This document shows positions 1 to 64,000 of a DNA stretch of 64,000 nt, one piece after another. The notes below the pieces were generated by a model. It was not told the DNA's origin, did no database searches, and was given only the letters and a program-made list of their open reading frames with translations. The DNA is from an uncultured Chthonomonadaceae bacterium (GTDB lineage Bacteria; Armatimonadota; Chthonomonadetes; Chthonomonadales; Chthonomonadaceae). Numbering within the stretch: the stretch's first letter is position 1; each line of letters starts with the position of its first letter. The stretch lies in the NCBI GenBank assembly GCA_963817895.1, contig CAWFQB010000003.1, positions 128,001-192,000 on the forward strand, given 5' to 3'. A program made the translations under genes and the position numbers.

Positions 1-167
1 TGTAGACGAACGGACGCGCCACGCCGCTTGTTCCGACGAACCTGCTGCTGCGCCTGCGCGGACAAAACGGGCAGGCTTATCAGCAAGCCGCCCGCCAATG
101 CCGCCATGAGGCAGGAACCAATATGGAATTGTCGTACTCCAAAGCCGCTCAAAACGCTAACTCCCAT
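1..167 (-). CDS. N-terminal part of a probable secreted protein, truncated by the window edge
   Basis: Read manually: ATG at 167, MGVSVLSGFG...LMAALAGGLLISLPVLSAQAQQQ, signal-peptide-like; the start overlaps the anti-sigma gene stop. Confidence 0.45.
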   Translation of the reverse strand, partial: MGVSVLSGFGVRQFHIGSCLMAALAGGLLISLPVLSAQAQQQVRRNKRRGASVRL

Positions 168-807
168 TCGTCTCTCTGGTGTTCATTTCCCGGTTATTGG
201 TTTCTCTGGCATCGTTCTCTTTGCCGCTGTCCGCGCTTTCCAGATACTCCGCGGCCACATCGCCCAACGGGTCATTGGCCGTAAGCGCGACATTGCGCTG
301 CAAACTCTCGTGAACCGCGCTGCCCACACCGGTCGAGGAAGCCGGAACCGAAACAGTCAGGGGCGCATTCTGTCCGACCGGGGCGGGCAGATGCGTAAAC
401 ACCGCAAACGCGGCAATCCCCGCAGCGGCCATGCCAAGCCCGAAACCCGGTACGCGCCGGAGAGTGAAACCCGCCCGTAAGTTCGCGGCAGCGTCCCGCA
501 TCCAGTCGGCAAGCGAGTTCCGCCGCGCGGGTTCCGGCTCCAGCCCGTCCAGACGCGCATGGAGTTTCGCCATAAAGTCGTCGCTCGTATCCAGCCGCTC
601 GACGCTGTGCAGCAATTGAACGGTCGCCTGCATCTGCCGCGACACTTCGGCGCAGTCCGGGCAGGCGGTAAGATGCTTTTCCACGTCCCACACACTGCGG
701 GCGGAGAGCGTATTATCCTGATACGCGGAAAGCTGCTCGCGCGTCGCATGGCACACCGCGCTTTCGGTATCGCTATGTTTTTGAGATTGGCTTGTAAACA
801 GTTTCAT
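157..807 (-). CDS. zf-HC2 (ZAS) anti-sigma factor, single transmembrane helix
   Basis: HLTACPDC (HxxxCxxC) motif, a hydrophobic segment, directly downstream of an ECF sigma gene. Confidence 0.85.
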   Translation of the reverse strand: MKLFTSQSQKHSDTESAVCHATREQLSAYQDNTLSARSVWDVEKHLTACPDCAEVSRQMQATVQLLHSVERLDTSDDFMAKLHARLDGLEPEPARRNSLADWMRDAAANLRAGFTLRRVPGFGLGMAAAGIAAFAVFTHLPAPVGQNAPLTVSVPASSTGVGSAVHESLQRNVALTANDPLGDVAAEYLESADSGKENDARETNNREMNTRETNGS

Positions 808-825
808 GATGTTACCAGTTAAGAC

Positions 826-920
826 AGGTTGTTAGGTTGTTAGTTATCAGGTTGTTAGGTTTACAGGTGGTTAGGCTTCTGCTTTCCATCCTAATATCTA
901 TTATCTAATATCTAATATCT
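826..920. repeat. short-period tandem repeat element (GGTTGTTA arm and CTAATAT arm)
   Basis: Tandem 7/8-mers fill the sigma/anti-sigma spacer; the arms are only loosely complementary. Confidence 0.8.
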
Positions 921-923
921 TCC

Positions 924-1526
924 TCACGCCGCGCCTTTGAGATAGGGCGACAGCCGGGTACGCAGAGTATTGCGGGCGTTGAACAGGCGGGACTTCACGG
1001 TTCCCAGCGGGCAAGCGACAATCGCCGCGATCTCTTCATACGCCAAACCCTCGATGTCGTACAACAATACGACGGTACGCAGTTTTTCCGGCAGTTCGCG
1101 CAGGGCGGTTTCCAACTGCGTACCCAATTCTTTGTTCAGCAACAGGCGCTGCGGGTCGAACGCCACATCGGGAATGTCGCGCTGCGTCTCGTCCTCGTCG
1201 TCATTCTCCTGCGACAGCGAGGTGGTCATCCCCTGCGCCTTTTTGTTGCGGCGGCTGTAATCAATGCACTGGTTGGTGGCGATGCGAAACAGCCACGTAT
1301 TCAGGCTGGCGCGCGATTGAAACGAGTGTATGCTTACATACGCGCGAACAAAGGTTTCCTGCGTCAAATCTTCCGCGTCGGACGCGCTGGCAACCATGCG
1401 GTGAATATAATTATACACTTTGCTTTTGTAGCGCAGGACGATCTCATTGAAGGCGGCCCGGTCGTTCGCCTGGGCGCGCTGCACAAGGGCAAAGTCCGCC
1501 TGCATAATGTTCCCCACAGCAAACAT
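924..1526 (-). CDS. ECF RNA polymerase sigma factor (RpoE/SigW-like)
   Basis: Region 2 DAEDLTQETF...WLFRIATN; region 4 LAYEEIA...GTVKSRLFNAR. Confidence 0.92.
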   Translation of the reverse strand: MFAVGNIMQADFALVQRAQANDRAAFNEIVLRYKSKVYNYIHRMVASASDAEDLTQETFVRAYVSIHSFQSRASLNTWLFRIATNQCIDYSRRNKKAQGMTTSLSQENDDEDETQRDIPDVAFDPQRLLLNKELGTQLETALRELPEKLRTVVLLYDIEGLAYEEIAAIVACPLGTVKSRLFNARNTLRTRLSPYLKGAA

Positions 1527-1543
1527 GGTTTTCTCCACAGATT

Positions 1544-1571
1544 TTTGACAATCGCTGTTCGGCAATGTTCC
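1544..1571 (-). promoter_or_regulatory. putative ECF (sigmaE-type) autoregulatory promoter
   Basis: Minus strand GGAACAT-N16-TCAAA just upstream of the sigma start. Confidence 0.5.
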
Positions 1572-1736
1572 CCCAACTGTGGAAACACGAACGAAACAAC
1601 ATTTTCTCCATGCTTGCAGACGCATACAGTTCTCAATTGTTCATTTTCCGCCATCCGCTTTGAAAACAAACTGTTTTCAAAGCAGTCTCTTCTGCCTGAA
1701 CGCAATGGCGGCTGTAAATAATCCTCATATTCGCGT

Positions 1737-2777
1737 TCATTCGCGTTCATTCGCGGCCATATCCATTCTGACGGGATTTGGAACAGAATCATGTTGCCTG
1801 CTGGCGGCTTCAATTTGCGCGTAGGTTCCGGTTTGCAGGCCGAGGGCTTCGATGCGGGCGCGAACAGCAGGCGACAGCAGGGTATGTAGTTCTACGTCGC
1901 GCATATTGTCGCGCTGCAAGTCGGCAGGCAGGGCGCGGGCATGAATTGTGCCGGGATGGAAATAGATTTCGTTAGTAAGACAATGCAGGCGGTTCAGCAG
2001 TTCCAGCGTATACGCCTCATGCATGTTGCCGGTTTGCAGTTGTCCGTACACGCGACCGCACATAAACGCAGGCTTGCCGCCCAACGTCTGCCGCTCCGCC
2101 AACACCCGCAAATTCCGCCGCCGCAACGCCCGCAAAAACAGTGAAGACACGGTATTCATACTGAAACCCTCGAGGCGATTTTCGATTTTCGATTTTCGAT
2201 TTTCGATTGGGAACGTACTTGTATTTCGTATCTCCTCTTCTCCTCTTCTCCTTTTCTCCTTTTCTTCCCTTCCCTGCTTGAAATGCGCGCGTGTGTCTTC
2301 ACGAGGGACGCGCAGGCGGTGAACGTTATACGTGTCGCAGAGATCGAGCAGCGTGTCCCAAACGGTGGGGTGCAAATGAAAATGCTGGTGACCGTCTACA
2401 TGTGACCATTCCAGGCCGAACTGCGCGAAGCGGGCGAATTGCGCCGCCATTTCCTGCTTCATCTGCGCCTGCGCTTTTTTATTATAATAGTACAGCATGG
2501 CGACGCGAAACGGGTCCGCGCCGAACTTGCCTTCGCCATTCACAATCAGGGGAATATCACGGGATGGCAGCAGGGCATGATCGTAAGATACGACCAGATG
2601 CAGGCCGACGCCAAGCGTGGGAGTTTGCCGCGCGATTTTGACCGCCTGTTCGCAGCCGGGTTCCGCAACCATCAGGCTCGCGCTTGTCAGGATGCCTTCC
2701 CGATGCGCCCTCAAAATAGCCGCATTGACCTCCTCCGAATACCCGAAATCATCCGCATTGACAATCAAATACCGCAT
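1737..2777 (-). CDS. ChbG/HpnK (YdjC) family deacetylase
   Basis: LIVNADDFG, HVDGHQHFH and EIYFHPG motifs; contains an in-frame repeat-derived insertion near 2175-2272. Confidence 0.85.
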   Translation of the reverse strand: MRYLIVNADDFGYSEEVNAAILRAHREGILTSASLMVAEPGCEQAVKIARQTPTLGVGLHLVVSYDHALLPSRDIPLIVNGEGKFGADPFRVAMLYYYNKKAQAQMKQEMAAQFARFAQFGLEWSHVDGHQHFHLHPTVWDTLLDLCDTYNVHRLRVPREDTRAHFKQGREEKEKRRRGEEEIRNTSTFPIENRKSKIENRLEGFSMNTVSSLFLRALRRRNLRVLAERQTLGGKPAFMCGRVYGQLQTGNMHEAYTLELLNRLHCLTNEIYFHPGTIHARALPADLQRDNMRDVELHTLLSPAVRARIEALGLQTGTYAQIEAASRQHDSVPNPVRMDMAANERE

Positions 2778-2817
2778 AAGCGCTGTTCGTCCTGAATACA
2801 TGTGCCGGGTTGCAAGT

Positions 2818-2867
2818 TCCCCTTCTCCCAGGCTTTTTTGGGAGAAGGGGTCAGGGGTTGAGGGCTA
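2818..2867. repeat. dispersed palindrome CCCCTTCTCCC-N-GGGAGAAGGGG
   Basis: Near-identical inverted copy at 38209-38258; related copies near 25917, 39995 and 50867. Confidence 0.8.
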
Positions 2868-3156
2868 CTTTTACAGCGGCTCCCGCGCCCACTACGGTTG
2901 TCCACTCGCGTACCCGCCATTGCGTCACCAGTCCGTTGAGAACATAAGGGTCGGCGCGGGCAAAGTTGGCGGCCACATCGGGCGAAGAACCCTGAAACAG
3001 CAGCAACGCGCCGTCTATGGGATTGGCGAACGCGCCGCCCAATAACATTTCGCCGCGCTCTACTGAAGCCCGCGCGTGGGCAAGATGCGCGGCGCGAAAC
3101 GCCTGCCGCCGCTCGGCATAGTCTTCTACAACCTCATAAAACAACAGGTAGTGCAT
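2851..3156 (-). CDS. YciI-like protein
   Basis: RQAFRAAHL, LLGGAF and ADPYV motifs, about 100 aa. Confidence 0.85.
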   Translation of the reverse strand: MHYLLFYEVVEDYAERRQAFRAAHLAHARASVERGEMLLGGAFANPIDGALLLFQGSSPDVAANFARADPYVLNGLVTQWRVREWTTVVGAGAAVKVALNP

Positions 3157-3187
3157 AGCGCAAGCCTCCTCATTTCGCCCGTGCCGT

Positions 3188-4386
3188 TTACGGGTTTGCT
3201 TTGCCGAACTGTTCCTTTGCCGCGTTTTGAAACACCCCGCCGCTCTGGTCGCCGTTCTTGGGGAACCCGGCGTGCTGCACCATCCAGATCATAATCAGGC
3301 CGCGTTTGGCGTCAATGGTCATGTTGGTCGAGTACGCGCCGCCATGCCCGTACCAATCGCCGCCTGTTGCCCATCCCAACCCGTAGCCGTCGGGAAGGTC
3401 GCCGGTCTGCTTGCGCGTCATCTCGTGTACAGACGCTTCGGAAAGATAGCGTTTGCCGTCCAATTCGCCTTTGTTCAGTATCATCCGGCAGAAATGCGCG
3501 AGGTCGGCGGCGGTAGAAAACAGGCCGCCCGCAGGCATGGGATAGCGCGTGGATTTGTCATTGAGCGGATATTGCAACTGTCGCCACTGTGGTCTCTTCC
3601 AGATCGGTTTTATCCCCGTTGGGCTTATACGATTTTGCCAGCCGGGGCAGTTGCGCTTTCGTGGGCCAGAACGTCGTGTCCTTCATGCCGAGCGGGTCGA
3701 ACAGGCGCGTTTGCAGGAATTGCTCATAAGGCATGCCGCTCAACACTTCGATGATTCGCCCCGCCGTGTTGATGCCCGCATTGGCGTACTGGTATTTCGT
3801 GCCGGGCTCGTATTGCAGGGGCGACATGGCGTAGCTGCGCACAGCCGTTTGCAGCGGCAGTCCGTCGAGCGTGGGGTTTTCCATCGGGGACGAGAACGGC
3901 AGGCCGCTGGTATGGCTGAGAATTTCGCGTACGGTAATGGGATGCGCGGGAGGCGTCAACTTCTGGTGCGCTCTATCCTGCTCCGCGATCAGCCATTGCC
4001 CCCGAAACTCCGGCAGATATTTTTCGACGGGATCGTTCAGGTTCAGTTTGCCCTCGTCCACAAGCATCATCAGCGCGGTTGCGGTAATCGGCTTCGACTG
4101 CGACGCGATCCAGAACAGCGCGTTCGGCTTTCATCGGCTTGCCGCCCGCAATATCCGCGTACCCAACCGCTTCCACATCCAGAACTTTGTCCTTATCCGC
4201 AACCAGCGCGACCGCGCCCGCCAGCGCGTGACTATCCACGAACGGCTGCAAAGCGGAAGCAATCTTGCGCGTTGAATTTGTGGAAACAGCGGGAGAAGTC
4301 TGCGCGGAAGCAGGCAACGCGGCAAAACCAAGCGCGGCGATCAGCAGCGCGAGAGGAAGACAGCAAAACAGGTTTGTCGTCAGCAT
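3188..4386 (-). CDS. serine hydrolase (beta-lactamase family), secreted; two apparent frameshifts (about 4130 and 3585)
   Basis: Signal peptide, IASQSK (SxxK, read across the shift), LSHTSG, YQYAN and HGGA, spread over three ORF pieces. Confidence 0.85.
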
Positions 4387-4417
4387 AATTTTTATAGTTT
4401 ACCTTCCTCAAATCATT

Positions 4418-5672
4418 GGTAGCACCGCATTAAACGGTGAAAAGTAGGGTTGCGGCGCAACAGGGTGGGTGAATGCGCAAGTGGGTTCGGCTGCTTCGTA
4501 GAGTTGGTTACCACACCAAAACTCACGGAGGTCGCCATGAACCCACAACCCCTATTCTGCCTTAATCTGGCCTGTTCGTCAAGAGGCTTGCAAAATGCAG
4601 GCAACATCATCGTTCACGACAGTCTGCGCGACCGCTTTCGCTGCAAGACCTGCGGACACACCTTTAGCGCCAGCAAAGGAACCCTGTTCTACCGGCTGCG
4701 CACCGACCCCAAGATCGTCATCTGTGTGCTGACACTTCTCGCCTGTGGGTGTCCGCTTCCTGCCATTGTCCGCGCTTTCGGCTTTGACGAGCGAACCGTC
4801 ACGAACTGGCAGCACAAAGCGGGGCAACATTGTGAAGCCGTCCACACGCATCTGGTGACAGGACACGCGCGCGACTTGCAGCAGGTGCAAGCCGATGAGG
4901 TTCGCGTCAAGCTGCAAGCGCGTCTGGTGATCTGGATGGCGATGGCAATCTGCGTTCCCTCGCGCTTGTGGCTGGGCGGGGTTCTCTCGCCGCACCGAGA
5001 CAAACGCCTGATTGTCCGTCTGGTCGCTGTGGTCAAAGCCTGTGCGCAACACGCGCCCTTGCTGCTGATGAGCGATGGCTTGAGCAGTTATGTTCCGGCC
5101 TGGTGCCACGCCTTCCGCGAGGCGGTTCGTACCGGCAAGGTAGGTTGCCCGCGTTTACAGACGTGGCCGCATCTGGTAATCGGGCAAGTGGTCAAGCAGT
5201 ACGAACGTGGGCGCGTGATTGGCGTCGCGCAACGTCTGATACACGGCACGGTGGATCAACTGCAAGGCTTGCAGCCCGACGAACACAAACTCAACACGGC
5301 CTATATCGAACGGCTCAATGCGACCTTCCGGCAACGGCTGTGTTGCTTGACACGGCGCGGTCGGTGTTTAGTTCGCCACGAAGCCACATTGCAGGCGGGC
5401 ATGTACTTGCTCGGTTGCGTGTACAACTTCTGTACGTTTCACAAGAGCCTGCGCCAGGAGCAGGGCAAAGGTTCGGGCAAGTGGCAACAGCGTACTCCGG
5501 CGATGGCCGCGGGGATCACGCAAGAGTGCTGGAGCGTGACCGATTTGTTCGCCTACCGAGTACCGCCTGCGCCGTTTGTTGCCAGAAAGCGGCGGGGCCG
5601 CCCACCGGGAAGCGGCAAGAAAACGGCGCAAACGAGCGCACAAGCATAATCACACTTAACTGTGGGGCTACC
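4418..5672 (+). mobile_element. IS1-family insertion sequence, 1255 bp
   Basis: Terminal inverted repeats GGTAGCACCGCATTAAACGGTGA and GGTAGCCCCACAGTTAAGTGTGA (17/23 identical); 8-bp direct repeat AAATCATT at 4410-4417 and 5673-5680. Confidence 0.9.
4537..5649 (+). CDS. IS1-like DDE transposase (zinc ribbon, HTH, DDE)
   Basis: CxxxxC...CKTC, QADE, SDG and YIERLNATFR motifs. Confidence 0.85.
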   Translation: MNPQPLFCLNLACSSRGLQNAGNIIVHDSLRDRFRCKTCGHTFSASKGTLFYRLRTDPKIVICVLTLLACGCPLPAIVRAFGFDERTVTNWQHKAGQHCEAVHTHLVTGHARDLQQVQADEVRVKLQARLVIWMAMAICVPSRLWLGGVLSPHRDKRLIVRLVAVVKACAQHAPLLLMSDGLSSYVPAWCHAFREAVRTGKVGCPRLQTWPHLVIGQVVKQYERGRVIGVAQRLIHGTVDQLQGLQPDEHKLNTAYIERLNATFRQRLCCLTRRGRCLVRHEATLQAGMYLLGCVYNFCTFHKSLRQEQGKGSGKWQQRTPAMAAGITQECWSVTDLFAYRVPPAPFVARKRRGRPPGSGKKTAQTSAQA

Positions 5673-5837
5673 AAATCATTGTTCGCCTGTATAAAAGTAA
5701 CCAAGCGAACCGCGCATTGTGAAACCGTTCGCGCGTTGGAACCGTCTCGTCAGGCAACATGTCACCTTTGCATTGTTCGTGAATGGCGGCGTATCTCCCT
5801 GCTAGAATACGTCGCCAATGGAGAAAGTCACACTACT

Positions 5838-7073
5838 ATGAACAACACGCGCCGCCGCAACAAACCGTTTCTTAACGTCGTCCGGTTCTCGCGTTCTTTC
5901 CTGAGCGCGGGAACCCTGATGCTGACGATGGGCGCTCTGCTGGCGTTCGCGCCTCACCGGGCCAACGCCGACACCGTTTTTCTGGACACGTTTGAAACTG
6001 ATTCCGCCGGATGGATGGGCTACGGCCCCCATGCGCGAGTAGGCACAACCAACGAAGCCGGTAAAGTGAAAAACGGCAAAAGCGCCCTTGCCTTCAATTA
6101 CCGCATTGAGAACGGCGGCGGGGCAGCCGAACCGGGTCAACCCCCGATTGACGCGCTTGTACGCTCGGTTCCCGACGGGCAACTGGCGAAAGCCCGCGCC
6201 CTGAGTTTCTGGGCGCGAACCGACGCCAACACGCCGCTCGCCCTGACCCTGACGGAAAAGAACGGCGGCGGGCGCTATATGGCGCTCATCTGGCTGGCAA
6301 AAAACCAGTGGCAGCATGTGGTTGTCACGATGGAAGATTTTTATCTGACGGACGGCAAGGACGACCCTAAAGACCCTGACGGCAAGCTGGACATGGATCA
6401 GGTCGAAAGCGTCACTCTGCTCAGTCTCTACTCTTACATGGCGTTGAGCGTCAAGGAGAATCCCAGTAACGCCGCGCTGTTCCCCGCGCAAACCGGCGAA
6501 CATTCGCTTTGGATTGATGACTTCACCGCCCTGACGGCTGCGCCCCCTGCCGACAGGCCGGAACCCCCGCTTCCTGAAGAAAAAAGCGGCGTATGGCTCG
6601 AATCCCTGCGGCGCGACGCCCCGGCATGGCTTCCGCTCGGCAATGTGGACATGAAACTTGATCCCGCCGCGCCCACCAAAGGCCGCGCCCTGCGACTGGA
6701 TTACACGCAGGAGAAGGGCAAAATCGCCGCCATTGCCCACGACCTGCACAACCTCAACCTGACCCGCTGCAATCAGTTGCAGTTCGACATCGCTTCCGTA
6801 AAAGCTACCAAAATCATTCTGGTTCTGGAAGAGAAAAGCGGCGCGAAATACAACGCCATTGTGGACGTTCCCGCCGACAGCGCCCTCTCGCATAAAGCCG
6901 TATTTTTCATCAACTTCGTCCTGTCCGACGACTTGCCCCCGGACCCCAACGGCAAACTGGACCTCGATCAACTGAAATCGCTCACCATCGTAGACCTTGC
7001 CTCCTTCACCGCCGAAACCGCGCAGCCCAACACGCTCTGGCTTGGCCCGCTCCGCGCTTCACAGGGCAAGTAA
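5838..7073 (+). CDS. secreted protein with two tandem carbohydrate-binding-like (CBM11-like) domains
   Basis: Signal peptide ending ANA-D; internal repeat DPDGKLDMDQVES / DPNGKLDLDQLKS. Confidence 0.6.
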   Translation: MNNTRRRNKPFLNVVRFSRSFLSAGTLMLTMGALLAFAPHRANADTVFLDTFETDSAGWMGYGPHARVGTTNEAGKVKNGKSALAFNYRIENGGGAAEPGQPPIDALVRSVPDGQLAKARALSFWARTDANTPLALTLTEKNGGGRYMALIWLAKNQWQHVVVTMEDFYLTDGKDDPKDPDGKLDMDQVESVTLLSLYSYMALSVKENPSNAALFPAQTGEHSLWIDDFTALTAAPPADRPEPPLPEEKSGVWLESLRRDAPAWLPLGNVDMKLDPAAPTKGRALRLDYTQEKGKIAAIAHDLHNLNLTRCNQLQFDIASVKATKIILVLEEKSGAKYNAIVDVPADSALSHKAVFFINFVLSDDLPPDPNGKLDLDQLKSLTIVDLASFTAETAQPNTLWLGPLRASQGK

Positions 7074-7076
7074 GAA

Positions 7077-7156
7077 GGTTGTTAGTTGTTAGGTTGTTAG
7101 GTAAGTATGCCGCTCCACCATGAAGATTTAACCTGACAACTAACAACCTAACAACC
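7077..7156. repeat. palindromic tandem repeat element (GGTTGTTA/TAACAACC)
   Basis: Inverted arms between convergent stop codons. Confidence 0.85.
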
Positions 7157-7159
7157 TTC

Positions 7160-7838
7160 CTAAAACGGCAGTAACGAGCGGCGGCGGAACCATCCGGTCA
7201 GGCTGTAGCGGGAACGGGTTGCGGGCAGAACCTCGTGCGGAACCGTGTCGCTGCGGAACAGGGCGAGAGTTCCGGCATGGGGCAGCACATCTACGCAGGA
7301 TACCGGGGATACTTCCGGCGGGGCGTTCACAGATTTGTTCTGCGCGTTCTGCCGCGTCTTCGGTTTGGGCTTCTTCCGAGTACAGGCGCAGTTGCCCGCC
7401 GTCCGCTTCGCTCCAGCCGGGATTGAGATATAGCGTGGTGGAGATCATGCGCTCATCCGAACTCTGGAAGCGGTCAACGTGCTTGCGGTAAAACGCGCCC
7501 GGTTCGTACACGGCGTAATGCGCTTCCAGCGAGACGAGGCTGAGAAACAGTTCCCGGTTGAGCGTCTGCCGCAAGGCATCCATAGCCGCCCAGTACGGCT
7601 CCTGCGCAGGCGTGGGTTCCTGTGGGTTCAGCCAGAGGATTTGATCGCTGCGTATGTCCGTCCTCGCCGCCTGCCCGCTTCCGCGCCCGATGCCCGCTGC
7701 GCGAAAACGCTGTTCCCGCCCGTATTGTTCGGCTTCCCCGCGCAGCGCGGCGATATTTTCCGGCGCGAGAAAAAAGGGGAGGATCGTCCAACCCCGTTCC
7801 GCCAGTTCCAACGCCGCCAGTTCATAATCAGAGTTCAT
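7160..7838 (-). CDS. 2OG-Fe(II) oxygenase (EGLN/SM-20-like); one frameshift near 7290
   Basis: IRSDQILWL, YRKHVD and GGQLRLY; the shifted frame gives PHEVLPATRSRYSLTGWF. Confidence 0.85.
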
Positions 7839-7919
7839 GTTGGCTTGCCTGCTCCCGAATTATATGCGCGGGCGCAACTCACCGCGCCTGCATGACGGAC
7901 GCGGTTACGAACTTCGCCT

Positions 7920-8129
7920 TCAGTGTTGTGGACGACGGTACACGTAGACGAGGCCGTTGTTGCCGCCCGTCTGCGCGTCGCTCAACACCTGAACCGAAAA
8001 CAATTCCCAGCCCAATTCCACGTAGGCGTTACCTTCCTGATTGAGCATTTCCTGAAGGGCTTCCCCGAAACTCTCGATGTCGTTCCACACCGACATGCCT
8101 TTGGTTTTGACCATGTATTCGTATTTCAT
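7920..8129 (-). CDS. small DUF4177-like protein
   Basis: MKYEY...LN...GWELFSV...YVYRRP pattern, GGAGG ribosome-binding site. Confidence 0.6.
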   Translation of the reverse strand: MKYEYMVKTKGMSVWNDIESFGEALQEMLNQEGNAYVELGWELFSVQVLSDAQTGGNNGLVYVYRRPQH

Positions 8130-8169
8130 AATCACCCTCCGTATAAAATAGACGGTGCAGTAGCCACAT

Positions 8170-8646
8170 CTATCGCGTTCCCCATTCCCACAATCCGTAA
8201 GAGATGTTGTCCGGCAGGGGATGCCCGGCGTGTTTGAGCGCCCATTCGATCTGTCCGCGATGGTGGGACTCGTGCGCGATAAGATAGCCGATAAACGCGA
8301 CAGCGTGAGGCTTGAAGCCTTTGATTTTGCCGCCCGCCGCCAACCCGCGCCGCGCCAGTTCCGCAACGCCTTTGGCGGACGCTTCCAAAGCGGCGGACAG
8401 TTGCTCGCTCGCGCCTGTAGTTCCCGTTTCCAGTTTTTCCAGCCCGTCCATCAGGTTGGGCGCGGCAGATTTCAGCCACATCAGCCGCACATTATGGATG
8501 TGGGCGAACAGACCGTAAACAGTGCGCCCACGCGCTGTCAGCGACGCCGACAAACCCTCCGGCGGAACAGCCGCCAGAAGGTACAAATGGATTCGTTGAT
8601 GAATTTCCCACGTTTCCACAAGTTGTTCCGCAATTTGCTCATTCAT
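8170..8646 (-). CDS. DinB family protein
   Basis: AHIHNVR and HESHHRGQ motifs. Confidence 0.85.
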   Translation of the reverse strand: MNEQIAEQLVETWEIHQRIHLYLLAAVPPEGLSASLTARGRTVYGLFAHIHNVRLMWLKSAAPNLMDGLEKLETGTTGASEQLSAALEASAKGVAELARRGLAAGGKIKGFKPHAVAFIGYLIAHESHHRGQIEWALKHAGHPLPDNISYGLWEWGTR

Positions 8647-8652
8647 GCCGAC

Positions 8653-8681
8653 AGTATAGCAAGAAGGTGAAATGGTGTCAA
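8653..8681 (-). promoter_or_regulatory. sigma70-type promoter, probably giving a leaderless DinB-family mRNA
   Basis: TTGACA-N17-TATACT ending 6 nt before the ATG. Confidence 0.65.
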
Positions 8682-8858
8682 CATCAATTTTGAGGGCTTG
8701 CTTATTTTTTACAAATTTCACGTCATTTTAATATATCGGTGCTATGCTAAACTCGTGGGGAACACTTCGATTTATAATGCGACGGCGTTGTACTGTAGCC
8801 CCCATTCGCGTGTATTCGCGTTCATTCGCGGCTAAATTCCTATTTGGATAAATGGATT

Positions 8859-9593
8859 ATGAAGATACTGCTGATTGAAGACGAAGCGGGCATTGCCGGG
8901 TTGATACGGCGCGGACTGGAAAACGCGAACTACGCCGTAGATGTTGCCTCCGATGGCAAAACCGGGCTGAACATGGCGCTGGATACCGCGTACAACCTGA
9001 TTATTCTGGATGTGATGCTGCCGGGTATGGACGGGATGCGGGTGTGCGCGGAACTGCGCGCGCAGAAGCAGCGCGTCCCGATTCTAATGCTGACGGCGCG
9101 GGACGGGATCGAAGACCGGGTGCGCGGGCTGGATACGGGGGCCGATGATTACCTTGCCAAGCCGTTCGATTTCGCGGAACTACTGGCGCGGGTTCGGGCG
9201 CAATTGCGGCGCGACAAGGTACATCGGACACGGACTATTCGGGTCGGTGATCTGGAAATTGATACCGCGCAACGGCGCGTGACGCGGGCGGGAACCGAGA
9301 TCGGACTCAGCCACCGCGAGTACGAACTGCTGGAAGCCCTCGCCTCCAATGAGAGCCGGGTGCTGACGCGCGAAGCCATTCAGGAGCGTATCTGGCAGAA
9401 CGAAGACTCGTACTCCAATACCGTTGACGTATACATCGGGATGCTGCGCAAGAAAATAGACGCGGGGCAGGCCGTGAAACTGATTCATACCGTGCATGGC
9501 GTGGGGTATACGCTGCGCCTGCCAGAAGAGACGGCGCTGACCAATGCTCCGCATCCGACAGGAGCAAACTCCACAGGAGAAAACACTCCTTGA
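8859..9593 (+). CDS. OmpR-family response regulator
   Basis: LLIEDE, LDVMLP and GADDYLAKPF motifs, winged-helix C-terminus. Confidence 0.93.
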   Translation: MKILLIEDEAGIAGLIRRGLENANYAVDVASDGKTGLNMALDTAYNLIILDVMLPGMDGMRVCAELRAQKQRVPILMLTARDGIEDRVRGLDTGADDYLAKPFDFAELLARVRAQLRRDKVHRTRTIRVGDLEIDTAQRRVTRAGTEIGLSHREYELLEALASNESRVLTREAIQERIWQNEDSYSNTVDVYIGMLRKKIDAGQAVKLIHTVHGVGYTLRLPEETALTNAPHPTGANSTGENTP

Positions 9594-9620
9594 ATTCAGT
9601 CTTCCAATCTTTATCTTTCC

Positions 9621-11280
9621 TTGTCAAACTGGCTTTCGCGGCGGGGTTCGCTGCGAACGCAATTGATTGCGTGGAACATTGCGATTCTGGCCCTGCTGTT
9701 AGGCGGGTTGGGTCTGGTGATTCGGGGCGCGGTGTATGCCGCAATGCTGGCCTCCATAGACCGCGACCTTGAGGAACGCCTGCGCCATTTTCACGAGCCG
9801 CCCCCGCCCCCCGGCCCGCCCCGCCGCAATCCTCCCCCGAATACCGCTCTAAATTCCCCCGACAATGCCTCCCGTTTCCAATTCGCAGACGCCGTTCCGA
9901 CCTGAAGTGGAAGGCCCGCAGAACGCAGGCGATAACGCCCCCGGCCCGATGCGGCAACCTGACGGCAACGCCCCGCCGCGCCCACAACCGGAAAATGAGC
10001 GGACACCGCCTGATGAGGACGGCCCGCGCCCGCCGCGTCCTCCCAATTCCTCTTTTAGCGGACGGAACCAATCACAGCCGCCGCAGAATTCAGACCCGTA
10101 TCGTCCCCTGCCGCTCGACTTGCAGGGGCAGGTTTTGGGGCGACAGGAGACGCGCCGGATGTGGGACAGGGACGCCTTTACGCAGGCGTTAAAAGGAAAA
10201 CCGGTCTATTCCATCGCTGTTGCGGGCAAGGAACCGCTGCGCGTCCTGTCCCGGCGTTTCCCCGCGCAGGGCGCAATCGGGGGCGTGATACAGACCGCGT
10301 ACCCGCTTGGCGAGGTGTACCGGGCGCGGCAAGGATTGGATCGCGCCCTGCTGATGCTGATTCCCTTCGCGCTGGTATGCGCGGGACTGGCAGGCGCGTA
10401 TCTTACGGGGCGCGTTTTGCGGCGTGTCCGCTCCATGACGCTGGCGGCGGAGCAGATGGGGGCGCAGGCGTTTTCACAGCGCCTGCCTGTATCGGGCAAT
10501 GACGAGTTCGCCGGACTTGCCGAAACGTTCAACGGCCTGTTGGGACGGCTTGGAGGGCGCGTTCAAACAGCAGGAACAACTGCTCGAACAGCAGCGGCGT
10601 TTCACTGCCGACGCTTCGCACGAACTGAAAACCCCGCTTACTATTATCAAAGGCCATACCAGCCTGACTCTGAGCGACGCAGATGAGAATGATGCCGACA
10701 TTGCGCCCTATCGCCAATCCCTGCAAGAGATTGACCGCGCGGCGGATTCCATGTCGCATCTGGTACAGGATTTATTGCTGCTGGCCCGTTCTGATGGCGG
10801 GCAGTTGGGCCGAAATCCCATCAATCTGCTGCTGCGCGAAATTCTGGAACGCGCCATTTCCGCCGCGAGCATACATTCCGGCGCAAAGGCGATGCTGACG
10901 GTTGAGTGAGGAGGGGTTGTGCGTGTCGGGGAACGAAACGGAACTGATACGGCTGTTCGCGAAATCTGGTGGAAAACGCCATCCGGTACACGCCCGAAAC
11001 CGGCAGCGTGCATGTGTCCGCCTGCCGTCAGAACGGGCAGGTTCTGGTCACGATTGCGGATACGGGAATCGGCATCGCGCCCGAACATCTGCCGCATCTG
11101 GGCGAACGCTTTTATCGCGTGGACACCTCCCGCACCCGACCGACCGGCGGAACCGGACTTGGACTGTCCATCTGCAAAGGCATCGCGCAGGCGCATGGCG
11201 GAACCCTGACGTTTACAAGCGTCGTCGGCAAGGGAACAACGGTTGCGGTAGGCTTCCGGGGTAGGTTGTTAGGTTGTTAG
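9621..11280 (+). CDS. HAMP-domain sensor histidine kinase; several frameshifts (about 9900, 10550, 10905-10968)
   Basis: Two transmembrane segments, HAMP, DASHELKTPL, ENAIRY, DTGIGI and GGTGLGL across ORF pieces. Confidence 0.85.
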
Positions 11281-11352
11281 TTGTTAGTTGTTAGGATTGT
11301 GTCTTTATGGCAGAGTAGCGTACCATCTTGATGACTTAACGACCTAACAACC
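11262..11352. repeat. palindromic tandem repeat element (GGTTGTTA)
   Basis: The left arm overlaps the kinase stop codon; partial right arm. Confidence 0.8.
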
Positions 11353-11596
11353 TTAACAAAACGAAAAAGGCTCCTTCCGATGGATGCTGGAAGGAGCGAA
11401 TAACAATGTTTGGTTTTGCCGGTTGAATTATCGGGTTGGTTAAAAATCTTCTTTAGGGCAAATTTTTACAAGCGCGAACCTTTTCTCCCCCTGCTCGTAA
11501 CTGGTAATGAAACCTCGCCTCCATGATGGCGGCGAAAACAAAGTTTCAAAAAGCCTCGCAATCAGAGGCCGGGTAAGCAATTGAGGGAGATCCAAA

Positions 11597-12109
11597 ATGA
11601 GCCGACTGAATTCACTGCAAGACCTGTTTATTGACGAATTGAAAGACGTGTACCACGCCGAAAACCAGATCACCAAAGCGCTGCCCAAGATGGCGGATGC
11701 TGCCACGTCGCCCGAACTGAAAGCCGCCTTCGAGACGCATTTGCAGGAGACGCTGGGCCAGATCAAGCGACTGGAGCAGGTGTTCCAAACGCTGGACATC
11801 GCGCCGCAGGCCAAGCCGTGCAAGGCCATGCAGGGCATTATTGCCGAAGGCGAAGAGATGATGTCGGAAGACGCCAGGCCCACTGTCATGGATGCGGCCC
11901 TGATCTCGTCCGCGCAGCGCGTGGAACACTACGAAATCACCGGCTACGGCACACTGCGCACGTTCGCGCACGAGTTGGGCAACGAAGAAGCGGTTCGGCT
12001 GCTTCAGGAAACGCTGGATGAGGAGCGGGCCACCGACGAGAAACTGACCAAACTGGCGGAAACGCGCGTCAATTCCAAAGCGGTCGAAAGCGCGGGCGCG
12101 CTTCGTTAG
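11597..12109 (+). CDS. yciF: ferritin-like DUF892 protein (YciF-like)
   Basis: ELKDVYHAENQ, QRVEHYEI and LDEERATDEKL motifs. Confidence 0.88.
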   Translation: MSRLNSLQDLFIDELKDVYHAENQITKALPKMADAATSPELKAAFETHLQETLGQIKRLEQVFQTLDIAPQAKPCKAMQGIIAEGEEMMSEDARPTVMDAALISSAQRVEHYEITGYGTLRTFAHELGNEEAVRLLQETLDEERATDEKLTKLAETRVNSKAVESAGALR

Positions 12110-12204
12110 AGCACGGTTTGGGTACGGTTAGAAAACTCCGTTTGTATTTTCTGCCCCGCAGTATTTTTGACTGCGGGGCAGAATTGTTTGCAGGAAAGAA
12201 CGCT

Positions 12205-13173
12205 ATGCCTGTTCGCGCCTATTTATACGATGCTGAAGCGAAAGACCGCGAAGTGGCGCTGGAAGCTCCGCTTGTCGCCGGACTGACGGACGCGCAACTG
12301 TTATGGGTGGATGTCAACGGCGCGGAAGAGTTGGAACTGCGCTCTCTTGCCTCCCAATTTAATTTGAAACGGGAATCTGTGTATAATCTGCTGCACCCGG
12401 ATCGCCGCCCCCGTCTTGACAACTACGGCGATTATTTACAGTTCAACATGGATGCGGTGGAAGAAACAGACGGTAAATATCGGGTCGTAGAACTCACGTT
12501 CGTCGTCGGGCCCAACTTCGTGATTACGGTTCACTCCACGCCGGTCGCTTTTTTGAATAGTTTCGATCAGCGCGTGAAGGGCGACACGCAGATGGGGCAG
12601 TTGGATGCGAGCGCGTTTCTGGCCGCGCTGCTCGACTGGCACATCACCAGTTATTTTCGCATTGTGGAGCAGTTGGAGTCGCGGGTAGACCGTCTGGACA
12701 CGCTGACGCTGCGTTCGCGGCATCGGCGGGACGTGCTGACGGAACTGGCGAAACTGCGGCAGCGCGTGGCGTTTATTCGCCGGACGCTGACGCCCCACCG
12801 GGAAGTGTACGCCGCGCTGTCGCGCCCGGATTTTCAGGTGATCTCTAATTCCGACTCCGCCGCGCATTATGAACTGCTCAATGACCGTTTGCAGCGCGCC
12901 ATCGAAGCCGTTGAAAACGCGCGGGAACTGCTGGTCGGCTCCTTCGATATGTTCACCACGCAAACCGCCCTGCGTACCAATGAGGCCATGAAAACCCTGA
13001 CTATCGCCTCCTTTATCTGGTTTCCCGCCAGCGTAATTGTCGCCATTGCCGCGATGCTGCTGCGAACGCCCGTCAATCCGGTAGGAACGCCGGGTTTCTG
13101 GCTGATGATCGCGTCCATTGTGTTGATCGGCATCGGAACGATTGTCATGGCAAAATGGAGGAAGTGGGTGTAG
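12205..13173 (+). CDS. CorA-family divalent cation transporter
   Basis: Long helical cytoplasmic region, NEAMKTLT, two C-terminal transmembrane segments; the canonical GMN is not evident. Confidence 0.75.
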   Translation: MPVRAYLYDAEAKDREVALEAPLVAGLTDAQLLWVDVNGAEELELRSLASQFNLKRESVYNLLHPDRRPRLDNYGDYLQFNMDAVEETDGKYRVVELTFVVGPNFVITVHSTPVAFLNSFDQRVKGDTQMGQLDASAFLAALLDWHITSYFRIVEQLESRVDRLDTLTLRSRHRRDVLTELAKLRQRVAFIRRTLTPHREVYAALSRPDFQVISNSDSAAHYELLNDRLQRAIEAVENARELLVGSFDMFTTQTALRTNEAMKTLTIASFIWFPASVIVAIAAMLLRTPVNPVGTPGFWLMIASIVLIGIGTIVMAKWRKWV

Positions 13174-13322
13174 GCGAAGGATGAGGGATGAAGGACGAAA
13201 GCGGCACATTTGAGAGTTGTATTACCATTCTCATAAACTGCTTATTCCGGGCGCAGACTGGCTGGTTGAAGGTTCATTAGCGGGGGCGTTCATGCTTCGG
13301 CTCAGGGAAAGGAAAAGGAAGA

Positions 13323-13830
13323 GTGGCAGACGATACGCCGGTGTCGAAACCGGAAGCCGAATTTGTTTTGCAGAAGGTGCAGCCGGCATTGTTAGGATTG
13401 ATGGATGGTTCGGTTTCCACGCTCGCGCCCCTGTTTGCCGCCGCCGGACTGACCCATAAACCCATGCAGGCGTTTTATGTGGGACTGGCGGCTTCGGTTG
13501 GGGCGGGCATCAGCATGGGACTGGCCGAAGCGCTTTCCGACGACGGAACGGTAACGGGCAGGGGCAAGCCCCATTCTGCGCGGCGTGATTACCGGACTGG
13601 CGACTACATTGGGCGGGATGCTGCATACCCTGCCGTTTCTATTGGGCGATCTGAATACCGCTCTGAAATTCGCGTATGGCGTGGTCGTGGCGGAACTGCT
13701 CGGCATCGCGTTCATCCGCTGGCGCTTCATGAAAAGCCCGCTCGGACAAACCGTAGCGCAGGTGATTGTCGGCGGCGGCATCGTCTTCCTCATCGGGATA
13801 TGGCTGGGCAAGTTAGGCGCGGGAGGATAG
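13323..13830 (+). CDS. VIT1/CCC1-family membrane protein; frameshift near 13570
   Basis: [26 protein letters not shown] and GGMLHTLPF motifs. Confidence 0.8.
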
Positions 13831-13939
13831 CGGCAAAAACAAACCGGCCTGTGTCTTCCGTTCTTGGTGGAAGAGACAGGCCGGGGTTGGGGAACGGCAT
13901 TGCTTGCGGGTCATGGGGACACCGCAACGCGCCGGAGGG

Positions 13940-14455
13940 CTAACCCTCCTCATCGCCGTTCATCTGTATGTAGACATCGCGGATACGCCGGACGTGATAC
14001 GCGACATTGGCGGACGTGCAGCCGACAATCGCGCCCACTTCGCGCCAGGTGTAGCCCTCCATCAGCGCGCGCAGGATTCGCTGCTGCGTAATGGTCAGGC
14101 GGGCAAACAACGCGCCTAAATCCACATTACTCCGCGCGTCCAGGTACGATGCCATACTGGGGGGAACATCGTCGAGCGCGACGTGCTGCCGCCGCCGCTG
14201 CCTGCGGATTGTATCCAAAATGCGCCAGCGCGCCCGTTTCAGCAGATGCTGTTCCGGCGTGCCGACCGAGTGATCCAAACGCGGCAGGATTTCCAGCACA
14301 GCAAGCCACGCTTCCTGACGCAGATCGTCCTCATCCACGCCGCAGCGACGCCCGAAGTACGACGCCATTTTCTCCACACGAGTTTGTATCAATTCCATCA
14401 ATCGGGCATGATCGGGCGCGTCGCCCCGCTCTGCCCGTTCCAATAACGGTTGCAT
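13940..14455 (-). CDS. small sigma-70 family sigma factor (SigH/ComX-like or ECF-like), no adjacent anti-sigma
   Basis: [11 protein letters not shown] (region 2), LT..QQRIL...GYTWREVG...VAYHVRRIR (region 4 HTH), GAGGAG ribosome-binding site. Confidence 0.8.
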
Positions 14456-14625
14456 CACACGCTTCTCCTCAAAAGAAGAATTCTCAAAAGAATCCTCAAG
14501 AATTCTCGAAAGAACTTTCAAACCACAAGAAGATACATCCACCGATGCGGCTCACAGACTTTTGCCGGCAACGAATCGGGAACCTGCCTCTGGCAAGGTC
14601 AACCCGTTCCCATTCACCTGTCCAC

Positions 14626-14663
14626 AAAAAAGCCGCCCCTGTGGTTTATCCACCGGGCGGCTC
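14626..14663 (-). terminator. intrinsic terminator
   Basis: GAGCCGCCC...GGGCGGC followed by TTTTTT on the minus strand. Confidence 0.7.
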
Positions 14664-15212
14664 GCGTTCAGGAGACGTTGGCGGACACGCGCAAGTATTC
14701 GGAACGCGCAGCAAATTGCTGCGCCCCGGATCGCGCGGTCCCTGTCTGCAAGTCTTCTCGTAATTCGTGAGAAGAAGCGGTCGCGTTGAGGCGTTCTCAA
14801 CGCGCTGACGAACGACACGAAGGTCGCGGCATCAAGCGCGGGAGAACTGTCCTCGCGGTGGACAAGGCCGAACCAAAACATTGATCGGCGCCCGGCGCGT
14901 ATTCGCCCCGATGCGCGCTCCAATCGGCGCTATGGCCGAAATGTGGGTTGTTCGCAACACTTTCCACCTCCGTAAAGAATTTTCCAGAGAAATCTTCCAC
15001 TCATGGCTTGTGTGCGGCTGCGAACTGGCGAACGGAATATTCGCCAATACAGCCCGGAGGGGGAGCGACAAAACAGAAATGCCAGGCAGCCTGCCGAATT
15101 GCAGGCGCGGATGCGTTTTGCGAGTCATTTCCATTCCTTGTTCTCCCGAACTCCTCTGCCGAATGTTTCGTTTCTAAAATGATTTCGAAGAATAACCCGG
15201 CAACTTGCACAC
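14626..15212 (-). ncRNA. candidate large structured non-coding RNA (about 590 nt), family not recognised
   Basis: At least 10 local hairpins plus nested long-range helices; bracketed by a promoter-like site and a terminator on the minus strand; no convincing ORF. Confidence 0.5.
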
Positions 15213-15219
15213 GATGTAT

Positions 15220-15248
15220 AGTATACGCCTTTTATGCGCGGCTGACCA
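15220..15248 (-). promoter_or_regulatory. putative sigma70 promoter for the candidate ncRNA
   Basis: TGGTCA-N17-TATACT. Confidence 0.45.
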
Positions 15249-15589
15249 GAGGCTGACAGCCAATTTTCAGTCGCAAGCGCAAAAATTTGTACTACGCCCG
15301 CTTTATCGGCGGCAGGCTTTGCCCTGCTAAAGACGCTTCAAAGAATTTTTGATAAAATTTTGTTCTGATGCCTTATCTGCTTCACCCGGCGTCAGGAGAA
15401 CTGAGGAGATACAAAGAGAAAGCTAAAAACGGCGTGTAGGAGTTTTGTAGGAGTGGCCGGGATATACTGCCCACGGGATGAATTCGTCACAATTTACGAA
15501 TGAGCGGCAACATCTTTTCAGTTATACTCTGCCCTGCTCTCCCGGCTCTTTATGTAGTAATGACATGTTTGACAAAGGAGACGTTTATT

Positions 15590-16276
15590 ATGTGGATAGG
15601 CAAACTGGTTTGCGCTGCGCTGCTGCCTCTGTGCGGTATTGCCGCTTGCGCTCTTTCGGCGTCATCGGCTTCGGCGCAACAGACCTTGAATTTTACGGTG
15701 GACGGTCAGGCGCAACCCTGGCAGTTCGTCAGTGGCGGGCTGAATACCGGCTTTCAGTTTGGCATCAACGATGGGATTACGCCGACCGTTGTGAGCGCCT
15801 CAGATGGCTATGACTTCACGCCGGGTGGTTCCTTTACTGTCACCTACGTTTCCGGCCTGACCAGCGCGTTTATTGGTTTAGCGCCATCGTTGGATGGTAT
15901 CGGGGATACGGGCTACGATTCCAGCGGCTTTGGCGGCAGCAGTGGCAACGGTTTTCCCAGCAAGTATGTAGACCCGGCTTCGTATCCGGTCTATTTGAAC
16001 GCGCTCGTGGGCACGTTCGCCGACAACTCGGGGGCGATTGTGGGTACGCCGTTCTTTCTTGGGAATGGCCCTGCCTCTGAAATTGTTCCTGTGGGAGCCA
16101 CCCGGCTGCAGTTGGGAATCAATGATGACGTTTTTTCGGACAATCTGGGTTCTCTCACCGTCAGCGTGTTCGGCCCAACCCCTGCCCTCGTTCCCGAACC
16201 CGGCAGTATCGCGCTCCTTGTCGGCATGAGCCTGACCGGAGCCGCCTTTCTCCGCCGCCGTAAACAGTCCCGCTAA
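15590..16276 (+). CDS. PEP-CTERM sorting-domain protein
   Basis: Signal peptide; C-terminal VPEPGS, transmembrane segment and RRRK. Confidence 0.9.
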   Translation: MWIGKLVCAALLPLCGIAACALSASSASAQQTLNFTVDGQAQPWQFVSGGLNTGFQFGINDGITPTVVSASDGYDFTPGGSFTVTYVSGLTSAFIGLAPSLDGIGDTGYDSSGFGGSSGNGFPSKYVDPASYPVYLNALVGTFADNSGAIVGTPFFLGNGPASEIVPVGATRLQLGINDDVFSDNLGSLTVSVFGPTPALVPEPGSIALLVGMSLTGAAFLRRRKQSR

Positions 16277-16300
16277 CGCCTGAACCTGAACATAACCTCA

Positions 16301-16340
16301 AAAAGCCGGACAGAGTATTCCGTTACTCTGTCCGGCTTTT
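16301..16340. terminator. bidirectional intrinsic terminator
   Basis: AAAAGCCGGACAGAGTA...TACTCTGTCCGGCTTTT. Confidence 0.85.
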
Positions 16341-16406
16341 AAACGTTTTGAGATTTACAGAAGAAAAAAGCCCACTTTCGGCCTATGTTGCCGCATGTTG
16401 CCGCAA

Positions 16407-16436
16407 TTGACACATATTTGCGCGAAGTGGTACAAT
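16407..16436 (+). promoter_or_regulatory. sigma70 promoter of dxs
   Basis: TTGACA-N18-TACAAT with extended TG. Confidence 0.65.
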
Positions 16437-16580
16437 TTCGGGAACCGTTCCGGCTCACAGGGTTCTCTATACCTGTATTCGGTCACAACGGAACCTATTC
16501 CGCGTATTCTCACTATTAATAAGTATTAAGGACGGCGGCAGCGATGCCGTTTCCTGTTATCACATAAGGGGTACATCTGA

Positions 16581-18629
16581 ATGTACGATTTGCTGTCCCG
16601 TGTGCATAGTCCCGCCGATCTGAAAACGCTTTCGCGCGATCAGTTGAAACAGGTTGCCAACGAACTGCGTCAGGCAATCATTGACAACCTTTCCAAAACA
16701 GGCGGCCATTTCGCGTCCGATCTGGGCGCCACTGACCTGATTCTCGCGCTTCATACCGTGTACAACGTCCCCAAAGACAAAATTATCTGGGACACGGGGC
16801 ATCAGTGCTACGCGCACAAAATGCTCACGGGGCGGCTGGATAGGTTCGAGACGCTGCGGCAGTATGGCGGTCTGAGCGGATTTCTGCGCCGGGAGGAGAG
16901 CGATTTCGATCTGTTCGGCGCAGGACACGCGGGAACCAGCATCTCCGCCGCGTATGGCTTTGCGGTTGCCCGCGACCTTGCCGGCAACACCAAAGATGAG
17001 CATGTCCTTGCCGTGATTGGCGACGCCAGCATGACGGCGGGCATGGCGCTGGAAGGGCTGCACAACGCGGGACACAGCGGGCGCAAATTCGTGGTCGTCC
17101 TCAACGACAACGATATGAGCATTGCTGAAAGCGTGGGCGCGCTGTCCACCTATCTCGCCAAATTGCGCTCGTCGCGCCTGTATCAGAACGTGGAAGCGCA
17201 AACCAAAAGCGCCCTCAAAATCGTTCCCGGCGCGCCCGGTCGCCTGATTACCCGCGCCGCCAGCAGCGTTTTGCGCCAGAACTTGACGCACCTTGTTTCC
17301 GCCGATAATTCCGGCGTCCTCTTTGAAGAACTGGGCTTCAAGTATTTCGGGCCGGTTGACGGCCACGATGTTGACCTGATGATAGATTTGTTCACGGCTA
17401 TCAAGCAGATAGACGGCCCCGTTTTCGTACACCTGCGCACCTTCAAGGGCAAGGGGTACGATCCCGCCGAGGGCGACGCGCGCAAGTGGCATGCGGTTAC
17501 GCCGCCCATGTTCAAGGACACGGCGGCAGGCACGGCCAGCGGCAGCAAGTCCAGCGGACAGACATGGACGAGCGTTTTCAGCAACGCCCTGATTGAAATG
17601 GCCGCGCAGGACCCGAAGATTGTGGCGATTACGGCTGCAATGCCGGACGGAACCGGCCTGACCAAGTTCAGCCAGGTTTACCCGGATCGCTATTTCGATA
17701 CCGCTATTGCCGAACAACACGCGGTCGGATTCGCGGCGGGACTTGCCGCATGTGGCATCAAGCCGGTCACGACAATCTACAGCACGTTTTTGCAGCGCGC
17801 TTACGACATGATCGAGCATGACGTGGCGCTTCAGAACCTGCCCGTAATTTTCTGCATGGATCGCGCCGGACTGGTGGGCGACGACGGCCCGACCCATCAC
17901 GGCGTTTTCGACATCGCGTATCTGCGCCACATTCCCAATGTCACGATGCTCGCGCCCAAAGACGGCCCGGAATTCGACCTGATGCTGCGCTACATGATTC
18001 AGGAACACGTTGTCGGTTCCCATTCCGGCCCAATCGCCATCCGCTACCCGCGCGGCAACGCGCCGAGCATTGATTGGCCCGCAAATCAGGGGTCAGGGGT
18101 CAGAGGTCAGGGGTCAGGGGAGAACGGCCTGACACCTGAAACCCGATACCTGACACCTGCTATTGAATGGGGCAAGGCGGAAGTGCTGATGGAGGGCGAG
18201 GATGTGGCGATGCTGGCGTATGGCAACATGGTCGCGCCCGCGTTTGAAGCCGCGCAAACCCTACAGGCCGAGGGTGTCAGCGTTCATTTCGTCAATCTGC
18301 GCTGGGCCAAGCCGCTGGATAAGCAGGTGATTGTGGATGCGGCGCGGCGTACCGGCAAAGTGATCGTGATGGAAGAGGGCGTTGTCACGGGTGGCGTCGG
18401 CACGGGCGTACTGGAAGTGTTGGCGGAAAACGGTGTGTCCAATGTAAAGGTGAAATTGTTCGGTGTGCCGGACAAGTTTATCGAGCATGGCGCGATTCCC
18501 ATTCTGCATCGCCTGTGCATGTTGACCGCGCCGGACTTTGCCGCCGCCGCCCGCGACCTGATGGGCAGGCCGCAGCCGGAACCCGAACGCATGACGCATG
18601 ACGGCCCGCATGAAGCGCTGACGGCGTGA
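16581..18629 (+). CDS. dxs: 1-deoxy-D-xylulose-5-phosphate synthase
   Basis: GGHF, WDTGHQCYAHK, GAGHAGTSIS, IAEQHAV and DRAGLVGDDGPTHHG motifs. Confidence 0.97.
   Translation: MYDLLSRVHSPADLKTLSRDQLKQVANELRQAIIDNLSKTGGHFASDLGATDLILALHTVYNVPKDKIIWDTGHQCYAHKMLTGRLDRFETLRQYGGLSGFLRREESDFDLFGAGHAGTSISAAYGFAVARDLAGNTKDEHVLAVIGDASMTAGMALEGLHNAGHSGRKFVVVLNDNDMSIAESVGALSTYLAKLRSSRLYQNVEAQTKSALKIVPGAPGRLITRAASSVLRQNLTHLVSADNSGVLFEELGFKYFGPVDGHDVDLMIDLFTAIKQIDGPVFVHLRTFKGKGYDPAEGDARKWHAVTPPMFKDTAAGTASGSKSSGQTWTSVFSNALIEMAAQDPKIVAITAAMPDGTGLTKFSQVYPDRYFDTAIAEQHAVGFAAGLAACGIKPVTTIYSTFLQRAYDMIEHDVALQNLPVIFCMDRAGLVGDDGPTHHGVFDIAYLRHIPNVTMLAPKDGPEFDLMLRYMIQEHVVGSHSGPIAIRYPRGNAPSIDWPANQGSGVRGQGSGENGLTPETRYLTPAIEWGKAEVLMEGEDVAMLAYGNMVAPAFEAAQTLQAEGVSVHFVNLRWAKPLDKQVIVDAARRTGKVIVMEEGVVTGGVGTGVLEVLAENGVSNVKVKLFGVPDKFIEHGAIPILHRLCMLTAPDFAAAARDLMGRPQPEPERMTHDGPHEALTA
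18086..18159. repeat. palindromic heptamer element (GGGTCAG/CCTGACA) inside dxs, in frame
   Basis: Translates as QGSGVRGQGSGENGLTPETRYLTP. Confidence 0.85.
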
Positions 18630-18677
18630 TACGAGTTGATAGTTGATAGTCCGTAAATCTGTAACTTTCCAATGTTG

Positions 18678-18701
18678 GTAGGGGCGCTGCTTGCTGCGCC
18701 C
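18678..18701 (+). repeat. GTAG-type REP-like palindrome
   Basis: GTAGGGGCGCTGCTTGCTGCGCCC; related copies at 21142, 48518 and 59385, and inverted at 59523. Confidence 0.75.
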
Positions 18702-18780
18702 AACCGCGTACTGCGCCCAACGCGGTAGGAAATGATAGGTTTACAGCTACAAAGCATCAGGGGCAGGCGTTGGAAGTTGC

Positions 18781-20010
18781 GTGGAGCAGGGCGTGAGCGT
18801 ACCCGAACGGATCATCATTCGCGGCGTGAAATGGCTTGGCGACGCCGTGATGACAATGCCTGCCCTGTGCCGCTTGCGGGAAGCGTTTCCCGACGCGCAT
18901 ATCACTGTGCTATCACCGCCCAAACTGGCAGAGTTGTACCAGTGCCAGCCTGCTATCAGCGCCGTAATTACAGCGGAGGGTGACGAGTCGGCGTTTGCGC
19001 TCACGTCCCGGCTGCGCGCGAACCGTTATGACACCGCCCTGATTTTTACCCATTCGGGACGAACCGCGCTGCCGTTTCTGCTGGCGGGTATTCCCCGGCG
19101 CGTCGGGTATGGCGAACGGGGCCGCGCGTGGATGCTGACCGATGCCATTCAGCCCGATTTCGCCATCAAGATACATCGCCGCCCGGAAAAGGAGATACGG
19201 CGACTGACCCTGCCCTCTGCCACGCCTGTCATGCTCCACGCCCCGAACCTGTCCACTCCGCCGCCTATGCCAATCGGGTTTCGGCTTCCTCCGCCTTTTG
19301 GCAAACCGCCCCGCCCGCACATTCACCACATCCACCACTATTTACGTCTGGCGGCGATTGTAGGCGCAAATCCTGAACCCATCGCGCCCCACCTGACGGT
19401 TTCTCAAGAAGATGTACAAGCGATTATGCGGCGTTTCGGTCTGCCTGCCTCTGATTCCAACATTCCCCTCATCGGCCTGAATCCCGGCGCGGAATACGGA
19501 TTGGCGAAACGCTGGCCGGAAGAACGCTTTATCGAAACGGCGCGAAGGGTACAGGAACGCTTCTCCTGCCGTTGGGTCGTAATAGGCGGCAAGGCGGATA
19601 TGGAACTGGCGACGCGCATTGCGGATGGAATTCAGAGCGGGGAGACGTCCGCGCAACAAACCGTCTGGAACATTGCCGGACAAACCAGTCTGCGCGAATT
19701 ATGCGCCGCATTGCGCGTGTGCGATATGGTGTTGAGCAACGATACCGGGCCGACTCACGTTGCCGCCGCAGTGGGTACGCCCGTCGTGGTTCCGTTCGGC
19801 AGCACGGCTCCGCAGATTACCGGACCGGGTTTGCCGGGGGACGCGCGGCATCGCCTGCTGCAATCCAACGCGCCCTGCGCCCCCTGTTTCCATCGCGTCT
19901 GCCCCATAGATTTTCGGTGCATGAATGGCATTGCCGTGGCGCAGGTTGTGGACGCGCTGACAGGCATGTATGAGCAACAGCAGCAAAGTGGGGTAAAATC
20001 AAAAATATGA
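18781..20010 (+). CDS. waaF: glycosyltransferase family 9 (lipopolysaccharide heptosyltransferase II-like)
   Basis: WLGDAVM, LNPGAEYGLAKRWP and NDTGPTHVAAA motifs. Confidence 0.85.
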   Translation: MEQGVSVPERIIIRGVKWLGDAVMTMPALCRLREAFPDAHITVLSPPKLAELYQCQPAISAVITAEGDESAFALTSRLRANRYDTALIFTHSGRTALPFLLAGIPRRVGYGERGRAWMLTDAIQPDFAIKIHRRPEKEIRRLTLPSATPVMLHAPNLSTPPPMPIGFRLPPPFGKPPRPHIHHIHHYLRLAAIVGANPEPIAPHLTVSQEDVQAIMRRFGLPASDSNIPLIGLNPGAEYGLAKRWPEERFIETARRVQERFSCRWVVIGGKADMELATRIADGIQSGETSAQQTVWNIAGQTSLRELCAALRVCDMVLSNDTGPTHVAAAVGTPVVVPFGSTAPQITGPGLPGDARHRLLQSNAPCAPCFHRVCPIDFRCMNGIAVAQVVDALTGMYEQQQQSGVKSKI

Positions 20011-21053
20011 ACTTGAAATTGCGCCCCTACGTTTTGAACCTTGTGGCTGTTGTTGTGAGCAGTGTTTTGTTGTTGTGTGTGGGTTGTGGACGCAAAAAAG
20101 ACCCGCCCGTTGAAATCACGGGCAAAGTGACGCAGTTGTACCCGACGGGGTTTAATGCAAACGCCGTGATTGTCGGCAGCATTAGGTTTCCCGATTTGTA
20201 CCCTTCGTTTCGCATCGAAAACAGCAAGCAGCAGGAATTGACGGTTCCCACAGAAGCCTCGTGGGTGTATCCATTGGGGTTGAACGACGGCGGGCAGATT
20301 GTGGGTTACGCGAGTCGGAAGAGCAATCAGTCGCGCCATGCCCTTACGTGGCAGAACGGGCGGGCCAACTGGCTTGAAGACGGCGATGCTGTGAGCAGCG
20401 AAGCCACCGCTATCAACAACGCGGGCGTGATTGTCGGCTTTCGTATTACGAGTGATGGTATCGAGCGCGCCGCGCAATGGCAAAACGGCGCAATGCGGGA
20501 ACTCACCGCGCCCAACAGCCCCTCATGGCGTCCAACCGTCATCAATGCCAGAGGGGATGTTGCAGGCTATGGCATGGACGCGCGGCAGCAACCCCACCTG
20601 TACCTGTGGCGGCAAAATCATCTATCCGATATGGGAACCGGCTACCACATCGCCCTCGACAACTCCGGGCAAATCGCAGGGGATTATCAAACGCCTGACC
20701 GATTGCTTCATGCCTGCGCGTGGAACGGCAAACAGCGCGTAACCCTTGCCACCCTGCCCCAAACCAATGAGAGCCGCGCGTTTGCCCGCAACGACCGGGG
20801 GCAGATAGTGGGCAGCGCCGACCTGCGAAACGCGCCCCCCGACGCCAACGGTATACCCCTCCCCGTACTGTGGCAAAACAATCGCGCCCTCGACCTCAAC
20901 ACTGTCCGCCCTCCCAACCCAACCTACACGCTGGAAGAGGCTGTCGGCATCAACAACAGCGGCCAAATCCTCTGCACCGCCCGACAGGGCAAATGGGGCC
21001 GTACCGCCCTCCTCACCCCTACCGCCAACGGCTGGCAAATCCAAGTGTACTGA
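20007..21053 (+). CDS. extracellular HAF-repeat-like protein, probable lipoprotein
   Basis: Repeated A..IN..G.IVG...W.NG units; lipobox-like VGC. Confidence 0.75.
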   Translation: MNLKLRPYVLNLVAVVVSSVLLLCVGCGRKKDPPVEITGKVTQLYPTGFNANAVIVGSIRFPDLYPSFRIENSKQQELTVPTEASWVYPLGLNDGGQIVGYASRKSNQSRHALTWQNGRANWLEDGDAVSSEATAINNAGVIVGFRITSDGIERAAQWQNGAMRELTAPNSPSWRPTVINARGDVAGYGMDARQQPHLYLWRQNHLSDMGTGYHIALDNSGQIAGDYQTPDRLLHACAWNGKQRVTLATLPQTNESRAFARNDRGQIVGSADLRNAPPDANGIPLPVLWQNNRALDLNTVRPPNPTYTLEEAVGINNSGQILCTARQGKWGRTALLTPTANGWQIQVY

Positions 21054-21321
21054 GAAGAAAAGGAGAAAAGGAGAAGAGGAGAAAAGGAGAATAGACAGGA
21101 TTAACAGGATTTTCAGGATTGAACAGGATTAAAACAACGTTGTAGGGGCTTGATTTATCACTTCCGCCCTCCTGTTGTTCTCCTCCGTGTTTTTCCGTGT
21201 TCTCCGTGTTCTCCGTGGTTTGCCTTTTTGTCTTTTTGTCTTTTTTGTTCTTTTTTCGTGTGTTTCGCGTGTTTCGCGGTTCCCAATCTCCTCTTCTCCC
21301 CTTCTCCTTTTCTCCTTTTCT
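21053..21321. repeat. composite nested repeat region
   Basis: Outer GGAGAAA/TTTCTCC arms enclose CAGGATT, REP, CTCCGTGTT and TTCGCGTGT arrays. Confidence 0.85.
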
Positions 21322-21953
21322 TACTCAGGGCGCGGCAGTTCGAACAGGCTGTCCCCATGAGCGCGGGCGTACCAGTCGCCGCCCATGCGCCCGATATAGT
21401 CTACTTTGGTGGCGTCTATCTGATTGTTGGCGAGGATGCGTTCGGCAACGTGGAAGCAGACGATTTCGCCGATAACGTAGTTGGCGGACAGGGGGCCGGG
21501 GCCGTGCGGCACGATCTGGAAAAGTTTACATTCGAGAGCAATGACACACTCCGCAATGCGCGCCGGTTTCACTTTCAGGGAGGGCGCGGGCGTGAACCCG
21601 GACGGCTCCCATTCGCTCACGCCATACGGGTACGCGGCGGAAGTCTGGTTCATCTTCTCCCGAATGTCGTAAGTGACGATGTTGATCACATACTCGCCCG
21701 TCGCTTCCACGTTGCGAAGCGTGTCTTTCGGCACATTATTACGGGTGTTTGTGGGCGAAAACGCGACGGAAGGCGGGTTCGCGCCGCCCGCCATAAAATA
21801 ACTGAACGGCGCGAGGTTGGGTACGCCGTCCGGCGACAATGACGATACAAACGCGATTGGGCGCGGCGCGACGCTGTTCACGAGCAGGCGATAAATGTCC
21901 GGCGCGGGCAGTTCGGCAGGATCGAAACTGCGGAAAGTTGAGAGGGGTGTCAC
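21321..21953 (-). CDS. flavin reductase family protein (DIM6/NTAB-like)
   Basis: PRPIAFVSS, NLAPFSYF, KDTLRN and GRMGGDWY motifs. Confidence 0.9.
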   Translation of the reverse strand: MTPLSTFRSFDPAELPAPDIYRLLVNSVAPRPIAFVSSLSPDGVPNLAPFSYFMAGGANPPSVAFSPTNTRNNVPKDTLRNVEATGEYVINIVTYDIREKMNQTSAAYPYGVSEWEPSGFTPAPSLKVKPARIAECVIALECKLFQIVPHGPGPLSANYVIGEIVCFHVAERILANNQIDATKVDYIGRMGGDWYARAHGDSLFELPRPE

Positions 21954-23110
21954 TTAGGCTTCCAGCTTTCGGGGTAATGATTGTCGTCTAATTCTGCCGC
22001 CTGCCGGGTCATTTTTAATGGACGGAAGGTGTCCAGCATGACGGCGAGTTCTTCGGTGCGGGTGTGTCCCAGACTGGCTTCCACGGCTCCGGGCTGCGGG
22101 CCATGCGGCAGGCCGGACGGGTGCAGCGTCATGGAACCCTTTTCGATGCCGCGCCGACTGGCGAAGTTGCCGTTGACGTAATACAGCAGTTCGTCGCTGT
22201 CCAGATTGCTGTGGTTGTAGGGAACGGCAATCGCTAAAGGATGGTAATCCAACATGCGCGGCACGAACGAGCAGACGACGAAGTTATGCGCCTCGAAGGT
22301 CTGATGTACGGGCGGCGGCTGATGCAGTCGGCCCGTAATCGGCTCGAAATCCGCGATGTTGAACGCCCAGGGATACAAAAAGCCGTCCCATCCGATCACG
22401 TCCAGCGGGTGGAAATCGTAAAAGTAGGCGGTCAGGCTGCCCCGCGCTTTGATGCGGACTTCAAAGCGTCCGGGTTCGTTATGGGTTTCCAGCGTTTCGG
22501 GTACGCGAATGTCGCGCTCACAATAGGGGCTGTGTTCCAGCAGTTGCCCGTACTCGTTGCGATACCGATGGGGTATCTCAATCGGACTTGCGGCGGATTC
22601 AATGACCAACATGCGCGTAGCTTCAGTTTCGGCCACGACGCGGTAAATCACGCCGCGCGGAATAATCAGATAATCGCCCTCATGGTACGGCAGGGTTCCG
22701 AACAGGGTTTCCAAACGCCCCTGCCCCTCGTGAACAAACAGCAGGTCGTCGCCGTCCGCGTTTTTGTAGAAGTAGGGCATGGGTTCGGCAGGGCAGCAGA
22801 TTCCCAAACTCACATCATCGTTGACAAGCAGGGGAACCCGCCCGGAAATCGGGTCGCCGGTCGGCTGAATATGCCGCGTTTTCAGGTGGCGGTGGCGCAG
22901 GGGTTCATCGGGCAGAATTTCCGGGCGCAGGTCATGCAACAGTTTGTAATCGGCTACCTGCGTGGGCGGGTGCGCGTGGTAGAGGATGGACGCGATGCCG
23001 GAGAAGCCTTTGGTTCCGAAGACCTGCTCGGCGTAGAGCGAACCATCCGGCTGACGAAATTGCGTATGGCGCTTGGGCGGGATTTGCCCCAATCGTACAT
23101 AGCGTGGCAT
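21950..23110 (-). CDS. hmgA: homogentisate 1,2-dioxygenase
   Basis: NADGDDLLFVH, PYNHSNLDSDE and TLHPSGLPHGP motifs; clustered with hppD and FAH. Confidence 0.93.
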   Translation of the reverse strand: MPRYVRLGQIPPKRHTQFRQPDGSLYAEQVFGTKGFSGIASILYHAHPPTQVADYKLLHDLRPEILPDEPLRHRHLKTRHIQPTGDPISGRVPLLVNDDVSLGICCPAEPMPYFYKNADGDDLLFVHEGQGRLETLFGTLPYHEGDYLIIPRGVIYRVVAETEATRMLVIESAASPIEIPHRYRNEYGQLLEHSPYCERDIRVPETLETHNEPGRFEVRIKARGSLTAYFYDFHPLDVIGWDGFLYPWAFNIADFEPITGRLHQPPPVHQTFEAHNFVVCSFVPRMLDYHPLAIAVPYNHSNLDSDELLYYVNGNFASRRGIEKGSMTLHPSGLPHGPQPGAVEASLGHTRTEELAVMLDTFRPLKMTRQAAELDDNHYPESWKPK

Positions 23111-23176
23111 ATTGTTGCTCCTCTATTTAGTAGCGCGTTCATGTTCGTTGTCGGCTTCCATTTGTGTTTACGCGCC

Positions 23177-23764
23177 TCAGATAGCAAAAATGGCTTCGAC
23201 GGCTACGGACAAACCGGGAAACGTGAGTGATTGAACGGTTTCTCCCCTGCCGTAAACCTGAACCGACACTGCGCCGCTTCGGGACAGGCGCAATACCTCC
23301 ACCGTTTGCGTGTCACCCTCAACTTTCCAGCACTCCCGAACATCCACTTTACAATAATCGTCTATCTTCGCGTTGAACCGGTTTGCTGTTTCACTGTCAG
23401 AGATGATTTCCACGACGAGTTCCGGCGCAGCAATCAGCGGGGTGGGATCATTGGGAGCAGGATTGAGAGCCTGCCGCTCATTGCTGATGAAAAATATGTC
23501 CGGCTGACGTATGCGTAAGGGAACGCGGGTAATCAGAATGTCACGCGGAGCCATACGCGCCCGTCCCAATTGATATTGTTGCCCGAAAGTGCGCAGCAAA
23601 ACAAAGAGATTGCCCTGATAATCCTGATGATTGTCGGTGACGCCGGACATATAGAATTTTTCTCCGTCCACGATGTCATAACGCCGCTTGTCGGTTTCTT
23701 CCGCCATGTAAGCTTCGTATGTCAACCGTTTAGGCGGGGCAGCGAGGGCAGTGGCTGCGCTCAT
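23177..23764 (-). CDS. Uma2 family endonuclease-like protein
   Basis: QPDIFFI, APELVVEIIS and K..DY...V.E.W motifs. Confidence 0.88.
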   Translation of the reverse strand: MSAATALAAPPKRLTYEAYMAEETDKRRYDIVDGEKFYMSGVTDNHQDYQGNLFVLLRTFGQQYQLGRARMAPRDILITRVPLRIRQPDIFFISNERQALNPAPNDPTPLIAAPELVVEIISDSETANRFNAKIDDYCKVDVRECWKVEGDTQTVEVLRLSRSGAVSVQVYGRGETVQSLTFPGLSVAVEAIFAI

Positions 23765-23839
23765 GGTCTTGCTCCTTCTCGTTTGCAATGCGTTATGGTT
23801 CACCTCTTACACCGGAACCGCTAATCCCATCAATCAGGT

Positions 23840-24817
23840 TCAGACAATCCCGTTTGTTAGCAGGCCCAACCGTTCGATTTCCAGTTGTACCAGATCGCCC
23901 GGTTGTAACCAGTCATACGTTCCGCGCGGGAATTCGGTAATGCAGCCGGTTCCTACTGTGCCGGAACCGATTAAATCTCCGGGTTTTAGAACCGTATTGC
24001 GGGACGCCTGCGCGATCAGTTCCGCGAATGTCCAGTGCATGTCGCGCAGATTGCCGCGTGAAATCTCCTGCCCGTTGACCGTTGCGGTCATGGTCAGGTC
24101 GTACGCTTTGCCCCGGCCTGTATCAGATACAATACGGTCTGCGAGTTCATCCGATGTCACAAGGTAGGGGCCAATGCTGGTGGCGAAGTCCTTGCCTTTG
24201 GCTGGCCCAAGCCCCACTTTCATCTCCTGCCGCTGTATGTCGCGCAGGCTCCAATCGTTGCAAATGGTGAACCCGGCGATGTAACTGTCCGCTTCCGCAA
24301 CGACAATGTCGCGTCCCGTTTTGCCGATAACGATTGCTATTTCCAACTCAAAATCCAGTTCGTTGCTTTCCGGGGGCTTGCGGATGGGCGCGTTCGGCCC
24401 GACAATGCCCGCTACGTTGGAAAAATAGAATACGGGCGCGTCGTACCATTCGGGAACCATGTCCAGCCCGCGATTACCCCGCGCATTGCGGACATGCTGC
24501 TCGAACGCATAAAAGTCGCGGAAGGAGGGCGGCTCGACGGGGGCAAGGAGGGTTTCGCCCGCTAAGGGGCGTCGAAAGTGCGCGTACTCGTCGTCGGGCG
24601 CGTTTTCAAGCCGCTGTATCAGGCGCGGCAAAACGCCCGCCCGCTCCTGCATCTGCATCAGCACGGGCAGAAATTCCAGATGGCGCATGGGCATACGCGG
24701 GCGCAGATCGTTCGGCACGGCGATGTTGAAATCAAACAACTCGCTTCGCCCCTCCCCGTCCCGCTCGATCACAATAGAATAAAACGGCTCATTATCCAGT
24801 ATTCGGGCTAATTTCAT
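23840..24817 (-). CDS. fumarylacetoacetate hydrolase family protein
   Basis: RDFYAFEQH, LDFELE, NDWSLRD, KGKDF and GSGTVG motifs. Confidence 0.9.
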   Translation of the reverse strand: MKLARILDNEPFYSIVIERDGEGRSELFDFNIAVPNDLRPRMPMRHLEFLPVLMQMQERAGVLPRLIQRLENAPDDEYAHFRRPLAGETLLAPVEPPSFRDFYAFEQHVRNARGNRGLDMVPEWYDAPVFYFSNVAGIVGPNAPIRKPPESNELDFELEIAIVIGKTGRDIVVAEADSYIAGFTICNDWSLRDIQRQEMKVGLGPAKGKDFATSIGPYLVTSDELADRIVSDTGRGKAYDLTMTATVNGQEISRGNLRDMHWTFAELIAQASRNTVLKPGDLIGSGTVGTGCITEFPRGTYDWLQPGDLVQLEIERLGLLTNGIV

Positions 24818-24827
24818 CCTTCATCCT

Positions 24828-25592
24828 TCATCCTTCATCCTTGCCTTTCAGCCGCCACATCCCGAACGGATTGAAAAAAGGATCGTCAGCAGGATAGAGG
24901 GTACAGGGTTCCAGATGCAGGCGATAAGTGGGCGCATCCGGGGCAATGGAAAACGTGTGGCCGTCGCCAATCGCCGGCTGTTCCACGAGCAGGTATTTCA
25001 GGAACGTGTCCAGCAGGGCAACGGCCTCCTGCGGCGGCAACTTAGAGGTGATAATCGCGTCGTGATAGCCCATATTGTGCATCCCGCACGAATATACCGT
25101 AAACTGCTCGTCCTCATTATCCACGCTGAACACAACATAAGCGTCGTACAGCACGAGCGGACCTTTGCCCTCGCACATTCGCGCCCAATCGTCGCTCCGA
25201 AACGCCTTGCCCGTACTCTCCACCTTGACCGCAAGCCCGCCCGCCTTTACAATGCTGTTGGCGGCCTGCATCATGTCGCGGGAATTGTCCAGATTGCCGC
25301 CCGGTCCCAAAATGTAAACGGTATGCCGGTGCGCGTCAATGCGCGCCAACTCCGGTTCTGTAATCCAGCCCTGTCCCGCATACAAAAAAGCGCGGCGCAG
25401 ATTAGGGTCATGCGGATAAATCTCAAACTCAAAACCGTGTCGAGTAGGAAGGTGCATTAGCATCCTGCCCGCCAGCAGATACTCGCCCATATTGCTCTTC
25501 GTCACGGCGCGGATAATCGCGCTGCGATCCGGCCACATCCCCGGAACGCCAATAATCGTAGTTACTTTGCCCTGCGCGATTTCTGCTTCCAT
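24828..25592 (-). CDS. DUF4261-like hypothetical protein
   Basis: YSCGMHNMG..D, GHTFS and FFNPFGMWRL motifs. Confidence 0.6.
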   Translation of the reverse strand: MEAEIAQGKVTTIIGVPGMWPDRSAIIRAVTKSNMGEYLLAGRMLMHLPTRHGFEFEIYPHDPNLRRAFLYAGQGWITEPELARIDAHRHTVYILGPGGNLDNSRDMMQAANSIVKAGGLAVKVESTGKAFRSDDWARMCEGKGPLVLYDAYVVFSVDNEDEQFTVYSCGMHNMGYHDAIITSKLPPQEAVALLDTFLKYLLVEQPAIGDGHTFSIAPDAPTYRLHLEPCTLYPADDPFFNPFGMWRLKGKDEG

Positions 25593-25717
25593 ATCGTCTG
25601 CTCAAACCAGCATATAAAATGCCGGTTGTTAGGCCTGCGGTCAATCGTCCTGCGGACGCAGATGGTACTACGTTTAAGCAGGAACGAAATCAGGCAAATG
25701 CACGGTATTACCTAATC

Positions 25718-25900
25718 CTACGCGCTCGAAGATCGGGAGTGTTTCTGTCGGCTAATAATTTTCGCTTTCACTTCCTGCCACGACACGCCTCCCTCTGGAT
25801 TCGCGTAATATGCTGCTACGCGCAACTCAATACTCTCAAGTTGTTCTCGCGTAACAGGCTGCTCTTTGATTTTCGCTGCATTATCTATCGGTTTATCCAT
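25718..25900 (-). CDS. putative addiction-module antitoxin component (TIGR02574-like), no toxin gene adjacent
   Basis: EQ...IELR...Y.ANP..GVSWQEVKA pattern; start uncertain. Confidence 0.6.
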   Translation of the reverse strand: MDKPIDNAAKIKEQPVTREQLESIELRVAAYYANPEGGVSWQEVKAKIISRQKHSRSSSA

Positions 25901-25983
25901 TCGTTTGTTCAACAGTCTCCCCTCTCCTGGCGCGTTGCTCGGCAAGGAGAGGGGCCGTGTCCACAAGTGGACGCCCGGTGAGG

Positions 25984-27091
<1,108 letters not shown>

Positions 27092-27104
27092 GGAAAGGCT
27101 CCGA

Positions 27105-27221
27105 GTTGTCAGGTTGTTAGGTTGTTAGTTGTTAGGTTGCTGATTAATAGACTTGTCGCCAAGATCAAGCGTATAACTCCTGCATTGTCCTAACAACTAA
27201 CAACCTAACAACCTGACAACC
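27105..27221. repeat. palindromic tandem repeat element (GGTTGTTA)
   Basis: Arms of about 32 bp are perfectly complementary, including the variant units. Confidence 0.88.
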
Positions 27222-28766
27222 TACTCCACAGCAACAACCGCAAATCGCTTCAACGGGTTCGTCGCCGGTTTGCAGATAGACAATGGTGATCTGGTCGCCC
27301 GATTTAACGTTGCCGACAGCGGCTTGAAACGCCTGCACGGTCGGCGTGTCTTTGCCGTTGACGCGCAAAATGATGTCGCCGCGCGACAGGTCGCGCGCAT
27401 CGGCAACGGGCGTTTCCGGGTCGAGGGATTTGACCAGAACGCCTTTCGTTGTGGTCGCAACGTTGGAATCCTGAATCAGTTTGGTGGTCAGTGCCTGCAC
27501 TTCGATGCCGAGCCGGGGCTTGCCGGGTGTTTTGGGCGCGTCGTCGCGAATGTCTTCGGCGCGGTCCAGCGTGGCTTTGATGGTTTGCGTCTGCCCCTCG
27601 CGCACGACAACTAGATTCCACCGGCGTACCCGGCGCGGTCTGCCCGATAGCAAGGCGCAGGTCGCTTTCCGTATGCATGGCTTTGCCGTTCATGGCGGTG
27701 ACAACATCCCCGGCGCGTAATCCGGCTTTGCCGGCGGGCGTTGTGGGCAAAGGCTCCATATCGAGCAAGGCCCCGTACTCGACGTGCAGCGCGGACGCCT
27801 GGCGCGGCGTGACCGTGACAAGGCTGACGCCGAGAAAGCCGTAATCCACATGCCCTTTGTCGCGCAGTTGGTCGGCAATCAGGCGGGCGGTGTTGATGGG
27901 AATGGCGAACCCGATGCCCACGCTGCCGCCGCTTTCGCTCTCAATCGCCGTGTTGATGCCGATCACTTCGCCGTCAATGTTGCACAGCGGCCCGCCCGAA
28001 TTGCCCGGATTGATGGCCGCGTCCGTCTGAATCATGTTGCTGTAAATGCGGATGCCGGAGGGAACGCTGCTGTCGGGAATCTGCTGCCGCCGCGCCAGGC
28101 TGCTGATAACGCCAACGGAAAACGAGCCTTCGTAGCGGTACGGGCTGCCGATAGCGATGGCCCAATGCCCGATTTTCAGTTTGTCCGAGTTGCCAAGTGG
28201 CGGCGACGGGAAACGGCGGAGGGCGAAGAGATTTTCACCAGCGCCAGATCGCTGCGGCGGTCCCGGCGCACTTCGCCGGTAAATTCGCGCCCATCGTGCA
28301 GTTTGACCGTAACGCGATCCGCGCCGCCCACCACATGGTCATTGGTCAATACCCACCCGTCCGCGCTGATAAGAACGCCCGACCCGGTTCCCGTCACCCG
28401 TCGGCGGGGAAACCCCGCGCCCGCTCCGGGCGTGTCGCTGTTGCGTCCTTCGCGTTCGATTGCCGGATGAATCGTCTTCACGCTGTACAGTGTCACCACT
28501 GCCGGCTCCAACCTGTCGGCAAGGTCGGCAAAAGCATCCTGCAAGCCGTTCAGGACTGCCCGCGTCGTGGCGGGCGGAAGGGCAGGTTTGGCGGGCGCGT
28601 TTGTTTGCGCCGACGCGCCGGGAACCTGCGACAACGCCATGACGCCTGCCAGTAAACCGGTAAGCCCGATTCCGCGACGACGAGGCTGCTTTCTTCGCGA
28701 AGTAAGCAGGAAAAGGGACGGTGCGAAACACGCGGCGCAAGCCGCCGACAACGGGAAATAGGGCAT
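27221..28766 (-). CDS. HtrA/DegQ-family serine protease with two PDZ domains; several frameshifts
   Basis: [29 protein letters not shown] and PDZ segments in split ORFs. Confidence 0.88.
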
Positions 28767-28960
28767 TGCTAACAAACCTCCTGACAGACATTCAAACCGA
28801 CATTCAAACCTGAAGGACATGCAACAGGAACAACAACGCAAGACCGGGCAGAACGGAAGAACCGTGTTATCTGTAAAGACGTTTCATGCCGATTATCGGT
28901 TCTCCCTAATTGTAGTTCAGCGTGAAATAAAAATTTCCTGTGTGGAAACAGAAGAAATAA

Positions 28961-28993
28961 AAACCAGCCCCTTTCCTGACAGGAAAGGGGCTG
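28961..28993 (-). terminator. intrinsic terminator downstream of the anti-sigma gene
   Basis: CAGCCCCTTTCCTG/CAGGAAAGGGGCTG stem followed by a T-tract on the minus strand. Confidence 0.65.
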
Positions 28994-29017
28994 AAATGGC
29001 GCACTTGTCACGTCTTA

Positions 29018-29119
29018 GAGCCTATCCCAATCGGCGATTGCATTTGCGTCCGAAGGACGCTTGGCCGCAGGCCACTCAGACGGGTATGTTCTTTGTACCC
29101 GGCCTGATGGGATAGGCTC
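29018..29119. mobile_element. 102-bp MITE-like element (IS5/IS1031-type ends)
   Basis: 12-bp perfect terminal inverted repeat GAGCCTATCCCA, flanked on both sides by TTA; three internal hairpins. Confidence 0.7.
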
Positions 29120-29719
29120 TTAATGAGCGCGGTTGAAATTGGGAGATTTGAAAACCACTCCTTGCGGCATATTGTATCGGTTGGACATGGGATATTCGTC
29201 GAAAGTTTTGTAGCCGGTCGGCAGCATGGGTGAATTCCCCACAGGATACGAGATACCGGGCGCAATGCCGGAATTTAGATACGTCGGCTCCCCCTGTATC
29301 GTCGGCCACGCCGCCACTTGCCTGGGCATCTGCTGCGGAAAAACAATGGGAGTGCCGGGGTCTACCCGGTCTATGGTATAGGAGGCGAAAACGATGCCTC
29401 CAAGCGCGAACGTGGCCGCAAGGGCAAGCGACTGCGGCTTCAATCCCTGGACCTGCACCCATCGGTTAAACTGTTCCAGCCAGGGGGCGCGGAACGTCTG
29501 CTGTGTATGTACATGCGACAGAATACGCTGCGGCAAATCGGCGGACGGTTCGCGCATACGCAGGCTTGCCAGCATGCGCTTCATCTGCACCAGCCCGCGA
29601 TGCTCCTGCATACACTCGCTGCACCCTGCCAGATGCTCATGGATTTGACGATGCTCCACGCCCTGTAATTCGCCGTCAATATACGCCGACAGAAGATGAG
29701 TTACTTTACGACAGTTCAC
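29120..29719 (-). CDS. zf-HC2 anti-sigma factor
   Basis: GTG start with GGAG ribosome-binding site, C...LSAYIDGEL...HLAGCSEC, one transmembrane segment. Confidence 0.85.
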   Translation of the reverse strand: MNCRKVTHLLSAYIDGELQGVEHRQIHEHLAGCSECMQEHRGLVQMKRMLASLRMREPSADLPQRILSHVHTQQTFRAPWLEQFNRWVQVQGLKPQSLALAATFALGGIVFASYTIDRVDPGTPIVFPQQMPRQVAAWPTIQGEPTYLNSGIAPGISYPVGNSPMLPTGYKTFDEYPMSNRYNMPQGVVFKSPNFNRAH

Positions 29720-29732
29720 GCTTACACTCCTG

Positions 29733-29864
29733 TTAGTGGTTGGTGGTTGGTGGTTGGTGACTGGTTTCCTCTGTTTGTAATTCTGAGCGTCCATCATACG
29801 CTTCACAAGAACATACAAGTATCAACTCGCCACCAACCACCAACCACTAACCACCAACCACCAA
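29733..29864. repeat. palindromic heptamer element (GGTGGTT/AACCACC)
   Basis: Inverted arms in the sigma/anti-sigma spacer; same unit as 52558-52683. Confidence 0.88.
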
Positions 29865-30416
29865 TTTTCTCAGCAATTTGCGGCCACGATGCAGACGCGA
29901 ACGCACCGTGCCCAGCGAACAATTCATGGTTTCCGCAATCTCTTCATACGACAATCCCTCAATATCGGCCAGCACGACGGCGATGCGGAACTCTTCAGGC
30001 AGCGCATTGAGCGCTTTTTGAAGGTGTTCCTCCAGCGCATCGGTCAGCAGCATCTGTTCGGGATTGGATTCAAAGTCGGGGATTTCCAGCAGCACATCGG
30101 AGTCGCCGCTGTCGCCGGAATTGAGGGGCTGGTCGAGAGATTGGGTTTTGAACCGGGGTTTTTTGCGCAGTTCGTCAATGAACACGCGGGACATGATGCG
30201 GTACAGCCAGTTTTCAAACGGCATGTCGCGATTATAACGGTCAAAAAAGCGATACGCGCGCAGAAAAGTCTCCTGAGTCAGGTCTTCGGCGTCGGCATGG
30301 CTGCCCGTCATGCGGTAGGCGACATTATACGCCTGCCGATGACACCGATTCACCAGCCCATCGAACTCTTTGCGGTCGTTACGCAAAACTCCCGTAAATA
30401 GCCTTGCCAGGTCCAT
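29847..30416 (-). CDS. ECF RNA polymerase sigma factor
   Basis: DAEDLTQETF, WLYRI and GLSYEEIA...GTVRSRLHRGR motifs. Confidence 0.92.
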   Translation of the reverse strand: MDLARLFTGVLRNDRKEFDGLVNRCHRQAYNVAYRMTGSHADAEDLTQETFLRAYRFFDRYNRDMPFENWLYRIMSRVFIDELRKKPRFKTQSLDQPLNSGDSGDSDVLLEIPDFESNPEQMLLTDALEEHLQKALNALPEEFRIAVVLADIEGLSYEEIAETMNCSLGTVRSRLHRGRKLLRKLVVGG

Positions 30417-30482
30417 ACCCTCCCTGCCTCCTATTCAGAGGTTACGGACGTTTTCGCGGCACAAGTTCCCGAAGGGGAGAAA

Positions 30483-30592
30483 AAGATAGGAGATAGGAGA
30501 TACGAGGAACTACCCTCTAAATTCTTTTATCCTCGCTGAAAGTTGAGCAAAGCAAGTATTGACTCGTATCTCGTATCTCGTATCTCCTATCT
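30483..30592. repeat. palindromic heptamer element (AGATACG/CGTATCT)
   Basis: Inverted arms; same unit at 54031 and 62800. Confidence 0.85.
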
Positions 30593-30595
30593 TCC

Positions 30596-31960
30596 TCACC
30601 AATCCAGCGGTGATCGGGGAGCCAGCGTAATCGTGTAGGATTTGGCGCGCGTGCCTAAGTTGGGGTCGGCGGCGGGAGTGACAACGAGCGTGGCCGTGCC
30701 CGTTCCCGCGCTCAACAGTCCCGTCACTTCCACACTGCTCATCTGGCTGACGGGGTGGCCGTCAATGGACGTGATTTCGTCGCCGATGCGCAGGCCGGCG
30801 CGTTGCGCGGGAGAGTTCTTTTTGGTGGAGTCTACCAGAACCGTTTTGCCGTCCGTGCGAATCACAAGCCCGAAACTCGGCGTTTCCGCTTCATCAGCCT
30901 CTTCTTTGCTGGTGACGCGCTCCAGCAGCAGCTTGCGGCGCGGATAATCGAGAGTGACGCTGGTAATTTTGCAGCAGGCGATTGCCCACGATGCCCGTTT
31001 GCCCGATCACATCATTATTGCGATAATCAACCGCAACCACCCGCCCGGACAGGTTGATAGGTCCGAGCATCAGGAAACTGGCGCGGATTTTATCAGTGCG
31101 AAAACTGCGCGTCACGCCATAAGAGGTCGCGCCAACGCGGGGCGTGTCTTCCTTGAACAGGCCGGATTCCTGCGCGGCGGAGTGCGCCACGCTGAGATAG
31201 CCGCCAAAGCCCGTGTCCAGCAAAAAGTCGTAATCGTACTTGGATGCAGTTGCCCGGAAATCAGCAGGCTTGTCGCCGCCCGCTTCACATTAATGGGCGT
31301 GACATTGAACAAAAACGAGCGCTGGTCGTCGCCCACGCGGGACGCAATGCTATAGGTGCGGGGATTATAAAAGCGGAGTATTTTCTTCTCATAGTCTATT
31401 TCGGTCACGAACCCGGCGCAAAAGGGAATGCCTATAATGCCGTCCACTTTCTGCCCCAGTACGCGCGACACCTGCGACAGGTCGGTGACAAGCACGGCGA
31501 TGTTATGAACCCGCGCCTGATTTTTGTCGGCTCCCAGCGACAGGTCGCTGACCCAGAGTTGGTCCGCGGACGTGACGCCCTCCGCTTCCTGAATGGTCGT
31601 GCTGCCAAGCCCGTAGCCCTGAATGTTGAGCGCGCGGTCTATCACCGGCGCGCTGGCTCCGGTATCGAACAGAAACGTCAAATCCTTGTGCCCGTCCAGA
31701 ACGCCATGCACGAAAATCTGATGGTTTTTGTACTCGAACGGCACTTCCACGAGGGAACTGTCCAGCGTGTATTCGGTAATGAACCGTCTCTGCGCCCATG
31801 AAGGCGGCGCGGCAAATAATGGCAGGCCGAGCGCGAACACCAAAAACAGAGTCAGCATTCCCCGTTGTCGCCGCGCCCCTGATCCACGCGAACAGAAAAA
31901 ACACATTCGGTCGTGGCTGCATATCGTACCTTTCTTGCATACTGCGAAAACGCTGCGCAA
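30596..31960 (-). CDS. retropepsin-like aspartyl protease (two domains) plus PDZ; two frameshifts
   Basis: FLFDTGAS, DGIIG, LLDTGF, GIVG and C-terminal SPAQRAGLRIGD; start uncertain. Confidence 0.8.
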
Positions 31961-32030
31961 ACTTAATTAAAATACTATGCGTCAAAGGCAAAGTTCCGCG
32001 CCGTTTCGGTTTATTCCTGCCGGCAGAATA

Positions 32031-33170
32031 TCACTGATCGAGAACCGTGTAAATCGCGCCGTCATAAACAAATAGCAGATTTTTACCGTCCGGCGTCCAT
32101 TGCAAATTCTCCATGCGCTCTTTGGGGTCAAACCCGAGGTCATGTGTCATCGGATCGTTATTTTGCTCTACGCAACCCAGTTCGCGCATCTCACTGCCAT
32201 CCAGACGGCTTGTATACATCCACAATTTGCTGTGCCGTTGTGGATTGAATACAGGATAGCGCAGCAATGCAGGCCATCGGTATCCAACGCGCCGAAGCAT
32301 ACTGTTGTCTGATTGTTCCAGATTATCCGCTGTCACCCAGGCGACTCGTTTTCCGGTTGGGGAGAACGTTATTTCAGATGCGTAGTGATTGCGCGGCAAT
32401 TTCACGTCCCACCTGCGCGCCGGTTTCGCCTGCCCGCTCGTATCTATCTCGTAAAAGCTTAGAGTTGTGGCGGCGGGCAAGGCATAGGAGAATATCAGCA
32501 GGTGGTGCGCGTCTGTCCAGGCCAGCGGTTCAATATCGGGTGTTGCCATACCAAATCGCTTTTGATTCAACGGTTGTAAAAGCGGTGAACCTGCGGGAAT
32601 GGGGGTTGTCGCGCAAACTGTTTTTGATGTGTCACATCGCTGCCATGTGATCTGAAACTGCTTACCATCACACTCGCTATGTATCAGCGCGTCGCTTTGT
32701 GGCGTCCATATCCGGCGCGAGTACCCGGAGTGGAAAGAGTCATCCGGCCACTCCCAATATTGCGAACCGTCAAGCGCCATCACAATCTGAAAGCGGTCGT
32801 GAGGAACCGTGTTGCGCGAACCCTCCCATTGCAGCCATCTCTTATCTGGCGAAAGATGTGCTACACAGGCCGGTACGCGGCGCATCGCCAGACTCAACGC
32901 TGTCAGCCGAACAGAAGCGCCGGTTCGCATGTCTATGCGGAACGCTTCTTTATAAGGCGAAGGTAACACAAGAACTTCATGGTCGGACAGCAGAAATATG
33001 CTGTTATATCCGCGCGCATCGGCATAGCGCGTGGCGTGGCGCAGCAACGTATTTTGCGCCATTCGACGCGCCAACACAAATCCCGCGCACCCTGCAAGCA
33101 GCAGGCCGATCAAAACGTATGCGCTCCGGCTTCCAACTTTGTGTTTGTACTGTGGTCTGCGTCTCTTCAT
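32031..33170 (-). CDS. membrane-anchored TolB/PD40-like beta-propeller protein
   Basis: N-terminal transmembrane segment; LSPDKRW, FSPTGKRVAW and WTPDGKNL repeats. Confidence 0.6.
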   Translation of the reverse strand: MKRRRPQYKHKVGSRSAYVLIGLLLAGCAGFVLARRMAQNTLLRHATRYADARGYNSIFLLSDHEVLVLPSPYKEAFRIDMRTGASVRLTALSLAMRRVPACVAHLSPDKRWLQWEGSRNTVPHDRFQIVMALDGSQYWEWPDDSFHSGYSRRIWTPQSDALIHSECDGKQFQITWQRCDTSKTVCATTPIPAGSPLLQPLNQKRFGMATPDIEPLAWTDAHHLLIFSYALPAATTLSFYEIDTSGQAKPARRWDVKLPRNHYASEITFSPTGKRVAWVTADNLEQSDNSMLRRVGYRWPALLRYPVFNPQRHSKLWMYTSRLDGSEMRELGCVEQNNDPMTHDLGFDPKERMENLQWTPDGKNLLFVYDGAIYTVLDQ

Positions 33171-33195
33171 TGCGTTGCCTCGTTGCTGTAAGCCG

Positions 33196-34296
33196 CTAAA
33201 ACACGGATACGGTCGGTATTGAGGAAGCGACAACGCGCCCGATAATGGCGTGGGCAAGCGTCTGCTGTTCGGCAAGGGCGTCGAGCAGGTCAGGCAACGC
33301 ATCTTCGCGGACGCAGATTGCCAGGCCGCCCGATGTTTGCGGGTCGAGCATCAGGCTGAGACGCCACGACAGTACCTCATTAGTAACGACGAGATGTTCG
33401 CCCAAATACGCGCGATTTTCCGTGTCGCCCCGCGTGACGTTTTTCGCCGCGATCAACGCCTCCACATCGGGCAGCATGGGCAGGGCGTTGCTGTCGAGTT
33501 CCAGTGCCACACCGCTGGCCTTCGCCAACTGGTATAAATGTCCGAGCAGACCGAAACCCGTAATGTCCGTTGCGGCGTGAACAGGCTGGTCTGGCCCGAT
33601 GCCGATTTGCCGCATGGCGTTTGCCGCCCCCGCGTTCAGGGTCGCCATGCTGCGAACGGCGGCGTTCAGGGTATCCGGGCTTGCCTCGTCGAATTTGGCG
33701 GCAGTGATGATAATGCCCGTGCCGAGCGGTTTGGTCAATACGATTACATCACCCGCCCGCGCCCCCGCGTTGGTAGTAATGTGGCGCGGGTCAATCAGGC
33801 CGGTCACGGACAGGCCGAACTTGGGTTCCGGGTCTTCCACACTATGCCCGCCCACAAGCGCGGCCTCCGACTCGGCTACCTTGTCCGCGCCGCCCTGCAA
33901 AATCAGCGCGAGTTCTGCCGGGTCGCGTTCCCGAATGGGAAAGCACACAATATTCATCACGGTGACGGGCTTGCCGCCCATCGCGTACACGTCCGAAAGC
34001 GAATTGGCGGCGGCAATCTGCCCGAACAGATACGGGTCGTCTACAATAGGCGTGAAAAAGTCCAGCGTCTGCACGAGGGCGAGTTCGTCCGTAAGACGGT
34101 ACACGCCCGCGTCGTCGCCGGTAATCAGGCCGACAAGGAGGTCGGGGTTTGTAGGAACTTTAAGTTCGCGCAGAACCTGCGCGAGTTGGGCCGGCCCAAT
34201 CTTGCCGGCTCAACCGGCGCCGCGCGCCAGATGCGTCAGGCGCGTGCGTTGATCTACAAGTTCCGTATTGGCGTTGTTCGTAGTCGCGTTCGTCAC
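33196..34296 (-). CDS. selD: selenide, water dikinase containing selenocysteine (in-frame UGA at codon 29)
   Basis: GGAGG ribosome-binding site and GTG at 34296; RLTHLARGAG-TGA-AGKIGP in frame with DDAGVY, DFFTP, GGHS and TDITGFGLLGH. Confidence 0.93.
34166..34184 (-). promoter_or_regulatory. putative bacterial SECIS hairpin of selD
   Basis: TCGCGCAG-GTT-CTGCGCGA, loop about 34 nt downstream of the UGA at 34210-34212. Confidence 0.65.
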
Positions 34297-34331
34297 GGGT
34301 TCTCACCTCCTTTCGACAATGATATTGGCGC

Positions 34332-36098
34332 TTACTCTTCGTTGTTACGGATGCCGGCGCGCAGCAGTTGCTCGGATTCGACGGGAGCGGTTTGGGCAGT
34401 AGCGGCGCGGAGGAGAATGTCCCCGGCTTCGGTCGGCACAGTGGAGGCGCGAAGCAGAGTTTGGGTTTGCCGCTGTTCGCCGACACGCGCTTCCAGATAC
34501 GGCAAACACTGCTCTGCGGCTTCCCGAACGCGCTTTTTCGCCGGGGATTTCGCCGTCATAGTCGCCAACTGCTGTACAAACGTTAAGGCGCGTTCATCCC
34601 CGACCTGTTCCCACGCTTTCAGAATGGCGATGTCAAAATTCGCCTGTCGTTCGGCGACCTGTTTCCCGGCCCAACCCTCCGACAGTTTGAAGGCGCTGCG
34701 CTGTAGTTCATGGTTAAGCCAGTTACGATGCGGTTCTGTAAGCAGATTCGCGTCACTGGCCCGCAGGCGGGGAAGCAGGTTTTGCAACGACGCGCGTAGC
34801 GTCCCGCGCATGGTTTCAACCATAATTGCCGTTGGCGGCGGTATATGATCCAGAATGGTTCCGATAAGCGCAACCTCTTCGAGGGCGGCAAGAACATCCA
34901 GCAGGCGTTTTTCGGGAAAGATACCGCCTGTACTGCCCAACAGTCGCGCCCGACGCCAATTACGACGCTTATAGTTTATGTTTAGCCCTTTGATATAAGC
35001 GACCCCTCCGCCAGCAAAAGCTCCGGCAAGGGCAACGGTACTCGCCATTTGCGCATCGAAGTAGGGCCAGCGTAGCGCCCAAAAATAGACAAGACTGCCG
35101 AGCAACGCGCCTCCTGTGCTGCACACAAGGACAATGGCGCGGCTGATAAACTTGTCCGCAGGCGGTTCCTGATCCAGCAACAGCAGGATTTGCTTCAAAT
35201 CTTCCGGCGGCATGGTTCGCAATGTCTTTTCGGCGGCTTGTCGTTCCCCCGTGTCACGGCTGCCCAGGCGCATCACGCAGGCGAGAATGGGCGCGATGTT
35301 AGCAGGCGCGGCATCGGCGTGTCGCGAAGGTTCCACCTCTATACGGTGGCGCGTGGTGACTTCATCGGGCGCGAATCGGCGTAAATAGTCGTTGGCGGTC
35401 TCTTGCAATTCCCAGTTGCGGGTTCGTTCTGCTATTTTGCGCACTCTGGGCAATATGGAAGCGTCTTCCAAAACCGTAAGAGCGTGAAGCGCCGCGCTTG
35501 CAACATCCGAGTTGCCAAAAGACACCATTCCGCGCAGGCGGCGCCGCTCTTTCGGCGTGAGAACAGGCATGTCCGTCGTGGATACCTGATTTAACGCCTT
35601 TACAAGAACCTTGTAGCGGGCGGCGACCAACTGCTGCGTATCATGCGAGGAGTTATTTTTGTAAGTGGAAGCGGGTGTGAGGCGCAGCAACAAACTGACC
35701 GATTGCGAGGGTGGATAGCAGGCAAGCGCATGAGACAGTCCGGCAGCAAGTTTCGTGGGGAGAAGTTTGCTTCCTGCCGCGAGGCCAGCAAAGAAGATTA
35801 TCATGCAGCCAAGCATGGCCCACGGAAACCAGGGAGGCATCGGAGGATTGGGTTGACGGGGCAGCGACAGCGCAAAACCGATCATGGCAGAATAAGACAC
35901 TGTCATTGTTCCCAGAATGACGCCATACCCTGTTCTATAACGCTGCTCTACGTATCGCGTGGCAGCAGCGAGTTCCGCCAGCGGGTGTGCGCAAAGCGAC
36001 TCCAGACGCGACAGGGAAACGGCGCGGGTTGCATCATCGGTGTCATCCCATTGCAGCAGGACTTGTTTGAGTTCATCGGAAATAGGGGTAGAGGTCAT
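34332..36098 (-). CDS. membrane protein with duplicated TM plus HEAT-like helical module, paralog 1
   Basis: LLPRLRASDA, AILKAWEQVGD, AAEQCLPYL and a triple LLR tail shared with neighbours. Confidence 0.75.
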   Translation of the reverse strand: MTSTPISDELKQVLLQWDDTDDATRAVSLSRLESLCAHPLAELAAATRYVEQRYRTGYGVILGTMTVSYSAMIGFALSLPRQPNPPMPPWFPWAMLGCMIIFFAGLAAGSKLLPTKLAAGLSHALACYPPSQSVSLLLRLTPASTYKNNSSHDTQQLVAARYKVLVKALNQVSTTDMPVLTPKERRRLRGMVSFGNSDVASAALHALTVLEDASILPRVRKIAERTRNWELQETANDYLRRFAPDEVTTRHRIEVEPSRHADAAPANIAPILACVMRLGSRDTGERQAAEKTLRTMPPEDLKQILLLLDQEPPADKFISRAIVLVCSTGGALLGSLVYFWALRWPYFDAQMASTVALAGAFAGGGVAYIKGLNINYKRRNWRRARLLGSTGGIFPEKRLLDVLAALEEVALIGTILDHIPPPTAIMVETMRGTLRASLQNLLPRLRASDANLLTEPHRNWLNHELQRSAFKLSEGWAGKQVAERQANFDIAILKAWEQVGDERALTFVQQLATMTAKSPAKKRVREAAEQCLPYLEARVGEQRQTQTLLRASTVPTEAGDILLRAATAQTAPVESEQLLRAGIRNNEE

Positions 36099-36158
36099 GG
36101 TGTTCGGTGTTCAGGTATTCGCTGTTCGGTTGTATCTCGTATCTCATACCTCGTATCT
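36099..36158. repeat. tandem heptamer arrays (GGTGTTC then CGTATCT), single arms
   Basis: Fill the spacer between two paralogs. Confidence 0.7.
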
Positions 36159-37125
36159 ATGTATCCCTTGCCGGGCGCAGCAGTTGCTCCGGGTGGGTAG
36201 CTTCAGAGGCTTGCGCGGGGCGGAGCAGGGTGTTCGGGGCGACAGCGTTTGCGCTTGCGCCGCGCAGCAGGGTCTGGCTGGCGCGCTGCTGCTCGACGCG
36301 AACGCGAAGGTAGGAGAGACAAGACTGCGCGGCTGCCGTGATATGCGCGGAAGGGGCCGCCTTTAGTTTTGCTCCTAACAACCCGGTGATAATTGACTCC
36401 GACATTCGGGAGTCCTGCGCAGAGGACAAAGTATCCGGTGTTTCGTTCGCCAGACTTTCTACACAGGGCAGCGCGGTTTCATCCCCGACCTGTTCATAAG
36501 CGCGAAGAATAGCGATAATCAAGTCCTCATTCCTGCCATTTAATGCCTTGTTCAGACAGACGCGCTGCTCACGGTTGAGCAAACCGGCGTCAGAGGCTTG
36601 CAGGCGGGGAAGCAGGCGAATCAAAGCCTCTTCCACCTGCGCGCGAACGGCTGTCGCCTCAATATCCAGCGACTCGGCAAGCGGCCCGACCGCGCGTAAA
36701 TCCTCAATCGCGGACAGTTCGCTTGCAGCGGTCTTGTAGGTACTGCTGGAACCCACTGCCGTACCGAGTACGCCCGTCAGACTCATCAGGCTCATCAGCA
36801 TGTCCCAATCCCATTTGCCGCGCAGGATTCCCTTTGCGATAAATATTCCAACGAACACCATCATGGAAGTAATCAGAGCAAGTGCGAGCCTGCGTATCAT
36901 CGTTCGACGCGCGCGAAACTTACGCGCTTCGGTTTGCACGGTCGCCATCAGGTTTTTGGCGTACCATTCCTGTTTATCAAAGCTTTGCCGCGCGGCTTCC
37001 TGCGCGTCGAGCGTTGCCATCAGGCGTTCGGTAGCCTCCGCCTGTGGCGTGGCTTTCGGGGCTAATGCGGTTGATTGATGTGGATATGGTTCTGTATGTT
37101 CTTCGGGTTGTTCGACTTTCAGCAT
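36157..37125 (-). CDS. two-TM plus HEAT-like helical protein, paralog 2
   Basis: LLPRLQASDA, AILRAYEQVGD, AAQSCLSYL and the triple LLR tail. Confidence 0.75.
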   Translation of the reverse strand: MLKVEQPEEHTEPYPHQSTALAPKATPQAEATERLMATLDAQEAARQSFDKQEWYAKNLMATVQTEARKFRARRTMIRRLALALITSMMVFVGIFIAKGILRGKWDWDMLMSLMSLTGVLGTAVGSSSTYKTAASELSAIEDLRAVGPLAESLDIEATAVRAQVEEALIRLLPRLQASDAGLLNREQRVCLNKALNGRNEDLIIAILRAYEQVGDETALPCVESLANETPDTLSSAQDSRMSESIITGLLGAKLKAAPSAHITAAAQSCLSYLRVRVEQQRASQTLLRGASANAVAPNTLLRPAQASEATHPEQLLRPARDT

Positions 37126-37190
37126 GTCGCCTGTCCTCCTCTCCTGATAAGTGAACAGGACGCGGAAATGGCAGCGTGGCTACCATTAGA

Positions 37191-38183
37191 TCATGGTTCG
37201 GACAGATGTATGGTGATGCGGCGTTCGCTGGCGCGTAAGAGTTGTTCGGGCGTGGCGTCCGGGCGCTCGTCGGAGGGGCGCAGCAGAATGTCGGCGGGAA
37301 CCGCGTTGCCGCTGGAAGGGCGAAGCAGTTGCTCACTCGCGCGCTGTTCGCTGGTTCGCGCCTGTAAGGACGGCAAACATTCGTTCGCGGCCCGCTCTAT
37401 CTCCTCCGGCACTTTGGATGTGCTTTGCCAGTGTATTTGCCCTTTTGCCAGACGCTCCACCTGCTGTAGTTCTTTTGGCCCGCCGACCTGCTCATACGCT
37501 TTCAGTATCGCCACGCGCATATCTATCTCGCGCCGATAGGCCGAATGGGAAAACAGTTCCGTCAGATCGCGATAGCCTTTGTCGTTGGGCGAAATGGTCA
37601 GCAGGCTCAGGAGGCGGTCACGGTGCGCTTCCTTGAGCAAACTGGCATCGCTGGCTTTTAATTGCGGCAGTAACGTGGTCAGCGCGCGTTTGGACAGATT
37701 GCGCACCTGCGTATTTTCCACGCGCGTGGCTTCCACAAGATGACCGATGTTGTCCAGAGTAGGGGGTTTCGCCAGTTCGCGGGCAAGCGCGTTTTTGCGG
37801 CGATAGGCGCGGTAACACAATTGTCCCAACACGGCGAACAGCAACAGGCATATCAAAGCAAAGAACAGCAGCATACGGGACTCGACTTGCCCGCCGTCCC
37901 TCAGCGCGTAGTTGACAAGTCCGGCTATTCCCACCATGTATCCCGCAAGCATGAGACACATGTTACGTCCATCGCGCTTGCGTTGGCGACCCTCCGCTTG
38001 CAGGAGAGGCAGCAGGTACGAATCGGCCATGCTGATCTCCTGCGCCGTCCCTTCGGCTTCAAGCGGCGTGTCGGCTTCGAGCGTTTGCGCCGCGTTCTCC
38101 GTGTCCGGCAACAGCGGCGTAGAAAATGAAGACGCCTGAATTGTGGTGGAAGTCTCTTCGGCCTGAAATTGCTGCTGGTTCAT
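37191..38183 (-). CDS. two-TM plus HEAT-like helical protein, paralog 3
   Basis: LLPQLKASDA, AILKAYEQVGG, AANECLPSL and the triple LLR tail. Confidence 0.75.
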   Translation of the reverse strand: MNQQQFQAEETSTTIQASSFSTPLLPDTENAAQTLEADTPLEAEGTAQEISMADSYLLPLLQAEGRQRKRDGRNMCLMLAGYMVGIAGLVNYALRDGGQVESRMLLFFALICLLLFAVLGQLCYRAYRRKNALARELAKPPTLDNIGHLVEATRVENTQVRNLSKRALTTLLPQLKASDASLLKEAHRDRLLSLLTISPNDKGYRDLTELFSHSAYRREIDMRVAILKAYEQVGGPKELQQVERLAKGQIHWQSTSKVPEEIERAANECLPSLQARTSEQRASEQLLRPSSGNAVPADILLRPSDERPDATPEQLLRASERRITIHLSEP

Positions 38184-38331
38184 CGCGCTATCGTTCCTAT
38201 CCTGAAAATAGCCCTCAACCCCCAACCCCTTCTCCCAAAAAAGCCTGGGAGAAGGGGAGTCGCTTATTTTAATGCTCGGCGGTGAACGGAGTTCACAGGA
38301 TTTGTACGGCAAGTGAATGTCTACCCTCAAT

Positions 38332-38365
38332 CCATTCGCGTGTATTCGCGTTCATTCGCGGCTAA
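38332..38365. repeat. dispersed decamer triplet ATTCGCGT(G/T)N
   Basis: CCATTCGCGTGTATTCGCGTTCATTCGCGGCTAA is identical near 8802-8835; variant at 1729-1757. Confidence 0.8.
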
Positions 38366-39837
38366 CCCTGTATTATAGATCGGGCAGCTTCGGCGATAGT
38401 GACGAGTTCGACAGGGTCACAAGTGCGCGGGTCAAACAGAATGGCGTCGGATTTAATTCGCGCGAACACGGCGGGCGTGTGCAGGCGTAATCGGCGGGCC
38501 ATTTCATCCGCGTCGGGCAAACCGTCGAGGGCGCGTAACCGGACGCAGATTGTAGGCAGATTTTCACCCGGCAGCGAACCGCCGCCCACCTGCGATGACT
38601 CGGAAACCAGATCGAGCGCGAAACGTTCCGGGGGCAGAACCGCGCGCAGTTTGTGGCGTAATTGCTGCGCCATGCGCCGGAGTTCCGGCTCGGTTCGGGA
38701 CAGGTAGCGCAACGTGGGAATGGCCTGTACCGCCTTTGCCGGGTCGCGATACAGGCGCAGCGTGGCTTCAAGCGCGGTAAGGGTGAATTTGTCCACGCGC
38801 AGGGCGCGGGCGAGCGGATGAGCGGCAATGCGCTCGATATACTCTTTTTTGCCCAAAATCAAGCCCGCCTGTGGCCCGCCCATCAGTTTGTCGCCGCTCG
38901 CCATAACCACGTCACTGCCGGATGCAACGCTGTCGCGCAGGGTTCCCTTCAACCCGGGCAGAACCGGAAGCGCAAGGCCATCCCCATGCAGCATTGCCCC
39001 ACTGCCCTGATCGTCCAATACGGGAAACCCGCGCCTGCGTCCCAATGCGGCCAATTCCGCTGTGGGCGTTTCTTCCGTAAAGCCAACGAGCGCGAAGTTG
39101 GAAGGAGAACAGCGCAAAATCAGTCCGGTTCGTTCCGTAATGGCGTTTTCGTAATCGGATAGTCTGGTACGGTTGGTCGTTCCCACTTCCACAAGTGTTG
39201 CGCCACTGGCCCGTATAATGTCGGGCATCCGAAACGCGCCGCCGATTTCCACCAGTTCGCCGCGCGAAATAATCACCTCTTTGCCCATTGCCAGAGCGGT
39301 GACAGCCAGAAACACGGCCCCGGCGCAGTTGTTGACCACCGTAGCATCCTCCGCGCCGGTCAACTCGCAAAGCAGGCCGCGAACGTGATCTCGGCGCGAC
39401 CCGCGCTTACCGGTTTCGCGCTCAATTTCCACCATGCTGTGGTTGGCGGCGACTTCCATAATCGCCTGCCGCGCTTCCACTGCCAGCCGCGCCCGCCCCA
39501 GTCCTGTGTGCAGCACAATCCCGGTTGCATTTATGGCGGCTTGCAGAGTGGGCGCATGGCGGCGTATGGCTTCTTGCGCTACCCGATTTGCCAGAACATC
39601 CTCGGAAGGCAGTGACGGAGCATCCGCGCTTTTTACCGATTGCAGTTCGCGCCGCGTTTGTTCCAGCACCTGTCGCGCCGATTCTACAAGTAGCGCGGGA
39701 GGAACCGCGCCCTGCAAAGCGCGGACGGCTTCAGCGTCAAGCAGACGATTCACCGATGGCAGGCGGCGAAGCAGGCCGGAAAGGGAAACTTCGGCCTGAA
39801 TTGAATTCGTGTCGGACAAGGGAGATTTCTTTGTCAT
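38362..39837 (-). CDS. selA: L-seryl-tRNA(Sec) selenium transferase
   Basis: INATGIVLHTGLGRA, SRGELVEIGG.FR, EVGTTNRT and SGDKLMGGPQAG motifs. Confidence 0.95.
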   Translation of the reverse strand: MTKKSPLSDTNSIQAEVSLSGLLRRLPSVNRLLDAEAVRALQGAVPPALLVESARQVLEQTRRELQSVKSADAPSLPSEDVLANRVAQEAIRRHAPTLQAAINATGIVLHTGLGRARLAVEARQAIMEVAANHSMVEIERETGKRGSRRDHVRGLLCELTGAEDATVVNNCAGAVFLAVTALAMGKEVIISRGELVEIGGAFRMPDIIRASGATLVEVGTTNRTRLSDYENAITERTGLILRCSPSNFALVGFTEETPTAELAALGRRRGFPVLDDQGSGAMLHGDGLALPVLPGLKGTLRDSVASGSDVVMASGDKLMGGPQAGLILGKKEYIERIAAHPLARALRVDKFTLTALEATLRLYRDPAKAVQAIPTLRYLSRTEPELRRMAQQLRHKLRAVLPPERFALDLVSESSQVGGGSLPGENLPTICVRLRALDGLPDADEMARRLRLHTPAVFARIKSDAILFDPRTCDPVELVTIAEAARSIIQG

Positions 39838-40038
39838 GTCACTGTTATTGTAGCGCATTGAGGAGGAATGGTTCAAATGCAGTTTCAATCGCGTATACAA
39901 ACGTAGACAACTGAGACAAAACCGTGTAGGGAAAACCGTGTGGATTGGCGAATAGGCAAGCGGCCCTCATCCCGGGCATCCACTCGTGGACATACCCTTT
40001 CCCAAGCTTGGGAGAAGGGGAGTTTATAAGGACAATCA

Positions 40039-40794
40039 ATGAAGATACTTGTGCCGATCAAGCGCGTCCCCGACCCGTATGGACGCGCGCGACTTACGCC
40101 CGACGGCCAGATGGATACCAGCAGTCTGTCGTGGGTTATCAACCCGTTTGATGAAATCGCTCTGGAAGAGGCCGTTCGCCTGCGCGAAGCGGGCAATCCG
40201 GTGGAAATCGTTGTCGTCAGCATTGGCGGTTCGGTGTGCGAGGAGCAGCTACGCGCCGCGCTTGCGGGGGGAGCGGATCGCGCCCTCATGGTTCTGGATG
40301 AGGCGCTGGAAACCGAGCCGTCCGATCCGAGCGTCATTAGTCATCTGCTTGCCGCCGTGTGCCGCCGCGAAAATCCCGATCTGGTGCTGATGGGCAAGCA
40401 GGCCATTGACGACGATTTCAGCCAGACGGGACAGCGGCTTGCTGCCCTGCTCAACTGGCCGCAAGCCACATTCGCTTCCGCCGTCGCGCTGTCCGGCAAG
40501 ACCGTTCGCGTCACCCGCGAAGTGGACGCCGGCCGCGAAATCCTCGAACTTACCCTGCCCGCCGTAATAACCACCGACCTGCGCCTGAATCAGCCGCGCT
40601 ACATCGCTCTGCCCGCCATCATCAAAGCGCGGAGCAAACCCTTGCAGCGTCTTGATGTTGGTGAACTCGGCCCCCGTCCCGCTTCCCGCCTGCGCATTGT
40701 CGCCCAAACCATGCCCCCGCCCCGCAAGGCCGGACGCAAAGTGGGCAGCGTAGACGAACTGATCGCCGCGCTCAAGCAGGAGGGGAAAGTATGA
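40039..40794 (+). CDS. etfB: electron transfer flavoprotein beta subunit
   Basis: [20 protein letters not shown] and LNQPRY motifs. Confidence 0.93.
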
Positions 40795-41774
40795 CACACT
40801 TATTGGTTTTGGCGGAAACGGATGGCGCGCGCATATTGCCGGGATCAGGGGCCGCGATTGCACTTGCGCAGCAGATAGCAACGACAACGGGCGGCGATTT
40901 TACTTTGCTGATTGCCAGCGGCGCAGAGATAAATACGCAAGCGGAAGATTGGCGCGGCTTTGGAGCCGTTCAGGTATTGGTGGCAGCCCTGCCGGAACTG
41001 GCGCATCCAACGGCGGATCGCGTGGCGGCAGTGTGCGTTCAAGCGATGCGGCAAATTCAGGCCGATGTTCTGGCAGGCGTATCCTCGTCTTTCGGGCGTG
41101 ACGTATTGCCCCGCGTCGCCGCCCTGCTCGATCTGCCCATGCTGTCAGATGTGATTGGAGTAGGGAAAAGTGAGGAAACAGTACCCTTCTACCAATTAAC
41201 CTTTGAGCGGCCTATGTACGCGGGGAACATTGTCGCGACCGTGCAGATTGACGGGGAGAAAGCCGTATTGTCCGCGCGGGGAACGGCGTTTGGACAGCCG
41301 AATAGAGCCGAAACCGTCAGCGAACTACAGAATTTGGACGTAGACGTGGCTGCGCTGCCGACGGGCGTAACGTGGATCGGGTTGGAGGGCGGGGAACAGA
41401 CGCGCCCGGAACTCACGTCTGCGCCCGTTGTGGTTTCGGGCGGGCTTCCCCTGCGCGACGCGGCTACATTCGAGCAGCTTGTTGGCGGGTTGGCTGACAA
41501 GTTGGGCGGCGCGGTTGGCGCGACACGGGCGGCGGTAGATGGCGGCCTTGCGCCCAACGAGTTGCAGGTGGGGCAGACCGGCAAGGTTGTCGCGCCCAAT
41601 CTGTATATCGCGGTGGGGATTTCCGGCAGCGTCCAGCATTTGGCGGGCATGAAGGATTCCAAAACTATCGTCGCTATCAACACCAACCCGGACGCGCCCA
41701 TTTTCGAGGTCGCGGACTACGGCCTTGTCGCCGATCTGCACACGGCTCTTCCCGAACTGATTGCGAAACTGTAA
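40791..41774 (+). CDS. etfA: electron transfer flavoprotein alpha subunit
   Basis: RPMYAGN and [29 protein letters not shown] motifs. Confidence 0.93.
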
Positions 41775-41779
41775 ATGCA

Positions 41780-41897
41780 AGGTTTTAGGGTTTTAGGGTT
41801 CTATGGTTTTAGGAAATAGGTTCCAGTTTGCGCCTTTTTCCCTAAAACCCTAAAACCCTAAAACCCTAAAACCCTAAAACCCTAAAACCCTAAAACC
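41780..41897. repeat. palindromic octamer element (TTTTAGGG/CCCTAAAA)
   Basis: About four degenerate units on the left and about seven perfect units on the right. Confidence 0.88.
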
Positions 41898-41903
41898 TGA
41901 CCT

Positions 41904-43946
41904 ATGCCAACAAGAACCATCTTTTTTCATATCTCCGGCGCGCAGCAGTCCGTGTTTTACACGCTGTCGGTTGTCGCGCTGGCGGTTTGCGTGTGGGGCG
42001 TATTGCGCCGGATTTTGTTGTGGCGGCAGGGGCAACCTGTTCCTAAAATGCAGGATTGGCCCGCCCGCCTGAAAACGCTGTTCGATCAGGCGGTTGCGCA
42101 CCGGAGGACGCGGCGGCGCAGAGTGGCGGGCTGGTTTCACGCGCTGATTTTCTTTGGCATGGGCGTATTGTTCATCGGCACGAATATCGTCAGCGTGGAA
42201 CACTATGGCGCGTTTTTCTTTGGCGAACACTGGCTGTACCGGGGCTGGTTTTATCTGCTATGCAAACTAACCATGGACGTGTTCGGATTGGGGCTGATTG
42301 TGGGAACGGCTATGGCGCTGATACGGCGGCACAGTCCCCATTCTCCCAATCTGAACCACTCGTGGAAGGACGACGCTTTTCTTCTGCTTCTGCTGGCGGC
42401 AACGATAAGCGGCTTCATGCTGGAAGGGGCGGGACTGGAAGCCGACCCGAAACGCGCTCCGTACATGGCGTTTTCTCCGGTTGGCGCACTTTTCGCCCGC
42501 TCGTACCACGCGCTACACTTCCTCACGCCCGCCAATTACATGCTGCTGTGGTGGCTTCACGCGCCGCTTGTGCTTGGCGTGATTGCCGCGCTTCCGTATG
42601 GACGCTGGCTGCATCTGTTTGTCGCGCCGCTCAGAATCGCGTTTCAGCCCGAACGTCCGATGGGCGCGCTGGAACCGGTGGCGATGGCAAAGGTCGAGGA
42701 GACGGGCCGTATCGGATTGGGCGCGATTGCCGATATGGACCGCTGGATGCTGATGAGTCTGGACGCCTGCATGGAGTGCGGGCGGTGTACGGACGTATGC
42801 CCGGCAAACGCGGTCGGCAAGGAACTCAACCCCAAACAGGTCGTGCTGGATTTGCGCCGATTGATGGGCGAAAAGTCTCCGGCGGCAACCGAAGCGGACG
42901 CGCAGGCGCAGGCAGACGGAGTTCCTATTGTCAACAGCCCGTCAACAGATGTGATTTCGGATGAGTTGCTATGGGCGTGTACCAATTGCCATGCCTGCGT
43001 GCGCGAATGTCCCGCGCTGATTCGGCATGTGGATATTCTGGACGGCATCCGGCGGTTCCGGGTGGCCGAAGGGCGTTTATCGGGAAGCGCGGCGACCATG
43101 CTGCGGCAATTGGGCAGCCGCGAAAACCCATGGGGCCTGCCCGGTTCGCAGCGTCTGGATTGGGCGAAAGACCTGAATATACAAACCGCCTCGCCAACGG
43201 ACGAGCGCGAGGTGTTGCTGTGGGTGGGGTGCGCGGGCGCGTTCGATGCGCGGGCGCAGAAAACCGTTCGCGCCCTTGCGCAACTGTTGCAGCAGGCGGG
43301 CGTCAAGTTTACGGTTCTTGGCCCGAAAGAGCGCTGCAACGGCGACCCGGCGCGGCGAACGGGCGACGAGTTTCTGTTTCAGCAACTTGCCGAAGCGAAT
43401 GTTGCCACGCTGGATGGCATTGCCGCGAAACAGGTAGTCACCTCCTGCCCGCACTGCTTCCACACACTGAAAAACGAGTACCCGCAGTTCGGCGGCAACT
43501 ACGACGTGATGCACCACACGCAGTTTTTGGAGCAGCTTGTCGAGGCCGGACGCCTGAAACTGCCCGCCACTTTCGCGAATACCGTCACGTACCACGACCC
43601 CTGTTTTCTGGCCCGCGTCAACGGCGAAACGTCCGCGCCCCGCAAACTGCTGAACGGCGCGTCCGTGATTCCGCTTGTGGAAATGGAACGGCGGGAAAGC
43701 AAAACCTTCTGCTGCGGCGCGGGCGGCGGGCGCATGTGGATGGAAGAGCCGCCCAATCAGCGTCCGGGCAAAAACCGCGCGGAAGAGATCGTGGCGACGG
43801 GCGCGAAAACGGTTGCCGTCGGCTGTCCCTTTTGCAAAGTGATGGTGGGCGACAGTCTCGCGCAGGTGGCCGGGGAAGCCGCGCCGCCGGTCATGGATGT
43901 GGCCGAAGTGATGCTTGCGGCGATACAGAATCAACCCGTTGTCTAA
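41904..43946 (+). CDS. membrane-bound Fe-S oxidoreductase (FadF/heterodisulfide-reductase-like)
   Basis: Transmembrane N-terminus, two CxxCxxCxxxCP motifs, CCG domains (YHDPC, CCGAGGG). Confidence 0.9.
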   Translation: MPTRTIFFHISGAQQSVFYTLSVVALAVCVWGVLRRILLWRQGQPVPKMQDWPARLKTLFDQAVAHRRTRRRRVAGWFHALIFFGMGVLFIGTNIVSVEHYGAFFFGEHWLYRGWFYLLCKLTMDVFGLGLIVGTAMALIRRHSPHSPNLNHSWKDDAFLLLLLAATISGFMLEGAGLEADPKRAPYMAFSPVGALFARSYHALHFLTPANYMLLWWLHAPLVLGVIAALPYGRWLHLFVAPLRIAFQPERPMGALEPVAMAKVEETGRIGLGAIADMDRWMLMSLDACMECGRCTDVCPANAVGKELNPKQVVLDLRRLMGEKSPAATEADAQAQADGVPIVNSPSTDVISDELLWACTNCHACVRECPALIRHVDILDGIRRFRVAEGRLSGSAATMLRQLGSRENPWGLPGSQRLDWAKDLNIQTASPTDEREVLLWVGCAGAFDARAQKTVRALAQLLQQAGVKFTVLGPKERCNGDPARRTGDEFLFQQLAEANVATLDGIAAKQVVTSCPHCFHTLKNEYPQFGGNYDVMHHTQFLEQLVEAGRLKLPATFANTVTYHDPCFLARVNGETSAPRKLLNGASVIPLVEMERRESKTFCCGAGGGRMWMEEPPNQRPGKNRAEEIVATGAKTVAVGCPFCKVMVGDSLAQVAGEAAPPVMDVAEVMLAAIQNQPVV

Positions 43947-43982
43947 ACCCTGATGTCTGTCCTTGCAGGAACACAAAGCGCT

Positions 43983-44180
43983 ATGCGAACAGAAGATAAT
44001 CCAATTGCCACTGATAAGCGCGTACTGAATGGTGAACGCATGTTCTGGATTGTGGCCGGGATACTGGGGCTGATCTTCCTGCTGTATTTTATCGGCGCGT
44101 ATCGTTTCTCGGAACCTGCCCGCCGTCAGATGAGGGAGGAACGCTCACGATATTTCGGGCGCGGACTGCAAAGTTTCTGA
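43983..44180 (+). CDS. small single-TM hypothetical protein
   Basis: Short ORF with one hydrophobic helix filling the gap. Confidence 0.45.
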   Translation: MRTEDNPIATDKRVLNGERMFWIVAGILGLIFLLYFIGAYRFSEPARRQMREERSRYFGRGLQSF

Positions 44181-44198
44181 ACCGTCAAATGCCCATCT

Positions 44199-45218
44199 TT
44201 ATATCTTCTGTACCGCAAGCAGTTTGGGCGGTTTGGGCGCGATGCGGATCGGGTTGCGAAGGGGACGGCCATAACCTGCAAAGGTAACGGTCATATCGTC
44301 GCCGTCTTCCAATTTGATGCCGCTGCCGAAACTGAAGCCGCCCGTGCCAAAAAAGTGAACGTGCGCGTCACCGGGCTGTCGGTGCTGGTCGTACTTGAAG
44401 TGGTGATGTTCCAGATTTTCGAGCGTGTGTACCATGTTGTCTTCGCCGCTGACAATATTCTGTGACCAGAGCGTTTGCCCGGCGCGTTCCAGACTTGCCG
44501 TTCCGGGTACATCACCAAAATCACTGCTAAAGTTGTCGCTGATAACCAATTCCGGTCCCAGAGCGCAAGTTCGCAGTTTGGAGGGCGCGAGGTACAGATA
44601 GTTCTTCGCCTCCATTTCGTGATCGGAAAACTCGTTGCCCTGCGCGAACCCGATGCGCCGGGGCGTTCCGCTTGCATCTATAAGGTAAATCCCCGCGATC
44701 TCCGCCTCCTCGCCGCCGTCATCGGCAAAGTCCGGCACATCGAGCGGTTCGCCGTGCGCCCGCAAAATCGCCCCGCTTCCTTTGTAAAACCATTCCGGCT
44801 GCGCCCCGATTTCACCCCCTGCGGGACGCCCGCCTTCCAATCCCCATTCGTATATCCGCATACTGTCCGTGATTGGCGCGGCCTGTCCGGTTTGCGCGGC
44901 GTGCATCGCGTTGCGGTTGTCCGCGCTTTTGCGGTGTGTCAGGCCCGTGCCGCTGACCAGACAGCGGGCGGGTTCCTGCGGATGATCGAAGGCGGGCAGC
45001 AGTTTCCATTCGGATTGTCCCGCGTAAATGGCATCATAATCCAGCCTTGTCTTCGTAACGGCGCGTTCAATGATGGTAACAAGACGTTCGCCCTGATGCA
45101 GCGCGGCAAGGACGCAGGCGTACACTGAAGTATAGCCGTTGAGAAGGCGCAGTTGGCTGCCATCTACCTGCGCGACACGCCTCCCCTGCGCTTCCTGTTG
45201 TAGTTGTGCCAAACGCAT
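44199..45218 (-). CDS. AraD1/GguC-like FAH-fold protein
   Basis: GTGLTH, QPEWFYKG, DGGEE.E, GNEFSDH and HVHFFGT motifs. Confidence 0.85.
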   Translation of the reverse strand: MRLAQLQQEAQGRRVAQVDGSQLRLLNGYTSVYACVLAALHQGERLVTIIERAVTKTRLDYDAIYAGQSEWKLLPAFDHPQEPARCLVSGTGLTHRKSADNRNAMHAAQTGQAAPITDSMRIYEWGLEGGRPAGGEIGAQPEWFYKGSGAILRAHGEPLDVPDFADDGGEEAEIAGIYLIDASGTPRRIGFAQGNEFSDHEMEAKNYLYLAPSKLRTCALGPELVISDNFSSDFGDVPGTASLERAGQTLWSQNIVSGEDNMVHTLENLEHHHFKYDQHRQPGDAHVHFFGTGGFSFGSGIKLEDGDDMTVTFAGYGRPLRNPIRIAPKPPKLLAVQKI

Positions 45219-45329
45219 AGCGCGTATTCTCCTTTTTACATTTCACATTCAAAGCATTTTGCAGGTAAACTATTACTATCACCGACGATAATTTTACCGT
45301 TCCCGAACGCTTTTCAGGAGAACTTACGA

Positions 45330-46733
45330 ATGAAACACGCATTTTTACGTGTCGCCGCTGCCGGACTGCTCTGCTCGGCGGCAGGCGCGAACGTAGCGCA
45401 CGCGGCGCAGGACGACACTACGCCCACCGTCAAAGCCCCTGTGGTCAAAGCGCATTTAGGCAAAGCGCAGACGATCAAGCTGAAACTGGAACCGACCGGC
45501 GCTCCCGCCGGTGTCGGTTATATGCCGGTTGTTCTGGCCCTGAGCGCGGTCAAGCCTGCGACGATTACCAAAGAACCGACGTACAAAGGGACGCCCAAAT
45601 ACGGCGTGATTCATCTTGGCAGCGGCCCCAAAGCCGATATCCCATTCGCCGTAGACATGCCGACCGAGGGCGATTACAAGATTTATGTGGATAAGAACAA
45701 CAACGGCGACCTGACCGACGATGGCGATGGCGCGTGGAGCGCGAAACGCGAAGGACAACGGGCCATGTACGGCCTGAACCATTATGTGCTGCGCGCTTCT
45801 TACGGTACGCCCAAACGGGAAAAGGGTTCCGCGCCGTACGGCGTGGCGATGTACCAGTTTGCCGGTCAGGATCGCGTGATGATGTACCGGGAAGCCGGCG
45901 CGGTCGGCACAATCAAGCTGGATGGCAAGAAGCACAAGGTGGCCCTTGTGGAAAACGACGCCGACGCCCTGTTCGCCAAGCCGATTGACGACGAGGGCAA
46001 GCCCATTGCCGACAAGAAAAAGCCCGCCGAAACCGTGAAAGTGACCCGCCCCGTCTGGCTGTTCATTGACATGAACGATGACGGCAAATTCACCCGCGAT
46101 GAGATGATGGACGCCCGCGCCCCCTTCAAACTCGGCGACGCGGTTTACGAGCCGACCCTCACCGCCAATGGGACGCGGCTGAAATTGAAGCCCACAAACC
46201 GCGTGGCGTATGCGCCCAAACAGCCGGAAGCCCCCAAACTGCTGGCGGTGGGAAGTATGGCGCCCAACTTCACCGCGCAGGCTCCCGACGGGCATACCGT
46301 GCAGTTGTCCGATTACCGGGGCAAAGTAGTGATTCTGGACTTCTGGGCAACATGGTGCGGGCCGTGCCAACTCTCCATGCCGCATATTCAGCAGGTACAC
46401 CAGTTGGTCAAAGACAAGAATGTGGCCGTGCTGGGCTTGTGCGTGTGGGACACCAAAGCCGAATACGACAAGTGGATGCCGCTGCACAAGGAGCAGTACA
46501 CGTTTGAATTCGCCTTTGATCCCGCCGCTACCGACAACGCGAAAAGCATTGCCAGCAGCCTGTACAAAGTGAGCGGAATTCCCACGACGTACATCATTGA
46601 CAAAGACGGCAAAGTGGTAGACGCGATTGTCGGCTACGAAAAGGGCGACAAGCGCGTGGAAGTGGCGCTGAAAAAGACCGGGCTGGATATGGACACCCAA
46701 ACGGCTTCCATCAAAACCGCTTCCAGCAAGTAA
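45330..46733 (+). CDS. secreted TlpA-family thiol-disulfide oxidoreductase with large N-terminal domain
   Basis: Signal peptide; DFWATWCGPC and GIPTTYIIDKDG motifs. Confidence 0.88.
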   Translation: MKHAFLRVAAAGLLCSAAGANVAHAAQDDTTPTVKAPVVKAHLGKAQTIKLKLEPTGAPAGVGYMPVVLALSAVKPATITKEPTYKGTPKYGVIHLGSGPKADIPFAVDMPTEGDYKIYVDKNNNGDLTDDGDGAWSAKREGQRAMYGLNHYVLRASYGTPKREKGSAPYGVAMYQFAGQDRVMMYREAGAVGTIKLDGKKHKVALVENDADALFAKPIDDEGKPIADKKKPAETVKVTRPVWLFIDMNDDGKFTRDEMMDARAPFKLGDAVYEPTLTANGTRLKLKPTNRVAYAPKQPEAPKLLAVGSMAPNFTAQAPDGHTVQLSDYRGKVVILDFWATWCGPCQLSMPHIQQVHQLVKDKNVAVLGLCVWDTKAEYDKWMPLHKEQYTFEFAFDPAATDNAKSIASSLYKVSGIPTTYIIDKDGKVVDAIVGYEKGDKRVEVALKKTGLDMDTQTASIKTASSK

Positions 46734-46752
46734 TCCTCCTACGGAATGTGCC

Positions 46753-47061
46753 ATGCCCATTTATGAATTCGTCTGCGCCCAATGTCAGCGCAAATTTCGC
46801 AAACTGGTCGGCGTGGTCGCCAATGAGCGCCCACTGCAATGCCCCCGCTGTCAGTCCCCGGAGGCAAAGCGTCTTATCAGCCGCTTTTCCCGCGTTCGGG
46901 GCGAAGACGCATCGTTCGACGCCCTTGCCGACGAGATGGAGGGCATGGACGAGAACGATCCCAAAGCCATGCGGCGCATGATGCGCGAAATGGGCAAGGA
47001 GATGGGCGAAGACATGGAAGAAGACTTCGAGCAGATGATGGAGGAAGAGGAGAGGGGTTAG
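46753..47061 (+). CDS. FmdB-family zinc-ribbon protein
   Basis: MPIYEFVC..C...CPRC, acidic tail. Confidence 0.88.
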   Translation: MPIYEFVCAQCQRKFRKLVGVVANERPLQCPRCQSPEAKRLISRFSRVRGEDASFDALADEMEGMDENDPKAMRRMMREMGKEMGEDMEEDFEQMMEEEERG

Positions 47062-47180
47062 TTGTTAGGTTGTAGGTTTTAGTTGTTAGATTCAGGTAGA
47101 CGCAAGAATATCTGTTTGATAGCGCCGTCTTCACTGAAACCTTACACCGCAAGTAAACTAGACGAGCCTGTCTGCTACTC

Positions 47181-48330
47181 TCAAACGGGCCCCGCTTGCA
47201 GAGGGCGAACACGCCCTGTAACTTTACCTGACGCTCTACTTCCCTTACGCATATACGACTCGGCAGGCGCGATTTCCAGCACCAGCCGCTCTACCGCGCG
47301 TCCGTCGCGGCGCAGGATGGCGAGCGGGGTTGTGACGCCGATGCGCTCTTCGGCCAGATGCCGCAGCAGATCATCCACGCTGCCAACGGGCTTGCTGTCC
47401 AGCGCGACAATCACATCGCCTTCGCGCAGCCCCGCCTTTTGCGCGGGGCTGTTCGGCTCAATGGTCTGTACCAGAACGCCACTGTCCACGAGCAGACTGA
47501 ACTGGCGGGTCGCAGCCGGGGCAGTTCCACGTTCATTCCACCCACGCCGATGTAACTGCGCCGAACACGCCCCTCTTTAATCAGTTTCATGGCGACGAAT
47601 TTGGCCGTGTTGATGGCAATGGCGAAACACAATCCCTGCGCGGGCAGAATTGTGGCCGTATTCACCCCAATCACTTCCCCGAACGAGTTTACCAGCGGCC
47701 CGCCCGAATTGCCCGGATTGAGCGCGGCATCCGTTTGAATAATGTTGTCCATCAGTCGCCCCGCATTGCCCCGCAATGACCGCCCCAACGCGCTGACCAC
47801 GCCCGCCGTGACCGTGTACTGGAAGCCGTAGGGGTTGCCAATCGCGATCGCGAGTTGCCCTACCCGCAGAGGCGGATGAGTTGCCCAACCGCGCGGGAAT
47901 CAGGTCGGGCGCGTCAATGCGAATCACGGCTAAATCCGTGTCCGGGTCGTCGCCGATGAGTTCCGCCACGATAATGCCGTCCGTCCGAAAACAAAACTTC
48001 GATTTTCTTCGCCTCATGGACAACATGACTGTTGGTTAAGATGTAGCCGTCCGGCGTGAACACAAACCCGGAACCGCTGCCCTTCACCTCCTGCCCACTA
48101 CGCGGGTCACGCCCATTCCCCCGATGTCCCGGCTGTCTGCCCTGCCGCGCCTGTTGCGTCACCTCAATGAACACAACAGACGGGCTGACCCGCTCCGAAG
48201 CATGAACAACAGCGCGGGAGTAAGCGTCCAGCAATATTCCGTCGTTTACGGCTTCCCCTGCCTGTTCAGGACGCGCGTTTTCAGCCGCCGCGCTGTTATT
48301 TCCACTCAAATATTCCACTGCGCCCTGCAT
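47181..48330 (-). CDS. HtrA-family serine protease with PDZ; several frameshifts
   Basis: [29 protein letters not shown] and [12 protein letters not shown] motifs. Confidence 0.88.
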
Positions 48331-48750
48331 GTTCGCGCTCGCTTTCTTTGGTCGTCACCGACATATCCAATAATTTAGAATTAGGACGAGACGGTACTAA
48401 TATCAGATGCTATATTCACTCATACGCGCAGAACGCAGGGATAAATGCTGCTCCAAAGGTTAGGCATCTTTACGAACGGTACGCGAACAGTTTATTTTGC
48501 AGCGATTAATTCATCGTGTAGGGGCTTGATTCATCAAGCCCGTGCCACAATGTTGAACTTGAAAACTATTTGTCCGTAAGTCTCTTGTTCGCCGCAAACC
48601 CAAAAAGTATTTAGCAGCCGCGCATAAAAATTGCGCGTGGTTGCGCAGGAATCTGCTTCGCAAAGCATAATATAGCCTTAACATCGTGCAGCGTTCTGCT
48701 GTATCGGCGTTAAGGCTTGTTTCTTTCTGTCTTGCGAGGAGAGTGAAACG

Positions 48751-50829
48751 ATGAAAAGCTATGGAATTGAGGCGCTCCGCAATGTCGGGCTATTCGGGCA
48801 TCAGGGGGCGGGCAAAACGTCGCTGGCGGAGGCGTTGCTGTACACCTCTGGCGCCCTCGACCGCCTGGGCCGTTCCGATGATGGGACGGCGACCACCGAC
48901 TTTGACCCGGAAGAACAAAAACGGCGCATCAGCATCAACGTCGCGCTGGCTCCGTGCGAATGGCACAACACGAAAATCAACATCGTGGACGTGCCGGGCT
49001 ATCTGGATTTTGCCTGCGAAGTGAAAAGCGCGCTGTGCGTGGTGGAAGCGGCGATTCTGGTCACGCCCGCGCAGGGGGAACCCGAAGTCGGGTTTGAGAT
49101 CGCGTGGGAACTGGCGTCCGCGCAGAATCTGCCCCGCGCCGTGTTCGTCAACAAAATGGATCGCGAAAACGCCGAATTTGCGCAGGTTCTGCAAGGGCTG
49201 CGGACGCGCTACGGCAACATCATCGCGCCCGTGCAGTTGCCCATCGGCAGCGCGGACAAATTTGTGGGCGTGATTGATCTGGTGGAGATGAAGGCGTTTG
49301 TGGGAACCGGCAAGGACGTCGAGTGTTCCGAAATTCCCGCCGAATGTCTGGAAGAGGCGCGGCGGTATCGCGAACTGCTGGTCGAATCCGCTGCGGAAGG
49401 CGACGACGAACTGATTGAAAAGTTTTTGAACGGCGAAACGCTGACACACGATGAGGTTGTGCGCGGTCTGCACGAGGGCATTGACGCGGGCAAAGTGGTT
49501 CCGGTTTTGTGCGGTTCGGCTTCCCGCGACATCGGCATGACCGACCTGCTGGACATCATCGTTCACGAATTCCCCAACCCCGTCGAAATCGAACACATTC
49601 ACGGTACACACCCGCAGACCGGCAGGGAAGAGACGCGCCACGCTACGGACAAAGACGCCGTATGCGCCCTCGTGTTCAAGACCATTGCCGACCCATTTTT
49701 GGGGACGCTCAACTATTTCCGGGTTATGTCCGGCGTTTTGAAAGGCGGCGCGAACCTGCTCAATTCGAGCCGGGGGCGGGAAGAGCGTATCGGGCAGATT
49801 TACTACGCGCGGGGCAAAAATCAGGAGGTCACGGCGGAAATTCACGCGGGCGACATTGGCGTGACCGCGAAACTGGCGGATACGCGCACGGGCGATACGC
49901 TGTGCGACCCGGCTCGCCCGATTGTCCTTGACGGACTGGAAATTCCCGAACCGCTGTTTGAGCAGGCGGTTGTGGCAAAATCCAAAGTGGATGAGGATAA
50001 AATGGGACCGGCTTTGCAGCGCGTGGCGGTTTCCGATCCCGCGTTTCAGTTCCATCGGGACGTGGAAACCGGACAGACGATTTTATGTGGCGCGGGCGAA
50101 ACCCATCTGGCGATTGTGATCGAGCGGCTGAAAAAGTTCGGTTCCAACGTGGAAGTAGTCGAGCGCAAAGTGCCGTACCGCGAAACCATTGCGGCGAAAG
50201 CGGAGGGGCAGGGGCGGCACAAAAAGCAAACGGGCGGCAGGGGACAGTTCGGCGACTGCTGGATACGCATGGAACCCAATCCGGCAGGCGGTATAGAGTT
50301 TGTAGACGCCATTGTCGGCGGTTCCATTCCGCGCCAGTACATTCCGGCTGTGGAAAAGGGCGTCCGGCAGGCGGCGCAAACGGGTATACAGGCGGGCTAT
50401 CCGACCGTTGATATAAAGATAACGGTGTACGACGGCTCGTACCATGATGTGGATTCGTCGGAAGCGGCATTTATCATGGCGGGTATACAGGCGTTCAACA
50501 GCGTCGCGCTGAAATCCAGCCCGGTTCTGAAAGAGCCGATCATGAATCTGGAAGTGACCATTCCCGACAACATGCTCGGCGGCGTCATGACCGACCTGAC
50601 GGGCAAACGGGGGCGCGTTGTCGGCACCGAAGACATTGGCGGGGGCAAAAAGCGCCTGAAAGCGACCGTGCCGCAGGCCGAAATGCTGCGCTACGCCATT
50701 GACCTGCGCTCCATCACGCGGGGACACGGCACATTCACCGCCTCGCTGTCACACTACGAGGAGGTGCCTTCACATCTGATGGCAGGCATTGTCGCCAGCC
50801 ACAAGAAGGAACACGCCGGGGAACACTAA
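48751..50829 (+). CDS. fusA: elongation factor G-like protein (EF-G2 type)
   Basis: GHQGAGKT, DVPG, NKMD, HKKQTGGRGQFG and DGSYHDVDSS; divergent G1 motif and located outside the str operon. Confidence 0.9.
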   Translation: MKSYGIEALRNVGLFGHQGAGKTSLAEALLYTSGALDRLGRSDDGTATTDFDPEEQKRRISINVALAPCEWHNTKINIVDVPGYLDFACEVKSALCVVEAAILVTPAQGEPEVGFEIAWELASAQNLPRAVFVNKMDRENAEFAQVLQGLRTRYGNIIAPVQLPIGSADKFVGVIDLVEMKAFVGTGKDVECSEIPAECLEEARRYRELLVESAAEGDDELIEKFLNGETLTHDEVVRGLHEGIDAGKVVPVLCGSASRDIGMTDLLDIIVHEFPNPVEIEHIHGTHPQTGREETRHATDKDAVCALVFKTIADPFLGTLNYFRVMSGVLKGGANLLNSSRGREERIGQIYYARGKNQEVTAEIHAGDIGVTAKLADTRTGDTLCDPARPIVLDGLEIPEPLFEQAVVAKSKVDEDKMGPALQRVAVSDPAFQFHRDVETGQTILCGAGETHLAIVIERLKKFGSNVEVVERKVPYRETIAAKAEGQGRHKKQTGGRGQFGDCWIRMEPNPAGGIEFVDAIVGGSIPRQYIPAVEKGVRQAAQTGIQAGYPTVDIKITVYDGSYHDVDSSEAAFIMAGIQAFNSVALKSSPVLKEPIMNLEVTIPDNMLGGVMTDLTGKRGRVVGTEDIGGGKKRLKATVPQAEMLRYAIDLRSITRGHGTFTASLSHYEEVPSHLMAGIVASHKKEHAGEH

Positions 50830-50926
50830 TATGCGGGACTGAAAGCTGAAAGCAACCCTCATCCTCGCCCCTTCTCCCGGTATTGGGAGAAGGGGGCATT
50901 TTTTATGCTATCATTAAAACCACTAT

Positions 50927-52006
50927 ATGCAGGCAACAGTGTCAGGCAGTCGCAGGAAAGCAGAAAACGACAGGCAAAAGGCAGAAAATATGAGTGACGC
51001 GAATCTGAGTTCCAATATACCCGACATAGACCATGACCGTTTGTTCAAGCTGCTGCTGACGACGTTCTTTGTGGATTTCGTCGCCCTGTTCCTGCCGGAC
51101 GTGAGCGCGAAAATGGATGCGGGCAGCGTGGAGTTCCTCGAACAGGAAGTCTTCACCGACCTTCATTCAGGCGAAAAGCACATCGTAGACATTCTGGTGA
51201 AGGTGAGACTGGCAGGCGAAGAAACGTGTCTGCTGATCCATGTGGAGAACCAAGCGTCCTCCAAAGCGGAGTTCGCGTTGCGCATGTTCACCTACTTTGC
51301 GCGTTTGCACGAGAAGTATGGCTTGCCCATCCTGCCTGTCGCCCTGCTGTCCTTCGACACGCCCCAACGCGCCGAGACGAACAAGTATGTCGTTCAGGTT
51401 CCCGGCCTGCGCGTGCTGGACTTCCGCTTTCGCGCCATTCAACTCAACCGCCTGCCCTGGCGCAGATTTATGCGGCAGGCCAACCCGGTTGCCGTCGCGT
51501 TGATGAGCAAAATGAAGATCGCGCCGAGCGACCAGAAGCGGGTGAAGTTGCAATGCCTGCGCCTGCTGCTCACCTTGCAGCTTGATCCGGCGAAATCGGA
51601 CTTGATTTTCCTGTTTATGGAAACGTACCTGAGATTAAATACAACCGATGAGCAGTGGTATCAACAGCATGTCGCGGAACTAACGACAACGGAAAAGGAG
51701 AAAACCATGGAACTAATGAGCAGTGTGGGCCGCGAAGCCTGGCGCAAAGGCATGGAAGAGGGACGGCAAGTGGGACGTTTACAAGGACAGCAGGAGGGCC
51801 GGCAGGAGGGACGGCAAGAGGGCCGGCAGGAGGGAGTGACGGCGGTAATCTCTCTTTTGTTGCAGCGCAAGTTCGGCTCGGTTCCTCCTGCGTTGCAGCA
51901 GCGTATTCAGACGCTGACGCCTGCCAATGCTGAAGCGTTGGCGGCAGAACTGCTTGGCAACATCACGCTTGCCGATGTGGAGGCCTGGCTGAACCGCGTA
52001 GCCTGA
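50927..52006 (+). CDS. Rpn-family recombination-promoting nuclease-like / DUF4351 protein
   Basis: DHDRLFK, DILVK, LIHVENQ, GRQE repeats and LLQRKFG; start at 50927 or 50990. Confidence 0.85.
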   Translation: MQATVSGSRRKAENDRQKAENMSDANLSSNIPDIDHDRLFKLLLTTFFVDFVALFLPDVSAKMDAGSVEFLEQEVFTDLHSGEKHIVDILVKVRLAGEETCLLIHVENQASSKAEFALRMFTYFARLHEKYGLPILPVALLSFDTPQRAETNKYVVQVPGLRVLDFRFRAIQLNRLPWRRFMRQANPVAVALMSKMKIAPSDQKRVKLQCLRLLLTLQLDPAKSDLIFLFMETYLRLNTTDEQWYQQHVAELTTTEKEKTMELMSSVGREAWRKGMEEGRQVGRLQGQQEGRQEGRQEGRQEGVTAVISLLLQRKFGSVPPALQQRIQTLTPANAEALAAELLGNITLADVEAWLNRVA

Positions 52007-52057
52007 AACCAATCCGGCCCGGGTTGATTAGTAGACCCGCATTGAACATTTAACAAG

Positions 52058-52102
52058 AAGCAGCCCTTTCGACACCGCGTATACGTCGAGAGGGCTGCTT
52101 TT
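52058..52102 (+). terminator. intrinsic terminator
   Basis: AAGCAGCCCTTTCGAC...GTCGAGAGGGCTGCTTTT. Confidence 0.7.
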
Positions 52103-52103
52103 G

Positions 52104-52271
52104 GTTTCTATTCCCTACGGGAACCTGTCGTCGTGGCTATAAGTTGCCGCTAAATCCGGCATATAAAATGCCGGTTGAGGGAAGAGGTCGGGTTGCAACC
52201 GATGCCCAGGTTGCCGTCCTGCAAGCGAGGCTGCGTTTCAATCCCCTACGGGGAAGAGGTCCGGTTGCAAC
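52104..52271 (-). CRISPR. orphan degenerate CRISPR mini-array (one intact 37-bp repeat, one 35-bp spacer, split or degenerate distal repeat)
   Basis: GTTGCAACCGGACCTCTTCCCCGTAGGGGATTGAAAC at 52235-52271; half copies at 52179-52199 and 52104-52121; AT-rich leader-like flank. Confidence 0.7.
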
Positions 52272-52557
52272 TCTGTTTCGCCTGTTTCCTGCAAGTTAGC
52301 GCTTATTGTTTGGGAACAAAAGAAACAATTAAAGAAAACAGGAAGCCGCCCGCCAGAGGAAATTTCGATTTCCCTATCCATAGGCCGATGAAGTGTGGTA
52401 TACTTCATCGGCCTCTCAAAATGGCTATGCCTTTTTTGCCGTCTACGTAGTGATACATCACTGTTGCGAGACGGCCTGAACCGTTTTCATGTATCGAACA
52501 GGGTCGCGAACCACAAGAAGGAGCGCGACGCAGGCGGATTGTATGGCCTGCATATTC

Positions 52558-52683
52558 TTGGCTGGTGGTTGGTGGTTGGTGGTTGGTGACTGGTTGATTT
52601 TGTCTGTAAGCTTCGCATTTCGATACGAACCTTTATTTGTACGAGAATTAACCAGTCACCAACCACCAACCACCAACCACCAA
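52558..52683. repeat. palindromic heptamer element (GGTGGTT)
   Basis: 33-bp perfect inverted arms upstream of rpsZ. Confidence 0.9.
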
Positions 52684-52704
52684 GCATCAACGAAGGAGTT
52701 TGTA

Positions 52705-52890
52705 TTGGCAAAACAAGCATTGATTGAAAAATGCAAGCGCAAGCCCAAGTTCGCGGTGCGCGCGTACACGCGCTGCAACGTCTGCGGGCGTCCGCGAGGC
52801 GTGTTCCGCCGCTTCGGGTTGTGCCGCATCTGTTTCCGCGAAATGTCGCACAAGGGATTAATTCCCGGCGTCACCAAGTCGAGCTGGTAA
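52705..52890 (+). CDS. rpsZ: 30S ribosomal protein S14 type Z (zinc-binding)
   Basis: TTG start with AAGGAG ribosome-binding site; RCNVCGRP...LCRICFR...GVTKSSW. Confidence 0.96.
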
Positions 52891-52909
52891 AGGAAAGGAT
52901 TAACCCAAC

Positions 52910-53311
52910 ATGGCTTACACAACCGATCCTGTCGCCGACCTGCTGACCCGTATTCGCAACGCGAATCGCGCCAACCACGACGCGCTGGAAATCTCCTCTT
53001 CTAATTTGAAGATCGAAATCGTCAAAATCCTGACCGCCGAAGGCTTTATCAAGGGTTACGATGTTATCAAGCAGGTTCCCCAGGACAAAATTAAAATCAC
53101 GCTTAAGTACGGCTCCAAGCGCGAGAAGGTGATTACCCAATTGAAGCGCATCAGCAAGCCCGGCCTGCGCGTGTACTGCAACAAGGACAATGTGCCTCGC
53201 GTTCTGCGCGGTTTGGGCATTGCCGTCCTGTCCACGTCGCACGGCGTGATGACCGACCGCGAAGCCCGCAGGCGCGGCGTCGGCGGCGAAGTTCTTTGCT
53301 ATGTGTATTAA
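52910..53311 (+). CDS. rpsH: 30S ribosomal protein S8
   Basis: [22 protein letters not shown] and GGEVL motifs. Confidence 0.97.
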
Positions 53312-53314
53312 GGA

Positions 53315-53444
53315 GGTAGACGGTAGACGGTAGACGGTAGACGGTAGAAAAAACTTCTTTGCTGCGCGCTGTTCTGTTTTGTAGCAAGCATGATTTCAGA
53401 GTGAGGCCTTTCTACCGTCTACCGTCTACCGTCTACCGTCTACC
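53315..53444. repeat. palindromic heptamer element (GGTAGAC/GTCTACC)
   Basis: 36-bp perfect inverted arms at 53315-53350 and 53409-53444. Confidence 0.92.
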
Positions 53445-53456
53445 CGGAGAGCATCC

Positions 53457-54032
53457 ATGTCTCGAATTGGAAAACGTCCCATTCCCGTGCCGGCTGGCGT
53501 GGCGATTACGCCAACCCCGGATGGGCTGGTAACAATTAAAGGCCCGAAAGGGACGCTGACGCGACAGTTCAGCCCCGACATTACCCTGCGCCAGGAAGAC
53601 GGCACTCTGCACGTTGAGCGGCCCACAGACGGCAAAGAGCATCGCGCTTTGCACGGTCTGACCCGCACTCTCGTTGCCAACATGATCGAAGGCGTCACCA
53701 CAGGCTACACCCGCCAGTTGGAAGTGCAGGGCGTCGGTTTCCGCGCCGCAGTCAATGGAGCGATTTTGACGCTCAACGTTGGCTTCTCCCACTCCATTGA
53801 AGTGCTGCCCCGCGAGGGCATTGCGTTCGCCGTCGCCAACGACCCGCAATCCCGTAACCCGGTCATCACAATTACGGGCATTGACAAAGAGCGCGTCGGC
53901 CAGACGGCTGCCGAAATCCGCAAACTTCGCAAACCCGAACCCTACAAGGGCAAAGGCATCCGCTACAAAGGCGAAGCCGTGCGCCGCAAACAGGGCAAGG
54001 CCAGCGGCAAGGGCGGCAAGGGTAAGAAGTAG
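53457..54032 (+). CDS. rplF: 50S ribosomal protein L6
   Basis: MSRIGK and PEPYKGKGIRY motifs. Confidence 0.97.
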   Translation: MSRIGKRPIPVPAGVAITPTPDGLVTIKGPKGTLTRQFSPDITLRQEDGTLHVERPTDGKEHRALHGLTRTLVANMIEGVTTGYTRQLEVQGVGFRAAVNGAILTLNVGFSHSIEVLPREGIAFAVANDPQSRNPVITITGIDKERVGQTAAEIRKLRKPEPYKGKGIRYKGEAVRRKQGKASGKGGKGKK

Positions 54033-54120
54033 ATACGAGATACAAGATAAGAGATACGAGGAAAAGCTGTATTCGATAGGCGCATTGCCCTCGTATCTCA
54101 TATCTCTTATCTTGTATCTC
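54031..54120. repeat. palindromic heptamer element (AGATACG)
   Basis: Inverted arms with mirrored variant units. Confidence 0.9.
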
Positions 54121-54146
54121 CTGAGCCAGAGGAAAACACAACCATT

Positions 54147-54512
54147 ATGAAACCTGATGAAAAGGAAGCGCTGCGGCGCAAGCGCCACAAGCGCCTGCGT
54201 TACAAAGTGGCCGGAACCGCCGAACGGCCCCGCCTCAATGTATCGCGCAGTCTACAGCATATCTATGCGCAGTTGATTGATGATGTCACCGGAACCACGC
54301 TTGCGACTGCTTCCACCGTAGATGCCGGTTTGCGCGTGTCCCTGAAGACCGGCGGGAATGTGGAAGCCGCGAAAGCCGTCGGCGCGCTGATCGCCGAACG
54401 CGCGCTGGCAAAAGGCGTCAATGCTGTCGTGTTTGATCGCGGCGGCTACAAATATCATGGCCGCGTCCAGGCGCTCGCGGACAGCGCGCGTGAAGGCGGA
54501 CTAAAATTCTAG
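54147..54512 (+). CDS. rplR: 50S ribosomal protein L18
   Basis: RPRL, HIYAQ and [12 protein letters not shown] motifs. Confidence 0.97.
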
Positions 54513-54642
54513 GTAGATGAGTAGATGGGTAGTCGGTAGATAGGTAGAAAAGCCTGCTACATACAATGCCTCTTGTTAAGATGAAAGATGTAGAGTAGAG
54601 AAACTCTACCCATCTACCTGACTACCTATCTACTCATCTACC
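54512..54642. repeat. palindromic octamer element (GGTAGATR)
   Basis: Inverted arms with a mirrored GTAGTC variant. Confidence 0.9.
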
Positions 54643-54659
54643 TTCTAAAGGAGTTTCCA

Positions 54660-55199
54660 TTGGCAAGAATCAATCCTGATAAACTGGGCGATCTGGAAGA
54701 GCGCGTGGTACGCACCAACAAATGCCAGAAAACCACCAAGGGTGGCCGCAATATGAGCTGGAGCGCTCTGGTCATTGTAGGCGACCGCAACGGTCACGTC
54801 GGCGCGGGTCTGGGCAAAGCGCGCGCTATTCCCGACGCGATCCGCAAGGGCGTGGAAGCGGCGAAAAAGAACATCATCGAAATTCCGACGATTGGCGGCA
54901 CGTTGCCGCACGAAATTTTCGAGACCGAAGGCGCGGCGGAAGTGATGCTTCGTCCGGCTTCGCCGGGAACCGGAATCGTGGCGGGCAGTTCCATGCGAAC
55001 CATTCTGGAACTGGGCGGCATCCATGATGTGCTTGGCAAATCGCTCGGCTCTTCCAACGCGACCAACATCTGCTGGGCCACCATGTCCGCGCTGAAGAAA
55101 CTGAAGCGCGTGGAAGACGTGGCGCGGCTGCGCTCGACTACTGTAGAAGCCTTGATGCCCTGGATTCACAAGGCGGAAGGGAACAACCATGTCGGCTAA
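54660..55199 (+). CDS. rpsE: 30S ribosomal protein S5
   Basis: [12 protein letters not shown] and [11 protein letters not shown] motifs; TTG start. Confidence 0.96.
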
Positions 55200-55380
55200 A
55201 TTGAAAATCACGCTCAAGCGCAGCCCCATCGGCTACAACAAAGATCAGGGCGCGACGGTCAAAGGGCTTGGCCTGAAGAAAATCAACCAGACTGTTGAAC
55301 AGGACGACAACGCCGTGATTCGCGGCATGGTCCACAAAGTTCAGCATCTGCTTGAAGTGGAATACGTCGCAAGCAACTAA
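55189..55380 (+). CDS. rpmD: 50S ribosomal protein L30
   Basis: [15 protein letters not shown] and RGMV.KV.HL motifs. Confidence 0.96.
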
Positions 55381-55407
55381 CCATTTTCACCTATTTTCTG
55401 AAACCGT

Positions 55408-55436
55408 TTGCGGATTAGCTTCGTTTTAGGTATACT
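55408..55436 (+). promoter_or_regulatory. internal sigma70 promoter upstream of rplO-secY
   Basis: TTGCGG-N17-TATACT. Confidence 0.55.
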
Positions 55437-55501
55437 TAGTCCTAATGCTGATCCGCAGGCATTTTCTTTTCTCTTTTACGGAAGAGACGCAGGAATCTAT
55501 T

Positions 55502-55966
55502 ATGCCTATCGGATTGCATACATTGAAACCCGCCGAAGGCTCCACGCACCGCCGCAAGCGCATCGGGCGCGGCATCGGTTCGGGACACGGCAAAACGTCC
55601 ACGCGCGGACACAAGGGAAACAAGGCGCGCGGACAGATCAATCCCAACTTTGAAGGCGGCCAGACACCGCTGCACCGCCGTCTGCCACAATTGCGCGGCT
55701 TCAAGCCCGTCAACAAGAAAGAGTACGCTCTTATCAATGTGGACGCGCTTCAGGAGCAGTTCGAGGACGGCGCGGAAGTGACGCCCGACATCCTGCTGGC
55801 GCGGGGAATTTTGCGCGACATTTACGACGGGCTGAAGATTCTGGGCAACGGCGAAGTGTCCCGAAAACTCACCGTCCGCGCGCACAAGTTCAGCCAATCC
55901 GCGCAGGATAAAATTACGGCGGCAGGCGGCACTGTGGTTGTTCTGGCGACTGAGAGGAAAAAGTAA
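55502..55966 (+). CDS. rplO: 50S ribosomal protein L15
   Basis: RIGRGIGSGHGKT and FEGGQTPL motifs. Confidence 0.97.
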   Translation: MPIGLHTLKPAEGSTHRRKRIGRGIGSGHGKTSTRGHKGNKARGQINPNFEGGQTPLHRRLPQLRGFKPVNKKEYALINVDALQEQFEDGAEVTPDILLARGILRDIYDGLKILGNGEVSRKLTVRAHKFSQSAQDKITAAGGTVVVLATERKK

Positions 55967-55970
55967 GACC

Positions 55971-57287
55971 ATGTTACAGGCAATGCAGCGGGCGCTGGCG
56001 ATCCCGGAACTGAAACGTCGCATTCTATTCGTGTTGGGGATGCTGGCGCTGTTCGCGCTGGGAGCGCATATTCCCGCGCCCGGTATTCGCGACCCGGAGA
56101 AACTGGCGAGACTGCTGCAGGCCAACTCGAACAACCTGATTGGGCTGATTGACGTATTTTCGGGCGGCGCTCTGAAGCGCATGTCTGTCTTCGCGCTGGG
56201 ATTGCAGCCCTACATCAACAGTTCGATCATCATGCAGATGATGACCATTGCCATTCCGCAACTGGACGCCATGCAAAAAGAGGGCAAATCCGGGCGCAAG
56301 CAGATTGCGAAGATTACGCGCAACGTAACCGTCGTGCTGGCAATCGTACAGGCGTTCGGCCTGACGATTCTGTTCACGCGCCTGGGACATCCTTTCTCCC
56401 TCGGTGATCGTTTGATACTCGTGACCTCGCTGGTGGCGGGCGCGAGTTTCCTGCTGTGGCTGGGCGAACAGGTGACGCAGAAGGGCGTCGGAAACGGCAT
56501 TTCACTGCTGATTTTCGCGGGCATTCTGCTTAGTTTGCGCGGGCAGGCCAATCTGGTAATTGCTCAAATCACGTCACACAACGTTCCTTGGTTCAACCTG
56601 ATTTTCCTGTTCGCCGCCTTTTTCTTCACGGTATTGGCGGTTGTGTATGTGACGCAGGGGATACGGCGCGTTCCCATCCACCATACCAAGCGGGTCATCG
56701 GGATGCGGGCGTCGCAAACCGGCACTTCGTACCTGCCTATCAAGGTGAACTCGGCGGGCGTTATCCCGATCATTTTCGCGATTTCGCTGATGCTGTTCCC
56801 GGCCACGCTGGTCAACCTGCTGCCCGGCACGGCGGGCGATCCGGGCTTTTACGGGTCGCTGAAAGTGTGGATGCAGAACCTGAGTCCGGGGCAGACGTGG
56901 TACGCGACGGCTTTGTACGCGCTGCTGGTCATCGTGTTCACCTATTTCTACACGGCCATCGTGATGAACGTGCAGGAGATGGCGGACAATCTCAAAAAGT
57001 ACGGCAACTACATTCCGGGCATCCGTCCGGGTACGCCGACCTACGAGTATCTGGACAAAGTGATTTCGCGCATCACCCTTGCGGGAGCCGTCTTCCTCGC
57101 CCTGATCGCGTTGACGCAGTACATCATTCCAAGCGTGACCAAGTTCACCAGCGTAACGCTTGTGGGCGGAACGTCGCTGCTGATTATTGTCGGCGTGGCG
57201 ATTGAAACCATGCAGGCCATCGAAGCGCAACTGCTGATGCGCAACTACGAAGGCTTCATCAAGACAAAGGCGGAAGAGCAGTCGTAA
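55971..57287 (+). CDS. secY: preprotein translocase subunit SecY
   Basis: FALGLQPYI, GNGISLLIF, IPGIRPG and GGTSLLI motifs. Confidence 0.97.
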   Translation: MLQAMQRALAIPELKRRILFVLGMLALFALGAHIPAPGIRDPEKLARLLQANSNNLIGLIDVFSGGALKRMSVFALGLQPYINSSIIMQMMTIAIPQLDAMQKEGKSGRKQIAKITRNVTVVLAIVQAFGLTILFTRLGHPFSLGDRLILVTSLVAGASFLLWLGEQVTQKGVGNGISLLIFAGILLSLRGQANLVIAQITSHNVPWFNLIFLFAAFFFTVLAVVYVTQGIRRVPIHHTKRVIGMRASQTGTSYLPIKVNSAGVIPIIFAISLMLFPATLVNLLPGTAGDPGFYGSLKVWMQNLSPGQTWYATALYALLVIVFTYFYTAIVMNVQEMADNLKKYGNYIPGIRPGTPTYEYLDKVISRITLAGAVFLALIALTQYIIPSVTKFTSVTLVGGTSLLIIVGVAIETMQAIEAQLLMRNYEGFIKTKAEEQS

Positions 57288-57289
57288 CA

Positions 57290-57410
57290 GGGAAAAAGGA
57301 GTAAAGAAAAAAGGAGAAAGCCTTCGCTATGATGCTGGCATCTTGGTTGGGAGAGAATATGCGTCCGTTTCAACAGGCTGGCTTTTTCCTTTTTCCTTTT
57401 TCCTTTTTTC
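57290..57410. repeat. palindromic heptamer element (GGAAAAA/TTTTTCC)
   Basis: Purine arm after the secY stop, pyrimidine arm before adk. Confidence 0.75.
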
Positions 57411-57438
57411 TGCGGCGAAGCGATAGAGGCTCAGGCGC

Positions 57439-58095
57439 ATGATCGTGATACTGCTCGGACCGCCGGGGGTAGGCAAAGGCACGCAGGGTGGGCGGATTTC
57501 CGTTCACTACAGTGTGCCTACCATTTCTACGGGAGCCATGTTCCGCGATGCCGTTGCGCGGGGTACGGAACTGGGGCGCATCATTCAGCGGTATAAGATT
57601 GAGAAGGGCGAATACGTCCCGGATGATGTGGTGATACAGGCGGTCAAGGCGCGTACCGAAGAACCGGACTGCGCGGCGGGATTTCTGCTCGATGGCTTTC
57701 CGCGCACCATTCCACAGGCCGAAGCGCTGGAAACGATGCTGGCGACGCAGGAGCGCAGGCTGAACTGCGTTCTGGATTTTGAAGCGCCGATTGCCGATAT
57801 TGTGGGCCGGTTCAGCGGGCGGCGCGTGTGTCCGCGCGACGGCTCCACGTACCATATCGAATCGCAGCCTCCCCTCATTGCGGGATTGTGCGATTTGTGC
57901 GGGACGCCGCTGGAACGCCGTCCGGATGATGACCCGGATGTGGTGCAGCGCCGTCTGGAAGTTTATGCCGAAAAAACCGCGCCTTTAGTGACCTACTATC
58001 GCGAACGCAACATGCTGTACACTATAGATGCGGACGCCGCGCCGGAAACCGTATTCAGCGCGGTTGTCGCCATCTTGAACAAGCAGCGTAAATAG
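57439..58095 (+). CDS. adk: adenylate kinase
   Basis: GPPGVGKGTQ and LLDGFPR motifs, lid region. Confidence 0.96.
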   Translation: MIVILLGPPGVGKGTQGGRISVHYSVPTISTGAMFRDAVARGTELGRIIQRYKIEKGEYVPDDVVIQAVKARTEEPDCAAGFLLDGFPRTIPQAEALETMLATQERRLNCVLDFEAPIADIVGRFSGRRVCPRDGSTYHIESQPPLIAGLCDLCGTPLERRPDDDPDVVQRRLEVYAEKTAPLVTYYRERNMLYTIDADAAPETVFSAVVAILNKQRK

Positions 58096-58113
58096 TTTTT
58101 GGAAACCAGTAAC

Positions 58114-58878
58114 ATGACTACTATTTTGAAGTCGCCGCAACAAATAGCCAAAATGCGGGCTGCAGGGCGCGTGGTACGAAAAGTGCTGAATGAAACCGGC
58201 GCGGCGGCAGTTCCCGGCATTACAACGGGCGAACTGGAAGATATGGCCGCACGTATCATTTCAGAGCATGGCGGCACATCGCCATTTTTGGGATACGCGC
58301 CCGGAGCGCATCCGCCCTTTCCCGCCTGGACGTGCATCTCAGTCAATGAAGAGGTGGTGCATGGCGTACCGGGACGGCGCGTATTGAAAGAGGGCGATAT
58401 TGTCACGATTGACTGCGGCGTAGAACTGGATGGCTGGATGGCGGACAGCGCGTGGACGTTTGGGGTGGGTAAAATTTCGCCGCAGGCCGAACGTTTGCTG
58501 AAGGTGACGGAAGAGGCGCTGTATAAAGGGATTGAAAAAGCGCGCAAAGGCAACCGCACAGGCGATATTGGTTACGCGGTGCAGAAGTACGCGGAAACGC
58601 ACGGTTTTTCAGTCGTGCGGGAACTGACCGGACACGGGGTAGGCACGGAACTACATGAAGAGCTTCAAGTGCCAAATCACGGATCGCGTGGGCGCGGCGA
58701 CTTGTTGCGCAGCGGAATGACGTTTGCTATCGAACCGATGCTCAATGCCGGCAAGCAGGACATCAAGTACCATGACGATGGCTGGACCATCGTGACCGCG
58801 GACGGCAAATTGTCCGCGCATTTCGAACACACGGTCGCCATCGTGGATGGTGGCGTCCAAATTCTTACGAAGGAATAG
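58114..58878 (+). CDS. map: methionine aminopeptidase type I
   Basis: SVNEEVVHG, DSA.T, GHGVG, AIEPM and SAHFEHT motifs. Confidence 0.96.
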   Translation: MTTILKSPQQIAKMRAAGRVVRKVLNETGAAAVPGITTGELEDMAARIISEHGGTSPFLGYAPGAHPPFPAWTCISVNEEVVHGVPGRRVLKEGDIVTIDCGVELDGWMADSAWTFGVGKISPQAERLLKVTEEALYKGIEKARKGNRTGDIGYAVQKYAETHGFSVVRELTGHGVGTELHEELQVPNHGSRGRGDLLRSGMTFAIEPMLNAGKQDIKYHDDGWTIVTADGKLSAHFEHTVAIVDGGVQILTKE

Positions 58879-58977
58879 GTATTCGGTGTTCGGTGTTCGG
58901 TGTTCGGTGTTCGGAAATGCTCACTAATAGAAGTATCCTCCGAATACCCAATACCGAACGCCGAATACCGAATACCT
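58878..58977. repeat. palindromic heptamer element (GGTGTTC/GAATACC)
   Basis: Inverted arms between map and infA, pairing with G-U on the plus-strand RNA. Confidence 0.9.
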
Positions 58978-58990
58978 ACACGGAGACTGA

Positions 58991-59374
58991 ATGCCACCAC
59001 CCAAAAGACCAACAGGACCCGCGCGACCCGGCGGCGCGAGTGGGAGCGGACCACAGCGACGCGGGTCGGGCGGCCCATCACGAGGCGGCGGAGGCGGCGG
59101 AGGCGGCGGGCCACGCAAACCACCGCCAACGACGGAAGACAACGGCGGCAAAGAACCCGGCATCGAAGTGGAGGGCTTGATTGTGGAAGCCCTTCCGAAC
59201 GCGATGTTTCGCGTGGAAATCCCTGTCGGCGAGCAGAAGAAAGTTGTGCTTGCGCACGTTTCCGGCAAAATGCGGCAAAACTACATCCGTATTCTGCCCG
59301 GGGATCGCGTGTTGGTAGAACTTTCCCCGTATGACCTTGAGCGTGGGCGTATCCGCTATCGCTACAAAGCATAA
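58991..59374 (+). CDS. infA: translation initiation factor IF-1 with long Gly/Pro/Arg N-terminal extension
   Basis: IEVEG...LPNAMFRV...[30 protein letters not shown] ribosome-binding site before ATG 58991. Confidence 0.93.
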
Positions 59375-59384
59375 TGCTTCTCGC

Positions 59385-59546
59385 GTAGGGGTTCTGCTTG
59401 CTGAACCCTCCTGAAAAGGGCGCGAGCGCTTATGGAAGGGGCAGCAACCCGCCATTTAGAGCGCGGCAATCTGCCCTGTTGACGTGGTAAGCGCTCATAA
59501 AGGGGCGGCAAACGCTCATAGAGGGCGCGGCAAGCAGCGCCCCTAC
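59385..59546. repeat. inverted pair of GTAG REP-like units with internal direct repeats (BIME-like)
   Basis: GTAGGGGTTCTGCTTGCTGAACCC ... GGGCGCGGCAAGCAGCGCCCCTAC. Confidence 0.75.
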
Positions 59547-59862
59547 ATGAACCTTTCCCTGAACACGGGATCAATCGGCAGATAATCGCTGGGAAGTGGA
59601 AGAAAAACCTCTTTTCCTCTTCCGAAACTGTTCAATAGCATACTAACGATTCCTGTGGAAATGGACAGTTGCACCCGGTCGGAAGGTCGGGTGAGGATTG
59701 AAACTACGTTTCGGCAAAATATAGGGTATACTGTAGCGCACTGTCTGGAAACGCTTTTGTTTGCCGGACGGGGTTTGTTGTGTCTGTCAGGCAAACTCAG
59801 GCGGCTGCGACAGTATTGCGCTTTCAAGTTGTGAAAGCGCAGGACAGAACGGAGGGTTTCTC

Positions 59863-59976
59863 ATGAAAGTCCGCGCGTCCGTAAAGAAAATTTGCGAGAA
59901 GTGCAAAGTCATCAAACGCGAAGGCGTTGTGCGCGTCATCTGCGTCAACCCCAAGCATAAGCAGAGGCAAGGTTAG
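59863..59976 (+). CDS. rpmJ: 50S ribosomal protein L36
   Basis: [14 protein letters not shown]...PKHKQRQG. Confidence 0.97.
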
Positions 59977-60051
59977 GAAAAAGGGAAAAGGGAAAAGGGA
60001 AAAGTAGCATTGCAGTTACTTTCTTCTTTCGCCTTTCTCCTTTCTCCTCCT
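59976..60051. repeat. palindromic heptamer element (GGGAAAA/TTTCTCC)
   Basis: Arms fill the rpmJ-rpsM spacer. Confidence 0.75.
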
Positions 60052-60066
60052 CACAGGGAGGGTAGT

Positions 60067-60444
60067 TTGGCACGTATTGCTGGCGTGGACCTGCCACGCG
60101 ACAAACGCATCGAGTATGCGCTTACCTACATCTACGGCATCGGCCTGACCAGCGCCCAGAAGATCGTAGCGCGGGCGGGCATCAACCCGGTCACGCGGGT
60201 ACGCGATCTGACGGAAGGCGAAACCAACAAGGTCCGCGAAATCCTTGAAAAAGACTTTCGAGTTGAGGGTGATTTGCGGCGCGAGTTTCAGTTGAGCATC
60301 CGCCGTCTGATTGAAATTGGCTGCTATCGCGGTCTGCGCCATCGGCGCGGCCTGCCGGTACGCGGTCAGCGCACCAAAACTAACGCTCGATTCCGCAAAG
60401 GGCCGAAGCGCGCGGTTGCCGGTAAGAAGAAACCGAAGAAGTAG
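60067..60444 (+). CDS. rpsM: 30S ribosomal protein S13
   Basis: TTG start; ARIAGVDLP and [21 protein letters not shown] motifs. Confidence 0.97.
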
Positions 60445-60455
60445 GAGAGAATCGC

Positions 60456-60863
60456 ATGGCGAACAAACAAACGACGAAGGGCGCAGGCAAACCCAAGTCG
60501 AAAGAGAAAAAGAACGTGGTGGCCGGGATTGTGCATATCCAATCCACATTCAACAACACTCTGGTTACAATTACCGATATGCAGGGCGCAACCCTTTCGT
60601 GGGCCAGTGCGGGCAGCGTCGGAATGTTCAAAGGCACACGCAAAGGCACACCCTTCGCCGCGCAGATCGCTTCCGAGCGCGCGTCCCGCGCCGCAATGGA
60701 GCATGGCCTGCGTCGCGTGGAAGTGTATGTCAAGGGACCGGGCGCGGGTCGTGAAACGGCCATTCGTGCGCTGCAAACTGTCGGTTTGGAAGTCAGTCTC
60801 ATCAAGGACGTGACGCCCATTCCACACAACGGCTGCCGCCCGCCCAAGCGCCGCCGCGTATAA
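60456..60863 (+). CDS. rpsK: 30S ribosomal protein S11
   Basis: STFNNT, TPFAAQ and [18 protein letters not shown] motifs. Confidence 0.97.
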
Positions 60864-61094
60864 ACACTAATTTACGGTTATCAATTATCAATGTGATGTG
60901 CGGGTGGAGGAAGCGCAGGCTCTATTCAGCCTCGTGTAAACACCCAGGAGAGAACTGATAGTCGGATGAACGCGGATTCAGAGAAGAGGAAGAACGGCTT
61001 TGCCCTTCATCCCTCATCCTTCATCCTTCATCCTTTTCTCCTGCTGTCACTTGGTGGCAACTGTCAACAGACCACAAGGAGCATCTGGTTCGTT

Positions 61095-61766
61095 ATGGCT
61101 AATAATCATGATCCCCGGTGTCGCCAGTGTCGTCGCGAGGGATTAAAACTGTACCTCAAAGGCGACAAGTGCTTCACCCACTGTACGCTCGATAAGCAAA
61201 GCAGGGACGGCAAAACCAAATGGCGCGATAAGCCGCCGGGAATGCACGGCGCCCCTGCCTTTTCACGGAAAATCACGGAATACGGGCAGCAGTTGCGCGA
61301 AAAGCAGAAATTACGCCGCGTGTACCGCGTTCTGGAAAAACAATTTCACAACTATCTTGACGAAGCCCTGCGCCTGCCGGGAGTTACGGGTGAGAACCTG
61401 TTGCGCCTGCTGGAATCGCGCTTCGACAATGTGGTATATCGTCTGGGTTTTGCGGCCAGCCGGGCGCAGGGCCGCCAGATGATCTCGCACCGTCTTTTCA
61501 CTATTAACGGTCAGCGCGTCAACATTCCTTCGTATATTTTGAAGCCGGGTGATGTTGTAGGCGTTCACGAAAGCGCAACGAAGAGCGGCGGTATCCGCGA
61601 AGCCCGCGACCGCGTGATGAAGCGCAGCCTTCCCATCTGGCTTCAGTTCAATACGAATGCGATGGAGGGCCGCGTCGTGGCAATTCCTACGCTCAACGAG
61701 ATGAAAGAAGCCGGCGACATCGCCCACATTCGCGAACAGCTTATCATTGAGTTCTATTCGCGGTAG
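61095..61766 (+). CDS. rpsD: 30S ribosomal protein S4
   Basis: CRQCRREG, QLREKQK, LESRFDNVVYRLG and LIIEFYSR motifs. Confidence 0.96.
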   Translation: MANNHDPRCRQCRREGLKLYLKGDKCFTHCTLDKQSRDGKTKWRDKPPGMHGAPAFSRKITEYGQQLREKQKLRRVYRVLEKQFHNYLDEALRLPGVTGENLLRLLESRFDNVVYRLGFAASRAQGRQMISHRLFTINGQRVNIPSYILKPGDVVGVHESATKSGGIREARDRVMKRSLPIWLQFNTNAMEGRVVAIPTLNEMKEAGDIAHIREQLIIEFYSR

Positions 61767-61780
61767 TAGAGGAGAGAAAT

Positions 61781-62796
61781 ATGGACCTGACCCTGCCGAA
61801 CATCCAGAAACTCGACTCCGATGCGAACTACGGCAAGTTCATTGTGGAGCCGCTGGAGCGCGGGTACGGGGTGACGCTGGGAAACTCCCTGCGCCGCGTG
61901 CTGCTGTCCTCGATACCGGGGGCGGCGATTACCTACGTCAAAATTGATAAAGTGCTGCACGAGTTCTCCACCATTCCCGGCGTGAAAGAAGATACGACGG
62001 AACTGTTGTTGAACCTCAAAGATGTGTTTGTCAAAGTGCATCAGAACGGAACCGGCGAACGGCACGAACCTGTGACCATCACCATTGACCGCAAGGGCGA
62101 AGGCGTTGTTACGGGCGCGGATGTGCATTGCCCCTCCGAAGTGGAAGTCGTCAACCCGGAAGCGTACATCGCGACCATCTCGGACGAGGATGCTCACCTG
62201 TTCGTGGAAATGACGATTGAAACCAACAAGGGCTATGTCCTCCCGGATCGTCAGGAGCGGCGCAGTCAAATGGGCATCGGCGTGATTCCGATGGGAGCCG
62301 CGTTTACGCCCGTGCGCAAGGTGAACTACACGGTGGAAGCCACGCGACAGGGATCGAACACGAACCTGGAGCGGCTGATACTGGAAGTGTGGACGAACGG
62401 CACGATTACGCCCGAAACGGCGATCAGCGAGGCCGCCAAAATCCTGAGCCAGTATTTCGGATATGTTCGCCAATTTCCGTGGCGGCACAGCAAGCCTGAT
62501 GCCGACGGGAACCAAGGCGCTGGAGGAGGGTGGCCCCGAACCGCCGTATCTGCGCATCGAGGAACTGGACTTCTCGGTTCGCACCTACAATTGCCTGAAA
62601 AAAGCCAACATTCTGACCATCAACGAACTCGTGCAGTTCACCGAAACCGACCTGATGCAGATTCGCAACTTCGGAAAGAAAATCGCTGACGGAAGTGCGC
62701 GAAAAACTTGGACAACTCGGCCTGTCGCTCAAAGGCGGCACAACCGTCAATCTGGATGACGACGACGAAGCCGATAACGATACAGATGAGGGGTAG
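61781..62796 (+). CDS. rpoA: RNA polymerase subunit alpha; two apparent frameshifts (about 62460 and 62685)
   Basis: [22 protein letters not shown]; alpha-[18 protein letters not shown]...RNFGKK in the shifted frame. Confidence 0.95.
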
Positions 62797-62799
62797 GTA

Positions 62800-62905
62800 A
62801 GAGATACGAGATACGAGATACGAGTTCAGAACCTGAACTAAGTTATTCCTTCATCTTGAAGGTTATCGAGTAGTAACCGGTTCTACTCGTATCTCGTATC
62901 TCTTA
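62800..62905. repeat. palindromic heptamer element (AGATACG)
   Basis: Inverted arms between rpoA and rplQ. Confidence 0.88.
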
Positions 62906-62924
62906 CCTTTCCGAAGGAAAACAC

Positions 62925-63489
62925 ATGCGTCACCGCAAAGCCTATCGAAAGCTTGGATTGCCAAGCGACCAGCGGCGCGCGCTGCTGAAAAGTTTGACGC
63001 GCAGCGCTGCTGCTCAATGACCGCATCGTCACAACGGAAACGCGCGCCAAAGAAGTGCGTCCTATTGTGGAGAAACTTGTCACCATTGCCCGCAAGGGCG
63101 GCACGGAAGCCCCTGTTGCTATGCGCCTGCACACGCGCCGTCTGGTGCGCCGTTGGGTGGACAGCAACATTGACGAGTTTGTCCGCGACCCCTCCAACAA
63201 AGGTCCGCGCGGGGGCGCGAAAATCGCGCGCAACCCGTATTACGTTGTGCCGCGCCTGTTTGAAGAGATCGCGCCGCGCTACATGGATCGTCCGGGCGGC
63301 TACACGCGAATCACCAAAATCGGTTTCCGACGCGGCGATGCCGCTCCGCTTGTGCTGCTGGAGTTTGTGGAAGGCAATGAAGTTCCCATTCCCGAACCCG
63401 ACGCCACGCCCGGTCAGCGCCACTGTCACAAGCGAAGGCCGCAGAGGGCTGTTCGGATTGGGACGACGGAGAGGTTAGGTGATAGTTGA
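62925..63489 (+). CDS. rplQ: 50S ribosomal protein L17; frameshift near 63005, 3' end uncertain
   Basis: MRHRKAYRKLG at 62925; RPGGYTRITKIGFRRGDAAP in the shifted frame. Confidence 0.92.
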
Positions 63490-63577
63490 TAGTTGATAGT
63501 ATAATGCCACCCTCCTCTGCCAAATACGCTGAGAAGAAAACAAAGCGCCTATCAACTATCAACTATTAACTATCAAC
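63480..63577. repeat. palindromic heptamer element (GATAGTT/AACTATC)
   Basis: Inverted arms between rplQ and truA; a single arm also at 18634-18651. Confidence 0.88.
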
Positions 63578-63578
63578 C

Positions 63579-64000
63579 ATGCCACACTTCAAAGCCACTG
63601 TAGAATACGACGGCACGAACTTTTCGGGGTTTCAGTGGCAGCACAACATCCGAACGGTGCAGGGGACGCTGGAAGCCGCGCTGTACGAGCGGACGCGGCA
63701 GACGGTACGGATTACGGGCGCGGGACGGACGGATGCGGGCGTTCATGCGTTGGGACAGGTCATCAGTTTCGAGTGTGAAACGACCATTCCGTTTCCGCGC
63801 ATGGCGATTGCCCTGAACAGCGCGTTGCCTTCGGATGTCACCATCCGGCAGGTAGAGATTGTAGATAGCAGTTTTAATGCGCGGTTTTCCGCGTCCTCGC
63901 GACTGTATGCGTATCTGATCCTGAACCGGGGTACGCCGTCCGCAATTTGGAGCCGTTACAGCGCGTTGCGTCCCGGTCCGCTGGATGTGACTGCGATGCA
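63579..64000 (+). CDS. truA: tRNA pseudouridine(38-40) synthase, truncated by the window edge
   Basis: Read manually: EYDGTNFSGFQWQ, GAGRTDAGVHALGQV and FNARFSA. Confidence 0.95.
   Translation, partial: MPHFKATVEYDGTNFSGFQWQHNIRTVQGTLEAALYERTRQTVRITGAGRTDAGVHALGQVISFECETTIPFPRMAIALNSALPSDVTIRQVEIVDSSFNARFSASSRLYAYLILNRGTPSAIWSRYSALRPGPLDVTAM

Follow-up and report, generated by a model that had tools for sequence, protein, structure and literature searches.

The region directly upstream of an ECF-type sigma factor gene in an uncultured bacterium of the Chthonomonadaceae, a family of soil bacteria, is, with high probability, a cis-regulatory switch between a terminator and an antiterminator. 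The leader contains conserved parts, two mutually exclusive helices, one of which (P1) covaries, and a short upstream open reading frame (uORF) in a conserved position. On balance, we consider that it probably serves the sigma gene in cis, as a 5′ leader in the form of a uORF-coupled attenuator, in which termination would be joined by masking of the sigma ribosome-binding site (RBS). Coordinates refer to the window, the whole 64-kb stretch of DNA that was analysed, and features lie on the minus strand unless stated otherwise.

The sigma gene and its leader

The regulated gene (13940-14455) encodes a protein of 171 residues that exceeds the 42.9-bit cut-off of the NCBIfam model TIGR02937 with a score of 44.7 bits, matches Pfam Sigma70_r2 with E = 4e-9, and scores 22.8 bits with Sigma70_r4_2, under the cut-off of 25.7. 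By sequence criteria (regions 2 and 4 only, TIGR02937 passed), the product is an ECF-type sigma-70 factor, and the name SigH-like given to it in a sequence-only reading of the same DNA is imprecise. That reading also called the factor an orphan, which is fair as to neighbourhood because both flanking genes, a PEP-CTERM protein gene upstream (15500-16276) and VIT1-like ORFs downstream (13323-13943), are on the plus strand; examination of these adjacent genes revealed no co-transcribed anti-sigma factor. Orthologues of the sigma factor are present in 36 of 42 Chthonomonadaceae genomes. The ribosome-binding region of the gene, TGAGGAGAAGCG (14460-14471), is conserved in alignments A2 and A4.

The sigma-70-like site TGGTCA-N17-TATACT (15220-15248; 9 of 12 consensus matches) exists as described in the sequence-only reading and is the sole promoter-like match in 13500-16000, a region in which 1.4 such sites are expected by chance. 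Its −10 box and flank are kept in the two closest relatives, the same-genus genome G001 and L108; its −35 box is not. Farther upstream lies the promoter-like motif TTTAGCA-N16-CGATA (15304-15331), with an A/T-rich tract before it. This motif is conserved across the family, and a relaxed form of it precedes the sigma gene in 36 of 43 loci. Within this genome the strict form, TTTAGC[AG]-N16-CGA[TC]A, has 10 matches at a spacing of 16, compared with 0, 0, 2, 1, and 3 matches at control spacings of 14, 15, 17, 18, and 20. We infer from this pattern that the motif at 15331-15304 is an ECF-type promoter, possibly autoregulated, and the transcript may start there, farther upstream than position 15212. 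The motif also precedes GNAT homologues in 3 of the 22 loci scanned (two further loci were left out), all in the genus of the window. A GNAT regulon across the whole family was rejected on these counts, and because the three loci are confined to this genus, the GNAT link is a genus-level side note.

The heavy folding seen in the sequence-only reading was borne out: the 587-nt stretch folds at −251.5 kcal/mol, as compared to −213.0 kcal/mol for shuffled sequences (z = −6.11), and is more stable than 100 of 100 shuffles. Its lack of resemblance to known RNAs was likewise confirmed by the Rfam check that the reading had proposed. Rfam 15 gave no match at gathering score in the whole 64-kb window, and a search of 14300-15600 with E up to 10 gave seven matches, all with E of at least 1.4 and far under gathering, that amount to noise (eukaryotic snoRNA, miRNA, and lncRNA models and, on the opposite strand, a xanthine match of 14 bits). 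By these searches the stretch belongs to no Rfam family, including T-box, 6S, tmRNA, RNase P, riboswitches, and group II introns. Group II introns are recognized by a domain V, a 5′ GUGYG, a six-domain fold, and often an intron-encoded reverse transcriptase; the loose likeness to them that had been noticed found no Rfam intron match, the ORFs of the stretch belong to no Pfam family, and the last hairpin, which had been compared with domain V, is the conserved terminator followed by its T-run.

The structural proposals of the sequence-only reading divide along the length of the leader. In the 3′ half, the local hairpins at 14848-14864, 14782-14804, 14753-14775, and 14683-14741 stood and are kept in G001 and L108, while the long-range helices that involve the 5′ half are not conserved in relatives and were rejected. 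The 5′ part of the leader (14976-15212), which carries these long-range partners, is lineage-specific, with a counterpart in the nearest relative L108 (a metagenome) and none in G001. The proposed helix between 15148-15140 and 14847-14839 (−16.9 kcal/mol; p ~0.07 against shuffles) is confined to this genome: G001 does not preserve it (p 0.75), and in L108 the 3′ strand is altered at several positions with the 5′ strand unchanged.

Metatranscriptome contigs from one run cover 14729-15154 and none lies on the sigma coding region, the uncovered parts being uninformative. Contigs from the four public runs compared are silent on starts, ends, and level, and the RNA-run contigs are silent also on strand and are possibly DNA-derived. 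This cover is a weak hint in favor of the leader. Of the public runs, 20 carry sampled words, each of them a small share (at most 0.15).

Terminator, alternative helix P1, and family distribution

The GC-rich hairpin of 34 nt followed by T6 at 14663-14626, proposed as a terminator in the sequence-only reading, is real (−23.9 kcal/mol); a simple scanner missed it because the stem has an internal loop. A separate scan found terminator-like hairpins in 58 of 78 distinct upstream regions, and the terminator core CGGTGGA is nearly invariant in alignments A2 and A4. The 5′ arm of the hairpin (14655-14647) reads CGGTGGATA, and it is this arm that pairs in P1 with TGTCCACCG (14864-14856), a 9-nt segment situated inside the uORF and close to its end. 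In this genome the P1 duplex has a calculated energy of −17.5 kcal/mol.

Comparison of 22 leaders shows 87.3% of P1 cells paired, with changes to both partners in 7 of 10 pairs; slid controls give 32-52%, and none of 500 shuffles matches the covariation score. When the set is widened to 41 leaders with that of the window among them, the paired share of cells is 90.8%, both partners have changed in 7 of 9 pairs, slid controls give 33-55%, and none of 500 shuffles is as high on any of five measures, with the reservation that relatedness of the sequences inflates these shuffle tests. One pair is GC in 24 of these leaders, CG in 8, AU in 5, and GU in 4. RNAalifold, run without structure input, returned P1 as its only consensus helix. 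P1 thereby supplies one feature of a leader-peptide attenuator, an alternative helix that excludes the terminator and has covariation support. The CCACC/GGTGG pair is absent in several divergent genera.

Energetics favor the terminated form. An unconstrained minimum free energy (MFE) fold of 14975-14450 (−242.1 kcal/mol) contains the terminator, and forcing P1 in this leader (genome G000) yields −213.2 kcal/mol, 29 kcal/mol less stable; the ON state would therefore need kinetic help. A local hairpin that hides the P1 strand as an 'anti-antiterminator' proved not to be general (9 of 33 rows, mean z −0.12) and forms no part of the proposed mechanism. An alignment-free antiterminator test, in which the terminator arm was compared with the leader by RNAduplex against shuffles, was dropped in favor of alignment counts because it is too noisy in GC-rich sequence, with only some leaders at p ≤ 0.05.

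Direct DNA similarity to the leader was found in 2 of 41 genomes, the window's own and G001, and nhmmer gave a weak match to L005 beyond G001. Because DNA homology stops at the genus, the comparison was anchored on the sigma orthologues. Most of the upstream regions inspected show the same order of a promoter motif, a Shine-Dalgarno (SD) sequence, a short ORF, a CCACC-type segment, hairpins, a terminator, and the sigma RBS, and in several genera the leader is a compact version of ~300 nt. A covariance model, R1, was built from 33 such leaders, none from the genus of the window. It has a single match in the 64-kb window (14623-14867, full length, 25.2 bits, E = 5.4e-5), which is also its only match in the 7.5-Mb genome, and it finds G001, likewise outside the training set, with E = 1.5e-6. 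Across the order, R1 matches 22 of 68 genomes, all in Chthonomonadaceae (21 of 41 in f1, 0 of 24 in f3, and 0 of 2 in f2). Every match that was compared with the sigma coordinates sits at most a few dozen bases upstream of the orthologue, and this holds for both copies in G011. There is no R1 match in 20 of the 41 other family genomes, some of which show a uORF and hairpin upstream by eye. A covariance model from regions upstream of sigma homologues, as suggested in the sequence-only reading, thus recovers the element with a covarying P1.

These data bear on the two roles that the sequence-only reading had left side by side. The first and leading one, a free-standing RNA of ~590 nt with its own promoter and an end at 14626, acting in trans, for example on the sigma factor or RNA polymerase, would suit a promoter-like site and a strong terminator at either end, folding at z = −6.1, and metatranscriptome contigs on part of the stretch and not on the sigma gene, given that terminated leaders can accumulate. 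We consider it improbable nonetheless. The 5′ 240 nt are unconserved even inside the genus and their helices are not kept, compact versions reach ~300 nt only, and the conserved part is accounted for by cis roles as terminator alternative, RBS complement, and uORF. A partnership of a separate RNA with the sigma factor is also unsupported by an element that is single-copy, contains a uORF and a complement to the sigma RBS, and is in every case the immediate upstream neighbor of the sigma gene, in the same orientation. The second role, in which the stretch is an outsized attenuator leader and gates the sigma factor, gains support from a conserved terminator and covarying antiterminator placed directly upstream of the gene and from R1 matches in that location only.

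The uORF and the putative masking tract

The conclusion of the sequence-only reading that the leader has no convincing coding sequence is wrong in one respect. An SD-led uORF of 42 codons and a stop runs from GTG at 14960 to TGA at 14832, constituting the 3′ end of an ORF (14832-15134) that had been named in that reading, and it is kept family-wide in presence, length class, and end point. Its SD core, GGAGG (14967-14971), lies 6 nt before the GTG; GG.GG is invariant in 22 of 22 rows of alignment A2, and GGAGG is found in 41 of 41 rows of alignment A4. An SD-led ORF of at least 15 codons is present in 39 of 43 loci. All 39 aligned rows have the uORF frame open across the P1 5′ strand, and in the remaining frames this is so in 5 and 21 of 39, a comparison that the rule used for picking start codons (ORF of at least 15 codons) biases toward frame 0. 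The stop codon falls 12-31 nt beyond the P1 5′ strand in 36 of 39 rows. Lengths range overall from 24 to 54 residues and are stable inside genera, with 24 codons in each of the 8 rows from one genus and with 42, 42, and 39 in that of the window.

The peptide itself is not conserved. Three different reading frames cross the P1 strand in different genera, and the codon-position bias of substitutions is weak (10/11/14 between G000 and G001, barely toward third positions). Composition is close to that of random GC-rich sequence with Asp and Glu lowered; Ile (1.76-fold), Arg (1.68-fold), Cys (1.99-fold), and Pro (1.5-fold) are raised, alanine is depleted (0.68-fold), and the excess of Cys and Pro stems largely from the codons that the P1 strand supplies. 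Rare codons are enriched, and the uORF peptides contain no runs of a single amino acid. Composition and rare-codon counts yielded no convincing candidate for a sensed amino acid. Given the missing codon bias and random-like composition, translation is argued from the SD and geometry only, and on these grounds we infer that the uORF is translated.

The same observations weigh on the idea that the ORF encodes a functional small protein, such as a mini anti-sigma factor or another sigma partner, with the RNA features secondary. The strong SD, the conserved presence upstream of the sigma gene, and C-P-P-R/K-G-type motifs that recur within the genus could be read in this way, but it is the P1 strand that codes for these recurring residues, and other genera cross it in the other two frames. 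The products lack a Pfam match and codon-position bias, have a random-like composition with many rare codons, and spread in length from 24 to 54 residues. A functional peptide was rejected on the frame switching between genera and absent codon bias, and we regard it as very improbable.

Between the uORF and the terminator lies a pyrimidine tract (14768-14779) that forms a 12-bp complement of the sigma RBS and is hereafter called the anti-SD tract; it is also the 5′ arm of the local hairpin 14775-14753. In the unconstrained MFE fold described above, 14779-14768 pairs base for base with 14460-14471. Among 38 distinct leaders, duplexes of the anti-SD tract with its own RBS average −15.9 kcal/mol and cross pairs −12.7 kcal/mol (permutation p = 2e-4, a value inflated by the relatedness of the sequences). 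When P1 is forced in the leader of this genome, the RBS is not free but paired with a nearby tract (14537-14526).

A different use of P1 would be that of a riboswitch-like or protein-binding RNA, in which P1 closes a domain of two or three hairpins, binding of a small molecule or protein stabilizes P1 and so prevents termination, and the uORF is accessory or incidental. ON-type transcriptional riboswitches have this layout, with a closing helix that shares a strand with the terminator. Constrained folds place hairpins inside P1 in 20 of 20 leaders. One of them is P3, a long hairpin with an inner hairpin that appears in MFE folds between the anti-SD tract and the terminator (14683-14741) and in which 7 of 8 family pairs are changed on both sides. 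Several short tracts between hairpins are conserved, among them the pyrimidine tract, AGGG before P3, and CGYCUC after it, and the uORF peptide is not. Yet only 66% of P3 cells are paired in what is an imperfect alignment, the enclosed interior aligns badly and runs from 149 to 235 nt, a spread of over 70 nt, and the most conserved single-stranded tract is already accounted for as the complement of the sigma RBS. The SD and uORF end point are among the best-kept features, which would be unexpected of an incidental ORF, and an Rfam aptamer match is absent. We judge this explanation to be unlikely, at perhaps one chance in a few, and favor the uORF-coupled attenuator.

Proposed mechanism and comparison with known systems

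In the uORF-coupled attenuator that we propose, the leader would span from 15331 or 15212 to 14456 and act as a conditional stop. In the OFF state, the hairpin at 14663-14626 would end transcription, and in RNA that is read through, the tract 14779-14768 would mask the sigma RBS at 14471-14460. In the ON state, 14864-14856 would pair with 14655-14647 to form P1, and the terminator would be blocked because P1 takes its 5′ arm. Since P1 and the masking helix would cross each other in a pseudoknot, RBS masking should be disfavored as well, a last step that goes beyond the folds themselves.

That the uORF is the sensor of the switch is an assignment we lean toward by a modest degree. Since the P1 5′ strand lies inside a strongly initiated uORF, the likeliest input is the movement of ribosomes along that uORF, as it is in leader-peptide attenuators. 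The leader has the layout of such systems, namely an ORF with its own RBS and an intrinsic terminator between that ORF and the regulated gene. In the simplest form, ribosomes that cover or pass 14864-14856 would block P1 and favor termination, and upstream stalling or poor initiation would leave this strand free to form P1; the direction of the response is presumed in both cases. The geometry is not classic: the uORF stops past the P1 5′ strand and the partner strand is transcribed 135-210 nt later, so the terminating ribosome may have already left.

Leader-peptide (ribosome-dependent) transcription attenuators are familiar from the amino-acid operons trp, his, and ilv; published work also deals with pheL and ilvBNC attenuators. 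The present leader resembles the trp, his, and ilv systems in having a short, well-initiated leader ORF, an intrinsic terminator before the regulated gene, and an alternative helix that takes the 5′ arm of the terminator and has its other strand overlapped by the ORF. It differs in that a sigma gene is regulated in place of a biosynthetic operon, the uORF has no runs of regulatory codons, and the ORF stop is downstream of the antiterminator strand and not upstream. In addition, a stretch of 135-210 nt that contains hairpins separates the P1 strands, and masking of the downstream RBS forms an extra layer.

In ON-type transcriptional riboswitches, the 3′ strand of the closing helix P1 is also part of the terminator, and the long-range covarying helix described here similarly closes around hairpins and uses the 5′ arm of the terminator as its 3′ strand. 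Unlike in those RNAs, no conserved ligand pocket could be made out here and no Rfam family matches, and the 5′ strand of the helix lies within a conserved ORF that looks translated. T-box leaders (RF00230) are likewise long, structured, and governed by a choice between terminator and antiterminator, and the GGUGG terminator arm superficially resembles the T-box sequence. However, an Rfam search of 14300-15600 that admitted E values up to 10 gave no T-box match, the sigma gene downstream is neither an aminoacyl-tRNA synthetase gene nor an amino-acid gene, and the partner of GGUGG is in the leader itself and not at the end of a tRNA.

A parallel in logic is the mycobacterial whiB7 5′ leader, in which stalling on a uORF leads to antitermination into a transcription-factor gene and the uORF is alanine-enriched and highly variable in sequence between species (bioRxiv 10.1101/2023.06.02.543512). 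As there, a uORF of variable sequence and a terminator would here control a global transcription regulator. The leaders share no sequence or structural homology, the regulator is a WhiB-type protein there and an ECF-type sigma factor here, and the alanine-rich whiB7 uORF contrasts with uORFs in which alanine is depleted and Ile, Arg, Cys, and Pro are raised. The whiB7 regulator is described as answering translation stress; a corresponding role for this sigma factor is conjecture. A tentative, rather doubtful extension would be that a sigma factor with no adjacent anti-sigma factor is ruled by a dual RNA switch (termination and RBS masking) that reads ribosome traffic on a uORF rich in rare codons. 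It would thus be a family-wide translation-stress sensor, WhiB7-like but made of unrelated parts, with the factor driving its own TTTAGCA-N16-CGATA promoter and, in this genus, GNAT acetyltransferase genes.

In the full-text literature, whose coverage is partial and excludes subscription journals, we found no ECF sigma gene described as having a uORF/antiterminator leader and no account of an RNA element of Chthonomonas, and a leader switch on this kind of regulator is seemingly an undescribed control mode. It occurs in the Armatimonadota, a phylum with almost no experimentally studied regulation. R1 can serve directly as the covariance model of this RNA family, which Rfam 15 lacks, and the mutually exclusive helices, natural compensatory variants, and compact ~300-nt forms make the element directly testable. 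ECF sigma factors are usually described as restrained by anti-sigma proteins, fused domains, or phosphorylation; a conserved RNA leader with a hold on both the completion and the translation of the sigma mRNA would represent another principle of control for these factors.

Layout and conservation of the sigma leader

The stretch upstream of the sigma gene (ATG 14455, stop 13940, minus strand) belongs to a real, conserved cis-regulatory RNA family that is absent from Rfam. A sequence-only reading had proposed here a noncoding RNA of about 590 nt or a giant attenuator leader, and the promoter-like site, terminator and dense folding that it described are present. The sigma-70-like promoter match at 15248-15220 (-) is the sole such match in 13500-16000, where 1.4 are expected by chance. 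At the intrinsic terminator, 14663-14626 (-), six T follow a GC-rich hairpin of 34 nt (-23.9 kcal/mol), and the 587 nt between the two fold at -251.5 kcal/mol, compared with -213.0 (sd 6.3) in shuffles (n = 100; z = -6.11). The Rfam check proposed in the same reading (Rfam 15) found no family reaching its gathering score in any part of the 64-kb window, and a lax search of 14300-15600 returned noise only.

The sigma gene begins 170 nt downstream of the leader stretch. Its product contains Sigma70_r2 and a sub-threshold r4_2 match, and scores above the cut-off of the NCBIfam ECF superfamily model (TIGR02937, 44.7 vs 42.9 bits). Both neighbors lie on the opposite strand, a divergent, secreted-looking PEP-CTERM protein upstream (15500-16276 (+); sorting-tail match E = 0.0017, below cut-off) and convergent VIT1-like ORFs downstream (13323-13943 (+)), and therefore no anti-sigma gene is co-transcribed. 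The VIT1 family is matched in two different frames, by one ORF at profile positions 3-55 and by a second at 139-214; neither match reaches the Pfam cut-off, and the split suggests a frameshift in the gene or a fault in the assembly. Further downstream lies a CorA magnesium-transporter gene at 12118-13173 (+).

At the DNA level, the stretch is single-copy in its own genome and is matched in two of 41 genomes, the window's own and the same-genus genome G001, where the match is confined to the 3′ half (74% over 151 nt and 84% over 43 nt). Of the 42 genomes of the family, 36 (19 of 23 genera) encode one orthologue of the sigma protein. Comparison of their upstream regions by reading revealed a common architecture in most, with low sequence identity. 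First come an A/T-rich tract and TTTAGCA-N16-CGATA, a motif that 36 of 43 loci have in a relaxed form, and about 100 nt past the motif lie a near-perfect Shine-Dalgarno sequence and a short ORF (uORF; 39 of 43 loci). A CCACC-type segment lies close to the ORF end, followed by hairpins and a pyrimidine tract, and then by a terminator with GGTGG(A) in its 5′ arm and the sigma ribosome-binding site (RBS) region GAGGAGAAGC. Several divergent genera retain the uORF and hairpin and lack the CCACC/GGTGG pair.

The leader is expanded in the window's genus, with the Shine-Dalgarno sequence 516 nt before the sigma start (vs ∼260 nt elsewhere) and the terminator arm ∼200 nt before it (vs ∼60 nt). The ∼140 nt extra between terminator and sigma start includes a second copy of the CGGTGGA arm without a matching 3′ arm (14538-14544 (-)), and a GAGAATTCTT-like unit resembling the RBS region occurs there in three imperfect copies, at about 14472-14525 (-); judged from sequence, the extra segment appears to be a duplicate of the terminator and RBS part that has since decayed. 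In the G001 sigma orthologue (L002/L006), ∼60 residues rich in Thr, Asn, Glu and Gln are inserted near the N terminus, separating the conserved first residues from region 2, and additional sequence occupies the same place in L108, a metagenome relative of the genus. The -10 box and flank of the 15248-15220 site (GGCGTATACT) are kept in all three genomes of the genus. A GGAA(A)C-like box occupies the -35 position in G001 and L108, so this putative second promoter could likewise be of alternative-sigma type.

The 3′-half hairpins of the sequence-only reading are retained in G001 and L108. Its long-range pair 15148-15140 with 14847-14839 is strong in the window's genome (-16.9 kcal/mol, p about 0.07) but has no equivalent in G001 (p 0.75), and in L108 the 3′ strand is altered at several positions with the 5′ strand unchanged. 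Pairing of 15060-15055 with 14972-14967 would sequester the uORF Shine-Dalgarno sequence, but its 5′-partner region is without a G001 counterpart. The 5′ partner suggested for 14753-14744, at 15212-15203, sits in a non-conserved part of the leader.

The P1 helix and a covariance model

The CCACC-type segment is complementary to the 5′ arm of the terminator. In the window, the resulting helix, P1, pairs 14864-14856 with 14655-14647 (-17.5 kcal/mol with three flanking pairs counted in), and P1 and the terminator are mutually exclusive. When 22 compact leaders are aligned with MAFFT, 87.3% of cells at the 10 proposed P1 pairs are paired, both sides have changed in seven of these pairs, and the covariation score was reached by none of 500 shuffles; sliding the partner by 1-3 columns reduced pairing to 32-52%. 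RNAalifold, run on this alignment without a supplied structure, returned P1 as its only consensus helix. With metagenome relatives and three sequences of the window's genus added to the compact leaders (41 in all), a 9-bp P1 is paired in 90.8% of cells, with double changes in seven of nine pairs, and a single pair occurs as GC 24, CG 8, AU 5 and GU 4. None of 500 shuffles, a control that ignores relatedness, reached any of five measures on this set. The strand variants (TCCACC/GGTGGA, TTCACC/GGTGAA, TCCGCC/GGCGGA, and CTGTCT-type with AGACAG-type) are spread over different genera.

Membership was assessed independently using a covariance model trained on 33 leaders, with all three sequences of the window's genus left out. 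The model yields one match in the 64-kb window, at 14623-14867 (-), over the full model length (25.2 bits, E = 5.4e-5), and this is also the sole match in the 7.5-Mb genome. Matches occur in 22 of 68 genomes of the order, every one in Chthonomonadaceae (21 of 41 family genomes besides the window's; sister families 0 of 24 and 0 of 2). G001 and G044, another family genome, were absent from training and are also found. Every match compared with sigma coordinates sits upstream of the sigma orthologue, no more than a few dozen bases away, including both copies in G011, the one genome with two matches. The G011 assembly (79% complete, 6% contamination) holds two sigma gene copies on contigs C508 and C756, each with a leader match at E about 1e-25, which are either paralogues or two co-binned strains. 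In the remaining genera, the uORF and hairpin are visible by eye and the model finds none because they are too diverged.

The uORF and alternative folds

The window's uORF comprises 42 codons (GTG 14960 to TGA 14834-14832 (-)), with GGAGG at 14971-14967 6 nt before the start. The 100-codon ORF 14832-15134, which the sequence-only reading had named as a possible refuter of the ncRNA call, has this uORF as its 3′ end; the 57 codons upstream of it have no G001 counterpart and match no Pfam family. A Shine-Dalgarno-proximal ORF of at least 15 codons occurs in 39 of 41 aligned leaders. Its frame is open through the P1 5′ strand in 39 of 39, vs 5 and 21 of 39 for the other frames, with a start-picking rule that favors frame 0; the stop codon lies 12-31 nt beyond that strand in 36 of 39. 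The frame in which the strand is read differs between genera, and all three occur (Cys-Pro-Pro, Leu-Ser-Thr, Ile-His); the nucleotides are therefore conserved for pairing and not for the peptide. Third codon positions are just slightly enriched among substitutions, composition resembles that of random sequence, with Arg, Ile, Cys and Pro raised and Asp and Glu lowered, and rare codons are raised against a background of the window's genome alone. Length is constant within genera, at 24 codons in eight of eight rows of one genus and at 42, 42 and 39 codons, an in-frame difference, in the window's. We read these sequence patterns as selection acting on an ORF translated to a fixed place, not on its peptide product.

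The pyrimidine tract (14779-14768) is complementary over 12 bp to the sigma RBS (14471-14460), and precisely this helix appears in the unconstrained MFE fold of 14975-14450, where it encloses the terminator and P3, the long hairpin at 14741-14683. Across 38 distinct leaders, the tract pairs with its own RBS at -15.9 kcal/mol vs -12.7 kcal/mol with those of others (5000 permutations, p = 2e-4, relatedness ignored), and positions flanking the helix co-vary in several genera. The masking helix is nested with the terminator and would cross P1 as a pseudoknot, and thus OFF and ON folds are coherent alternatives: the OFF fold would combine the formed terminator with a masked RBS, and the ON fold would contain P1. 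We infer that P1 formation frees the RBS; when P1 is forced in the window's leader, however, the RBS finds another partner close by, a tract within the lineage-specific insert.

A local hairpin hiding the P1 strand was found in nine of 33 rows and is not general, so the default in the absence of translation may be read-through, in which case ribosome traffic would favor termination; the position of the stop codon beyond the strand and the late synthesis of the partner strand speak against this. Alternatively, the P1-closed domain could bind a ligand or protein, as constrained folds of the domain and double changes in seven of eight P3 pairs would allow, but P3 pairing is formed in just 66% of cells. 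In one metatranscriptome run, contigs, which cannot show strand, ends or level, fall on 14729-14966 and 14950-15154 (6 and 17 differences), and none covers the sigma coding part.

A possible regulon and comparison with known systems

The relaxed motif TT[TA]A[GA]C[AG]-N16-CGA[TC]A[AG] has 13 matches in the window's genome (G000), one being the sigma leader (15304-15331 (-)); other sites are C4:19792, C4:534801, C4:36171 and C6:205721. Four matches stand 7-82 nt upstream of genes for GNAT acetyltransferases (Pfam Acetyltransf_3, E 1e-25 to 1e-33), and the motif also precedes the G001 orthologue. It was found before none of the GNAT homologues of other genera (three of 22 scanned loci positive, all in the window's genus), and the GNAT genes may constitute a genus-level regulon of the sigma factor. 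At L194 (G000:C2:55750-58000), a motif match is followed by an ORF of 16 codons with its own Shine-Dalgarno sequence, and then by a hairpin plus T-run. The start of the next gene's product resembles what we take to be citramalate or isopropylmalate synthase, and its reading frame appears broken into pieces.

Full-text literature searches, at the level of listings and abstracts, turned up no work on a leader of this kind upstream of an ECF sigma gene and none on RNA elements of Chthonomonas. The proposed leader would work like leader-peptide attenuators. The classic ones differ in that the sigma leaders place the stop codon beyond the P1 5′ strand and make the partner strand 135-210 nt later. 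The closest likeness in mode of action is the whiB7 leader of mycobacteria, in which antitermination into the regulator gene is believed to result from stalling in a variable uORF (bioRxiv 10.1101/2023.06.02.543512). The sigma leader differs from it in having no shared sequence, a different class of regulator and the addition of RBS masking.

Follow-up and report, generated by a model that had tools for sequence, protein, structure and literature searches.

Palindromic elements with tandem 7/8-nucleotide arms in a Chthonomonadaceae genome: a candidate selfish family that may be rewritten in place

Introduction

Several described systems resemble the repeats studied here. The STRR sequences of cyanobacteria are tandem repeats of 7-nt units. 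Rickettsia palindromic elements are palindromic repeats that occur in frame in protein genes and are not known to be built of short tandem words, and REP/REPIN-RAYT systems and MITEs are non-autonomous palindromes near stop codons, whose repeats also flank a related gene. In the available parts of two papers, the heptamers of Xanthomonas and Nostoc (PMC4692102) and TAACTGA of Beggiatoa (PMC4679880) are described as one word per genome, with G-quadruplex formation or regulation as the proposed role, and two Xanthomonas species retain 83% of positions; the term "four helix" is absent from the available text of the latter paper. According to the accessible part of PMC4990558, the 23S rRNA intervening sequences (IVS) of Coxiella and Leptospira contain an S23p (PF05635) gene between terminal inverted repeats, that of Coxiella carries tandem heptamers at its 5' end in strain-variable copy number, and 2GSC is described as a homopentameric ring. 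2GSC, which has five chains, is the only solved relative, and PF05635 is said to resemble Avd in the part of PMC10053308 available.

Heptamer repeats and the PF05635 protein have both been without a mechanism, and the genome pair compared below gives cheap and sharp predictions, namely that five words are bound, that the word is specific to the clade and that arms are replaced one at a time with no target duplication. A literature search from which subscription journals were largely absent returned no description of a general cassette or of same-site swapping.

Elements of the Ribosomal Operon and the Surrounding Window

The window (the whole stretch analysed, 64,000 nucleotides from an uncultured Chthonomonadaceae bacterium, genome G000) includes a ribosomal operon, most spacers of which were originally noted to hold a palindromic element consisting of a tandem 7/8-mer array, a unique core and the inverted array. 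All nine paired elements were found at the places named (9/9). "Most spacers" is right for the spacers longer than 50 bp, of which nine of 12 are occupied; when every junction between the rpsZ leader and truA is counted, the figure is nine of 18. The units are indeed nearly all different, with eight among nine elements. The rpsZ leader carries unit GGTGGTT (52563..52682; 36/37 matched pairs in the arms) and the rpsH/rplF spacer GGTAGAC (53315..53444; perfect 36-bp arms, 36/36), both sites having AGTAGTC in the sister species G002. Two elements start inside a TAG stop, AGATACG at 54031..54120 in that of rplF (arms 23/24 over 54037..54120; AGGCATT in G002) and, between rplR and rpsE, the 8-mer GGTAGATR at 54510..54643 in that of rplR (23/24 over 54511..54643 in the best ungapped register; the 7-mer AGTAGTC in G002). 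At map/infA the TAG stop of map is supplied by the element itself (GGTGTTC, 58876..58978; 35/40), and between the same outer junctions G002 has AGGCATY and G001 is empty. Hairpins supply stop codons to ribosomal-protein genes. A worn GGAAAAA element lies between secY and adk (57291..57410; 25/31 over 57292..57410; nearly the same unit in G002), GGGAAAA with a 10-nt loop between rpmJ and rpsM (59975..60048; 24/32; AGGCATY in G002), AGATACG between rpoA and rplQ (62795..62908; 23/23; AGATAAG in G002) and GATAGTT between rplQ and truA (63476..63577; 20/21 over 63480..63575; the identical unit in G002). The rpsK/rpsD element, originally called partial, is a solo C-rich arm of TTCATCC (61004..61035, plus strand) with no partner. 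When folded as RNA, each of the nine paired elements was more stable than all of its 200 shuffles (0/200 as stable; z = -4.0 to -14.7).

Elsewhere in the window, elements occur at 7076..7157 (unit AGGTTGTT/AGTTGTT), 11262..11359 (AGGTTGTT), 27105..27220 (perfect 32-bp arms including variants, and a core belonging to core family B), 29732..29864 (GGTGGTT), 30483..30593 (AGATAGG/AGATACG) and 41780..41898 (AGGGTTTT). Three further elements of the original list were redescribed. The one at 826 is not palindromic, as 826..920 joins a G arm of AGGTTGTT to a C arm of another unit, CTAATAT, without inverted match. That at 18086 is present as a near-matched element (AGGGGTC / AGGTGTC, 18086..18159, plus strand) and has to be placed in frame in the linker of the DXP synthase encoded by ORF 16581-18629. 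The repeats at 21053 are likewise present, as a compound of several arrays (21053..21322) in which an outer AGAAAAGG pair encloses unmatched 8-, 9- and 10-mer arrays. The G arm GGTGTTC abuts the C arm GTATCTC in a chimera at 36099..36158, and a gene of the YdjC family (1737-2801, minus strand) contains chimeric arms on the minus strand (2176..2265) that are read through in its frame; this insert is missing from 13 relatives, and G002 retains one arm, with different stacked arms on the other side. The window elements are gene-less and all lie between or inside protein genes, none in a 23S rRNA gene, and an Rfam search of the window gave no match.

Genome-Wide Catalogue and Design Rules

At least 521 palindromes, built from about 100 units, were catalogued in the G000 assembly (81% complete), compared with 0 in shuffled DNA; contig C3 has 56 elements and none after block shuffling. 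The elements are real, and the observation is confirmed genome-wide. Since this design recurs at corresponding junctions of independent genomes, it is unlikely to stem from the assembly.

The polarity, stop-codon adjacency and mirrored variants noted in the window extend to the genome: the G-rich arm comes first in 501/521 elements, 347/521 adjoin a stop codon (7.3% of random places do), and variant units recur in the element's own partner arm in 122/215 cases (57%), against 234/1072 (22%) for the partner arms of other elements with the same unit. The adjoining stops are TAG in 167/292 cases, against 760/2900 overall, and a Shine-Dalgarno sequence plus start lies downstream of 130/289 oriented elements, against 18 on the other strand. 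Arm length peaks at about 4.4 units for 7-mers and 8-mers alike, array length at 30-31 bp (7-mers) and 34-37 bp (8-mers), and AAGGATG arrays comprise 106 with four whole copies and one with five; the unit count is thus shown to be fixed across elements. Inverted matches run on into the flanks (29 6-mers versus 7.6), and direct 4-, 5- and 6-mer repeats across the flanks of 264 elements, looked for as target-site duplications, stay at the permutation level, although old age could blur short ones. Arm mismatches comprise 131 G·U and 145 A·C pairs and hence no G·U excess. The elements have the terminal inverted repeats without coding capacity of MITEs and the dispersed, mostly intergenic 7-nt tandem arrays of STRR or heptameric long SSRs, the latter being a descriptive class only.

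The cores, originally described as unique, turned out otherwise. In blastn 59/377 had non-self matches, mostly nested arms; profile searches then gave families that span several units, so that captured unique DNA was rejected as their source and descent from a few masters is shown. Among the 42 most perfect-armed elements the best core identity is 79%, perfect-armed cores being only ~67% alike in general, and the MAFFT alignment of core group A is of poor quality. Self-complementarity of the cores is weak (0.455 versus 0.433 shuffled), and a role as structured RNA was rejected. Current activity is unsupported, since young near-identical copies are absent from G000.

Chimeras, Stacks and In-Frame Inserts

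Arms order themselves G-then-C in 587 cases against 14. Of 505 two-arm clusters, 114 are chimeric, 81 of these in frame inside long ORFs. In all, long ORFs contain 110 two-arm clusters, so that about a hundred proteins of this one genome have received low-complexity inserts from this source. Stacks of three arms (57 in total) comprise 14 of type XYX', 42 of type XYZ' and a single XYY', and among the four-arm stacks listed the inner pair never matches, which shows that single arms are stacked inside older pairs. Inner arms are only slightly more perfect than outer ones (29 versus 21), a difference that does not establish the age order within stacks. Among stop-free units, matched and chimeric clusters number 141 and 14 outside ORFs, and 11 and 20 inside; this depletion of matched arms within ORFs indicates that hairpin formation has a filtering effect. 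The core start AATGC is rare at chimera junctions (1/114).

Comparison With a Sister Species

The large comparison covers one species pair, with 1.19 Mb of the 8 Mb of G002 and crude ORF calls. Gain, loss and unit swaps, anticipated for orthologous spacers, proved common: of 98 orthologous sites, 62 are occupied in both species and only 5 of these share the unit, and clean empty sites exist at orthologous junctions. Recognisable cores remain at 4/35 sites, against 49-97% expected by simulation, which together with four-fold sites served as the control. The two genomes are far apart (62% identity at four-fold sites), so that more than one event may lie between the two states, and saturation may account for part of the core dissimilarity. 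Of the four retained cores, two have a changed unit and one is flipped. The words common to the two units of an orthologous site are longer than expected by chance (3.98 versus 3.21 +/- 0.14), and half-replaced intermediates are rare (1/50 sites, 0.3 expected). Each genome re-uses its own small word set at many loci. The comparison shows that words and cores are replaced at the same junction between sister species.

Four-Helix-Bundle and GxxExxY Cassettes

Four-helix-bundle genes had been named as candidates for enclosure by such arms, and both PF05635 genes of G000 are so enclosed (2/2). These cassettes, outside the window, have the S23p-IVS arrangement of a PF05635 gene between inverted repeats; the gene at G000:C1:1459284 is flanked by the GGTAGATR unit type of 54510..54643 and that at G000:C2:440314 by AGGGTTTT. 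All GxxExxY nuclease-like genes of G000 (4/4) also lie inside arms, in a parallel 9/10-mer series. G000 holds only two four-helix genes for about 100 units.

More broadly, arms were detected at 106/163 four-helix loci with sufficient flank and at 0/124 control windows, and the neighbours of cassettes are protein genes. One four-helix cassette of G002 occupies the junction where G000 has a gene-less AGATACG element, and another corresponds to an empty site in G000. The word RG.AG is present in 45/53 rows of a multi-phylum clade (median 57% identity) and in 6/50 other rows, on a quick version of the tree that excludes identical proteins and loci without detected arms (63/174, the G000 C1 cassette among those missed). 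Gene-less elements and four-helix cassettes are thus shown to have a common architecture, and the protein clade to be linked to the word; simple inheritance of the gene together with its arms could account for this link.

The surroundings of 36 four-helix loci, 72 neighbouring ORFs in all, yielded neither a transposase nor a reverse transcriptase nor a nuclease at E<=1e-12. No tie to the arms was found for the one reverse transcriptase and three Y1 transposases of G000; palindromes of another kind accompany two of the Y1 genes and the third lacks these arms, unlike a REP/REPIN-RAYT pair. A few long arm pairs enclose IS genes that seem to have been inserted later, and a single viral scan returned nothing.

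Discussion

The original idea of one process that conserves period, polarity and symmetry while the unit changes is supported. On balance, we lean towards the elements being gene-less members of a selfish family, the arms of which are copied block-wise into occupied sites. The gene-carrying form would be a small PF05635 gene with an array of about five 7/8-nt words on either side, both pointing inward. A resident element would be broken near its centre, and a variably resected 3' end would prime on the arm of a donor element through a short match (AG/GG, or a word also present in the old arm), a step in line with the frequent TAG among adjoining stops and with the long words common to units at orthologous sites. 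Copying would then take in a single block of about 4.4 units with more or less of the donor core, would sometimes run on through the far arm and would end in rejoining, after which template switching within the hairpin would mirror variants between arms. Selection would let matched hairpins persist between stop codon and ribosome-binding site, and non-pairing, stop-free chimeras inside genes. Several findings speak against this reading: neighbouring ORFs yield no enzyme, G000 has just two four-helix genes for about 100 units, half-replaced intermediates are rare, and chimera junctions seldom have the AATGC core start. More speculatively, a pentameric four-helix ring might bind five words, setting block length and donor choice, and might link up with a host polymerase as its Avd-like adaptor. 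The resulting picture of a telomerase-like system without its own polymerase, in which an Avd-like pentamer directs a five-word block onto the 3' end at a break in a resident element, so that junctions and protein loops are rewritten repeatedly, is put forward tentatively, as a possibility well below even chances; if true, the unexplained heptamer repeats of bacteria would be scars of such a machine. Two of the originally proposed mechanisms survive in part: the core families, and the occurrence of both empty and filled sites, suit a non-autonomous element, and templated repeat synthesis would account for arms added singly and for a unit count that stays fixed, except that the template looks like another element and not a free short RNA.

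The alternative that survives best, unlikely as we judge it, is ordinary MITE-like transposition by an unlinked transposase, with repeated landing in old elements as harmless places and deletions that prune nests to one pair or a chimera. Star-like core families common to many loci, clean empty sites, compound nests (21055-21322) and the recurrence of some chimeric combinations with similar junctions (AGATACG/AAGGATG) speak for it. However, the flanks have no direct-repeat excess, the intermediates are missing (XYY' once in 57, and never a matched inner pair), whole elements bearing stops would first have had to break ~50 genes, and the enclosed genes are PF05635 and GxxExxY, with no linked transposase.

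Old inverted repeats might instead evolve in place without mobility, slippage spreading a word in one arm and template switching copying it to the other. Template-switch correction of quasi-palindromes is established, and mirrored variants, inverted 6-mers in the flanks, the two sites with core kept and unit changed, and the more than chance likeness of orthologous units agree with it; yet 31/35 orthologous cores are unrecognisable, each genome has its own re-used words, slippage alone gives no sharp cap near five units, and stacked arms of unrelated words appear abruptly. We consider this route improbable: as the sole cause it is largely refuted, and it probably contributes the mirroring step.

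Just as improbable as the cause are selected mRNA stems, in which RNase III cleavage or stabilisation would tune the output of neighbouring genes, including ribosomal proteins. The folds are very stable, their place is after a stop and ahead of a ribosome-binding site, clusters outside ORFs are predominantly matched even for stop-free units, and a heptamer-armed 23S IVS is reported, in the available part of the source, to be cut by RNase III in vitro (PMC4990558). But a G·U excess is lacking, most relatives have no elements at these operon spacers, core orientation relative to transcription is mixed (9 sense, 8 antisense), and a plain stem needs neither periodic words nor a fixed unit count. 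Moreover, the operon holds no more elements per long spacer than its share in a genome-wide load would explain. The original suggestion of stems that set stoichiometry is not supported as the cause, and regulation of ribosomal stoichiometry is unsupported.

A retro-element route, in which hairpin RNA is excised and reverse-transcribed by an error-prone enzyme plus an Avd-like pentamer as in diversity-generating retroelements (DGRs), would explain the divergent cores, and the one reverse transcriptase of G000 and the Avd resemblance noted above suit it, but it is very improbable, as core orientation is mixed, no reverse transcriptase lies beside the cassettes, and the transition-rich core divergence affects all four bases to a similar degree, for which reason DGR-type adenine-specific mutagenesis was rejected.

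Comparison With Known Systems

Returning to the block-wise copied selfish family that we favour, its members differ from REP/REPIN-RAYT systems and MITEs in that the enclosed gene is not a transposase and that neither a fixed terminal sequence nor a target duplication is present. In contrast to Rickettsia palindromic elements, the in-frame copies here are mostly chimeric and non-pairing. With the heptamers of Xanthomonas/Nostoc and Beggiatoa, as far as the available parts of those papers describe them, the elements have in common the 7-nt period, a preference for four units, convergent inverted pairs, and a location near stops and in ribosomal-protein operons. The likeness to the Avd of DGRs, taken from the accessible part of PMC10053308, is a structural kinship of the enclosed protein, and here no reverse transcriptase, template repeat or adenine-specific mutation is linked to it. 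The S23p IVS resembles these elements in its PF05635 gene between terminal inverted repeats and, in Coxiella, in its heptamer tandems; the present elements differ in that they occupy mRNA junctions and the interior of protein genes. There are hundreds of them, most without a gene, and they draw on about 100 words and are replaced at the same site.

Palindromic Elements in the Ribosomal Operon and Genome-Wide

In the ribosomal operon, all nine paired elements, as well as one solo arm, lie at the positions of the original prediction, and its statement that most spacers are filled holds for those longer than 50 bp from the rpsZ leader to truA (9 of 12; 9 of 18 when all junctions are counted). These nine elements fold far better than shuffled sequence. 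With a strict detector, 521 palindromes were found in the 7.48-Mb source genome (G000), with 103 canonical units among them; its contig C3 contains 56 palindromes, vs. none once shuffled. The palindromes are real, well beyond chance, and the ribosomal operon is not special in kind, the same palindromes being found genome-wide. The proposed arm order, G-rich before C-rich, is seen in 501 of the 521, and a stop codon, also expected at these elements, adjoins 347 of the 521, vs. 7.3% of random places; TAG accounts for 167/292 of the stops beside palindromes and 760/2900 overall. Mirroring of variant units, previously noted at individual elements, is specific to the element (122/215 for its own partner arm vs. 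234/1072 for the partner arm of another element with the same unit). Three listed window sites do not match their description: 826 is a chimera, in which the G arm of one unit is joined to the C arm of another, 18086 lies in frame within DXP synthase, and 21053 is compound.

The operon region has other features. Apparent frameshifts in rpoA (61781-62760) and rplQ (62925-63480) are probably assembly indel errors. A motif 5' of rpsZ (52505-52560) is conserved family-wide, not only in genomes in which it overlaps the end of an EF-G-like gene but also in those in which this gene has been relocated; it could represent a structured leader, and has no Rfam match. The infA/rpmJ spacer (59374-59560) carries GTAG-type REP-like palindromes, which belong to a separate repeat family; many similar sequences occur in public contigs. 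The rpsZ operon is separated from a second EF-G gene (48751-50829) by an inserted DUF4351/YhgA-like (Rpn) gene (50927-52006). Positions 52100-52272 hold two or three degenerate repeats with one spacer-sized gap, which we take to be CRISPR-like; a similar repeat occurs twice on contig C1 near 586000.

Replacement at Orthologous Sites

The genome of a sister species (G002) is ~83% identical to G000 across the ribosomal operon, and the suspected turnover of units at orthologous spacers is found there: at the nine occupied spacers the G002 unit is clearly different in six, near-identical in two and the same in one, and rpsD/rpoA contains an element in G002 and none in the window. A survey of 1.19 Mb of the 8 Mb of G002 yielded 125 elements, 98 of which were placed on G000. 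Both genomes are occupied at 62 of these 98 sites, compared with ~7% of crude gene junctions overall, and the unit is the same at 5, differs by one change at 7, by two at 9 and by more at 41. Of the 36 sites without a G000 call, some are clean empty sites, and several carry arms that are worn or compound. Cores are mostly replaced as well, only 4/35 orthologous pairs exceeding the 99th-percentile threshold; in simulations, cores were recognized in 97%, 83%, and 49% of cases at 67%, 60%, and 55% identity, and four-fold sites of the two genomes are 62% identical. Two of the four recognizable pairs kept the core while the unit changed, and one core is inverted. At one site, the sole case in 50, the outer portion of the previous right arm is joined in register to a new element. 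One four-helix cassette of G002 sits at a junction that in G000 is taken by an element of another unit and without a gene.

Gene-Carrying Forms

The four-helix genes (PF05635) anticipated within such arms do occur there: both of those in G000 are flanked by 8-mer arms, and in the window the units of the two cassettes recur in elements that have no gene (54510, 41780). All four GxxExxY (nuclease-like) genes of G000 lie between 9/10-mer arms. The survey of four-helix loci took in relatives, GTDB genomes, metagenomes and viral contigs (174 loci in all); 163 had enough flank, and arms are present at 106 of these vs. 0/124 control windows. The word tracks the protein: in a well-supported 53-row clade covering many phyla (median identity 57%), RG.AG is found in 45/53 and RG.A in 53/53, with positions 3, 6, and 7 variable, and RG.AG is found in 6/50 rows outside it. 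Co-inheritance alone could contribute to this link, because kin share labels. Cassette neighbours are ordinary operon genes, with no transposase, RT or nuclease among 72 ORFs beside 36 four-helix loci.

Several other genes of G000 should be mentioned. The four-helix gene at C2:440314 has an in-frame TAG two codons past an upstream ATG. At C11:90528-90599, the loop of one element with GGTGTTC arms contains a tRNA predicted by ARAGORN, with the amber anticodon CUA (labelled tRNA-Pyl); no PylS reached the family threshold in the genome, which is 81% complete. Transposase-like ORFs enclosed by arm pairs (C14:676198, C2:121358, C1:1537787) are probably IS insertions into cores. The single RT (477 aa; C6:132734-134164) lies between two other genes of an operon-like run. 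RAYT-like Y1 transposase genes (C5:223662, C2:68237) are each flanked by their own long palindromes, similar ones also occurring within heptamer-element cores.

The Arm as the Unit of Change

Taking all arrays, clusters follow the G-then-C order in 587 cases and C-then-G in 14. The 505 two-arm clusters comprise 372 matched pairs, 19 intermediates and 114 chimeras, whose junction has a median of 11 nt. In frame within long ORFs there are 81 chimeras vs. 22 matched pairs, and in 79 of these 81 the G arm is free of stops in sense; under a stricter ORF rule and with stop-free units only, the chimeric/matched counts are 20/11 inside and 14/141 outside. Chimeras are more than rearrangement scars: several "one side only" cases are visibly syntenic, and G002 has other arms there. 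The clearest in-ORF case is the YdjC gene of the window, empty in 13 relatives, where one arm is common to G000 and G002, and on the other side each has its own stacked arms. At all 12 mappable multi-arm in-ORF sites, a few of them apparently at gene ends given crude ORF calls, G002 has arms and no G000 unit (14-nt test).

Three-arm stacks are of the types XYX' (14), XYZ' (42), and XYY' (1), X' being the partner arm of X; given the single XYY', hardly any whole elements are nested in older ones. Arms are sized by unit number, their length peaking at 30-31 bp for 7-mers and 34-37 bp for 8-mers, and array numbers drop sharply beyond five copies.

Cores

Cores had been described as unique, and appear so by blastn, yet they form star-like families, some common to G000 and G002; family B has ~30 copies in G000, and its members combine with several units, both 7-mers and 8-mers. 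Cores are 67% identical to their nearest neighbour (median), and even for the 42 elements whose arms are most perfect the highest value is 79%. DGR mutagenesis does not fit this divergence, as changes affect all four bases, are mostly transitions, and core orientation relative to transcription is mixed; the pattern fits DNA-level spread and neutral decay.

A Possible Mechanism

The analysis establishes architecture, cassette link, replacement, arm-wise stacking, unit count and mirroring; no target duplication was found at element flanks and no wobble bias in the arms. A resident element may break near its centre, its 3' end priming on a donor arm through a few shared bases; one block plus a variable part of the donor core would then be copied, followed by rejoining and template-switch mirroring between arms. 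Priming by shared bases is suggested by longer shared words at orthologous sites and by arms starting in the AG of TAG stops. Such a geometry would always leave the G-rich strand directed inward, and selection would retain hairpins between genes and non-pairing chimeras within them. More speculatively, the four-helix protein might bind five words and set block length; a solved relative is a ring of five subunits (PMC4990558), and the protein is akin to DGR Avd (PMC10053308). Against the mechanism, a search for the catalyst found none, there are no young copies, intermediates are rare, cassettes are few relative to the many words, and the comparison is of one distant species pair.

Comparison With Known Systems

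STRR words, RPE, REP/RAYT and quasi-palindrome correction form the background for comparison. Published heptamer repeats of Xanthomonas and Nostoc (PMC4692102) and of Beggiatoa (PMC4679880) were considered as well. No paper was found describing the general cassette or same-site swapping; what the window adds is the extent to which elements are replaced at the same site, and the evidence for change arm by arm. That a categorically new repeat-writing mechanism is at work seems to us rather unlikely. Tested for membership, the elements fall outside MITEs, REP-RAYT and DGRs, and outside IVS by their location; they work like an IVS-type selfish hairpin cassette that has reached both mRNA junctions and the loops of proteins.
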